A stretch of DNA of 64,000 nucleotides from Gammaproteobacteria bacterium (GTDB lineage: Bacteria; Pseudomonadota; Gammaproteobacteria; Legionellales; Legionellaceae), in contig JAUICE010000002.1 in assembly GCA_030428185.1 (NCBI GenBank), positions 14,000-77,999 on the forward strand, read 5' to 3'. Position numbers and translations under genes: made by a program. Every line of letters starts with the position of its first letter. Positions within the stretch are counted from its first letter, which is position 1. Below the pieces are notes generated by a model that did not search any database, was not told where the DNA came from, and saw nothing but the letters and a program-made list of their open reading frames with translations. This document shows positions 1 through 64,000 of the stretch, piece after piece.

Positions 1-1409
1 GGAGAAAACAATCTTCCTTCTTGAGCTTGTAATGAGAATACTGGTAAAAAGCTCAATGTGATAATAAGCAATGAAAAAAACAGAGAAGGGCCAACTTCTG
101 ACGCAGCCTTTAGAATAACTTGCCAGCGCTCTTTCCCTTCAACATTTTTCTTTTCAAGATGCTTATGGGCATTTTCTATCATCACTATGGCAGCATCAAC
201 CATCGCACCGATAGCAATTGCTATCCCGCCTAGAGACATAATATTTGCATTAACACCCATTGCATACATGATCATAAAGGCGCCAATAACACCTAAAAGT
301 AAGGAAAAAACAATAATAAGCGCTGAGCGAAAGTGAAATAAAAAGATAAAGCAAATAAGTATGACAACGGTAATTTCTTCAATGAGCTTTTCTTTTAAAT
401 TGATAATTGCGCGCTTAATAAGTGAAGAGCGATCATATGTTGGAACTATTTCCACACCCTTGGGAAGAGACTTAGCTAAAATTTTAAGTTTTTCTTTTAC
501 TTTTTTTATGACATCAAGCGCATTTTCTCCTTGTCGCATGACAACCACACCACCTACGGCCTCCCCTTTTCCGTCTAGCTCAGCCAGCCCTCTTCGCATT
601 TGAGGACCAAGACGAATATTTGCGACATTTTTTAACAAAATTGGTGTACCTTTACTCGTTACACCGAGCGGAATACTTTCAAAATCCGCTTTATTCTTAA
701 GATAACCTTTAGCACGTACCATATATTCAGCTTCAGCCATCTCAACAACTGAGCCCCCGACCTCTTTATTCGCTTTATCTATTGCCATCTTCACCTTCGA
801 TAAAGTCAGATGGTAGGCTTTGAGTTTTGTTGGTGATAATACGATTTGATATTGCTTAACCATTCCTCCAATCGTAGCTACTTCAGAAACGCCTGGAACC
901 GTTTGCAACTCATATTTTAAAAACCAGTTCTGTATGCTAGTCAGCTCCGCCAAATCATATTTATGGCTCTTGTCTATTAATGCATACTCATAGACCCAGC
1001 CGACCCCCGTCGCATCTGGACCAAGCTCAGGTTTAGCCTCAGCTGGCAATTTGCTTGATACTTGACTTAAATATTCAAGCACTCTTGAACGTGCCCAGTA
1101 TGGATCAGTGCCATCTGCAAAAAGCACATAGACATACGAATCACCAAAAAAAGAGTATGCCCTAACATTTGTCGCCCCAGGAACTGATAACATACTGCTA
1201 GCAAGTGGGTAGGTTACTTGATCTTCAACTACTTGTGGCGCTTGACCGGGATAGCTTGTTTTGATGATCACTTGAACATCAGATAAATCAGGCAACGCAT
1301 CCACTGGCGTATTTTTAAGGATAATGAGTCCCGTTATAAACAGAAAAAAGCTTACAATAATAACTAAAACACGATTATTGATAGAGGTTTCAATTATCTT
1401 TTCAATCAT
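1..1409 (-). CDS. cusA: CusA-type heavy-metal (Cu/Ag) RND efflux pump, N-terminal about 470 aa; the ORF continues past the left window edge
   Basis: Absent from the ORF track because it is open-ended. My translation from ATG 1409..1407 reads [69 protein letters not shown]...[15 protein letters not shown]...[30 protein letters not shown]. This tracks the E. coli CusA N-terminus motif for motif. The start overlaps the cusB stop (ATGATTGA). Confidence 0.92.
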
Positions 1410-2856
1410 TTTTCGCCTCTTTCTGAACACTTATATGATAAATAATATAAGAGCCTCTTTGGTTTTCTTTTAACAAGAAAGTAACTTTGTCACCAATATT
1501 AAAATTTTTAAAAGAAACGTTTTTATCAATAGGAAACTTCATGACCATCGATGGCATGTTGATGTGTGGTATCGGTTCGTGATCTAAAGTTATCGTTTGT
1601 TTTTTCTCATCAATCGCTAAAATTTTTCCACTTCCAATTATTTCACGCACTGTTACCCTTTTTTTCATATGGTGACTAATTCGTCTTAAACTCTGTTGCA
1701 CGTTTGATTCAGAATCAATCAAGAACTGTCCGCTAGCAACAATTTTTTGTCCTTCTTTTAGCCCTCGCTGAATTTGAACCCAATTATCCATAGCATGGCC
1801 AGTGATAACTTCCTGTGCATAAAAATAATTATTTTTTCCTGACACAATGACATGATTAATACGATTATTTTGAATAACAGCGCTAGAAGGAATAGCTAGG
1901 ATATTTCTTAGGGGGTTCGCATAAATGCTTATATCCGCAAACATGTTAGGCTTTAACAGTAAATCAGGATTTGGAAACTCTAGGCGAACTTTTAACGTCC
2001 TAGTTTGAGGGCTTAGCTCTGGATAAATAAATGTCACTTCACCTAGCCACTCCTTGTTTGGGTAGGTGTTAAATGTTGCCAAGCTTTTCTGGCCCAGCTT
2101 CACAATAGCGGCATCTTTATCATAAACTTCAGCATCAATCCAAATATGAGACAAATCCGTTATCATTAGTAATGTTTGAGCAGGCTTAATATAAGCTCCA
2201 TCTCTAATTGATAAACTTGAAACAATACCATCAACCTCAGCGTATACCTTTAAAGTCCGGTGCGTTTTCATTTGTTTTTTTAGTAAGTTAATTTGAACAT
2301 CAGACATGCCCAGTGTTTTTAATTTTTTCTCACTGGGTTTGATTAGAGATGGATTGTTTTTAACTGCCAACAAATATTCCTGTTGTGCGCTTATCAGGGT
2401 GGGCGAATAAATTTCAAAGAGTAACTGACCCTTTTTAACAGCTTCTCCATTGGAGCTTACTCTTAAGTTTCTTATCCAACCATCGACATAGCTATTAACC
2501 TTATCAATCGCCTTTTCATCAGCAGTGACATAGCCGACTGTCTCTATTTTTTGGGATAGAGTTTTTCTCTCCACCATTGCTGTTTTGATTGAAATGTTGT
2601 TTTGGACTGTTGGGCTGATCATCATGCCATGTTGATGTCCATCTTGATTATTAACATCGGCATAAACAGGGACTAAGTCCATACCCATTGGAGACTTTCC
2701 AGGCTTATCCCTTCGGTAATTTTGATCCATTGGAGCAACCCAGTAGAGAATTTTACGCTCAGTTTTTTTTGCCGAAGGTATAAAATGTTTTGCCAGAGAA
2801 AATCCAATGAGCATCCCAACTAATAAAACAGCAATGTTTCTAATCACTACCCTCAT
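1402..2856 (-). CDS. cusB: CusB-type periplasmic adaptor (membrane fusion protein) with a fused C-terminal CusF-like metallochaperone domain
   Basis: The N-terminal region [28 protein letters not shown] resembles E. coli CusB YWYDPMYPNTRFDKPGKSPFMDMDLVP. The C-terminal 80 aa ([30 protein letters not shown]...GDKVTF) resembles the CusF metal site (IHHDPIAAVNWPEMTMRF). Confidence 0.88.
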
Positions 2857-2857
2857 A

Positions 2858-4087
2858 CTATCTCCCGTTTAAATAGAGAAGGTTTATTTTCTGCTTTGCC
2901 TGCATTAAACGAAGCTGCTCTTTTTTTATCTCAAGCCGATAAAGTTCAAGATAACTATCTGCTAACGTTGGAAAATCAAGTTTCGCATTTTGATAGGCAA
3001 TCAGACTAGCCTCCGCGTAACTTCTTGCTTTAGGCAAAACTTGAGTTCGGTAGATATGGACTTTATCGCGAAAAGATAACCACTCTACATAGGAGTCATT
3101 TAAAAGCTCCGTTAACAAATTTAGATCTGATTTTTTTTGGTATTGGGCTGACAAGTGCTCAGAGAGCGCCGCTTGATAGTTTTGACTTTGCTTATTTTTA
3201 GTATTAACTGGTAGTGAAAGACCAATCCCAATTGAGGCAAAATCAGCCCGTTTCCGCCCATCTGGCATGCTCCGACGATATCCGTAGCCAGCACTAAAAG
3301 ATAGCCCAGGCTTAAAATCTTCTTTCATCAGCATTGACTTAGCTTTATACAGTCGCGTCATATCAATGTCACGTTTTATAAGAGGGTGTGAGTATAAGTT
3401 TCGGTGTTGTTGCTTTAATGATGGCAATTTATATAACCAAGGCATACTTTTAGGATGGGTTTTCTTTGCTGTTGATTGGCCCAACCATCTAGCAAGGCTA
3501 GCCGTTGTTGCTTGATATGCCCTTTGAGCATTCACTATCTGCTCTTGCACTTTTGACAGCTGCATTCTTGCGTTTAAAACATCTTTTTGCTGAGCTTTAT
3601 TGTTTTCATAAAGTGATTGAGTTACCTCAGCCAAATGTTTAAATGTTGCACGTTGCTTTAGTAAAATCCATCTAGCTTGACGCCAATAAAATCGTTCGAC
3701 CCAGGCATTACGCAAATTCTTTAAAATATCTAACTGCTTCAGTGCGTGTTTCGAATAGGCTGCATGGGCTTTAATAGATTCAATATCATGTTTAAACTTT
3801 AAACTTTTTCCTTTTGGTAGCACCTGCTTCAGACTAGCTTTTAGCTGAGTCATGTTTTCTTGATTCAATCGAAAAGTATCTGTGGGCAAGTTCATCGCGC
3901 CAATTTCAAGCATAGGGTCCATCCATTGGGATTTGCCGATTGCTAAATACTGGTGAACACTTTGAACAACTGTTAGCTTCCTAAGCTCGGGAGCATTCTG
4001 TAAAGCAATAATCTCTGCTTGTTTAAGTGTTAGCGCATTAACATGAAAACATAAGAGGGTAAAAAATAAGCATGTAAGCCGTATCAA
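2858..4087 (-). CDS. cusC: Outer-membrane efflux factor (TolC/CusC family)
   Basis: 409 aa with a signal peptide and a coiled, Q/L-rich two-repeat OMF-like sequence. It sits immediately upstream of cusB and cusA in one operon (a 1-nt gap to the cusB start). Confidence 0.8.
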   Translation of the reverse strand: MIRLTCLFFTLLCFHVNALTLKQAEIIALQNAPELRKLTVVQSVHQYLAIGKSQWMDPMLEIGAMNLPTDTFRLNQENMTQLKASLKQVLPKGKSLKFKHDIESIKAHAAYSKHALKQLDILKNLRNAWVERFYWRQARWILLKQRATFKHLAEVTQSLYENNKAQQKDVLNARMQLSKVQEQIVNAQRAYQATTASLARWLGQSTAKKTHPKSMPWLYKLPSLKQQHRNLYSHPLIKRDIDMTRLYKAKSMLMKEDFKPGLSFSAGYGYRRSMPDGRKRADFASIGIGLSLPVNTKNKQSQNYQAALSEHLSAQYQKKSDLNLLTELLNDSYVEWLSFRDKVHIYRTQVLPKARSYAEASLIAYQNAKLDFPTLADSYLELYRLEIKKEQLRLMQAKQKINLLYLNGR

Positions 4088-4172
4088 TGCTAAGCACCTC
4101 TAGTAATGAGTAAAGTAACATTATGAAATATTTAAAAAGAGATTAATATAGGCAGGGAGAGGAAATCAGAAT

Positions 4173-5735
4173 CTAGAAACTATGTATCTTTTTTGCGCGA
4201 ACTGGATTTATACCCGCTTTAAGGACCAAAGCCTCTCTAAAACCCATCTGCATAATTTTTTCTGGCCGCATCAAAGGGACAGAATGAAGATGCGAGCTAT
4301 TAGTACGACTATTTCCTCGATGTTGCACAGAGTAACTGTTATTAACTATCCGCTCTGTACGATTCCCTAAAAGCTTAGAAATAAATTCTGCATCTTGATA
4401 ATCATCGGTCGCAAAAGCAATTATGGTTTTAATGTTAGTAAATGCTTTAGCCTCACTTTCACTGTAATGCTCTTTTGCTTGAGATAGATATTGCATCATC
4501 AAAAGGCATCTTACGCGATATTCACGAAGGAGTTTTAACGAGCGTCTAAGACGCTCAATGCGTCCAAGCGATGCAAACTCATCAATGAGGCATAATAATG
4601 GATACGGCTCTACTGCTAAGTCAGGCACCTTTTGTATCATACTAGAAATTAACTGTTGCCAAAAACAATTGATAATTGGTGCTAAGCGCTCCATATCATC
4701 ATCACTAAAGCCAATGTAAATCGTCATTTTTTCTTTTCTGAGCTTTGTAATATCAAAATCTGTTTTAGAGGTCGCTTTATCAACAATTGGGTCATCGAAT
4801 AACTCAAAGTAACCCGAAAACGTTTCTAGAATGGATGCCCGTGTTTTTTCATGGTTTTGATGATAGGAAAAGCCATTCTCATAAAAAGACTTGTCTAAAT
4901 GATTGGTTTCTTCTAATTGTTTAAATAGCCAAGCATCAAAACCTTCTTGTTTAATCATACGATTAATTTCACCAAGCGTTGTTGGCCTTTCTGGTGTATC
5001 TAAAAGAAATAGCACCAGCGTTTTAAAAAGCTTGCGGCTTGCTTGTGTCCATATTGGGTCGCCTTTACTGTCTGGAATAAAAATATGCGCTAAACGCTGA
5101 ATATCACGAATACGCTTATGTTTATCATCTGATATGAGTGACAGCGGGTTAAAGCAATGAGTCTCATCTTGTGCTGGCGCCCAAATATAAGTTTTATGGC
5201 CAAAATATCTTTGGCGGTATTTAGCCGTTTGCTGGTATAGCGTCAATTTCACATCATTACATACAACAGAATAGGGAAAGTGAAGTAAATTTGGTATGGC
5301 TATCGAGCGAGTCTTACCACTACCCGTTGGCGCAAAGCACAATACATGCTCAAAGCCATTGACATACAAAGGCAGGCTATATTTTTTACCAACGACTAAG
5401 CTTTCTGGCGCTTTTTTAAAAAAGCCTGCCTTAATGATTTCAAAAAGGTTGGCAAAATGTGCATTACCTAAGGCTTTGCTAGAATTATTTCCTATCTGCT
5501 GGTATAGCCATAACGATAATGGTGCTGCTAGCACAATCAACTGCGATTTTAAAAGTGTTGTTAGACTTTCTTTATCTTTAAAAAACTCAGGCAACCAATT
5601 GAGCCACGTGAGATAGGCTATTTTTTTATAATCACTAAAATAGAAAAACAGCCTAAAGACAAAATAGCTATCGACAATTAAAAGCAAAAGTACTGAAACG
5701 CAAAAAAAAGCAATTAAGCGCCTAGGCAACCCCAC
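4173..5735 (-). CDS. virD4: Type IV coupling protein VirD4/TraG
   Basis: N-terminal TM segments, Walker A FAPTGSGKT, a TraG/VirD4-like layout, and the last position in the virB operon. The apparent start is GTG at 5735. Confidence 0.9.
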   Translation of the reverse strand: MGLPRRLIAFFCVSVLLLLIVDSYFVFRLFFYFSDYKKIAYLTWLNWLPEFFKDKESLTTLLKSQLIVLAAPLSLWLYQQIGNNSSKALGNAHFANLFEIIKAGFFKKAPESLVVGKKYSLPLYVNGFEHVLCFAPTGSGKTRSIAIPNLLHFPYSVVCNDVKLTLYQQTAKYRQRYFGHKTYIWAPAQDETHCFNPLSLISDDKHKRIRDIQRLAHIFIPDSKGDPIWTQASRKLFKTLVLFLLDTPERPTTLGEINRMIKQEGFDAWLFKQLEETNHLDKSFYENGFSYHQNHEKTRASILETFSGYFELFDDPIVDKATSKTDFDITKLRKEKMTIYIGFSDDDMERLAPIINCFWQQLISSMIQKVPDLAVEPYPLLCLIDEFASLGRIERLRRSLKLLREYRVRCLLMMQYLSQAKEHYSESEAKAFTNIKTIIAFATDDYQDAEFISKLLGNRTERIVNNSYSVQHRGNSRTNSSHLHSVPLMRPEKIMQMGFREALVLKAGINPVRAKKIHSF

Positions 5736-5743
5736 TAAGCCGC

Positions 5744-6736
5744 CTATTTATAGTAAATAGCACTGATATAACGCTTGTTGCCCGCTCGCTCTAATTGCAC
5801 GATAACATCAATGACATCGAGGATTTCTTTTTTAATTTCACTATCTGTCATACTGGGCAAGTTATTTTGCTTATAAAGCTGGGTCATACGGGTAATAACT
5901 CCCTTAGGATTGTTGGCATGAATAGTTGCCATGGCGCCACTGTGGCCTGTTTGGCAGCTTGCAATAAAATCCAAGACTTCAGGGCCGCGTATCTCACCCA
6001 TCAGTATCCTATCAGGTCGCAAACGCAATATGCAGCGCAGTAAATCTTGCATGGCGTAATTGACTTTATCATTTTGGGATAGAAGCGAGACTTTATTCAG
6101 TTGAGAAATAGATAACTCAAAGGTGTCTTCAAGCGTAATAATACGCTCTTGACTGGGAATGCTTGCAAGACAGGCGTTTAACAGTGATGTCTTGCCACTA
6201 CTGGTCGCGCCACTAATGATGATATTTTTCTTTAAAAATATCGCTTTTTCTAAAAACGCCATCCATAGCTTTTTTTGATATAGTGATAGTAACTCTTTTT
6301 CTGATGTTTGGCTCATCACATCACCATCAATTAGAGAGCACGACTTTACTTCTTTATAAAAACCCTGCTGATTTAAATCTGATAGTGTCAGTTTATGCTT
6401 GGTTTGTTTTCTGATTGATAAAGTATAATCCTTTGCAGCGGGCGGCATGACTAATTGGACGCGCATATCGTCATAAATATTGCCTGATAAAATAGGATTG
6501 TCCTCACTAATCACCTTGCCATTCTCATTGGCGATAAAGGTAAACAGTCTTTTCAGATAAAGCGCTGTAATATCCGAAATGAAATATTGAGTCATGACGC
6601 CCGCTTTTTCCACCCAAACTTCACCAGGCTTATTGATTAAAATCTCAGAGACTTCGTTATCATTAAGCCAAGGTTCAAGTATGCTTAAAAGCCCATCACT
6701 ACCCGGCTTATACTTCTTCTTTTCAGGCGCTATCAT
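5744..6736 (-). CDS. virB11: VirB11 secretion ATPase
   Basis: Walker A ISGATSSGKTSLLNA and the RLRPDRILMGEIRG motif typical of VirB11/PulE ATPases. The track ORF starts at 6772. ATG 6736 (MIAPEKKK) overlaps the virB10 stop by 14 nt and is the more likely start. Confidence 0.9.
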   Translation of the reverse strand: MIAPEKKKYKPGSDGLLSILEPWLNDNEVSEILINKPGEVWVEKAGVMTQYFISDITALYLKRLFTFIANENGKVISEDNPILSGNIYDDMRVQLVMPPAAKDYTLSIRKQTKHKLTLSDLNQQGFYKEVKSCSLIDGDVMSQTSEKELLSLYQKKLWMAFLEKAIFLKKNIIISGATSSGKTSLLNACLASIPSQERIITLEDTFELSISQLNKVSLLSQNDKVNYAMQDLLRCILRLRPDRILMGEIRGPEVLDFIASCQTGHSGAMATIHANNPKGVITRMTQLYKQNNLPSMTDSEIKKEILDVIDVIVQLERAGNKRYISAIYYK

Positions 6737-7823
6737 GCAATACACCGTAAAAGTCGATATCTTGAGCAACAAATATGTGTATTGACTCGCCTTGATGGAT
6801 AAGAAGTGTTGGCTTTAGCTCAGTTTGTCGTGATAGGTCTTGGCTAGACTGCTGGTAAAAGCTTTGCTTTAAAAGGCTTGGATAAGATGGCTGCATGGTG
6901 TTTGTCATATGGTTAACGTCTCCATAAACACCTAGCACTGAAAGCAAGCTGCTGGCACTAAAGCGCGCTAAAAAATGATGATTGATGCTGTTGGCAGCAA
7001 GGCCTGAGCGGCCCATGCTATCTGTGCTAGGAGAATTGATATTGGCTATCGTGCCATCAGGTAACAAAATACGTTGCCAAATGATTAATGCTCGACTTTG
7101 GCCATCTTTAATTTGCGCACTAAATTGGCCTATCGCCTCACTCCCCTTTGGAATAAGCAGCTTGCTCCCGGTTAAAGAATAAACATCGCGTGAAAGGATA
7201 GCTTTTACCATACCAGGCAATTCTGAGCTAATGGCTATTTCAAGGGTTGCCGCTATCATCTCGCCTGCGACAATTGTAAAATCAGGATGGGGAAGTTTGG
7301 ATGCACTCACGTTTAAAATACTGCTCCCATGATTTAAAAACGCGTTATCCTCGCCTTCCCTAAATAATCCTTGCTGTTGATTTGTTTTTTGAGTGGTTGC
7401 TTTTTTTGTAGGCTCACCTTGAAACGTATAAAGCGTCATGGGTGCATTCATGCGCAACTTCGCTTCTTTGGTTAAAACTGAATACCCTGGTTTGTTGGAT
7501 GCTTTACTGTGCTTAGGATTTAAATTATTTTCAGACAGTTTGCTTTTAACTTTAGAATCACCTTTAACCTCTTTTAAAGATTCCAACACCTCGAGGTTTT
7601 GCTTTAAATCACCACTAAGCACCCCACGATGAAAACTACCTGTAGATTTTGCCTCTCGATTATGGTGAGGGAAAAACATCATCAAGAATAAAAAAAGACA
7701 AAGTCCAATAACGATAGCAAATGCGCCTTTTTCAATGGTTTTATCTAAAAGACTGCCGACTTTAATTTTACGGGTGGCAAATACTACTTCACGCATGGCA
7801 TCAAACTGACTACGTTTTGGCAT
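6723..7823 (-). CDS. virB10: VirB10 inner-to-outer-membrane channel protein
   Basis: One N-terminal TM segment, a low-complexity linker, and a C-terminal TrbI/VirB10 domain (GTIANINSPSTDSMGRSGL...). The likely start is ATG 7823, preceded by AGGAGG. The track extension to 7874 overlaps virB9. Confidence 0.9.
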   Translation of the reverse strand: MPKRSQFDAMREVVFATRKIKVGSLLDKTIEKGAFAIVIGLCLFLFLMMFFPHHNREAKSTGSFHRGVLSGDLKQNLEVLESLKEVKGDSKVKSKLSENNLNPKHSKASNKPGYSVLTKEAKLRMNAPMTLYTFQGEPTKKATTQKTNQQQGLFREGEDNAFLNHGSSILNVSASKLPHPDFTIVAGEMIAATLEIAISSELPGMVKAILSRDVYSLTGSKLLIPKGSEAIGQFSAQIKDGQSRALIIWQRILLPDGTIANINSPSTDSMGRSGLAANSINHHFLARFSASSLLSVLGVYGDVNHMTNTMQPSYPSLLKQSFYQQSSQDLSRQTELKPTLLIHQGESIHIFVAQDIDFYGVLHDSA

Positions 7824-7824
7824 G

Positions 7825-8601
7825 TTACCTCCTTGTTTGATGTATGGCTTTTTTATTAAATACCGATGCCGCACGCTTTGAACCCTCTCTTAGGGTAAAT
7901 TGTGGCGCTGTAAAATGCGCGACCAAGTAATTACCTTGTCTTCGTAAGTTAACCACTGATTCGCAGCCAGACTTATCTGAGATGGCGAATACTGCAGGGA
8001 CTGATTGATTGGGCCTTAATTCAAAATAAGTGAATCGTCCATCATCAAAGACATGTAAGGGCATGACTTGTTTGTTTCCTGAAAAGCTATACTGCCAATT
8101 ATAATTTCGTGGGTTTTGAGGGGCGCTCACAAGAGAGCTCTTACGCTCATGTGCGAGCTTTAGCTTCCTATTCAGCTTTTTCTTCTCATCTAGTGGATAG
8201 ATAAATTTCACTGCGTAGGTTTGTTTGTTTTCATTGCTTAGCTCCTTTGAGGAGTTTAAATCAAAATAGTAAGTGTGCTTATTAGTGACAATAGTAAGAT
8301 TTGCCTTTAATCCCAAACTGGTTGGTTTGATAAAAAGCATATTAGCTAGGGTTTCCTGATGACTTATCATCCAGCTACTACTATCTCCTCCTTCAATGTC
8401 TTGAATGACTTCATCTTGAGAAAAAATAAGCTGTGTCGTGGTAAAGGGGCTACCTTTAATAGCGACAACATTATTTTCTTGAAAAGCCACTTGTTTGATT
8501 CGACTATCTGTTGCAAATGATAGCGGCGTTTGCTTGGCATAAGCATTCACTATAAAAACTGAAAGCAACCCCAAACCTATTTGTTTTATTCTCATTATCA
8601 C
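7825..8601 (-). CDS. virB9: VirB9 outer-membrane core-complex protein
   Basis: A signal peptide and the CagX/VirB9 family pattern (FIKPTSLGLKANLTIVTNKHTYYFDL; YSFSGN...PLHVFDDGRFTYFEL). Its position between B8 and B10 agrees. Confidence 0.9.
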   Translation of the reverse strand: MIMRIKQIGLGLLSVFIVNAYAKQTPLSFATDSRIKQVAFQENNVVAIKGSPFTTTQLIFSQDEVIQDIEGGDSSSWMISHQETLANMLFIKPTSLGLKANLTIVTNKHTYYFDLNSSKELSNENKQTYAVKFIYPLDEKKKLNRKLKLAHERKSSLVSAPQNPRNYNWQYSFSGNKQVMPLHVFDDGRFTYFELRPNQSVPAVFAISDKSGCESVVNLRRQGNYLVAHFTAPQFTLREGSKRAASVFNKKAIHQTRR

Positions 8602-8695
8602 TCCTTTTTTAAACTTGTGCCTTTTATCGATATAGGGCTGCTATCTTGGCTTTAGACAAGTCATTGCAACGCCGTATAAAGGCAAGAGAGTAGCG

Positions 8696-9406
8696 CTAGA
8701 CGTTGCGTTGCTGCGTGTCATATCTAGTCACCTCAAAGCCCGACCAATTGAGCCACCTATCGTTTGGCGATTTCGGCATACCGGTATAACGCCAAGCAAT
8801 CATCGCGGTTCTTGTTTGCTCTTTTATTTGATGAGTGAATTTATCAGTGTCGGTCATTTTAAAAACTACTTCAGCAAGATTGTGATGTGATTGCTCTTTG
8901 TCTTTATTGAGCGATTGATTTTCTAGAAAGTTAACGCTATAGACATGAACACTTCTGTCTGCTTTAACACCTAAGGTGTTAATCGGTGAATTAGGGTTAC
9001 GTTTATTATGTAAGTCGATGTATTGCCCCGCCACATAATCACTCGATAATAAATTAGTTAGCTGATATTGGTATTGATAAGAGCTAGCACTAAAACTCTC
9101 ACGGTTAATCACATAACGGACAATATCAGACTCGACTTGCTCAGGTGTCTTAGGCTCCGCATCATTTAAAGGCTCAACCGTTGTTAATCCATTATCATAA
9201 TGGTGAATAACCAACGGCACTAACGTTCGAATATTTGTGAGCACCAATACGGTAATCACCAATAAGCAATTAAAGCCTATAGACGCACCAAATCCTAGTC
9301 GATACCAAGAAAGCGTTACCTCACGATTGGCACGACATTCATCCGCCCAAGAGCGCGCATATTTAAATATGTTCTTTTTTTGCCTGTTAGTGCTGTCCGC
9401 TTGCAT
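8696..9406 (-). CDS. virB8: VirB8 bitopic inner-membrane assembly protein
   Basis: The real start is taken as ATG 9406..9404 (MQADSTNRQKK...), which forms TAATG with the virB6 stop. It has one TM segment (LGFGASIGFNCLLVITVLVL) followed by a VirB8 NTF2-like periplasmic domain. The 334-aa track ORF is an upstream extension through virB6. Confidence 0.85.
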   Translation of the reverse strand: MQADSTNRQKKNIFKYARSWADECRANREVTLSWYRLGFGASIGFNCLLVITVLVLTNIRTLVPLVIHHYDNGLTTVEPLNDAEPKTPEQVESDIVRYVINRESFSASSYQYQYQLTNLLSSDYVAGQYIDLHNKRNPNSPINTLGVKADRSVHVYSVNFLENQSLNKDKEQSHHNLAEVVFKMTDTDKFTHQIKEQTRTAMIAWRYTGMPKSPNDRWLNWSGFEVTRYDTQQRNV

Positions 9407-10467
9407 TAAAAACCTCCTTGCAAGTGATTTTTGATGGAAGAAAAATGTTGCTTGACACGCTCCATGCCACGATAAACGGCTTGTTGTGAGCCATATGGTG
9501 TTAAGGAGCTTGCGGCTCTTGCAGAGCCCGATAAAAGTTGCTTTGATGGCATTAAGGCTTTTGATTGACTGACCACACCTAAAGTGCTGCCAACAAATGC
9601 ACCAACCATGGCCGAGCCATGTCCTGTTGAGCAGGCGCCACCAATGGATTTTGCGATACGTGATGCTTCTAAGACCACCATCACACAAAGGGCTGCGCAA
9701 AATGATAACGGCACCCAGCTCACTAACTTGATACCCGCGGCTTTAGCCAGATAATGACCACCGATAGACCAGTGCACCAAGCTTAGTGCCAAGCCCACGA
9801 CACTAGAGACAAAAATTAAAACAAACGAGTAACCAACTAAATTGCCTAACCATCTGTCAAAAAAGCTTCTTGTATTATCAAATAAAGTAAAACTGATAAA
9901 TAATGGTGCGACACAATAACAAACCGTCATCATGAGCTTTGCTACCACGATTTCAAAAAAGGCAAGGCCTACCACTAAGCAACCAGCGATATAAATAACA
10001 AGAGAGGTAAACAATGGCCCTGGATTCATCAACGAGCCTTTAGCCCAAGTCCATGTGCCGACTCGTATCACTTCAATGAGCACTGACTGTAATCCGCCAT
10101 TAATCCCAGTGCCTGTAAAAATCGGTATGTCTAATGGATTGATTTGCATTAAGACGGCACCCAATTCACTCGATGCCTTATAGGTCAAATTGACGACAAA
10201 TTCAGAAAACATGCCCCAGTTCATCGCAAAGAGATAGACAAATGTGATGCGTAGTGCGACCTTGGTAAATTCATGCACCGGTGTTTTAACGATGCCTCGT
10301 GTAATTGCCAGCCCAGTCAATGCCATATATAAAACACACGCCAACCCTAATGGCTTCTCTAATAGATTTGCTAAGGTTTTATAACCATTTACCGTATAAG
10401 CATCGGTGATTAAATTAATCTGCGCAGTTAGCTTTAAAATAATGGTGGCGTATGTGGGTACTTGCAT
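9406..10467 (-). CDS. virB6: VirB6/TrbL polytopic inner-membrane protein
   Basis: Multiple TM helices and the position between B5 and B8. The start is taken as ATG 10467 (MQVPTYATIIL...) because the upstream part of the track ORF overlaps a better small lipoprotein gene in another frame. Confidence 0.8.
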   Translation of the reverse strand: MQVPTYATIILKLTAQINLITDAYTVNGYKTLANLLEKPLGLACVLYMALTGLAITRGIVKTPVHEFTKVALRITFVYLFAMNWGMFSEFVVNLTYKASSELGAVLMQINPLDIPIFTGTGINGGLQSVLIEVIRVGTWTWAKGSLMNPGPLFTSLVIYIAGCLVVGLAFFEIVVAKLMMTVCYCVAPLFISFTLFDNTRSFFDRWLGNLVGYSFVLIFVSSVVGLALSLVHWSIGGHYLAKAAGIKLVSWVPLSFCAALCVMVVLEASRIAKSIGGACSTGHGSAMVGAFVGSTLGVVSQSKALMPSKQLLSGSARAASSLTPYGSQQAVYRGMERVKQHFSSIKNHLQGGF

Positions 10468-10471
10468 GCGC

Positions 10472-10621
10472 TTAAGCCTTGTTATAATCCCAAACATTAA
10501 CCGGCGTTTGCGGGCAATACTTGCCAAAATTTGGGCATGGGCTATTGATATTCGTTTGCGCACAAGCCCCAAGTGATAACACCACCATTAAGGTACTTAT
10601 CCATTTCAATTTCTCTTTCAT
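10472..10621 (-). CDS. Small lipoprotein (49 aa), VirB7-like or entry-exclusion-like; not in the ORF track
   Basis: My translation is MKEKLKWISTLMVVLSLGACAQTNINSPCPNFGKYCPQTPVNVWDYNKA. It has a lipobox (LSLGA|C) after a hydrophobic signal sequence. The gene sits between virB5 and virB6, 15 nt after the virB5 stop and 4 nt before the virB6 ATG. Confidence 0.65.
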   Translation of the reverse strand: MKEKLKWISTLMVVLSLGACAQTNINSPCPNFGKYCPQTPVNVWDYNKA

Positions 10622-10636
10622 TTAAACCTCCACTGT

Positions 10637-11365
10637 TTACTCATCGGGTAATTGGTTAAACGATGCCATCTGCTCTTCGATAAAAAGCTTGTTTTCTTTA
10701 TCGCTTGCAGACTGTTTATTTAGGATGCTTAGTTGCTTTAAGATTTCGGTTTGCACATTGGCATTTTCAGCGGTGAGTCTCGCATTTAAATCAATGGCGC
10801 TTTTGCTATTGCTTGCTTTTTCAATTTCACTGCTTAATTTATGGATATTGTCAAAGTGCTGATTAACACGGTTATAGCTTGCGGTCGCTTGTGAGTCCGC
10901 GTTTTGTGCTAAGAGCTTATTGTCTTTGTATTTTTTATAGTTCGTACTTTCTTGACCTTTAAATAGCTTGCTATCTAATAAGGGATGTGATTTTTGATAG
11001 GATTTAAGTAGCGACTGGTAGCGAGACGAGTTGCCCCCAGAGATATTATTGATGGTATCTTGCCAATTATCAGCAGACCATTGTCTATCTTTTAAATCAT
11101 TTAGCGTGTTTTTAAGATTACCCCAGCCGTAATTGCCTTGATTAAAATCTTTAAGGCGCGATAATTCTTGTAATTGGTCTTTGGTGGCGGTTAGTTGTGA
11201 TTTAGCCTCATTTAAGGTATCAAGTGAGATGCCGTATTGACGCATGATGCCATCGGCAATGTGCTTTATGGGCCCTAATAAATCATCAACAATACCCGCA
11301 TGTGACGAAAGGGAAGTTAATATCAATCCGACGACTACAGCTTTTTTATAATTATTTACGTGCAT
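10637..11365 (-). CDS. virB5: VirB5/TrbJ-family minor pilus protein
   Basis: A signal peptide and a helical Q/N/K-rich 240-aa protein located immediately after virB4 (10-nt overlap). Confidence 0.75.
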   Translation of the reverse strand: MHVNNYKKAVVVGLILTSLSSHAGIVDDLLGPIKHIADGIMRQYGISLDTLNEAKSQLTATKDQLQELSRLKDFNQGNYGWGNLKNTLNDLKDRQWSADNWQDTINNISGGNSSRYQSLLKSYQKSHPLLDSKLFKGQESTNYKKYKDNKLLAQNADSQATASYNRVNQHFDNIHKLSSEIEKASNSKSAIDLNARLTAENANVQTEILKQLSILNKQSASDKENKLFIEEQMASFNQLPDE

Positions 11366-13791
11366 ACACCACTCCTTTCAATATAATCTGGCAGCCAATC
11401 GGTTGGGTTATAGCCTTTTTCAATAATGAGTTCGTCAAGCAATCGATTAGACTTCTCAGTTGCTGATAGCACTCTGAGCTCTTCTTTCAGGGCACTTAAA
11501 TCTAGCTTACAGAGTATCGACTCATGCTCTTGCTTATAGAGAAATAAGCGTGATGAGGGGTTATTGCTAGCAATTGCCTGGTATTCAGCGGAATTTAGCT
11601 TTAATTCATCGCAGTAAATATTTTCTTTGGCACTGGGATTGGGGAATAAAATCAAGGTCGCTTTGTTATCCATGATTTGCGCATGAATACTGGACTCCAC
11701 TATCGTTTGTGGCGACTGTGTCATCATAATCACATGCGCATTTTTCTTTCGGATAGTAGGTAGCCACTCCGATAACACCTTTTGCCAATACGGAGAACCT
11801 AAAACCTGCCAAGTCTCATCGATAACAATTGAGGTAAGCTTTCCATCTAGCGATTCACGCATACGATGTAATAAATACATATAAACCGGCGTTGAGATAT
11901 GATGAGTTACCGAGTCCATTAAAAAGCTCACATCAAAGCCATTGATTGCTTTATTAAGTGATAGCGAGTCCTCTTCATTATCAAATAGCCACGCATATTC
12001 GCCGTCTTTACGCGCACCTTCTCCTTTTAACCAGCGTTTAAGCTCGTTATGTCTTGGGAAGTCATGCGGCAAGCATTTGGCAACAACACTTAAGCATCGA
12101 TATTTGCCCTCTAAATCATCAAAAGCATAATCGACACAGTCATTGACCACTTCAGATAGCTCGCCATCCAAAATCACTTCATCTGATTTAAAAAGCAGCG
12201 AGCAAAACCATTGCTTGATAAAACTTCTATTTTCTTTGCTGTCTGGCAGCTTAAACGGGTTAAAGTGAACCCTGTCTGAATTAGAAGGCTTTACTATCGT
12301 GTAAGTCCCATCATTGGCTAACACAAAAGGACGTGACGCCTCATCGCGCTCTAGATAAAAACTCCTTCCTTGATAGCGCATTAGTTGCGCCACTAAAAAA
12401 TTAGCGAGCACCGTTTTACCAGCGCCATTGCCGCCAATGATTAAGGTGTGACCTTTGGAGGGATTATCTTTTGAGCCTTTGGCATGTAAATTTAAATAGA
12501 CGTTTTTTTTTGAGGGGGTATCAACTAGCGTTACAGCACTGCCTAGATGATTTTCATCTTGATATCCTTGCGGCTCATTATGTAGTGCACAGAAGTCTGC
12601 AAAGTTCTTTGCTGTTATCAATGCACGTCGAGCCAAAAAGAGTTGATTGGTTGGTATTTGGCTGAAAAATGCCGCCTCTAACCCTAAATTTTCTTTAAAG
12701 ACCGTAATACCAGAAAGCGCGTAGGCTTTACTGGCTTTATTGATTGCCTCCTCTAGCTTGGATTCCGTATCATTTATCAACATCAAAGAGTGCTGGTAAT
12801 GGCCTAGTAATGTTTTATCACTAGCGATTTCATCTTCAAGATGAGATAAATCGCTAATCTGGGTTTCAGCTAAGTCATTTGCTGAGTGTAACTTACCCCG
12901 CTTTAAATCAATCGCCTTAAGTGATTCATAACGTGCCGCAACCTCAAAGCTATGTGTTGCAATAAACTCATTATCAATCGATTGTATTGGGTCAAAGATG
13001 ATGTTTGCGCTATGCGATGGGTATTGCTTGATAGAAAGCATCGCTGCAAAGCGTGTATCATCCTTGCCTGCACCCTGAAACTGGATGTTTGAGCCAAATA
13101 GAATTTGCTTTTGACAAAGGTATGGCGATATTTTTCCCTCAGGATAAAGCGCGTTATCCCCTTTAACCTTAATGCCACATCCCGCATTAGTAAAAAGTGA
13201 TAAAAAATATAAAAGCTCGCTATAACCTTTTTCTTTATCATTTTCACCAAGCAACGCTGGGTTGAACGATGATAGCTTTGATAGCAGCTCGTCACGCTTT
13301 TGTATTAAGCGATTTATTTGTGTTTCTCTTGTTGCGCTGTAAGCACTCATTGTTTTTGAGTGCGAATAGCTTTTTAACGATACAACTGGGCCTGAAGACT
13401 TGTGACTGCTTTTTAAAATAAGCGTGAAATAAATGTCATTGCAGTAGCTGTTTTTAGTTTTTAAGGCATTAAAGTAGGCTTGATTGATTTGGCTTGCAAA
13501 TGCCGATTTAAATTCACTAGTTAATCTCATGTCAGCTTTTCTTCTATGAATAGTAACATGCGTAATAAAACTCTCATCCAAGCCTAAAAGCGCTTGATGA
13601 AGTTCAAGGTGTAATTGATTGAGCTTGATATTTTCTTGTGTTGCATAAGGCACACCCTCGATTTTAAAAGTAGAGCCAATATGACCATCAGCTGACTCAA
13701 AGATAGTTTCGCTATTTAAATGGGTTATCGGGAATACATCAGATAAGCTCATTTCTTTTTTCGTTAACACCAATGAATTAAAAGGGTTCAT
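11356..13791 (-). CDS. virB4: VirB4 ATPase
   Basis: 811 aa with Walker A IIGGNGAGKTVLANF and a CagE/TrbE/VirB4 layout. It overlaps virB3 by 14 nt. Confidence 0.93.
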   Translation of the reverse strand: MNPFNSLVLTKKEMSLSDVFPITHLNSETIFESADGHIGSTFKIEGVPYATQENIKLNQLHLELHQALLGLDESFITHVTIHRRKADMRLTSEFKSAFASQINQAYFNALKTKNSYCNDIYFTLILKSSHKSSGPVVSLKSYSHSKTMSAYSATRETQINRLIQKRDELLSKLSSFNPALLGENDKEKGYSELLYFLSLFTNAGCGIKVKGDNALYPEGKISPYLCQKQILFGSNIQFQGAGKDDTRFAAMLSIKQYPSHSANIIFDPIQSIDNEFIATHSFEVAARYESLKAIDLKRGKLHSANDLAETQISDLSHLEDEIASDKTLLGHYQHSLMLINDTESKLEEAINKASKAYALSGITVFKENLGLEAAFFSQIPTNQLFLARRALITAKNFADFCALHNEPQGYQDENHLGSAVTLVDTPSKKNVYLNLHAKGSKDNPSKGHTLIIGGNGAGKTVLANFLVAQLMRYQGRSFYLERDEASRPFVLANDGTYTIVKPSNSDRVHFNPFKLPDSKENRSFIKQWFCSLLFKSDEVILDGELSEVVNDCVDYAFDDLEGKYRCLSVVAKCLPHDFPRHNELKRWLKGEGARKDGEYAWLFDNEEDSLSLNKAINGFDVSFLMDSVTHHISTPVYMYLLHRMRESLDGKLTSIVIDETWQVLGSPYWQKVLSEWLPTIRKKNAHVIMMTQSPQTIVESSIHAQIMDNKATLILFPNPSAKENIYCDELKLNSAEYQAIASNNPSSRLFLYKQEHESILCKLDLSALKEELRVLSATEKSNRLLDELIIEKGYNPTDWLPDYIERSGVCT

Positions 13792-14065
13792 AACACCTCA
13801 CACCCCAGATAGACTTATTTAGTTGATTGGGAAGCAGAAATTTTGCTTTAAGCACATTAAAAAAATGCGGGTCGATACGGCATATTTGCCAACCGATTAA
13901 ATGCAGTGGGAAATAACAAAGCCCGTAAAGCAAGTTACCTGTTGCGATTAAAAGTGCCATCGCAACGATTAAGTTAATGCCAAAGACTTCTAACGTGACG
14001 CCGGCTGTTAATGCCGGTCTCGTTAGCGCGCCATAGAGTGGATTTATCATGAGGTTTTCTTCCAT
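13778..14065 (-). CDS. virB3: VirB3 inner-membrane protein
   Basis: 95 aa with LYGALTRPALTAGV followed by two TM helices, a typical VirB3 pattern. It lies between virB2 and virB4. Confidence 0.85.
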   Translation of the reverse strand: MEENLMINPLYGALTRPALTAGVTLEVFGINLIVAMALLIATGNLLYGLCYFPLHLIGWQICRIDPHFFNVLKAKFLLPNQLNKSIWGVRCYEPF

Positions 14066-14067
14066 AA

Positions 14068-14352
14068 CTAACCTACCAGCGCGCTATAAATTGATGAGCT
14101 ACCAAAGACCACGCCTAAACCAATGAGCGTTAACAAAAACTGCTCTTTGGGAAAACGTTGCTTAAAGATACAAAGGTAGCCCGAGCCAACCACTGCAATA
14201 AGACCTATGCTTTTAGCCACATCACCTTGTAAGAACCCAACTAGCTTATCTAAGATGCTGGTAATGGTGATATGGCCACTGCTAGCAAGCGCATCCAATG
14301 GCAGCAGTAAACTTACCGCTAGTGGAATAAGAAAGTGTTTTATTTTCATCAT
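14068..14352 (-). CDS. virB2: VirB2/TrbC-type pilin
   Basis: 94 aa with a long signal peptide (…DALA|SS) and two hydrophobic helices. It is the first gene of the virB cluster. Confidence 0.8.
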   Translation of the reverse strand: MMKIKHFLIPLAVSLLLPLDALASSGHITITSILDKLVGFLQGDVAKSIGLIAVVGSGYLCIFKQRFPKEQFLLTLIGLGVVFGSSSIYSALVG

Positions 14353-14388
14353 GAATTCCTTGTAAATCTGAAAAACTTAAGCAAGAGT

Positions 14389-14571
14389 TCAAGCTTTATA
14401 TCGAGCTTGAATCACCTTTTCATTAAAGAGCTCTTCCCTATCAATATCGACATCCCTGTCCGCCAAAAACGCTAAGCGCACACTGGTTCCAACAACACCC
14501 AATACTTTGACAAATATCCGACCGTTATCTATGACGACCTGCTGCCCTTCTCTTCTATCTAAAACCAACAT
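14389..14571 (-). CDS. csrA: CsrA-family RNA-binding regulator paralog (ICE-associated, LvrC/CsrT-like)
   Basis: MLVLDRREGQQVVIDNGRIFVKVLGVVGTSVRLAFLADRDVDIDREELF aligns with canonical CsrA [48 protein letters not shown]. It lies directly upstream of virB2, as in the Legionella lvh/ICE loci. Confidence 0.88.
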   Translation of the reverse strand: MLVLDRREGQQVVIDNGRIFVKVLGVVGTSVRLAFLADRDVDIDREELFNEKVIQARYKA

Positions 14572-14585
14572 CTCATCTCCTTTTT

Positions 14586-15047
14586 TTATTCAGAAATCGC
14601 TAATTTTTTTTTGATACTTCCCATGTGGTGTTTTTGCACCTCTGGTTTAGCCACATCAATTTCTTCTGCTTTAAACCACTCATTTCGCTTAATTTCTTTA
14701 CGGCATAGGCCAATCAATTGCGGTAATGTTGGTGGATACTCCAAATGGTCTCGACAGTGTAATATCGCCTTTACCAACACCTCATCACTGTAAGGTTTTA
14801 ATCCCTCTAGCCACTGATTTTTGCTAAAGGCCAAAAAATCAGTATTTTTAAAATGATTGCGCCAAACATAACCGTAAAAGGCAGAGAATTTTAAAAATAA
14901 ATTATCAATGCGCTTTTTATGATGAGCTGTGCAATCTGAACTTGACGACGTTACTTGTTTGCTCTTTGGTGTCGTCTCCTTCTTTGCAAGCGTCGTAGAA
15001 CGGGTCTTTAACGGCAGTTCGTTTAAAATCTGTTTGACGGCTTGCAT
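14586..15047 (-). CDS. LvrB-like protein (lambda P-like replication-protein motif)
   Basis: 153 aa. The motif FSAFYGYVWRNHF...NQWLEGLKPYSDEVLVKAILHCRDHLEYPPTLPQLIGLC resembles the phage replication-protein-P-type N-domain. A strong SD (GAGGAG) lies 7 nt before ATG 15047. Position is as for lvrB. Confidence 0.55.
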   Translation of the reverse strand: MQAVKQILNELPLKTRSTTLAKKETTPKSKQVTSSSSDCTAHHKKRIDNLFLKFSAFYGYVWRNHFKNTDFLAFSKNQWLEGLKPYSDEVLVKAILHCRDHLEYPPTLPQLIGLCRKEIKRNEWFKAEEIDVAKPEVQKHHMGSIKKKLAISE

Positions 15048-15798
15048 GCTGCTTCTCCTCTAGCATCTCTTCTGTGACTTCATCTTCCCAAGCACGCTGT
15101 GCTAGCCAGTTTGCGGGATATTTCCACGGGGCTACCCATTGACCTTGTGACTTTTGTTGTTTGTAAAAAGCAATCTGTGTTTTGAGTGACTGCATGATTT
15201 GAGTAATTAAACTTTCATCCGGGTTTAATAATTCAAACTCAGCCAGTGCTTTTTGCTTGGATTTTTTTACAGGGTAAATCGACCAGAATTTTTCAAAAGA
15301 TAAATATAAATAATTATTATTACTTAGAGGTATGACGGCTTCTGGTGTTTTGTTAGTGTCGGCTTTTTGTAACGAACTGCTTGATAAACCCTTATTTACA
15401 GCGTTTTCTTGTGATTTGTTTATGACTTCTTGCTGTGACGCCTTTGTGACTGCTTTGTTTTGAGCATAACTCGACTTACCAGCCAATAAGCATTTTAAAA
15501 CAAGCTGCTTGTCACTCGATTGAATAGTAATTAATCCAGCACGCTCTAAACCTTTTAACGCACGGCGAAGCTGTGCTTTAGAAGGGGAGCCTGATTGAAT
15601 GCCTGGGTGAGGCTCAACGTATAAGGATTCTGATAGGGATTGATAGCTAATACGGCGCTTAATGCCAACAAGAGAGGAGTGCTTATCCATATACGGACGA
15701 GCACCAAATATATAGGCTACTCGCTGTATATAAGGTAAGTCCCTCAATGCAGATAGCTCTATGTTATTTAAAACTACAAAATCCATCTTCTTGCTCAC
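14917..15798 (-). CDS. LvrA-like protein with a winged-helix domain plus a phage replication/recruitment-like C-domain
   Basis: 293 aa. A wHTH-like segment is present (SKAQLRRALKGLERAGLITI), and the C-terminal FEKFWSIYPVKKSKQKALAEF...YPANWLAQRAWEDE motif is common in phage/ICE replication-associated proteins. It is the first gene of the lvr-csrA-virB transcription unit. Confidence 0.55.
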   Translation of the reverse strand: MSKKMDFVVLNNIELSALRDLPYIQRVAYIFGARPYMDKHSSLVGIKRRISYQSLSESLYVEPHPGIQSGSPSKAQLRRALKGLERAGLITIQSSDKQLVLKCLLAGKSSYAQNKAVTKASQQEVINKSQENAVNKGLSSSSLQKADTNKTPEAVIPLSNNNYLYLSFEKFWSIYPVKKSKQKALAEFELLNPDESLITQIMQSLKTQIAFYKQQKSQGQWVAPWKYPANWLAQRAWEDEVTEEMLEEKQHASRQTDFKRTAVKDPFYDACKEGDDTKEQTSNVVKFRLHSSS

Positions 15799-16171
15799 CG
15801 CTGTTAAAAACCAATATCAAATGGTTATATTTGATATCACATATTACTCACTATGAACTTTATTCTTTCAGAATATGTTTTTTTATTTTATTCAGTCAAT
15901 GAATTTCTAGCTATGTAACTAAATGAACTTGAATGAAATTCTAGTCAGTTAATTTCATTAAGTGGTCGACTTCAGCGCTGTGTAGCAGCGTTATAACTCG
16001 CTAAAAAACAAAATCAAGTTTGTAGGTGACAGGTCCTTTTTTATGTTGCCATGATTCACTCGCAATATTCCTAGGACGGTATTATTATCTCTCTGTGCTC
16101 ATTTGTTAGCCATAATTGGTTTTCATGGTATCATCCTTGGAACTCAATTCTTAACTTTAAAACAGTTTTTC

Positions 16172-17419
16172 ATGGAAAAAACATCTCGTAAATATGGGGT
16201 AGTTGTTAGAGTAAAAAGAAGGATCTCCGATATTTATTTCGATATACCCTGCTTAACAAAAAAAGTCCTCCCAGTAGTTATTTTTGAGCAATTAGTGGCG
16301 GCATTTTGTTTAAATATTTCAGCATATTTTACCAAGGTTGATCGTATGCATTTCGGTAAAATTGGCGAATACATATCTTTTTTCTATTGGGGCAGTTTAG
16401 TTGGCGCATTGCTAGGTGCTTTCTTAACTTTACGTATTAGGAGTACCAAAATTTCTGGTGTTTGTCTTGTGGCTCTTGGTATATCTTTATATTTTCTATG
16501 TTCCTCGACAGATACTTTTAAAATATGTTTGGCAATGCTTTTTATGGGGGCCGCGGGTACAACAGCAGCGACAAGCAATAGCTCAAGTTTGATTCGATCT
16601 GTTGGTGATGCTAGTCATACAAAGTTAAAAATAATTAGTTTGGAATTAATATCGTTTAATTTATGTTTTTCATTCATGTCTTACATATTGATGTATTTAA
16701 CTCCGATTCAAATAGTTTTATTTTCTAAATTCTTATCATACGGACTAATTGTAATAGGAGGATATTCTCTCTTATATCTACAAAATAATATTTTTCATTC
16801 TATATATGAGAAGAAATTACTCAAGATGAAGCTAATACTTCCTAATGAAAAATGGAATTTTTCCGTTTTAATGATTATGGTTGTTTTATTTGGTTTGATT
16901 TTTTCAATGGTTAAGGTTATTTATACCCCAACCTTAATTAACAGGTTTGGTAACAGTCTTATTTCAGTTGCTGTTGCTTCAATCAATCCATGGCTTGTTT
17001 TTATCGTCCAGCCATTAATAATTGATAAAATTAAAAAAGGTAGTTCTTCATGGTGTCTAGGAGCGGGCGGGCTTATTACTGGAAGCAGTTACTTTATATT
17101 TGGTTTTGCAAGTTCATTTTGGTTGACAGCCATATCGTTAGTATTCTTAACATTTGGGGAGATGTTGTTTGCTCCACTATCGAAGCATTACTGTGTGCAG
17201 TCTTTTAAAAAAGGAGAAGAAGGTCTTGCTTTAGGTGTTTGGCGTTTTTTCTTTCTTGGGAGTGGGACAATTGGTCCAGAAATTTCAGGATTAATAGCTG
17301 ATAACTATGGAAGTAGTTTTGTTTGGGGACTTTGTGGCGTGTTTGGTTTGGGTTGCTTGCTTTTTTCAACGAGCTTAAAAGAGATGAAAAACAAAACAAA
17401 ATGTGTGATGATAAACTAA
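16172..17419 (+). CDS. MFS-type transporter (about 12 TM helices)
   Basis: Hydrophobic throughout with regularly spaced TM helices. The track starts at TTG 16103; the first ATG is at 16172 (MEKTSRKYG). It is the first gene of a tight three-gene plus-strand cassette. Confidence 0.7.
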   Translation: MEKTSRKYGVVVRVKRRISDIYFDIPCLTKKVLPVVIFEQLVAAFCLNISAYFTKVDRMHFGKIGEYISFFYWGSLVGALLGAFLTLRIRSTKISGVCLVALGISLYFLCSSTDTFKICLAMLFMGAAGTTAATSNSSSLIRSVGDASHTKLKIISLELISFNLCFSFMSYILMYLTPIQIVLFSKFLSYGLIVIGGYSLLYLQNNIFHSIYEKKLLKMKLILPNEKWNFSVLMIMVVLFGLIFSMVKVIYTPTLINRFGNSLISVAVASINPWLVFIVQPLIIDKIKKGSSSWCLGAGGLITGSSYFIFGFASSFWLTAISLVFLTFGEMLFAPLSKHYCVQSFKKGEEGLALGVWRFFFLGSGTIGPEISGLIADNYGSSFVWGLCGVFGLGCLLFSTSLKEMKNKTKCVMIN

Positions 17420-17447
17420 TAAGATCTAAAAACAATGAAGAGTGAAT

Positions 17448-17633
17448 ATGAATATATATAACTACTTGGTGACGTTAGCATTAAAGCCGTTATCTCTGAA
17501 AAATGAAAGAGACATGAGTTCATTGGATTCTTTAGGTACCTCATCTAAAATAAAGGACATGCTATCTCAACAAGGGTATGAAGAAATTCATGGAGATAAG
17601 CTAGCCTGTGAAACAAGAGCCCCGGATTTATAA
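17448..17633 (+). CDS. Small peptide (61 aa from ATG 17448; 63 aa from GTG 17442), candidate RiPP precursor for the adjacent methyltransferase
   Basis: GAAGAG lies 5 nt upstream of ATG 17448. The ORF ends 21 nt before the methyltransferase start. Sequence: MNIYNYLVTLALKPLSLKNERDMSSLDSLGTSSKIKDMLSQQGYEEIHGDKLACETRAPDL. No family was recognised; the call rests on position only. Confidence 0.35.
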   Translation: MNIYNYLVTLALKPLSLKNERDMSSLDSLGTSSKIKDMLSQQGYEEIHGDKLACETRAPDL

Positions 17634-17654
17634 GTGATTTTCTAAGATTGTAAA

Positions 17655-18440
17655 ATGAACGAGTTATACATTGTTGGCTCCGGTATCAAATTTTTATCTC
17701 ATTTAACCCTTGAAGCCAAGGCATTAATTAATGAGGCAGACTGTGTATTGTATCTTTTAAATGAAACAGCCATGAAGCACTGGGTAGTTGAAAATTCAAA
17801 AAAAGCTATTTCTTTAGATGATATATACTTTTCTAGTGAAAAGCGCACTGAGTCATATCGTAAAATAGCTTCAAAAGTTATAGATATTTCTTTACAGCAT
17901 AGAAATACATGTTTTGTGATCTATGGACATCCACTTGTCCTATGTGAGCCAGTAGTAAAAATCATTCGATCAGACTCAAGACAATCTAATAAACTAAGAG
18001 TGAATGTTTTGCCGGGTATATCGAGTCTTGATTGTTTATTCAGTGACCTGGAGGTCGATCCTGGAGAGTTTGGTATTCAAGCATTTGAGGCAACAAATTT
18101 TGTAACGCATGACTATGATTTCTCTATTCATTCAAATTTAGTTTTGTGGCAAATAGGAGTCTCTGGTATCACAAGCATTGTTTCAACAGAAAATGAGCAG
18201 TTAGAAGCAAAGAGGTTGAAGTCTATCGCATTAATAACTAAAAAATTACTCAAAAAATATGACTGGAATCATGAAGTTTACTTGTATGTGGCCGCACAAT
18301 ATCCACAAATTTCTTGTGAAATTCAAAAAATAAAACTATGTGATTTGCCCAACGTGAGCATAAATCGATTAGCTACAGCATATATCCCGCCTTTAGGTTA
18401 TGCAAAAAAAAGTAGCAAAGTATTAAAGGATTTATCCTAG
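17655..18440 (+). CDS. Stand-alone borosin-type peptide alpha-N-methyltransferase (tetrapyrrole-methylase fold, OphMA/SonM-like)
   Basis: Motif-by-motif match to the OphMA methyltransferase domain as I recall it:
- LYIVGSGIKFLSHLTLEA vs LTIVGTGIESIGQMTLQA
- KRTESYRKI vs SRLNTYTQM (catalytic R/Y spacing)
- VIYGHPLVL vs VFYGHPGVF
- LPGISSLDCLFSDLEVDP vs LPGVSAEDCLFADLCIDP
- IHSNLVLWQIGVSG vs IHSHLVLFQVGCVG
- ATAYIPP vs STFYIPP
At 261 aa it has no fused clasp or core region. Confidence 0.75.
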   Translation: MNELYIVGSGIKFLSHLTLEAKALINEADCVLYLLNETAMKHWVVENSKKAISLDDIYFSSEKRTESYRKIASKVIDISLQHRNTCFVIYGHPLVLCEPVVKIIRSDSRQSNKLRVNVLPGISSLDCLFSDLEVDPGEFGIQAFEATNFVTHDYDFSIHSNLVLWQIGVSGITSIVSTENEQLEAKRLKSIALITKKLLKKYDWNHEVYLYVAAQYPQISCEIQKIKLCDLPNVSINRLATAYIPPLGYAKKSSKVLKDLS

Positions 18441-19786
18441 AAATTTGTAGGTGTTATTTGAACACAACCCCTTAGAAATTGACCCTCAAAACAAAAGTCA
18501 GTGTAGTTTTTTTTCTTCTCTGTCGAGAACACAAATCTTGGATCAATCTCACACAAGCGTCTTGTATTTTGAATCTGTTTGCTATTTTTAGGTGGAATAT
18601 TATGGAAATAGGAAAAGGATACATTATTATGAAGCTCAGAGAATACTGTTCCAGATAACATAGAGCTTTCTTTGCTCATTTCCTCAATAAATCTAGACAG
18701 AATACCATCCATAATTTCAATTTCCTGATTGGCAGTTACTCTTTCATTTTTCTTTGTCAAAAAATGGGGGGTAGTTGGATTTTGGAATGAATAATATACA
18801 GGATCTTTTTCCAACTCATATGAGAGCGAGTGGGGTACCATTATAGTCGGAAATTTCTTTAACTGAAAAGATTCGGAGATCAAAGGTTGAATTTCATCTA
18901 TAGGTAAGAGTTCATTATTAACAGCAGGAATATATCCGGGGTGTTCACCAAGAGCGATCTTAATAAGATGAATAGCAGAGTTCGTTAAATATGGACTGGA
19001 TATTCTAAGATTCCTATCTTTTTGAACTTTTGAATAGAAAATATCATAGAATACACTATTTGAATTAAAAGAATCTTTCGTGCTTTTACCTTCTAAAATA
19101 TAGTTTTTTACTTGCTCCCAGGCTGAGTCATTAGTAATTGCATTTATCCACTTGCTGCTGAAATAAGCCAAGCATAATTTCCATTTTGTATCACTACATT
19201 CACTAATAGCCTTAAAGAGAGAAAAATGATCTGATGATTTTCTTGGTGTAGAAATATCAGCTCCAATATTCCTTTTAAGTCTGTTGATTCCTATATGGCT
19301 ATTAATACTTGGAAGCATGAAGGCAGTTCTTGAGCCGGCGGTCGCTTTTAATATGCCATTTGGAGTATAAATTCTACCTTTTTGTTTCTTTAGAAGAATG
19401 CCTTTGTTGAAAATTGTGCCTGGGCCATCTACTTGAAAGGGTATCACTTGGTCTGAAAACTCAATGTAGTATTCAAGTTGTTTCTCAAGTATTACGCCTA
19501 GTGGTGATGAAAACATACCATAGCCAAGATCAGTAACAATCTTTTTATCTACATCCGGGGATGACATGCTTATAAAACCACCATCCTGCGTAGGTAAAAA
19601 TGAGTTCGATGTATCGCCCTTTAGCATCCCGTATGGAAAATATAAGAGATAAATTGGAAAACTCTTACCTGGAGAAACATCATCAATCAATTTTGTTAAG
19701 TGAGGATCAACTTTACTAAATCTTCCTCTTACATTATCCCACGAGGTTCTTACAGTTCCTTTATTTTCATCATTTGATACTAACAT
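18437..19786 (-). CDS. Hypothetical protein, 449 aa, no recognisable family; convergent with the methyltransferase and overlapping it by 4 nt
   Basis: A long uninterrupted ORF in AT-rich cargo DNA. Its stop codon shares the palindrome CTAG with the methyltransferase stop. No TM segment, signal peptide or catalytic motif was recognised by eye. Confidence 0.6.
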   Translation of the reverse strand: MLVSNDENKGTVRTSWDNVRGRFSKVDPHLTKLIDDVSPGKSFPIYLLYFPYGMLKGDTSNSFLPTQDGGFISMSSPDVDKKIVTDLGYGMFSSPLGVILEKQLEYYIEFSDQVIPFQVDGPGTIFNKGILLKKQKGRIYTPNGILKATAGSRTAFMLPSINSHIGINRLKRNIGADISTPRKSSDHFSLFKAISECSDTKWKLCLAYFSSKWINAITNDSAWEQVKNYILEGKSTKDSFNSNSVFYDIFYSKVQKDRNLRISSPYLTNSAIHLIKIALGEHPGYIPAVNNELLPIDEIQPLISESFQLKKFPTIMVPHSLSYELEKDPVYYSFQNPTTPHFLTKKNERVTANQEIEIMDGILSRFIEEMSKESSMLSGTVFSELHNNVSFSYFHNIPPKNSKQIQNTRRLCEIDPRFVFSTEKKKNYTDFCFEGQFLRGCVQITPTNF

Positions 19787-19985
19787 CTTGATAACTTAAC
19801 AGCTCGATATAAATACACTTATAAAAATGGTTTTTATAAGTATTATACATTATGCCTTTTAAAAGTGATTTGGTAAATAAGAGATTTGTGTTCGAATAAC
19901 AGCCAATTAGATTGGCTAAATAAATTTTTAGGAGAATGACAGGAACATGATTAATTTAAGTTAGGAGTAAAAAAATTTTTTTCAA

Positions 19986-20222
19986 ATGAATTCAACAAAT
20001 GGAGTAATCTCAATGCAAAAAAGAAATTCTAAGGAATTGCCGCAGGAAATTTTATTTATCACCGATATTGAAAAAATGATTGGAAGAAATCGATTAACGC
20101 TGCGACGTTGGTGGACCGATGGTAAATTTCCTAAGCCTATCAAACTACACGGAACTACGCTGGCATGGTCAAAAAGTACAATTGAAAGATGGATTGAAGA
20201 TAGTATAGAGATCAAAAATTAA
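19986..20222 (+). CDS. alpA: AlpA-family (prophage CP4-57-type) HTH regulator/excisionase
   Basis: ILFITDIEKMIGRNRLTLRRWWTDGKFPKPIKLHGTTLAWSKSTIERWI matches the AlpA pattern (…RSTIYRL…G.FP.P..LG…V.W…EV..W). It lies upstream of the integrase. Confidence 0.8.
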   Translation: MNSTNGVISMQKRNSKELPQEILFITDIEKMIGRNRLTLRRWWTDGKFPKPIKLHGTTLAWSKSTIERWIEDSIEIKN

Positions 20223-20245
20223 ATCAAGTTTTACAAGGATGAAAA

Positions 20246-20623
20246 ATGAGTAACTTATCAATTCTGCCTAGACTCATTCGTCTTAGAGATGCCCCCTCAT
20301 ATCTGGGCATGGATCGGCACCGTTTTAACAAAGAAGTAAGACCCAAAGTGACAGAAGTCCCTATGGGAACACAAGGAATAGCCTTCGATAGGCTTGATTT
20401 AGATGCTTGGGTCGACGATTATATACGCTGTAGTGGTCGTCCTGCGGTAGCCAAGCAGAGGAGTTTGGAACAATGGGACGAAAAAAATCGCCAGGTCTCT
20501 TTAAAAGGGGAAACTACTGGCATATCGATAAAGCGATCTTTGGATGTCGTATTCGAGAAAGCACTGGTACGAGCAACCTCGAAGAAGCAGAGAAATACTT
20601 TGCAAAACGTATCGAAGAAATAA
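20246..20623 (+). CDS. Second excisionase/AlpA-like small DNA-binding protein
   Basis: RLIRLRDAPSYLGMDRHRFNKEVRPKV...GIAFDRLDLDAWVDDY resembles excisionase-family HTH proteins. The 3' 151 nt overlap the integrase in another frame. Confidence 0.55.
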   Translation: MSNLSILPRLIRLRDAPSYLGMDRHRFNKEVRPKVTEVPMGTQGIAFDRLDLDAWVDDYIRCSGRPAVAKQRSLEQWDEKNRQVSLKGETTGISIKRSLDVVFEKALVRATSKKQRNTLQNVSKK

Positions 20624-21597
20624 GGCAGGCAAGTGTATTTGGTGTTCGCCCCAAGCGTACTTTTATGGAGGCAGCTATTAAGTATCTGGATGAGAATCAA
20701 CATAAACGGAGTATTAGTGATGATGCAGGTCGCTTGCGAAATCTTGTTCAGTATATAGGTAAATTACCTTTGGATGCGATTCACATGGGTACTTTGCAAC
20801 CTTTTATTGATGGTAGGCGCAAAGATGGCGTAAAAACACGAACCATTAATCATGGTTTGAAAATTGTACGCCGAATAGCGAACTTATCTTCAACAGAGTG
20901 GATCGATGAGTATGGGCTGACTTGGTTGGCTACCCCACCAAAGATAAAATTACTACCAGAGCATGATTTACGCAAGCCTTATCCGTTAAGTTGGGAGGAG
21001 CAACAAAAACTTTTTTCTGAGTTACCTTCTCATTTAGAAAAGATGGCATTATTTGCTGTCAATACTGGATGCCGTGAAAGAGAAGTGTGTCGACTACAAT
21101 GGGACTGGGAAATAAAAATCTCTGAAATGTCACATTTGACGGTATTTATCATTCCTCCTGAGCTTGTTAAAAATGGTGATGAACGACTTGTTGTTTGTAA
21201 TCAAGTTGCAAAATCGGCTGTAGATAGTCAGCGAGGAGTACATGAAAAATATGTTTTTACCTTTAAAGGGCGGCCGGTTACTCGTATAAATAATACTGGA
21301 TGGAAGGAGGCTCGCAAGAAAGCTGGATTAGAGTTTGTAAGAGTCCATGACTTAAAACATACTTTTGGTAGGCGATTACGCTCTGTTAGTGTGAGTTTTG
21401 AAGACAGGCAGGATTTATTGGGGCATCGCTCTGGCAGAATAACAACGCACTATTCATCAGCCGAGTTGCAAAATTTATATGATGCTGCAAATAAGGTTTG
21501 CGAGAAAAAACAGAGTGGGGTAGTACTTACTTTGTTACGCAACCCTAATAACCGAAAGATAGAAACAAAGCAAAATAAGAGCGCTGTGCGCTTATAA
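20473..21597 (+). CDS. int: Tyrosine recombinase / phage-type integrase
   Basis: The N-terminus GLFKRGNYWHID is typical of P4-like integrases. Catalytic signatures TGCREREV (Arg), HDLKHTFGRRLR (H-x-x-R) and LLGHRSGRITTHYS (His...Tyr) are present. GAGGAG lies 9 nt before the ATG, and the gene is adjacent to a tRNA. Confidence 0.92.
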   Translation: MGRKKSPGLFKRGNYWHIDKAIFGCRIRESTGTSNLEEAEKYFAKRIEEIRQASVFGVRPKRTFMEAAIKYLDENQHKRSISDDAGRLRNLVQYIGKLPLDAIHMGTLQPFIDGRRKDGVKTRTINHGLKIVRRIANLSSTEWIDEYGLTWLATPPKIKLLPEHDLRKPYPLSWEEQQKLFSELPSHLEKMALFAVNTGCREREVCRLQWDWEIKISEMSHLTVFIIPPELVKNGDERLVVCNQVAKSAVDSQRGVHEKYVFTFKGRPVTRINNTGWKEARKKAGLEFVRVHDLKHTFGRRLRSVSVSFEDRQDLLGHRSGRITTHYSSAELQNLYDAANKVCEKKQSGVVLTLLRNPNNRKIETKQNKSAVRL

Positions 21598-21681
21598 ATT
21601 GTTTTGTGGCCCACAAAATCCCCACAAGGATTTTATGGAATAGAAGGGTCAGTTTTAACTTGTTGATTTTAAAGAGTTATA

Positions 21682-21758
<77 letters not shown>

Positions 21759-21805
21759 GAGATGCCGCAGAGAACACTGCGGCAAAATAGACAGCAACTT
21801 TAAGC

Positions 21806-23626
21806 TTACTTTTCCTCGGTGTCAATAAAGCTACGTAATTTTTCTGAGCGCGAAGGATGTCTTAGCTTACGCAAAGCTTTTGCTTCAATTTGACGAATAC
21901 GCTCACGCGTCACATCAAACTGCTTACCAACCTCTTCTAGGGTATGATCCGTATTCATGTCAATACCAAAGCGCATTCTCAACACCTTTGCCTCTCTTGG
22001 TGAAAGGGTATGCAGAATTTCAAGCGTTGCTTCTTTTAATCCTTCAGACATAGCTTTATCAATTGGCGAGTCAATATTCACATCTTCAATAAAGTCACCT
22101 AAATGCGAGTCTTCATCATCACCAACTGGTGTTTCCATAGAAATTGGCTCTTTAGCAATCTTCAAAACTTTACGAATTTTATCCTCAGATAAATCCATTT
22201 TTTTCGATAGTTCTTCTGGAGTTGCTTCACGCCCCGTTTCCTGAAGAATTTGTCTTGAAATACGATTGAGCTTATTAATTGTTTCTATCATATGAACTGG
22301 GATACGGATCGTTCTTGCCTGATCAGCAATTGAGCGCGTAATAGCCTGACGAATCCACCAAGTTGCATAAGTAGAGAATTTATAACCACGACGGTATTCA
22401 AACTTATCCACCGCTTTCATCAAGCCAATATTACCTTCTTGAATCAAATCTAAAAATTGTAGACCACGATTCGTATATTTCTTCGCAATAGAAATAACCA
22501 AGCGTAAGTTCGCTTCGACCATTTCCTTTTTAGCACGACGCGCTTTCGCTTCACCAATCGACATACTGCGATTAACCGACTTAATCTCAACAATCGATAA
22601 ACTATACTGCTCTTCAAGCGCTTTCAATTTTCGCTGTAAACGCTGTACCTCGATAGCAAAATCGCCAAGCTCTCCATGTTTATCCGTCCATGAAAGATCT
22701 GTCTCATGACCAGGAAAAGACTTGATAAAAATCTTTCTTTTCATCTTCACTTTATTAATACAAATCTTCATGACATCACGTTCATGTGCACGAATTTCAG
22801 TAAGCATATTTCTTACATAACGAGTTAGCTTATCAACCTGCCTAGGCGCCAGCTTAATTTTTAGAAATGCTTCACTCATTGCATCAATGGCTGCTTGTGA
22901 TTTCTTGTGCTCACGACCATGCTTTTCTATAAGAGAAAGTGCTGCATCATAATGTTTACGAATTTCGGTAAAGCACTCTCTTGCTCTTTCTGGATCTGGA
23001 CCGGTATCTCCCTCGTCTCCATCATCATCGTCGTCATCAATATCATCATCAATATTTTGATCATCAGATAACACACTACCAATTTCACTCACTGGAGCAT
23101 CATCCTCATCTTCAGCAAAGCCTGTGATTAGCTCACCTAAACGCATATCTTCAGCTTCGATATGGTCATATTTCTCTAATATCAACTTGATGGTTTGCGG
23201 ATAGCGGGCGAGAGAAGTCAGTACTTGGTGAATACCTTCTTCAATTCTTTTAGCAATTTTAATCTCACCTTCACGCGTAAGAAGCTCGACCGTTCCCATC
23301 TCACGCATATACATTCGAACTGGATCCGTTGTTCGCCCCGTCTCTTTGTCCACAGAAGCGAGCACGGAAGCTGCTTCATCTAAATCATCAGGTGTTTCTT
23401 CTGTATCTTCTCCAAGTAACGCCAGTTCATCTTCACTTGGTGGCTGCTCAAAGACTTTAATGTTCATATTCTCGAGCATGCCAATAATGACATCAAAATG
23501 ATCTGCATCAACAATATTGGTTAATACATCATTAATATCGGCATAAGATAGATAGGTTTGCTCTTTACCTTTTTTGATTAGCGCGGTGATTTGCGAGCGT
23601 TGCTGTTCTTGATCGGTGATATTCAT
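21806..23626 (-). CDS. rpoD: RNA polymerase primary sigma factor sigma-70
   Basis: 606 aa with an acidic region 1.1/NCR ([15 protein letters not shown]), region 2 ([37 protein letters not shown]) and region 4 ([28 protein letters not shown]). Confidence 0.98.
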
Positions 23627-23829
23627 AGTACTCCAACGACTTTTATAAAATGAAAAAACGCCACATCAACGATTGCAACTATTACTGACCCTTGGCCCCA
23701 GCGCTTTTTATCAAGAAATACGCTCATAAAAATAGTTGACACTTGTCAAATATGCTTAGACTAAACTGGTGAATTATATACCAAAAGCAGTCTATTTGGC
23801 AAAGCTCAAAATTATAGTGTTTCATACGC

Positions 23830-25557
23830 CTATGAAGGCATCTGCTCTTGCTGTTTTTGCTTACGAATAAGCTTTTGTAACAAAATCCGCTCTGAATCAG
23901 AAATCGTCTGATCAGAAGCCTTCTTTAGCAACAACTCGATTTGAGATTGGGTACTACTCTGCTGCAAATAGTAAAAAGCACCCTCAAGCTCTTCGAGTAG
24001 ACCTTCGTTAGGAATAGAAAGAGGTGTATTGGCTAGTTTCATAATCACCGCCATTTCTTTTGGCTGTGGTCTAAAATACTCTAAAATCTGAGATGTTTTA
24101 CTTTTTATCGGTAATATTTCGAGTAGCTTTTTAAATAACTCATTACCAGGTAGCGCTAAGTGTGTAAAATCATAGTGATGGTGAATGGCATGAAATAATT
24201 CTGGATTTTGAACTAATATTGCTAGAGCTTGGCGCATAATAGATGGTTTTGTATCAATAGATTTTGACGTATTGTCCACTCTATCTAGTTCACTGATGTG
24301 CTGCTCTAGCTGAACGATATCCATTCTCGCAATTCGCGCAAGCTCATCTTTCATCATATCGCGATAGCTAGATGCTGGAATCGTTTCAAATAGTGGTTTG
24401 GCCTTTGCGATGAATGCACTACGCCCAGACATGTTCGATAAATCTAAATTTTCTCGAAGATAATTCATAAAAAAGTGATGAATTGGTGTCGAGTGTTCTA
24501 AAAGCTTTAAGAAATAACTCGATCCGTGTTGTTGACAAATAGAGTCCGGATCTTCGCCTTCAGGTAAAAAAACAAAACGTAAATCTAATCCCTCTTGCAA
24601 CAAGGGTAAACTCAACCGCAAGCTACGTTTAGCCGCCTCTCTACCTGCAGCATCTCCATCAAAACAAAAATATAGTTTAGAGCGTGTTGCAATCAATCGT
24701 TGTAAATGTGATGTTGTTAAGCTTGTGCCTAAAGTTGCACAAGCATTATCAATACCATGCTCAAACAAAGCCACCACATCCATATATCCCTCAACAACAA
24801 TAAGCGCATCACTTTTAGTTTTTTTTGAAAAATTAAGCGCATATAGCTCATGAGATTTATGAAACAGCGGTGTTTCTGGAGAGTTTAAATATTTAGGTTT
24901 GTCCTCTTTATTGAGTGTGCGACCACCAAATGCAATCACCAGACCTTTTCTATCAAAAATGGGGAACATTAAGCGATTTCGAAAACGAGAGTAAATATTA
25001 CCCTTATCATTTTTGACTAACATTCCAAGCTCGGTTAGTGCACTCTGTTGACCAGGAAAACTCTCCTCTAACTCATTCCAGCTATTTTTCGCAAAGCCCA
25101 AATGAAAATACTTAGCTGTTTTACCAGAAATTCCTCTTGCCTTTAGATAAGAGATAGCTTCTTTAGAAACTTTCAGATTCTGCTGATATAAAGCATCAAC
25201 TTTTACCAGTAAATCTTTTTGCGATAATGTTTGTGCACTTGGCTGGTAGGTTACATTCTCTTGGGGAAGGCTCATACCCGCGCGGCTTGAAAGCATCTCT
25301 AAAGCATCAATAAAATCATACTGTAAATAATCCATTAAAAAGCTAATCGCATTACCGCTTTGTTTACAACCAAAACAATGGTAAAAGCCTTTTTGCTCCA
25401 TAACATAAAATGAAGGTGTTTTTTCCTGATGAAAAGGGCAGCACGCTTTAAAATTAGCGCCTTCTTTTTTTAAAGGAACATGTTCATCGATAAGCTGAGA
25501 TAACGAGGTCTTATCAAGCACTTCATCAATAAATGATTGCGGGATGCGCTTGGCCAT
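23830..25557 (-). CDS. dnaG: DNA primase
   Basis: Zinc finger CPFHQEKTPSFYV...YHCFGC, TOPRIM region (VVEGYMDVV), 575 aa, in rpsU-dnaG-rpoD synteny. Confidence 0.96.
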   Translation of the reverse strand: MAKRIPQSFIDEVLDKTSLSQLIDEHVPLKKEGANFKACCPFHQEKTPSFYVMEQKGFYHCFGCKQSGNAISFLMDYLQYDFIDALEMLSSRAGMSLPQENVTYQPSAQTLSQKDLLVKVDALYQQNLKVSKEAISYLKARGISGKTAKYFHLGFAKNSWNELEESFPGQQSALTELGMLVKNDKGNIYSRFRNRLMFPIFDRKGLVIAFGGRTLNKEDKPKYLNSPETPLFHKSHELYALNFSKKTKSDALIVVEGYMDVVALFEHGIDNACATLGTSLTTSHLQRLIATRSKLYFCFDGDAAGREAAKRSLRLSLPLLQEGLDLRFVFLPEGEDPDSICQQHGSSYFLKLLEHSTPIHHFFMNYLRENLDLSNMSGRSAFIAKAKPLFETIPASSYRDMMKDELARIARMDIVQLEQHISELDRVDNTSKSIDTKPSIMRQALAILVQNPELFHAIHHHYDFTHLALPGNELFKKLLEILPIKSKTSQILEYFRPQPKEMAVIMKLANTPLSIPNEGLLEELEGAFYYLQQSSTQSQIELLLKKASDQTISDSERILLQKLIRKQKQQEQMPS

Positions 25558-25644
25558 TTGGCTTGCTTCTCACTCAAATATTCTCACAGATTGGCTATTA
25601 TATACCGAATCTACTTAGAAATGTGAACGTTAGGCTTTGATATT

Positions 25645-26091
25645 TTATTGCAACCTGGATTTAACCATTTGAGACACCATTCCCATATCTGCAATCCCTT
25701 TAAGCTTAGCGGTCAAAAGCCCCATCACTTTACCCATATCTTTAGGTGACTGCGCATTTGTTTCGGCAATAATTGCCTCTACATGCTGTAGAACCTCTTC
25801 TTCATTCAATTGCTTAGGTAAATATGACTCAATAATCTCTAGCTCGGAACGCTCTATAGCAACAAGATCATCTCTACTGGCTTTTTCAAACTGAGAAATA
25901 GATTCTTTTCTCTGTTTTGCCAGTTTAAGGAGAATATTCAATACATCTTCGTCGGTTAATGTCTTTCGACTATCAACCTCTTGCTGCTTGATGGCGGCTA
26001 GAATAGAACGAATGGTTGCAAGCCGCGCCTTTTCTTTGGCGCGCATTGCTTCTTTCATTTGCTGAGTAAGGGTGTCTTTTAGTGAACTCAT
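25645..26091 (-). CDS. yqeY: GatB/YqeY-domain protein
   Basis: 148 aa with the typical N-terminus (LKDTLTQQMKEAMRAKEKARLATIRSILAAIKQ). It lies between rpsU and dnaG. Confidence 0.85.
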   Translation of the reverse strand: MSSLKDTLTQQMKEAMRAKEKARLATIRSILAAIKQQEVDSRKTLTDEDVLNILLKLAKQRKESISQFEKASRDDLVAIERSELEIIESYLPKQLNEEEVLQHVEAIIAETNAQSPKDMGKVMGLLTAKLKGIADMGMVSQMVKSRLQ

Positions 26092-26129
26092 CTTGTGTTC
26101 TTTATTGGCTAATAATCTATGATATTTTC

Positions 26130-26366
26130 TTAAGAGTCACGACGACGGCGACGCTTTAGTTGCCTTTTAACTGATTGTTCTCTCTGAACTTTTTTCATGT
26201 GACGCTTAACTGCTGCTGCTTGCTTACGCTTTCTTTCAGCAGTTGGTTTTTCATAAAACTCTCGACGGCGTGACTCTGTCAATACACCGGCTTTCTCACA
26301 AGAGCGTTTAAAACGGCGTAAAGCGTATTCTGGGCTCTCGCCTTCTTTCACTCTCACTGTTGGCAT
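26130..26366 (-). CDS. rpsU: 30S ribosomal protein S21
   Basis: [48 protein letters not shown] is a canonical S21 sequence, here with a basic C-terminal tail. Confidence 0.96.
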
Positions 26367-26534
26367 TTGTTATCCTCTAGTACAAAAAATAAACCCGAAT
26401 TCTAGCGACAAAGTGCGGCTAAAGCAACTCTTTGGCTAAAAAATCCCCTTAATCAAAATGGCTATGCGATTTGATTTCCAATTGGGATATTATAGAATGT
26501 CGATAAATCGAGCAATACCCATACAATCGTATTA

Positions 26535-27551
26535 ATGAAAATCCTTGGAATAGAGTCTTCTTGTGATGAAACCGCTGTCGCTCTGTATGATAGTCACGTA
26601 GGGCTTCTTGGCCACAAACTTTTTAGTCAGGTAGCAATACATCGTGAGTTTGGTGGCGTGGTTCCTGAGCTAGCTTCACGAGATCATATAAAAAAATTAC
26701 CCGCATTAGTCAAATCATTATTAAATGAAGTCAAGTTATCTTTTGCAGATATAGATGGTATTGCTTACACCAAAGGGCCTGGCTTACAAGGCGCACTACT
26801 GGTAGGAGCCACATTTGCAAAGTCACTCGCTTTTGCATTAGATATTCCAGCACTTGGCGTTAATCATCTCGAAGGACACTTGTGGGCGGCGCTATTGGAA
26901 CAAGATAAACCTAAGCTACCATTTGTGATGCTATTAGTATCGGGCGGGCATACACAGTTGCTGTATGTTAGAGCACTAGGTGATTATGAGCTTCTAGGAG
27001 AAACTCTAGACGATGCGTGTGGTGAGGCATTTGATAAAACGGCCAAATTATTAGGGCTTTCCTATCCCGGTGGGCCCGCTCTTGCGAAGCTTGCAGAAAG
27101 TGGTAATGAAAACGCTTATTCATTTTCTAAACCCATGGTCAATCGTCAAGGACTAGATATGAGCTTTAGCGGATTAAAAACTCAAGTAGCTAATACCTGG
27201 CACCATTCAGATAAATCTCAGCAAACAAAAGCAAATATTGCCGCAAGCTTTCAGAAAACCGTTTGCGAAACACTGTTAATTAAATGCAAGCGTGCATTAA
27301 TACAAACCGAGTGTAAACAATTAGTCTGTGCTGGTGGCGTTGGAGCAAACTTAAAACTCAGGGAAAAACTTAGACTACTGATGAATGAAACAGGCGGTGC
27401 TTGTTATTTTCCCTCTATAGAGTTTTGTACTGATAACGGTGCTATGATTGCCTATTTAGGAACCCTGTTAATGCAAAAAGGTTTAAACGATTGTAACTTA
27501 AACATAGAGGTCAGAGCACGCTGGCCTATAGAAAAACACTCTACTAAATAA
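26535..27551 (+). CDS. tsaD: tRNA N6-adenosine threonylcarbamoyltransferase
   Basis: MKILGIESSCDETAVALYD..., the HLEGHL metal site, 338 aa, divergent from rpsU as in many gammaproteobacteria. Confidence 0.96.
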   Translation: MKILGIESSCDETAVALYDSHVGLLGHKLFSQVAIHREFGGVVPELASRDHIKKLPALVKSLLNEVKLSFADIDGIAYTKGPGLQGALLVGATFAKSLAFALDIPALGVNHLEGHLWAALLEQDKPKLPFVMLLVSGGHTQLLYVRALGDYELLGETLDDACGEAFDKTAKLLGLSYPGGPALAKLAESGNENAYSFSKPMVNRQGLDMSFSGLKTQVANTWHHSDKSQQTKANIAASFQKTVCETLLIKCKRALIQTECKQLVCAGGVGANLKLREKLRLLMNETGGACYFPSIEFCTDNGAMIAYLGTLLMQKGLNDCNLNIEVRARWPIEKHSTK

Positions 27552-27563
27552 AAAAGGTATAAA

Positions 27564-28919
27564 ATGCTTCGTCAAGCCGCAACAAAGTTAAAGCTGTTAG
27601 CAAGAAATCCACGCTTTGTATCATCTGTAGTACAAAGTGCAATCGCCCCAACGAAAAGCATGGCAAAACAAGTGCCTTCTTATGCAAGAGCCTTTCATAC
27701 TCTTAACGCAAATACTGCTCCGAGTTCTAATACGCTAAGTGGACTAGCTAAAGCGGGCGCCATAATCACAACAACCCTTGCAGGCTATCAACTCTACAAA
27801 AAAATTAATGAACCTAGAGAAAGTGACATAGTCGGTCAAGTGGTGGATTTTTCAGCACCAGTCCCGATACCTCCAAAGAGCACAGAAAAAAAGAAAAGCG
27901 CTAAACCTAGGCATGGGAGCTTAAATGCTCATTATAAAAAAACGCCTCACTCACTATACTTACAAAAAAGTGCTAAAAATAAAGGATTATTGCTTCGAGA
28001 GGTCATGATAGGTCAACTTTTACATCTTATAGCCCCCAATAGACAGCCTAAGTCTATGTTTTATGAAAAAAGATTAAGCAGCGAAAAATCCCAATACTAC
28101 TCATTGTCTGAAATAGCTCCCCACTCTGTAGACTTAGAAGATTTTCTGGCACATGAGGACTGGAAAAAAAAGCTAGAAAAGAAGCCTCTTCTTGACTTAG
28201 ATACAACACTTTTGACCTACACACTTATCGCCAGTCAGCAAGACTGTAAATTCGCCAATATCATTTTGATAGAACATGAAGATCACTATGAAGCTGCTGT
28301 TATTGATCATGAGCTTTCTGGTGAGCGTTTTTTTAGTATCAATCATAGACATCTATCTCTAAACCCAAAGCATATGCTCACTCAAATCAAAGAAGTTGGC
28401 CAAGCAGTTTGTAACAGTCCAGGTGAGGTTAGCTCAATAAAAGAGCAATTTTCAACGCCTCATAGTACTGCAAAAGCGTTCTATGAGTATATTCTTGAAA
28501 ATAAGGAGCAATATTTTTCAAAAGAGCGGATGCTCGATTTTACTAAACGAGCTTCAACGGTATCCGTTGCTCCATCCCTACAGGCCTTAGAAACTTTTTC
28601 CGAGCAGTCAGGTTTATATACCGAGAAAGATATTAAAGCTTGGAAGGCTGAGTTTGCTAGGATTCAGCAAACTGCTAAAACCTTTTTTGACGAAAATCAA
28701 TTCAATGACTCTGCTATAGAACACGCTATACAAAATAATATTAAACAACCAACAGCAGAGTCTATCACTACAAGCAGTGCTCTGTTTAAAAGTGATAAAA
28801 GAACAAAAAGTAAAGGAGAACTATCAGGAGATATACTTACCTTAAAAGATGCTGAAATCGTCACATCATTAAAAGATGCAACGAGCTTCAACCCAAGTGA
28901 AACAAAACACGTTTTTTAG
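27564..28919 (+). CDS. Hypothetical protein, 451 aa, effector-like; possible atypical kinase-like fold
   Basis: A long ORF with no housekeeping family recognised. Motif pattern: K...LLLREVMIGQLLHLI ... SEIAPHSVDLEDFL ... QQDCKFANIILI ... AAVIDHELS. This is ordered like the Lys/Glu, hinge, D-x-K-x-x-N and metal-binding Asp elements of protein-kinase-like folds. The CDS call is solid; the functional call is weak. Confidence 0.6.
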   Translation: MLRQAATKLKLLARNPRFVSSVVQSAIAPTKSMAKQVPSYARAFHTLNANTAPSSNTLSGLAKAGAIITTTLAGYQLYKKINEPRESDIVGQVVDFSAPVPIPPKSTEKKKSAKPRHGSLNAHYKKTPHSLYLQKSAKNKGLLLREVMIGQLLHLIAPNRQPKSMFYEKRLSSEKSQYYSLSEIAPHSVDLEDFLAHEDWKKKLEKKPLLDLDTTLLTYTLIASQQDCKFANIILIEHEDHYEAAVIDHELSGERFFSINHRHLSLNPKHMLTQIKEVGQAVCNSPGEVSSIKEQFSTPHSTAKAFYEYILENKEQYFSKERMLDFTKRASTVSVAPSLQALETFSEQSGLYTEKDIKAWKAEFARIQQTAKTFFDENQFNDSAIEHAIQNNIKQPTAESITTSSALFKSDKRTKSKGELSGDILTLKDAEIVTSLKDATSFNPSETKHVF

Positions 28920-28925
28920 TTGGGC

Positions 28926-29534
28926 TTATTTTGAGCGAGGACCAAACTGTGTTTTGCTTTCTGAGCCATCAAGAAGACGCTGGATATTATCCTTGTGTCT
29001 ATAGATAATTAACATTGCCATCAACAAAAGAGGTAAAAAGGCATGATGACCTCCAAGCATTGTCGCTGAAAGAAATGGAGTTATAGTCACCATTACGATA
29101 GAACTCAATGAAGAATAACTACTCAGCCATAAAATGCCTAACCATATGGCAGCCGCACAAACCCCAAACATAAAGTGAAGTCCAAAAACCACACCCAAAA
29201 AGGTTGCGACGCCTTTTCCGCCTTTAAATTGATAATACAACGGAAAAACGTGACCAAACACAGCAAAGAGCCCAATAAAAGCAAGTTTGGTAAAGTTTAA
29301 AGCTAAAAAACTCCCTAAAAGTACCGGAAGCACACCTTTGAGTAAATCAAAGACAAAAACCATTAATGCCTCTTGTTTACCCGCTAAACGTAGCACGTTG
29401 GTCGCTCCAGGATTTTTAGATCCTCCTTCTCGTGGATCAGGTAACCCCTTCATCTTAGTGATAATAATCGCGCCAGAAAGTGAGGCAATCAAGTAGGCGA
29501 AAATACATAACACTGTAGCATAAAAATATGACAT
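28926..29534 (-). CDS. plsY: Glycerol-3-phosphate acyltransferase PlsY
   Basis: 202 aa, polytopic, with GSKNPGATNVLR and FKGGKGVAT motifs. Confidence 0.95.
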   Translation of the reverse strand: MSYFYATVLCIFAYLIASLSGAIIITKMKGLPDPREGGSKNPGATNVLRLAGKQEALMVFVFDLLKGVLPVLLGSFLALNFTKLAFIGLFAVFGHVFPLYYQFKGGKGVATFLGVVFGLHFMFGVCAAAIWLGILWLSSYSSLSSIVMVTITPFLSATMLGGHHAFLPLLLMAMLIIYRHKDNIQRLLDGSESKTQFGPRSK

Positions 29535-29685
29535 CTTAATTAAGCTCCCATTCTAGCAGCTGCACCTCTATTTTTTCATGATAACTGGTATTCATTTTTT
29601 CAATCAAGGAGTAATACTGTATTTTAATGACAAAAGTCGGTAGATTATACAGTATAAGTAACACGTTAGGCTGTGCTCCGATTCC

Positions 29686-30246
29686 ATGGACAAACCTATA
29701 GAAATCCTTTTGTGCACTGCTTTACTTTTGATAAGTGCTATTCCAACAAATAGTTATGCTTATGACTTCGATAATCTTATTGGTAACCAAGATGAAGACT
29801 CTAAGGTTTATGCTGGTATGTTCGTCGTACACCACCGCAGTTTGCTCTATGATATCGAAAAGAGAGGAAGTCCCGGATATTTTGTTAAACCCAATATTGG
29901 AATAGCCAATAAGGGATATTTCATTAATTTTTTTAAAAACTCCTTTTGGGACCCAACGGTTTCTCTTGGTATATCTCGCCACTGGCTACAGTCTAATACT
30001 GCAAGTAGTCAAATGAATCTTGGCTATCGTTTAGGCGCCATTTACGGATACTGCCTAAATAATAGCGTCTATCATGGGCCTATCAGCCTAAAAAAACTAT
30101 TTGATGTAAACAAGTGCGAAGAAGGTACAACCCGTGTTTGGCGTATACTTCCAACTATTTATTTTGAGTATGGGAATAACAACTTTGGAATTGCCATCGA
30201 CGAGGCTTTTATCATTACTACGCTTAATTTCTTTTACCGTTTTTAA
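29686..30246 (+). CDS. Putative small outer-membrane beta-barrel protein
   Basis: A signal peptide (…PTNSYA|YD), alternating aromatic/polar strands and a C-terminal ...FFYRF (terminal Phe), typical of OMP beta-barrels. The specific family (PagL/PagP/OmpW-like) is not resolved. Confidence 0.45.
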   Translation: MDKPIEILLCTALLLISAIPTNSYAYDFDNLIGNQDEDSKVYAGMFVVHHRSLLYDIEKRGSPGYFVKPNIGIANKGYFINFFKNSFWDPTVSLGISRHWLQSNTASSQMNLGYRLGAIYGYCLNNSVYHGPISLKKLFDVNKCEEGTTRVWRILPTIYFEYGNNNFGIAIDEAFIITTLNFFYRF

Positions 30247-30250
30247 GAGG

Positions 30251-31381
30251 CTACAAAAACAAAGCTTGCAAGTCATTTAAAAACCGATGCCCTAACGGCG
30301 TAACATGCCAAGCGTCTCCCTCATCAGTCATTAAGCCCTTACTCACTGCTTTATTTATATACCAAGTGATAACATCTCTTGATAGTCTAGTACGTTGCTC
30401 AAATCGTTTTTTAGGTATTGGCTCAAAGAGTCGTACATGGTTAAGCATAAACTCAAAAAGCAACTGCTCTTCATCTAGCCTTCTTGTAGATGCTTTTTGT
30501 GAGTGAAGATAGTCTTTAGGCACTCGTTTTTTTTGTGTGCGGATAATTTCTTCATCTAACGTTATCTTTCCATGAGCTCCAGCACCAATACCAATATAAT
30601 CACCAAAACGCCAATAATTAAGATTATGCTTCGCTTGTTGATTACCACGACAAAAAGCTGAAATCTCATACTGCTTGAGCTGCTTAGAAAGCAATGCTTT
30701 CCCGTTTGCTTCAATCTCCCCTAAAGTATCATCGCCTGGAAGCTCTGGCTTGTAACGATAAAAATAGGTATTTGGCTCAATCGTTAACTGATACCATGAA
30801 AGATGAGTAGGGTTAAATGACAACGCCTGTTTTAGATCATCAAGTGCCATATCCACGCTCTGATTGGGAAGTCCGTGCATAATATCAATATTGAAATTCT
30901 CAAAACCCGCATCAAGGATCGACACAATTGCTTGCTTAGCCATATCACTATCATGCACACGCCCAAGACACTTTAACGAACTATCATCAAAACTTTGTAC
31001 GCCCAAAGACAAACGGTTAATACCTATCTGACGATAAGCCTTAAATCGAGCGGCCTCAACAGAGCTAGGATTTGCCTCCATAGTCACCTCTATCTCTTCG
31101 CTCAGTAGAGAGAGCTTGTGAATAGACTCAAAAAGTCGACTAAAGCTCTCTGCTGAAAAAAGGCTAGGCGTACCCCCTCCAATAAATATTGAGCAAATGG
31201 GGCGGCTAGATAGTATTGCGGCATATTGAGAAATATCATCTATCAATGCGCTGATGTACTCTGACTCAGGCATTGTTTTACCCACCTCATGTGAATTAAA
31301 GTCACAGTATGGGCACTTCTTTATGCACCAAGGAAGGTGAATATAAAGTGATAAAGGAATGTTATCGTTAACTTCAGCCAT
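30251..31381 (-). CDS. hemW: Radical-SAM heme chaperone HemW (HemN-like, oxygen-independent coproporphyrinogen oxidase family)
   Basis: LYIHLPWCIKKCPYCDFNS contains the C-x3-C-x2-C cluster; GGGTPS is present; 376 aa. Confidence 0.92.
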   Translation of the reverse strand: MAEVNDNIPLSLYIHLPWCIKKCPYCDFNSHEVGKTMPESEYISALIDDISQYAAILSSRPICSIFIGGGTPSLFSAESFSRLFESIHKLSLLSEEIEVTMEANPSSVEAARFKAYRQIGINRLSLGVQSFDDSSLKCLGRVHDSDMAKQAIVSILDAGFENFNIDIMHGLPNQSVDMALDDLKQALSFNPTHLSWYQLTIEPNTYFYRYKPELPGDDTLGEIEANGKALLSKQLKQYEISAFCRGNQQAKHNLNYWRFGDYIGIGAGAHGKITLDEEIIRTQKKRVPKDYLHSQKASTRRLDEEQLLFEFMLNHVRLFEPIPKKRFEQRTRLSRDVITWYINKAVSKGLMTDEGDAWHVTPLGHRFLNDLQALFL

Positions 31382-31868
31382 TCGGCGCTATGAGGCTTTT
31401 GGGATGCACTTGCATCTCATTATCTAGATAACCAGATAAGTTTCTCAACTCCTCTTCTGATAAAGGTTTTTCACACTCCTTTGCTTCCACACGCTCTTTA
31501 GCTTCATTAAAAACTACTGCTCCACGCTCATATTCAGCTTTCGATGGAACCAGATATGTCTCTGGCTCAGCTTCTTCAAAGCGCACCGTCCGTTTTGGCT
31601 TATCTATTGCGCCACCATTGAGTTCTCTTAACATCACAGAAGAACTTTCTGGAATACGCTCTTCATCATGTTTAGAGGCAAACATACCTTGCCACACACC
31701 GCCAACAAAGTGCTTTAAACGCATCCATTTTGCCATATAACTATTTTTAGTAATCACAGGAGGATTTTTAGGTTGGTCGGAGTCTGCATTTTTTAGAATT
31801 GACTTCGGCTTCATTTTTAATAAATTTTCCATAGAACCGCTTTCATCAGGATTAATCTCTTCAGCCAT
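31374..31868 (-). CDS. Hypothetical protein, 164 aa, translationally coupled to hemW
   Basis: The ORF stop overlaps the hemW start (ATGGCTGA). The protein is charged with no TM segment and no recognisable family. Confidence 0.5.
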   Translation of the reverse strand: MAEEINPDESGSMENLLKMKPKSILKNADSDQPKNPPVITKNSYMAKWMRLKHFVGGVWQGMFASKHDEERIPESSSVMLRELNGGAIDKPKRTVRFEEAEPETYLVPSKAEYERGAVVFNEAKERVEAKECEKPLSEEELRNLSGYLDNEMQVHPKSLIAPNG

Positions 31869-32096
31869 AAGTTCTACTCTCCTTTAATATGGAACTCCTT
31901 AACATACTATCACCTAGATGCGCTGTACAAAATATTTAAAATAAAGTTAACCACTGTTCTTGTTTAAAAAGAGGTCTATTGGATCAAATAACTTATAAAG
32001 AGTGTTGCTATCGTGATTGATAGGAGGATCCCTCTACCATCACTGGCCAACACGCGTTATTATCTCTGCCAAGAAAACTGTTAAAGAGAACCCGTT

Positions 32097-33086
32097 ATGA
32101 GTAGAAAAAAAGTTCATGTTGCTGTCACTGGAGCTGCAGGGCAGATTGGTTATGCATTGTTATTCCGTATTGCCTCTGGTCAAATGTTTGGCCCTGAGAC
32201 TGATATCCACCTAAATTTATTAGAATTAGAAGCTGCAATGGGCGCACTAGAGGGCGTTGCAATGGAGCTCGATGACTGTGCCTTTCCTTTATTAAAAGGC
32301 ATGACATTGACCTCTGATTTAAATACTGCTTTTAAAGATGTAAATTGGGCATTATTAGTTGGCTCAGTACCTAGAAAGCAGGGTATGGAGCGAGGTGATT
32401 TATTAGAAATCAACGGTGGCATTTTCACCAAACAAGGTCGCGCAATTAACGATAATGCCGCAAGTGATGTTAGAACCTTTGTAGTCGGCAATCCATGTAA
32501 CACTAACTGCTTAATTGCTATGAATAGTGCTAAAGACATTCCTAATGAGCGCTTTTTTGCTATGACCAAACTTGATGAACTTAGAGCTAAAACTCAACTT
32601 GCTAAAAAGGCTTGTGTTGATGTTACCGAGGTTAGCAACGTAACGATTTGGGGGAATCACTCTGCTACACAATACCCTGATTTTTATAATGCTAAAATCA
32701 ACGGCCAAAGCGCTTTTGATATCATCAATGATGAATCATGGTTACAAGGTGACTTTATAAAAACCGTTCAGCAACGTGGTGCCGCCATCATTAAAGCACG
32801 TGGTGCATCCAGTGCAGCTAGTGCCGCCAATGCGGTAGTGCAGGGCGTTCACGATATCGTTTTTGATACCAAAGAGGGCGACTCTTACTCAACTTGCCGC
32901 GTGTCTAATGGTGAATACGGTGTTGATAAGGGATTAATTTTCTCATTCCCATCAAAAACTATTAATGGTGAAAGCAAAATCATTGAGGGCATTAGCCATA
33001 ATGATTTTGGCCAAGAAAAATTCCAAGCAACCTTAGACGAGCTTAAGCACGAGCGTGATATTGTTAAAGAAAAAGGGTTGATTTAA
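32097..33086 (+). CDS. mdh: Malate dehydrogenase (LDH-like, cytosolic-type clade)
   Basis: [27 protein letters not shown] (NAD-binding), [14 protein letters not shown]; 329 aa. Confidence 0.96.
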
Positions 33087-33102
33087 CGTTCATATTAACT
33101 CA

Positions 33103-33129
33103 CCTTAAGCCAATCTTTTTGGCTTAAGG
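33103..33129. terminator. Stem-loop between the convergent genes mdh and the 322-aa ORF; likely a bidirectional intrinsic terminator
   Basis: ccttaagccaa-tcttt-ttggcttaagg: an 11-bp perfect stem with a 5-nt loop, located 17 nt after the mdh stop and 13 nt after the stop of the minus-strand ORF. The loop is T-rich, but the flanking U-tracts are weak. Confidence 0.55.
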
Positions 33130-33141
33130 TAGGCCATTCTT

Positions 33142-34110
33142 TTATCGTCCAAAAATGTTCATCGTACGTCGTAGGTGCATGGATTTATCAAAACGATCAG
33201 CAGGCTTAGGCGTGTGCTCTCGATTATGTGTCAAATTATTCTCTAGCTCTCGCCAGTAAGCTTTGTGATTTTGTTCAGTTTGTTGTAATTGCTTTTGCAA
33301 AGTTACATGTTGATTTAGCGTATGATTTAATTGATGTACCAATTGACTGACCGACTGTTTTTCAAGTGGTAAGCCTAAATGCCTTGAAATTTTATCAGCC
33401 AATACTTTTGATAAGCCTACACCGTGTTGTATCGCCATTTGAAACTGTGAAATAGGCCCTTTCAAACCTGCTAAATAATCATATATAAGACCAAATTTAG
33501 GTAGTCCACCGTAATGTTGATAGGCTTCAGTCAACTGCTCTATGTTCAAGCGAAAATATTCCTCATGCCCCAAAGCATCTTTTAGGCAATAAAAAAGCAC
33601 TCGCTCGTCTTTGCTTAATACTTTTTCTCTACCTATGGTACTCTCTTTATAGTGACCTAATTTAAATCGTTCACTTAATTTTTCTAGTATTCGTCTATGA
33701 AGTTTTTTCTCTTCTTGTTGAAGCTTTAAGCTTTTTTCCGTCAACGCAAGTACTTTATTCAACTGTCGCCACAAGCCTGATAGCGCAGAAAGTTCACGCA
33801 ACAAATTATCTTCACCCAAGAGATATGCCGCAACATCTAAATTTTTTTTAAAAGAGTTATGCTCATCTATTCCAAGTGCATGACAAAGTGCATTGTTCAT
33901 TGCTAAAAGCTTTTTTATCGTATCTGTAGTATCTAAACGATATTGCAAAACCAATTGTAAAGCCCGATGTGCATCCTCATCATCTAGCGTAGTTTCATCG
34001 GTAAAAAAAACACTCGCCTTTTCTAAGTTCTTAATAGATTTGTCTTGGCTGTCCAGCGCTTTCCGTAATTTTTCATCAAGCTTTGTGACTTTTTGCTCAT
34101 CTTCGTTCAT
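33142..34110 (-). CDS. Hypothetical protein, 322 aa, helical/coiled-coil-rich, effector-like
   Basis: A long ORF with heptad-like K/E/L/Q-rich segments and no recognisable family. Confidence 0.55.
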   Translation of the reverse strand: MNEDEQKVTKLDEKLRKALDSQDKSIKNLEKASVFFTDETTLDDEDAHRALQLVLQYRLDTTDTIKKLLAMNNALCHALGIDEHNSFKKNLDVAAYLLGEDNLLRELSALSGLWRQLNKVLALTEKSLKLQQEEKKLHRRILEKLSERFKLGHYKESTIGREKVLSKDERVLFYCLKDALGHEEYFRLNIEQLTEAYQHYGGLPKFGLIYDYLAGLKGPISQFQMAIQHGVGLSKVLADKISRHLGLPLEKQSVSQLVHQLNHTLNQHVTLQKQLQQTEQNHKAYWRELENNLTHNREHTPKPADRFDKSMHLRRTMNIFGR

Positions 34111-34250
34111 AAAATAACACTAAATGCCCCCTCGTATACTTGATCTTTATGCATTTACCCCCACATTTCAATGGTAAGTGTTGATTTAGATCATAGAAGC
34201 TACCTGAAATATTGATATACCATTCGTAATTAAAATTAAGGAGAACTACC

Positions 34251-34706
34251 ATGAACTTAATTAAATATCGACCTGGTCACTCACTACTTGATGATTTTCG
34301 TCGTGAAATTAATCAATTATTTAGCAATGAGTTAACAGCAAGTAGCACTTCTGATAATGCTAATCTTAATGTTAAAAATTGGATGCCTTTAGTTGATATC
34401 AAAGAAACTGATGAGTCTTTTCACCTGCAAGCAGACGTACCTGGCGTTAAAGCAAAAGATGTCAAAGTATACGTTGACGAGCAGCATCGTCTAGTGATGA
34501 AAGGTGAGCGAAGTAGTGAAACCAAAGAAGAAAAAGATAACTATGTGCGTGTTGAGCGCTCAACAGGTTCATTCTACAGAGCATTTGGCTTACCTGATAA
34601 TGTTGATACCGATCACATTTCTGCAAAAGTGACTGACGGACAGCTTGATGTGCTTATTCCTAAAAAACAGAAATCGTCAGGAAGAGAAATTCCTGTTTCA
34701 GAGTAA
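34251..34706 (+). CDS. Small heat-shock protein (Hsp20/alpha-crystallin, IbpA-like)
   Basis: WMPLVDIKETDESFHLQADVPGVKAKDVKVYVDE..LVMKGER...ERSTGSFYRAFGLPDNVD is a canonical alpha-crystallin domain. AAGGAG lies upstream of the ATG. Confidence 0.93.
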   Translation: MNLIKYRPGHSLLDDFRREINQLFSNELTASSTSDNANLNVKNWMPLVDIKETDESFHLQADVPGVKAKDVKVYVDEQHRLVMKGERSSETKEEKDNYVRVERSTGSFYRAFGLPDNVDTDHISAKVTDGQLDVLIPKKQKSSGREIPVSE

Positions 34707-35456
34707 ATGATGAGTACTGCAGACATCATTCCATTTAAAACCCTATCAAATCATTATCAGTCTGATGTCTGCACACACTGTAGTGTAAAAGGTTTTTGTC
34801 TACCTGTAAGCTTAAGCGAGTCACATGCAAAAATATTAGAAGATAAATTAAATAAAGAAACCAGGCTCCTACATAAAAATGAAATCTTATTTAAGCCAGG
34901 TGATCCTTTCAATGATTTATATGTAGTACGCTCAGGATCGTTTAAAACACTCCAGTCTAACCTAGATTTTGATAATCAAATTATTAGCTTTAATTTTCCA
35001 GGTGAAATGCTTGGATTTGATGCCCTACATCATGAAAAACACCAATTAACGACTATTTCGCTTGAAACAAGCTCAGTTTGCAAAATCAGCTTTAAAGAGC
35101 TTTTTTTATTAGCTGCTGAAATTCCAGCCATACAAAAACGACTACTCACTCTTGCCACTTTAGAGCAAGCAAAAAAGCTAAGCTTTTCGCTTAATAGTAC
35201 CGCTCTAGTTCGAGTCTGCTGCTTTTTACTTAATTTATCAGAAGGGTTTAAACGCAGAAAACTCTCACCAGTTCGTTTTCACTTAAGCATGTCACGACAT
35301 GACATCGCTAATTACTTAGGATTAACGGTTGAGACAACCAGCAGGATGTTTAGTAAGTTACAAGAATATGCCGTTATTAAATTTGATAGGCGTGAAGTGC
35401 ATATTTTAAATTTAAGAAAGCTGCAAACACTAGCGATCAACAAAGACAAGGAATAA
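34707..35456 (+). CDS. fnr: CRP/FNR-family transcription factor with an FNR-type N-terminal Cys cluster
   Basis: SDVCTHCSVKGFCLP has C-x2-C-x5-C spacing like E. coli FNR Cys20/23/29, with a further Cys in SSVCKISF. It also has a cNMP-binding-like beta-roll and a C-terminal HTH (SRHDIANYLGLTVETTSRMFSKL). Confidence 0.85.
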   Translation: MMSTADIIPFKTLSNHYQSDVCTHCSVKGFCLPVSLSESHAKILEDKLNKETRLLHKNEILFKPGDPFNDLYVVRSGSFKTLQSNLDFDNQIISFNFPGEMLGFDALHHEKHQLTTISLETSSVCKISFKELFLLAAEIPAIQKRLLTLATLEQAKKLSFSLNSTALVRVCCFLLNLSEGFKRRKLSPVRFHLSMSRHDIANYLGLTVETTSRMFSKLQEYAVIKFDRREVHILNLRKLQTLAINKDKE

Positions 35457-35459
35457 CTG

Positions 35460-35879
35460 ATGCAACCTTATCATCACATGCTTTTTGCAACCGATCTATC
35501 ACCGGTTAATTATAAAATGCGCGATAAAGTCCTCGCTCTTGCCTCTACGTTTAAATCCAGGCTAAGTGTTGTACACGTAGTTAGCAGTATGAGCTCACTA
35601 TCACGAAACTACTCTTTAGTGGTTGGCCTACAAGAAACACTAGAGAAAGAAGCTCAAAAACATTTAAAAACGTTTTGCGCACCACTTAACATACCTGAGG
35701 CTGATCAAATTGTTAAAACAGGTCAACCAGTTCAAGAAATAATCAAAACCATTAAAGAAAAAAACATCGACTTATTACTTTTAGGTCGATACGGAAATAA
35801 TGGTATCGGTCACTTACTAGGCTCGGTCTCACACCGGTTAATACATAAAACACAAACAGAAATTTTACTGATTAACTGA
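35460..35879 (+). CDS. Universal stress protein (UspA family)
   Basis: 139 aa with the C-terminal ATP-binding-type motif LLLLGRYGNNGIGHLLGSVSHRLI. Confidence 0.88.
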   Translation: MQPYHHMLFATDLSPVNYKMRDKVLALASTFKSRLSVVHVVSSMSSLSRNYSLVVGLQETLEKEAQKHLKTFCAPLNIPEADQIVKTGQPVQEIIKTIKEKNIDLLLLGRYGNNGIGHLLGSVSHRLIHKTQTEILLIN

Positions 35880-35914
35880 TGCCATATGAAAGGATGGAGA
35901 TTTGCACTCCTGTT

Positions 35915-36874
35915 CTATTTATCTTGATAATGCCCCACATAAAAACAACTACCGCCCTTACGTTTAGACTGATATAAAAGATCGTCTGCTTGTTTCAATA
36001 ACTTGCTTAATGGCGCACCTGGTTTATCGTCAACAATAATACCCATACTCACTCCGACATTAAGCTCCGTATTCATAACCGTAATCGGCTGATTAAGTTC
36101 ACTAATCACTTTTTTTGGTAAGGTATCAGAAAAATTATTCGCATAAGACAAAATGACAAACTCATCACCACCAATTCTAGCGATAAAATCATTTTTTCTT
36201 AAAATAGCGTTTAGGCGTTTCGCGAGCACTTTTAGCACATCATCACCTATAAGGTGACCATGACTATCATTAATCGACTTAAACTTATCTAAATCAAAAA
36301 GAGTCAGCACCACTTGATGACTTTGACGTTTTGCTGTTTTTACTATCTGCTGATACATTTCATTCAGAAAGTACCGGTTCGGTAATCCTGTCAATAAATC
36401 ATGATTTCCCTGAGTAACCAGGCGCTGCTTTTCTTCTTCCTCATCCGAAATATCACGAATTAAATTAACCGCTAAGAGTCCTGTTTGTGTTTTTAATGCA
36501 AATACCACGGCATCTATAATTAAGGTTTCCTTCTGTTTTGTATACAGCTTTAACTTCAATCTAGACTCACCCATCATGCGTGAATAAGGACGAATAAAAA
36601 ACGTTTTTCGATGCTCTACATGCTTCTCGCGAATTCTAGGGGGTACTAAATCTTCTATCTTCATCTTTAGAAGTTCAAGATATGGATGACCAGTGAGCTT
36701 TGATGCAAAATCATTACACTGTATGATCTCACCTTCTTCATTGCTAATAAACACACTTTCAGGTATTTGATTTAAAAAATATGCAAACTTATCAGAGCGA
36801 ATAAATTCAACCGACCAACTCTCATCCTTTAGAAACCGTTGTATCAACGCTTGTTCGACTTTACTCATAATCAA
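35915..36874 (-). CDS. PAS-domain diguanylate cyclase (GGDEF)
   Basis: An N-terminal PAS-like region (ESVFISNEEGEIIQCNDFASKLTGH) and a C-terminal GGDEF domain with an intact active site (ARIGGDEFVIL) and the DLDKFKSINDSHGH motif. No RxxD I-site was noticed directly upstream of GGDEF. Confidence 0.9.
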   Translation of the reverse strand: MIMSKVEQALIQRFLKDESWSVEFIRSDKFAYFLNQIPESVFISNEEGEIIQCNDFASKLTGHPYLELLKMKIEDLVPPRIREKHVEHRKTFFIRPYSRMMGESRLKLKLYTKQKETLIIDAVVFALKTQTGLLAVNLIRDISDEEEEKQRLVTQGNHDLLTGLPNRYFLNEMYQQIVKTAKRQSHQVVLTLFDLDKFKSINDSHGHLIGDDVLKVLAKRLNAILRKNDFIARIGGDEFVILSYANNFSDTLPKKVISELNQPITVMNTELNVGVSMGIIVDDKPGAPLSKLLKQADDLLYQSKRKGGSCFYVGHYQDK

Positions 36875-37033
36875 CGCAATCTAACCAGTTATCTTCTGTC
36901 TATTGTACACATACAAAATAATAAAGAGCCATGTATCAAACGTATTAATTGATAGCTTGCTCACGTACTTATTGCTCTTTATTTATTCTGCAAATATAAT
37001 TTGCTCAAACTGATTTATTTTTGGCGAAATATC

Positions 37034-64000: not shown

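Follow-up and report, generated by a model that had tools for sequence, protein, structure and literature searches.

A putative split borosin-type RiPP cassette of the Legionella lineage, with an obligate 449-aa partner protein, on a conjugative element

On a slight balance of probability, the region at 16103-19786 of the window, the whole stretch of 64,000 nucleotides analyzed here, is a 3.8-kb split borosin-type RiPP cassette of the Legionella lineage that conjugative elements carry as cargo, with a precursor devoid of a borosin-binding domain (BBD). The cassette is delimited at 16125-19898 (unstranded) by its match to the metagenomic contig L029 (blastn, 93.3% nucleotide identity), in which the block of homology comprises exactly the four module genes and the flanks are entirely different from those of the window. 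The initial annotation is correct on the four open reading frames and the distances between them, on the motifs that it quotes, and on the lowered G+C content. The G+C content of 16103-19786 is 0.338, compared to a mean of 0.386 (standard deviation, 0.014; minimum, 0.348) for 531 other segments of the same size (z = -3.3). No promoter or terminator signals above chance were found for the cassette.

By every computational test of its sequence and structural model, the stand-alone 261-aa protein encoded at 17655-18440 on the plus strand is a borosin-type peptide α-N-methyltransferase (NMT). A phmmer search of the PDB retrieves SonM (2e-28), OphMA (3e-28), dbOphMA, and Mro, all with E values of ≤6e-27; the next match is at 0.6, and no corrin or diphthine methylase structure matches in sequence at an E value of ≤10. 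The top 50 Foldseek matches of the AF2 model (pLDDT of 93) are borosin NMTs only, with TM scores of 0.90 for OphMA (rmsd of 2.0 Å) and 0.82 to 0.85 for SonM. The enzyme thus groups with the borosin NMTs and not with the corrin or diphthine methylases, which upholds the assignment first proposed. It contains YGHP at residues 90 to 93, KRTESY at residues 63 to 68, YIPP at residues 243 to 246, LPGISSLDCLFSDLEVDP at residues 119 to 136, and IHSNLVLWQIGVSG at residues 158 to 171; LDCLFSDL at residues 125 to 132 corresponds to the DCLF-x-D motif. HMMs of the YGHP and DCLF-x-D motifs are used in the BorosinMT detection rule, as described in the preprint by Imani et al. (bioRxiv 10.1101/2021.12.24.474128). 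Tyr58, Arg64, Tyr68, and Tyr90 align with Tyr58, Arg67, Tyr71, and Tyr93 of SonM, whose mutation reduces or abolishes activity (PMC8429565), and the arginine, tyrosine, and YGHP residues align with both SonM and OphMA. Among 37 homologues, Tyr58, Tyr68, and Tyr90-Gly91 are invariant, and Arg64 is nearly so. Fold, closest relatives, active-site residues, and motifs are accordingly those of borosin NMTs, and the candidate precursor is encoded by a separate adjacent gene, with no BBD or core fused to the enzyme.

It is highly improbable that the protein is an ordinary tetrapyrrole, precorrin, diphthine-type, or YabN-like methylase in a coincidental neighborhood. The sole Pfam assignment is indeed the generic TP_methylase family (PF00590, 5.5e-17), and the best NCBIfam match is a YabN methylase/pyrophosphatase (E = 2.5e-20), with weak matches to precorrin methylases. 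Every NCBIfam score, however, lies far under its cutoff (72.9 versus 525 bits), the full set of borosin-specific residues and motifs is present, and at more than 15 loci the gene keeps its linkage with those for the peptide, the MFS transporter, and the ~450-aa protein. The PDB sequence search, the conserved active-site residues, and the Foldseek result effectively refute this reading.

The methyltransferase gene starts 21 nt past the stop codon of a small open reading frame on the plus strand with alternative starts at 17442 and 17448, both forms ending at 17633 (63 and 61 aa). The homologues support the ATG start of the 61-aa form, 28 nt beyond the MFS stop codon. In this candidate precursor peptide (17448-17633), the N terminus carries the conserved helix motif MNIYNYLVTLALKP, and the C-terminal tail ends in …DKLACETRAPDL. 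Judged by sequence, the gene is genuine and conserved, and purifying selection acts on it (dN/dS of 0.19). An HMM from 9 orthologues has a single match among the 835 open reading frames of the window (E = 6e-6; next-best frame, 0.79), and the small gene adjoins the methyltransferase in 17/17 loci examined. As it is conserved in homologous loci, the claim made for it survives. The peptides share the N-terminal helix and an acidic-x-x-V-V/T C-terminal tail. The latter reads A-C/N-E/D-x-x-V-V/T in the relatives and …ACETRAPDL in the window, where ETRAP differs from E-x-x-V-V/T at both of the best-conserved hydrophobic sites. The variant P0080, from a 92%-related cassette, differs by 4 substitutions, confined to the leader, with none in the last 14 residues. 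The ETRAP segment includes a proline, a residue that is not N-methylatable. Both the deviating tail and the proline count against a borosin precursor.

A profile of 16 peptides shows no sequence-level match to SonA in the PDB at an E value of ≤10, its hhalign comparison with SonA gives a probability of only 0.2%, and none of the 16 peptides matches Pfam LigA at an E value of ≤10. A five-helix LigA-like BBD leader is therefore not found at the sequence level, which counts against the borosin reading; in SonA, the BBD supplies most of the binding energy (PMC8429565). The split-borosin claim of the initial annotation consequently holds for the stand-alone NMT and the separate adjacent small gene, but the cassette is not of the canonical SonA type (type IV) because its precursor has no detectable BBD.

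The cassette otherwise resembles SonM/SonA of Shewanella oneidensis (PDB 7LTC/7LTE; PMC8429565): the 261-aa protein corresponds to the 263-aa SonM end to end (residues 2 to 248 aligned, E = 2e-28), sharing the catalytic tyrosines and arginine, and both systems have a separate adjacent precursor gene of ~60 to 70 aa in which the modified region is expected to be C terminal. Unlike SonM/SonA, it also encodes an MFS transporter and a 449-aa protein that is an obligate partner, and it rides on conjugative elements. The fungal enzymes OphMA, dbOphMA, and MroMA share the catalytic fold (TM scores of 0.87 to 0.90, rmsd of ~2 Å, and 26 to 29% identity) as well as YGHP and DCLF-x-D. They differ in being self-methylating, with clasp/BBD and core in cis, whereas the enzyme of the window ends ~15 residues past YIPP.

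In this clade, the methyltransferase is always accompanied by its obligate partner, a conserved 449-aa protein encoded convergently at 18437-19786 on the minus strand, overlapping the methyltransferase stop codon by 4 nt. It has no match in Pfam, NCBIfam, or PADLOC, no informative homologue or fold relative was found, including in the PDB, and its function is unassigned by homology. The AF2 model (pLDDT of 89 and pTM of 0.90) has a cNMP-binding/cupin-like barrel as its closest PDB fold, at a TMq of only 0.24 to 0.27. The C terminus is modeled with confidence as a β-strand, with no free tail. The protein is the most conserved of the module (dN/dS of 0.086) and belongs to a family of 1,296 clusters. 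Relatives lacking any neighboring borosin methyltransferase occur in loci L024, L025, and L028 and count against the split-borosin reading. The relative in L024 lies beside two ATP-grasp ligases and an AlaDh-like gene, with no detectable small precursor frame, and that in L028 lies beside a class-I methyltransferase. Relatives of the protein adjoin other peptide-forming or peptide-modifying enzymes and MFS/PTR2 transporters.

These features bear on an alternative that is unlikely but carries some weight, in which the true substrate of the methyltransferase is the 449-aa protein, a distal peptide, or a small molecule that the 449-aa protein produces or acts on, with the small frame acting as a regulator or chaperone. 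The peptide without a BBD, the conservation of the 449-aa protein above all other module genes, and the linkage of its wider family to non-RiPP enzymes in L024 and L028 agree with such a substrate, as do the 733 borosin-like NMTs without an identifiable precursor reported in the preprint by Lee et al. (bioRxiv 10.1101/2024.01.09.574750). Against it, the small frame stays adjacent to the methyltransferase despite several permutations of gene order and has a typical RiPP layout, with a conserved leader helix and tail around a variable middle. The confidently modeled terminal β-strand of the 449-aa protein is a poor fit for a substrate tail, and all characterized enzymes with the same active site methylate peptide backbones.

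The first gene of the cassette encodes an MFS transporter (Pfam MFS_1, 1e-13) on the plus strand. The longest frame runs from a TTG at 16103 to 17419, but the true start is likely the ATG at 16172, in agreement with the NCBI call and the lengths of homologues, giving 415 aa (16172-17419). In every locus compared, an orthologue accompanies the methyltransferase, and the dN/dS of the MFS gene is 0.23. Some related transporters match PTR2, which is more commonly associated with the uptake of peptides, and this counts against the split-borosin reading.

The co-occurrence of the peptide, methyltransferase, MFS, and 449-aa genes, suggested as a survey in the initial annotation, is seen in every Legionella-clade locus with enough flanking sequence (the window, L002, L003, L007, L009, L015 to L023, L026/27, and L029). 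Gene order permutes among these loci, and methyltransferase identity falls to 36%. Chromosomes carry the module, as do four plasmids of Legionella; PLSDB typing lists two of these as conjugative and one as mobilizable, and L003 is the fourth. Decayed copies also exist: the MFS and ~450-aa genes are both fragmented in L019, the ~450-aa gene is frameshifted in L016, and in L012 the methyltransferase is truncated, reads EGHP where YGHP is expected, and stands without partner genes. Together with the departure of the window tail from the clade consensus at the V-V/T positions, such copies lend something to the notion of a decaying or nonfunctional passenger, with intact genes, a drifted core (ETRAP), and no methylated product. 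This is improbable, since all four genes of the window keep their full length and their dN/dS values of 0.09 to 0.23, measured against a ~93%-identical relative with an identical tail, indicate continued purifying selection that includes the tail.

For the split borosin-type cassette, the following multistep mechanism is proposed. The 61-aa peptide would be translated from the gene directly upstream of the methyltransferase, and the 261-aa enzyme, presumably a homodimer like other borosin NMTs, would use SAM to methylate at least one backbone amide nitrogen in the C-terminal tail (…ACETRAPDL). Backbone methylation is suggested because the SonM/OphMA fold and the residues that preorganize the amide for SN2 methyl transfer are fully conserved. 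Recognition may proceed without a SonA-type five-helix BBD, through the short conserved leader helix and possibly the 449-aa protein. The latter, in the cytoplasm, would perform a further obligatory step, most likely the release or processing of a short modified C-terminal peptide; only its strict linkage, its top conservation, and the position of its relatives beside peptide-forming or peptide-modifying enzymes and MFS/PTR2 transporters point to this step, and the exact role is a guess because no homologue or fold match is informative. The MFS transporter may then carry the product over the inner membrane, in either direction. A small N-methylated peptide serving as an extracellular signal or antagonist would explain the repeated pickup of the module by Legionella plasmids and ICEs.

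Systems of this type are already catalogued in Legionellales through genome mining. Legionellales account for 81 sequences, or 10.9%, of the type IV borosin NMTs in the survey by Imani et al. (bioRxiv 10.1101/2021.12.24.474128). The preprint by Lee et al. (bioRxiv 10.1101/2024.01.09.574750) describes Legionellales gene clusters without a BBD, with dedicated HMMs, and phage integrases often near the Legionella cluster; an association with integrases or mobile elements is common to this published group and the window. Plasmid-borne NMTs of the present clade, those of LPE509, PC1000, and L. israelensis (WP_015445035, WP_182352919, and WP_143869580), are included in the tree of those authors. The earlier claim of novelty is therefore overstated, as these surveys already list the 81 NMTs, the BBD-less subset, and the nearby integrases. 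The cassette shares with the BBD-less group a Legionellales host, a Legionella-clade NMT, and the lack of a BBD. The precursor differs from the BoroLegA/B consensus (…LLDkiEkAVGnEYl…), as judged by the near-invariant AVGxEY signature in the HMM file: none of the six frames, in the window or in L001 to L023, contains A[VI]GxE[YF], so that no BoroLegA/B motif is found by signature search. By eye, only the first helix of the distant peptides studied here, [LI]-[DN]-x-[LF]-E-K-x-A, resembles it. The main texts of both preprints contain no occurrence of MFS or transporter, and a conserved partner of ~450 aa is not described in the parts consulted. The novelty lies in this obligate 449-aa partner, without a Pfam, NCBIfam, or PDB relative.

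By gene content, the setting is a VirB/D4 ICE integrated at tRNA-Met next to rpoD; the host is Legionellaceae-like and uncultured. The conjugation module (4173-14571, minus strand) comprises VirD4, VirB11, VirB10, VirB9, VirB8, VirB6, VirB5, an 811-aa VirB4-sized frame (11356-13791, minus strand; identity assumed from size and position), VirB3, VirB2, and a CsrA paralogue (14389-14571, minus strand). VirB3, TrbC/VirB2, and CsrA are supported by precomputed Pfam matches on an identical Logan contig, and VirD4, VirB11, VirB10, VirB9, VirB8, VirB6, and VirB5 by a Pfam scan. Downstream of the cassette lie an AlpA-family excisionase/regulator (19986-20222, plus strand; Phage_AlpA, 5.9e-7), a tyrosine integrase (20473-21597, plus strand; Phage_integrase, 3.7e-15), and tRNA-Met (CAT) (21682-21758, minus strand; ARAGORN), with its 3' end toward the integrase, followed by rpoD (21806-23626). 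The tRNA-Met marks the integration site and the right end of the element. Only one end of the element lies inside the window, which the element leaves on the left. The 3' end of the tRNA was not found a second time in the window, and no relaxase occurs among the scanned frames. A mating-pair-formation T4SS with a coupling protein and an integrase beside a tRNA site are thus present, and the location of a compositionally distinct cassette in an ICE cargo region, as first described, is confirmed by the VirB/D4 genes, the tRNA-Met, and the G+C difference (0.338 versus 0.386).

The element resembles the Legionella ICEs ICE-βox and LGI (PMC4010831 and PMC3864950) in its VirB/D4 module, adjacent csrA paralogue, tRNA-adjacent tyrosine integrase, and variable cargo in between, including metal-efflux (CusB/CusC-like) genes. 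It differs from them in carrying a RiPP-like cassette; methyltransferase or MFS cargo is not mentioned in PMC3864950. The host also differs: its RpoD has its best named matches, all Legionella or Tatlockia, at 70 to 72% identity, and the closest named homologues of the NMT are from Legionella throughout.

The candidate cassette consists of four genes, all of which were confirmed in the ORF listing. The MFS transporter ORF (16103-17419, plus strand) has a probable start at ATG 16172, yielding a 415-aa protein in agreement with the NCBI call and with homologues of 404 to 416 aa. It is followed after 28 nt by a small ORF on the same strand (17448-17633) encoding the candidate precursor peptide of 61 aa, or 63 aa if translation begins at GTG 17442. 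The methyltransferase gene (17655-18440, plus strand, 261 aa) begins 21 nt past the small ORF. A convergent 449-aa ORF on the minus strand (18437-19786) overlaps it by 4 nt. The AT richness noted earlier is borne out by a G+C content of 0.338, compared to 0.386 ± 0.014 in equal-sized windows elsewhere, the lowest of which shows 0.348 (z = -3.3). Counts of promoters and terminators in the sequence are at or below shuffle expectation.

The position of the cassette between type IV secretion system (T4SS) genes and an integration module agrees with its proposed role as cargo of an integrative and conjugative element (ICE). To its left lie two ORFs without Pfam matches, a CsrA paralogue, VirB2, VirB3, an 811-aa VirB4-sized ORF whose identity as VirB4 is assumed, VirB5, VirB6, VirB8 to VirB11, and VirD4. 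To its right, AlpA and a tyrosine integrase are followed by a tRNA-Met with its 3' end toward the integrase and then by the chromosomal genes rpoD and dnaG. Described Legionella ICEs show the same layout (PMC4010831, PMC3864950). No second att repeat is present within the window, and the other end of the element lies outside it. Left of the T4SS genes, metal-efflux cargo (1402-4087) encodes a CusB-type membrane-fusion protein with fused CusF copper-binding and heavy-metal-binding domains and a CusC-like outer-membrane factor; the corresponding efflux pump gene would lie past the window edge. The assignment of a split-borosin-type cassette to an ICE is well supported by the sequence comparisons and structure models.

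In Pfam, the 261-aa protein matches only the generic TP_methylase family (5.5e-17), and the NCBIfam matches to YabN and precorrin methylases are both below threshold. A search of all PDB sequences retrieved SonM from Shewanella oneidensis (2e-28), OphMA (3e-28), dbOphM, and MroMA in near-full-length alignments, and every match under an E value of 0.1 is a borosin α-N-methyltransferase (NMT). The AlphaFold2 model, built with 37 homologues, reaches a pLDDT of 93.1, and its best 50 Foldseek matches are borosin NMTs without exception, including OphMA (TM score of 0.90; root mean square deviation of 2.0 Å) and SonM (TM scores of 0.82 to 0.85). Each motif quoted in the initial annotation is contained in the translation. 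Tyr58, Arg64, Tyr68, and Tyr90 align with Tyr58, Arg67, Tyr71, and Tyr93 of SonM, and Glu145 and Trp165-Gln166 align with Glu146 and Trp166-Gln167. Mutagenesis of SonM showed that the aligned residues are required for catalysis and clamp closure (PMC8429565). Among the 37 homologues, Tyr58, Tyr68, Tyr90, and Gly91 are invariant, and Arg64 and His92 are nearly so. The grouping with corrin or diphthine methylases that would have spoken against the borosin assignment was thus not observed, and all computable criteria assign the predicted enzyme to the borosin NMTs. The protein ends ∼15 residues beyond the YIPP motif, which leaves no fused clasp, borosin-binding domain (BBD), or core.

A small ORF of 57 to 73 aa adjoins each inspected orthologous methyltransferase gene, mostly immediately upstream; at the metagenomic locus L022 it lies downstream, where the gene caller picked the opposite strand. 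The peptides share an N-terminal amphipathic helix, a variable middle, and a conserved C-terminal tail. In the closest clade, the helix reads M-x-x-Y-E-K-L-V-Y-L-A-x-x-P and the tail [RK]-Q-A-C-E-T-x-V-x-x-x; more distant members show [LI]-[DN]-x-[LF]-E-K-x-A in the helix and A-N-[ED]-x-x-V-[VT] or similar in the tail. A hidden Markov model (HMM) of the nine closest orthologues, with the window peptide left out, was searched against all 835 stop-to-stop ORFs (≥30 aa) of the window. The best match is 17439-17630 (E value of 6e-6), and the runner-up ORF has an E value of 0.79. Compared to L029, a contig with a 93%-identical cassette, the peptide gene shows a dN/dS ratio of 0.19 (five synonymous and four nonsynonymous changes); the L029 peptide P0080 has four differences in the leader and none in the last 14 residues. 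The tail of the window peptide, A-C-E-T-R-A-P-D-L, is atypical at two positions where its relatives carry V-[VTS]; a consensus-type tail is exemplified by the L. pneumophila LPE509 orthologue (…FACETHVVSC). Conservation of the small ORF in homologous loci, on which the initial annotation had made its reading depend, is therefore observed, and the alignments identify the ORF as a real gene family.

To our knowledge, borosin mechanisms have been worked out only in systems that tether the substrate through a five-helix BBD. The BBD is the LigA-like leader of SonA, the precursor that is modified by SonM, and the reference sequence used here matches PDB entry 7LTC chain B exactly. A BBD hidden in the window peptide was considered and rejected at the sequence level: a PDB profile search with the peptide family did not return SonA at E values of ≤10, hhalign of the family against SonA gave a probability of 0.2%, and none of 16 peptides matches Pfam LigA. 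These results agree with the available text of Lee et al., which describes a subset of Legionellales borosin gene clusters without a BBD (bioRxiv 10.1101/2024.01.09.574750). The precursor HMMs BoroLegA/B in the same text have the consensus x-n-L-L-D-k-i-E-k-A-V-G-n-E-Y-l-i-e-n-e-x-l-e-L-d-i-n, with Gly12 and Glu14 almost invariant. A regular expression derived from this consensus has no match in any reading frame, either in the window or in the comparison loci L001 to L023, which at the consensus level rules out a BoroLegA/B-type precursor and indicates a peptide subgroup outside those HMMs. The first helix of the distant peptides resembles the consensus by eye (e.g., the chromosomal locus L012, MSLLDLFIELAG…). 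The system would work similarly to the type IV split borosins but, judged from its sequence, differs from them in having no BBD. The Legionella clade appears to have lost the BBD with the catalytic machinery still under purifying selection, and substrate recognition without this domain, once understood, would widen the engineering toolbox.

The linkage of the four genes was surveyed by phmmer with the window proteins against the ORFs of L001 to L023 and in the called genes of later loci. A single-sequence scan of genome contigs found no relatives; a 9-sequence alignment retrieved five loci from genomes and eight from metagenomes. The genes for the MFS transporter, the methyltransferase, and the ∼450-aa protein co-occur on every contig of sufficient length: in L. 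steelei (L002), on plasmids of Legionella sp. D16C41 (L003), L. pneumophila LPE509 (L015), Legionella sp. PC1000 (L016), and L. israelensis (L017), and on the metagenomic contigs L007, L009, L018, L020/21, L022/23, L026/27, and L029. The peptide gene shares in this linkage, so that the co-occurrence suggested for a survey is found, and it persists down to 36% methyltransferase identity. The gene order varies, with the ∼450-aa gene upstream and codirectional in L002 and the order peptide, methyltransferase, MFS in L020. Among the carriers of the module, L. pneumophila LPE509 (plasmid) and L. israelensis L18-01051 are culturable.

The alignment with L029 bounds the mobile unit at 16125-19898 of the window. 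In L029 (9275-11062), an RND efflux operon occupies the left flank, where the window has T4SS genes, and the right flank contains a 74%-identical AlpA followed by an AbiEii/AbiEi toxin-antitoxin pair. The presence of a 93%-identical cassette in a different island shows, at the sequence level, that the 3.8-kb module can move between cargo regions. No terminal repeats mark the ends in the comparison of the window with L029, and AT-rich repeats at the ends, considered as transposon-like termini, occur at chance level only. A 16-nt inverted repeat (15 of 16 positions complementary; 18452-18467 and 19886-19901) brackets the 449-aa gene, with the outer arm at the border of the homology block. It was rejected as a cassette end since it is not kept in the 93%-identical relative or in seven other loci and is probably due to chance.

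Degraded copies of the module were also observed. L019 (3057-6750), on a 1.3-Mb IS-rich contig, carries a decayed module with fragmented MFS and ∼450-aa genes, and the ∼450-aa gene of the PC1000 plasmid is frameshifted (L016 6788-8127). L012 (632-1483) is a chromosomal remnant in which the peptide and a truncated methyltransferase, with EGHP replacing YGHP, are all that is left.

Conservation within the module is highest for the ∼450-aa protein, which has 62 to 67% identity where the methyltransferase shows 47 to 50%. Its residues Glu105, His187, Ser333, Glu355, and His395 are invariant. Compared to L029, its gene has a dN/dS ratio of 0.086, and the MFS and methyltransferase genes have ratios of 0.20 to 0.23. 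It has no match in Pfam, NCBIfam, or PADLOC, the last of which led to the rejection of a role as a defense system. A PDB profile search found no relative, a RagB match at an E value of 0.1 being judged noise. The AlphaFold2 model is confident (pLDDT of 89.4; pTM of 0.90); its best Foldseek matches in the PDB are CRP/cNMP-binding β-barrels at E values of ∼1e-3 with query TM scores of 0.24 to 0.27, and a viral library gave nothing at E values of ≤0.001. An exhaustive profile search assigned 1,296 clusters (50% identity) to the family at E values of ≤1e-3, 771 of them at ≤1e-30, nearly all with lengths of 430 to 460 aa and full-length matches. Ten sampled remote members contain no Pfam domains.

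The genomic contexts of four remote members (L024 to L028) indicate that the family is wider than the borosin clusters. In L026/27, the relative is accompanied by csrA paralogues, an MFS/PTR2 transporter, a TP_methylase, and a 63-aa peptide that belongs to the precursor family; the family resemblance of this peptide was first seen by eye, and its match to the peptide HMM (E value of 1e-18) is not independent, as the peptide belongs to the training set. In L024 (5195-12241; GCA_040960315.1), a remote homologue is grouped with genes for two ATP-grasp enzymes, an AlaDh_PNT-like protein, a 174-aa receiver-like protein, and an MFS/PTR2 transporter, and an integrase is adjacent. A search of this locus revealed neither a borosin methyltransferase nor a recognizable small precursor ORF, and it may represent a distinct small-peptide biosynthetic cluster using the 449-aa family. 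Its 174-aa receiver-like protein also flanks the borosin-type cassette of L020. The relative in L025 stands alone beside PAS-LuxR regulators, and that in L028 lies beside a class I SAM methyltransferase.

Transporters and enzymes that form or modify peptides are thus recurrent neighbors of the family. Strictly linked and highly conserved, the 449-aa protein is a concrete candidate for the missing BBD function. Tentatively, it might act catalytically on a short peptide, with processing or release of this product as the likeliest function. A broader proposal, which we regard as rather doubtful, is that it founds an unrecognized enzyme family of ∼1,300 clusters and, in Legionella borosin cassettes, stands in for the BBD: it could offer the leader to the methyltransferase, or it could cleave or cyclize the methylated tail. 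This would constitute a new borosin architecture in which a short N-methylated peptide, once exported, would serve competition or signaling among Legionella cells living in biofilms or amoebae. Outside these cassettes, ATP-grasp ligases would be the partners of the family in acting on nonribosomal small peptides.

Backbone N-methylation is a source of membrane permeability and protease resistance in peptides such as cyclosporin, and we know of no ribosomal route to it other than the borosin enzymes. The initial claim of novelty was overstated: split borosins carried by mobile elements are not new in the Legionellales. As far as the available text of the two preprints goes, Imani et al. counted 81 NMTs from Legionellales, whose NMT domains are divergent (bioRxiv 10.1101/2021.12.24.474128), and Lee et al. 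described the loss of the BBD, built HMMs for these clusters, and noted integrases nearby that suggest mobile elements. Plasmid orthologues of the window methyltransferase clade also appear in the NMT tree of Lee et al. The window system belongs to this BBD-less Legionellales group, in the available text catalogued by bioinformatics only, and the cassette is a known kind of system so far experimentally untouched. The words "MFS" and "transporter" do not occur in the main text of either preprint, and their available portions contain no defined four-gene 3.8-kb module, no obligate ∼450-aa partner or size of its family, and no placement of the module in T4SS plasmid or ICE cargo regions. The best leads for new biology are recognition without a BBD and the role of the 449-aa protein. 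As recurrent cargo of Legionella conjugative plasmids and ICEs, including L. pneumophila plasmids, the predicted small-peptide biosynthesis and transport module points to secreted-peptide interactions, so far unstudied in this group of pathogens.

The host RpoD (21806-23626) shows 70 to 72% identity with all named Legionella and Tatlockia species, compared to 83% and then 75 to 78% with metagenomic proteins. These distances place the host in an uncultured Legionellaceae-like lineage, and the source genome appears, from this protein, to represent an undescribed one. The window also contains the chromosomal replication-origin region (37980-49566), in which gyrB, recF, dnaN, and dnaA occupy the minus strand at 37980-44451. 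The gap that follows at 44.5 to 45.8 kb is AT rich (G+C content of 0.308) and coincides with the cumulative GC-skew minimum. Beyond it lie ORFs of 122 and 85 aa (45935-46548, plus strand), suggested by position to be rnpA and yidD, followed by yidC and mnmE in the same orientation. The ICE is therefore located only ∼23 kb from oriC.

Follow-up and report, generated by a model that had tools for sequence, protein, structure and literature searches.

What is the function of the 449-amino-acid protein that is encoded tail to tail with a peptide methyltransferase at this locus? The gene (18437..19786, minus strand, ATG start; protein P0001, hereafter X) was described in an earlier note as a large coding ORF to which no motif could be assigned, and its translation and homologues confirm a real gene, belonging to a large unnamed family. 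From the context of the gene and the conservation of its product we infer, tentatively, that X is a hydrolase with a new fold that matures a modified peptide. It is probably the missing core enzyme of cassettes that make peptide products.

A peptide cassette and its shared stop codons

The gene facing X (17655..18440, plus strand) encodes P0002, a peptide alpha-N-methyltransferase (MT) with the TP_methylase fold (Pfam PF00590 at 5.5e-17). Its best matches in the PDB are SonM (7ltc) and OphMA (5n0q), at E of about 1e-28, bearing out its earlier recognition as a borosin-type enzyme. The sequence also contains VIYGHP and LDCLFSD, in agreement with the motifs sought as a mark of borosin-type MTs (YGHP and DCLFAD); YGHP and DCLFSD have been named as borosin MT motifs (bioRxiv 10.1101/2021.12.24.474128). 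Directly upstream, a small ORF (17442..17633, plus strand) encodes the precursor peptide P0004, with the C-terminus ...LACETRAPDL; translation probably begins at the ATG at 17448, and the peptide is 61-63 amino acids long. P0004 is a member of a conserved family of small ORFs that immediately precede the MT gene in 35 loci, and it aligns with 27 other small ORFs in this position, as is characteristic of the separate precursor of a Legionellales split borosin cluster. Members combine a helix at the N-terminus with a [FL]A[NCD]Exx... motif in the C-terminal part, just ahead of a short core. An HMM that we made from the small ORFs upstream of MTs found such ORFs in MT-linked loci only, and in every Legionellales-type cassette this place is taken by a small, conserved precursor whose core is C-terminal. 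The BoroLegA and BoroLegB HMMs of the RODEO authors also target Legionellales precursors.

The cassette further includes a conserved MFS transporter (P0003, 16103..17419, plus strand; Pfam MFS_1), the translation of which probably starts downstream of the TTG. As had been noted, the cassette is low in GC (0.32-0.35 over 16-20 kb, compared with about 0.38-0.41 in the flanks). The end of an integrative conjugative element (ICE), with an AlpA-like gene, a tyrosine integrase and tRNA-Met, is located at 19986..21758, and VirB4, VirB6, T4SS and CsrA genes are found on the other side of the cassette (9406-14571). The X/MT cassette is cargo of this ICE, consistent with the linkage of Legionella borosin clusters to mobile elements and integrases reported in the RODEO study.

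The MT gene ends with a TAG at 18438-18440 and the gene for X with a TAG that is read as CTA at 18437-18439, and CTAG (18437..18440) is common to both stop codons. This confirms the stop-stop overlap described earlier. The accompanying claim, that transcription of one gene must run into the other, is also sound: there is no room for a terminator between the convergent genes, and the arrangement is a conserved trait of the family and not a local accident. We detected no terminator-like site in 15700-20300, and no hairpin at the junction that was better than shuffled sequence (z of about 0.2 on either strand).

Upstream of X, 31 nt from its ATG, is the perfect palindrome to which the earlier note had drawn attention, with 11-nt arms (ACTTATAAAAA-N3-TTTTTATAAGT, 19817..19841), a candidate operator. 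When the 200-nt region upstream of X was shuffled 5000 times, arms of at least 11 nt arose 16 times, and there are only 4 such palindromes in the window, that is, the whole 64-kb stretch of DNA analysed. AT-rich palindromes with an AAAAACC/GGTTTTT core occupy the same place in loci L009, L020 and L024. A sigma-70-like promoter match, TTTACC-17-CATAAT, is also found upstream of X (19849..19877, minus strand); it is a consensus match only, and the number of promoter matches around X is not above that in shuffles.

Distribution of the family and its partner enzymes

The description of X as an orphan has to be abandoned, given 49 close homologues and a family of at least 1312 cluster representatives. 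All of the matches sampled are in small-genome Gammaproteobacteria, for example Legionellales and Coxiellaceae, and the family is represented in 42 genera of the class, where its neighbours are biosynthetic genes. In 201 Legionellaceae genomes, a gene for X lies at most 3.2 kb from 93 of 103 borosin-type MT genes, and in 92 of these 93 cases the orientation is convergent. The MT loci without X are explained: they contain remains of X, carry an inserted IS, stop at the end of a contig or represent a different subtype, of GNAT type, and in none of them did we find a known peptidase substituting for X. The functional tie between X and the MT that had been proposed from the sequence was, as set out beforehand, to be given up if X belonged to a well-known family unrelated to peptide modification and did not co-occur with the MT; it survives on both counts.

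Where X and a borosin MT are directly adjacent, their stop codons are separated by -33 to +11 nt. The MFS transporter, small ORF and MT, convergent with X, recur as a cassette beside both F-type and P-type T4SS and on different plasmids; in L. steelei all four genes are on the same strand. Between cassettes, X is more strongly conserved (64-66% identity) than the MT (47-48%) or the MFS transporter (49-54%).

The earlier note offered several roles for X, namely a novel tailoring enzyme, an immunity or target protein, or a T4SS substrate; either of the first two may hold, and this distribution bears on the last. An effector of the Dot/Icm or a conjugative T4SS, unrelated to the peptide cassette, might be looked for in a protein with no assigned function, from a Legionella lineage, encoded beside T4SS genes on an ICE. 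However, X stays linked to the MT where the T4SS type and the chromosomal site differ, the family reaches far outside Legionella and sits in operons of biosynthetic type, and the C-terminus of X is structured and conserved (FLRGC, followed by the final strand). We therefore consider such a role very improbable.

Two further clades of X are associated with other enzymes. In a sister clade, X is convergent with an unrelated class-I methyltransferase in 12/12 cases, with the same overlaps (stop-to-stop distances of -11 to +16 nt) and usually beside a POT peptide transporter; no precursor-like small ORF was found in this clade. In a third clade, X is found with YcaO/TfuA/ThiS/ThiF thioamidation genes, as the first gene of the operon, overlapping an ATP-grasp gene by 44 nt. 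Overall, the neighbours in the sister clades include a POT di/tripeptide transporter, ATP-grasp enzymes resembling L-amino-acid ligases, and YcaO/TfuA for backbone thioamidation. The YcaO proteins of the X-linked clusters are closest to the type that thioamidates a glycine of McrA (TIGR03266 at 5.7e-40, which is below the cut-off). We observed that small ORFs of the YcaO clusters with ...ENETVH resemble by eye the ...ANETNV... of borosin-type precursors; because the borosin-precursor HMM has no match among the small ORFs of these clusters, this likeness is only an idea.

X is the constant element and is combined with modifying enzymes of three unrelated types, which raises the question of whether X is itself the client of its neighbours, methylated by the borosin or class-I MT or thioamidated by YcaO/TfuA, like McrA in methanogens. 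The McrA-like character of the YcaO and the lack of a visible precursor in the class-I-methyltransferase clade would fit with this, as would a conserved loop of X (residues 341-350) that is modelled with low confidence, and borosin substrates can be large proteins (bioRxiv 10.1101/2021.12.24.474128). Against it, each cassette of Legionellales type has a small, conserved precursor with a C-terminal core of its own directly ahead of the MT gene. Moreover, the termini of X beyond its last strand are short and not conserved, and the MFS or POT transporter would be left unexplained. We regard X as an unlikely substrate.

N-methylation and thioamidation are both modifications of the amide that block proteases. 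X and its modifying enzyme could form an antagonistic, 'modify-or-cleave' pair, comparable to a restriction-modification or immunity module, in which X hydrolyses unmodified peptide or a cellular target and modification protects against this, or X could be a self-resistance enzyme that destroys re-imported product. Several features of the loci are in line with these ideas: the convergent stop overlap is kept with two unrelated methyltransferase folds (38/40 pairs with the borosin MT and 12/12 with the class-I enzyme; overlaps of up to 33 nt, that is, distances down to -33), X has a promoter region of its own with a palindrome, the cassettes are carried on ICEs and plasmids, and POT importers are common neighbours. 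Conversely, the YcaO clade and L. steelei have X in the same direction as the biosynthetic genes, and the PADLOC defence models have no match in X, in a 420-amino-acid paralogue of X, in the MT or in the precursor. One locus (L131) has a pseudogene of X with an intact MT, which would conflict with an addiction module that has X as its toxin only if the MT were dispensable; we take it as neutral. Antagonism or self-resistance seems doubtful to us.

We give a similarly small chance to a broader form of this idea: X may be a hydrolase of new fold locked tail to tail, through overlapping stop codons, to interchangeable amide-modifying enzymes, namely a borosin N-methyltransferase, a class-I methyltransferase or YcaO/TfuA, in a widespread and so far unrecognized class of cassettes in intracellular Gammaproteobacteria that follow 'modify-or-cleave' logic. 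If true, the fate of a peptide or protein would depend on its modification, which would determine if X cuts it and at which site, in analogy to restriction-modification. Convergent restriction-modification pairs likewise place a methyltransferase tail to tail with a hydrolase (here a candidate one), with overlapping 3' ends and on mobile DNA, an analogy of architecture only; unlike in those systems, the methyltransferases here are of peptide type or of unknown substrate and do not act on DNA, and X has neither a nuclease motif nor a PADLOC match.

Domains and conserved residues of X

The AlphaFold model of X (pLDDT 87, pTM 0.88) predicts two domains. The N-terminal, beta-rich domain (about residues 45-160; 19307..19654, minus strand) has a weak likeness to the beta-rolls of CAP/CRP cyclic-nucleotide-binding domains or cupins. 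Its best Foldseek matches are proteins of the CRP/FNR family (E 2e-3), which superpose poorly (TM 0.2-0.46, rmsd of about 10 A). A search of BFVD with the model gave only Crp and cupin matches, and the cNMP domain of Bd1971 is a weak profile match (E=1). CAP/CRP effector domains and cupins are the sole fold matches of the N-terminal domain (probability up to 0.98, with E from 2e-3 to 3e-2); in contrast to CAP/CRP proteins, X has no assigned DNA-binding wHTH, and it shows neither a match to Pfam cNMP_binding (PF00027) nor a phosphate-binding cassette.

The C-terminal domain (residues 179-449, about 270 amino acids; 18440..19252, minus strand) is helical plus alpha/beta in the domain model (pLDDT 87, pTM 0.84). 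We found no fold relative for it with Foldseek against the PDB (best E 3.9) and nothing with the X profile against PDB sequences. Neither of the two confident models has a Foldseek match in the PDB at E<=1e-3. Likewise, searches of Pfam, NCBIfam, PADLOC, PHROGs and PDB sequences with X gave no match, and PDB searches with three family alignments stayed at chance level (RagB 0.036, THI13 0.49, TDP2 and Bd1971 about 1). The homologues provide no domain fusion and no name: all are 'hypothetical protein' of about 430-460 amino acids without a Pfam domain.

Among 185 members of the family, several polar residues are nearly invariant. These are Glu105 in the N-terminal domain (codon 19472..19474; 98%), Ser333 in a YYS motif (18788..18790; 96%), His395 at the end of a beta-strand (18602..18604; 97%), Asp415 (18542..18544; 95%) and Cys441 in the FLRGC motif (18464..18466; 95%), with all codons on the minus strand. 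E105, R153, S333, H395, D415 and C441 are kept across all three clades of X. Cys441 is a candidate catalytic nucleophile or metal ligand, and Cys441, His395 and Asp415 might instead bind a metal together or have a structural role. We considered whether the order His...Asp...Cys points to clan CD, clan CE or a sortase-like enzyme; neither the predicted secondary structure nor Foldseek supports these readings.

The predicted N-terminal domain invites a non-catalytic reading, in which X is a scaffold that binds the precursor through its leader helix and delivers it to the MT, replacing an absent borosin-binding domain. Borosin clusters of Legionellales have been reported without this domain (bioRxiv 10.1101/2024.01.09.574750), X and the MT are near-obligate companions, and the beta-roll resembles the ligand-binding domains of CAP proteins. 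Nevertheless, a protein of 449 amino acids with an invariant Cys/His/Asp/Ser/Glu set across the family looks catalytic, and X also pairs with class-I methyltransferases where a precursor is not seen. Nor did we find a RiPP recognition element in X, as Pfam has no PqqD or RRE match at E<=1 and none is among the Foldseek matches listed. A scaffold is, in our judgement, an improbable role.

If X is catalytic, it might be a second tailoring enzyme that is not hydrolytic, carrying out a cyclisation, or a ligation or transfer via a thioester on Cys441. The genomic context would suit such an enzyme as well as it suits a maturing hydrolase, the conserved N/C/D residue of the precursor motif could offer a reactive side chain, and ATP-grasp ligases recur nearby. 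X has, however, no cofactor-binding motif and no known transferase fold that we could find, and we assign this chemistry a low likelihood.

A proposed maturation step and comparison with known systems

The precursor motif precedes a short core, so that a peptidase would be needed; the cassette contains no known one, and apart from X it has no further conserved gene that could be a candidate. From this, the linkage of X to the MT, the strong conservation of X and of its polar residues, and the peptide-related partners in the sister clades, we propose that X is the invariant enzyme of small peptide-modification cassettes that Legionellales and related intracellular Gammaproteobacteria carry on ICEs and plasmids. 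The borosin-type MT would first N-methylate the backbone of the C-terminal core of the precursor. X would then process the modified peptide, probably by removing the leader with a cut in the conserved A-[C/N/D]-E motif or close to it, and the short product would be exported by the MFS transporter. In this model the cytosolic protein X consists of two domains, a beta-roll at the N-terminus that may bind a ligand or peptide and a new-fold C-terminal domain that carries the putative Cys441/His395/Asp415 set, with Ser333, Glu105 and Arg153 in addition. The tail-to-tail overlap of stop codons would give X a promoter of its own, with the palindromic operator-like site, and would force the two transcripts to overlap in antisense, which may couple or balance the expression of X and of the modifying enzyme.

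The role proposed for X is that of the borosin maturation peptidases OphP, a prolyl oligopeptidase macrocyclase, and SamP (shewasin A), which is pepsin-like, namely to release the product from a methylated precursor; SamP of Shewanella, a precedent, favours the methylated precursor (bioRxiv 10.1101/2024.01.09.574750). The role of X is deduced from context, in contrast to that of OphP and SamP, and X resembles S9 and A1 peptidases neither in sequence nor in fold. More generally, X shows no sequence, profile or fold likeness to any peptidase in Pfam, NCBIfam, the PDB or Foldseek searches, nor to any hydrolase, which argues against maturation by X. A role as leader peptidase is also not obviously general, because the clade with class-I methyltransferases and POT transporters has no precursor-like small ORF. 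Genes for biosynthesis usually point the same way, and strict convergence, as between X and the MT, is seen more typically in gene pairs that serve immunity, regulation or a restriction-modification-like function; this also speaks against a maturing hydrolase.

The cassette is similar to the split borosin clusters, that is, the type IV clusters with SonM/SonA of Shewanella and those of Legionellales without a borosin-binding domain, in having the same SonM/OphMA-type MT and a separate small precursor directly upstream. It differs from split borosin clusters in that the precursor has no recognised borosin-binding domain, and in that X, which occurs with other enzymes too, is better conserved than the MT. 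In one survey, Legionellales contributed 81 of 746 sequences of type IV (SonM-like) split-borosin methyltransferases, or about 1/10. Accessible published descriptions of Legionellales borosin clusters mention the MT and the BoroLegA/B precursor motifs and do not include the 449-amino-acid partner. YcaO/TfuA thioamidation is known from thioamitides and from the thioglycine of McrA, and a clade of X paralogues is embedded in YcaO-TfuA-ThiS-ThiF clusters on Legionella plasmids, where YcaO and TfuA genes beside Tra regions have been noted as unknowns (PMC3218107). Thioamitide clusters are not known to encode an X-like protein, whereas the X-linked YcaO clusters add an ATP-grasp enzyme resembling L-amino-acid ligases and a POT transporter.

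Nearly every Legionellales borosin cluster thus carries a further conserved gene whose product, X, has no family name and no fold relative. To our knowledge, neither a product nor a maturation enzyme has been described for these clusters, and X is a concrete candidate for the missing step. The same family also accompanies thioamidation clusters and clusters with a class-I methyltransferase; these are spread over dozens of host-associated bacterial genera, with many L. pneumophila strains among them. X flags a new protein fold together with an unusually rigid gene architecture, the overlapping convergent stop codons, that calls for explanation.

Gene arrangement and the precursor peptide

We located the gene for the 449-aa protein (P0001, here X) at 18437..19786 on the minus strand, where it comprises 449 codons from an ATG start, and the borosin-type methyltransferase gene (P0002) at 17655..18440 on the plus strand. 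The methyltransferase gene ends in a TAG at 18438-18440 and the X stop codon, also TAG, reads from 18439 to 18437 on the minus strand, so that the sequence CTAG at 18437-18440 is common to both stops. The open reading frame, this stop-stop overlap, the low GC content (0.32-0.35 over 16-20 kb versus ~0.38-0.41 in both flanks) and an upstream palindrome with 11-nt arms, all described in an earlier note on this DNA, are confirmed on the window sequence. No terminator-like sites were found within 15700-20300, and at the junction neither strand folds better than shuffled sequence. Given this lack of a junction terminator or hairpin, and coding regions that abut or overlap in most adjacent X/methyltransferase pairs, the X transcript and that of the operon with the modifying enzyme would be expected to overlap in antisense. 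The earlier claim that transcription of one gene must run into the other thus stands as to the arrangement of the DNA, and is kept as a prediction for the RNA.

The palindrome is perfect, spans 19817-19841 and lies 31 nt upstream of the X start. When the 200-nt region upstream of X was shuffled 5000 times, arms of at least 11 nt arose in 16 cases, and only four palindromes with arms this long occur in the whole window. Loci L009, L020 and L024 carry AT-rich palindromes 30-55 nt 5' of X with a common core, AAAAACC/GGTTTTT, and palindromes with this core are confined to the closest relatives of the window's X. This suggests that they may be a conserved operator; no regulator gene for this candidate was identified.

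The methyltransferase, a peptide alpha-N-methyltransferase by type, matches the Pfam family TP_methylase; SonM and OphMA are its closest relatives of known structure (E ~1e-28 over the whole length), and it contains the YGHP and DCLFSD motifs by which borosin methyltransferases are defined (bioRxiv 10.1101/2021.12.24.474128). A 63-codon ORF and an MFS transporter gene precede it, and besides X the window's cassette comprises the precursor, the methyltransferase and an exporter, but no known peptidase. On one side of the four-gene cassette are ICE regulatory and T4SS genes (VirB4, VirB6/TrbL, CsrA), and on the other an ICE end with AlpA-integrase-tRNA-Met, with rpoD farther out. For the MFS ORF (P0003, 16103-17419), the annotated TTG is probably set too far upstream, with an in-frame Met at residue 24; homologues align only from residue 43-45 on.

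Small ORFs directly 5' of the methyltransferase gene are mutually alignable across 28 distinct loci. They have in common an N-terminal helix (M-x-I-x-x-L-L-E-x-L-A-x-x-P), a helical middle and a C-terminal motif, [FL]-[AP]-[NCD]-E-x-x-V-[VF], 3-8 residues before the peptide end; the window's precursor terminates in ...LACETRAPDL. An HMM of these ORFs has members in methyltransferase-linked loci only. On sequence grounds, the small ORF belongs to a real family of predicted precursors. The listed GTG start of the window's copy (P0004, 17442-17633) gives VNMNIY..., and because homologues begin MNIY... or MSL..., the ATG at 17448 is probably the true start, for a peptide of 61 aa.

This family fits a RODEO study according to which borosin clusters of Legionellales have no borosin-binding domain and possess precursor motifs of their own, and which provides two HMMs for Legionellales precursors, BoroLegA and BoroLegB (bioRxiv 10.1101/2024.01.09.574750). 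X may be a non-catalytic adaptor standing in for the missing domain. The searchable text and supplements of that study and of a 2021 survey (bioRxiv 10.1101/2021.12.24.474128) do not mention the 449-aa partner.

Linkage of X to borosin-type methyltransferases

Comparison of gene neighbourhoods, as proposed in the earlier note, finds X together with the methyltransferase across the Legionellaceae. We identified 103 borosin-type methyltransferase genes in 201 genomes, and 93 of them have an X gene at most 3.2 kb away on the same contig, convergent in 92 cases. Likewise, of 101 X genes that are full length and share at least 28% identity with the X of the window, 86 are methyltransferase-linked. 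The pairs are directly adjacent or spaced by ~600 nt or ~1250 nt, the last class having the MFS gene in between in the mapped loci. Among fetched loci, 38 of 40 pairs are convergent; the stop-to-stop distance ranges from -33 to +11 nt in the 18 pairs that are directly adjacent, 12 of which overlap. The window's CTAG overlap is thus a single case of a conserved trait. X is also the best conserved of the three large cassette genes (64-66% identity, versus 47-48% for the methyltransferase and 49-54% for the MFS transporter). Elsewhere the cassette adjoins conjugation systems of the F and P types, both on different plasmids and in L. pneumophila chromosomes; its four genes all point the same way in L. 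steelei.

Six of the ten methyltransferase genes without a nearby X were examined: one has an X remnant, one an IS insertion, one a contig end just past the MFS gene, one is itself truncated, and two belong to a GNAT-associated subtype. Decayed X copies (truncated, split or with internal stops) lie beside borosin-type methyltransferase genes at L131:8894-9289, G179:C16:21143-22184 and G199:C1:1126979-1128260; L131 and G199 retain an intact methyltransferase, and G179 has a truncated match to one. Loss of X therefore need not entail loss of the other cassette genes. A second subtype of borosin-type methyltransferase in Legionella, without X (L130:6332-7622, L134:6642-7590), has a different 61-aa upstream ORF, an adjoining integrase in both loci and a GNAT (PF13302) fragment in L130, and resembles the Shewanella type.

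An unnamed family with three groups

Searches of Pfam, NCBIfam, PADLOC and solved-structure sequences gave no match to X, in agreement with the earlier failure to assign a motif, and PHROGs gave matches at chance level only (E ~0.1). The label 'orphan' does not hold: a word-indexed search returned 49 relatives, all full length (29-67% identity), all annotated 'hypothetical protein' and from Legionella or metagenomes, several plasmid-borne, and an exhaustive profile search returned 1312 cluster representatives at E≤1e-3 (775 at E≤1e-30). The best 150 of the 1312 align over their full length, most of them being 430-460 aa long, and none of ten sampled family members has a Pfam match. Named records come from Legionella, Fluoribacter, Coxiellaceae, Francisellaceae, Thiotrichales and unclassified gammaproteobacterial MAGs. 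Of 400 sampled genomes of the class, 45, from 42 genera, carry X; all 45 are small (1.5-4.2 Mb), and they often have at least four copies and tandem pairs. Expansion is seen in genomes G378, G228, G440 and G266 (up to 19 first-look candidates, at least four scored copies), and tandem duplicates are frequent (for example L114, L123, L125, L065 and L077). This distribution, together with the neighbours of X, makes a T4SS effector, a role the earlier note had entertained, unlikely.

The AlphaFold2 model of X, from a 26-sequence alignment, is confident (pLDDT 87, pTM 0.88). Foldseek with the full model returned nothing in the PDB at E≤1e-3; the best matches are CRP/FNR-family proteins on the beta-rich N-terminal part (TM 0.2-0.46, rmsd ~10 Å), and a viral structure library gave only weak Crp and cupin matches. 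Residues 179-449, modelled separately (pLDDT 87, pTM 0.84), have no structural neighbours (best E 3.9). From these results X appears to combine an N-terminal CAP/cupin-like beta-roll with a ~270-residue domain without a detectable solved relative; the structural comparison advised in the earlier note thus brought out no known family. Conserved polar residues across 185 members are Y89, E105, R153, H187 (or Q), Q300, Y331, S333, H395, D415, R439 (or K) and C441. In the model, H395 is placed at the end of a beta-strand and C441 at the start of the last strand.

In a maximum-likelihood tree, 94 X proteins fall into three groups, and E105, R153, S333, H395, D415 and C441 are kept in all of them. 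Group A is linked to borosin methyltransferases and includes the window's X. At L057:453-8516 (Fluoribacter gormanii ATCC 33342) a divergent operon extends the borosin cassette, as it also does in L056 and L082; it encodes a class-II DAHP synthase, a heme-oxygenase-like diiron enzyme (BesC-like), a class-I methyltransferase and a BacD/DdaF-like (L-amino-acid-ligase-like) ATP-grasp, a gene content hinting at a hybrid product of larger size, either peptide or amino acid.

Group B spans many non-Legionella lineages, and its X genes are typically flanked by a POT di/tripeptide or MFS transporter gene. A class-I SAM methyltransferase, of a fold unrelated to the borosin enzyme, is convergent on X in 12 of 12 pairs (L112-L117, L122, L063, L065, L071, L072 and L078), usually with an adjacent POT transporter; stop-to-stop distances are -11 to +16 nt, and 10 of the 12 overlap. 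This methyltransferase has no PDB sequence match, and its profile hits (Methyltransf_25, NTM1-like, Erm-like) are all weak and below threshold. No precursor-like ORF was found in group B loci.

Group C comprises 420-aa paralogues (~25% identity) in 11 Legionellaceae genomes (G192, G172, G186, G188, G139, G187, G152, G193, G153, G075 and G045; loci L098-L108, for example L098:3364-12450). The conserved order is X / ATP-grasp / ThiS-like / ThiF-rhodanese / YcaO / TfuA, accompanied by a POT transporter and by regulators, among them one of wHTH type, and the clusters are plasmid- or ICE-borne. X either comes first, with a 44-nt overlap into the ATP-grasp gene, or is convergent on TfuA. The YcaO is nearest the McrA-glycine thioamidation type and the ATP-grasp nearest L-amino-acid ligases; small acidic ORFs of 42-61 aa have no match to the borosin-type precursor HMM. 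This is probably a thioamidated-peptide cluster. YcaO/TfuA of unknown function are mentioned in PMC3218107, beyond which the searched papers hold no fuller description of it.

Possible roles of X

X is the constant element, and its varying partner is a peptide-amide modifier (N-methylation, thioamidation) or a methyltransferase of uncharacterised substrate; the other constant element is transporters of short peptides. The McrA analogy and the group B loci without precursors are consistent with X being itself a protein client of the modifying enzymes, but the conserved group A precursors and the transporters argue against this. X and the modifier may alternatively form an antagonistic 'modify-or-cleave' or immunity pair, as would be suggested by the rigid convergent, overlapping layout that X has with both of the unrelated methyltransferases and by its own putative promoter with a palindrome; the co-directional operons of group C and L. 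steelei speak against it.

X, with its Cys/His/Asp (+Ser/Glu/Arg) set, is the sole further conserved cassette gene. The most parsimonious model, which we put forward tentatively from context, is that X matures the modified peptide, in the simplest case by cleavage near the A-[C/N/D]-E motif, prior to export. A precedent is the borosin protease SamP, which prefers methylated precursor (bioRxiv 10.1101/2024.01.09.574750). No hydrolase similarity was found for X. As a further rival reading, X may perform a second, non-hydrolytic tailoring step.

X is a real finding, of greater interest than its first label implies: a conserved, unnamed family without fold relatives that is the near-obligate tail-to-tail partner of Legionellales borosin methyltransferases, and whose paralogues partner thioamidation clusters and class-I-methyltransferase clusters.
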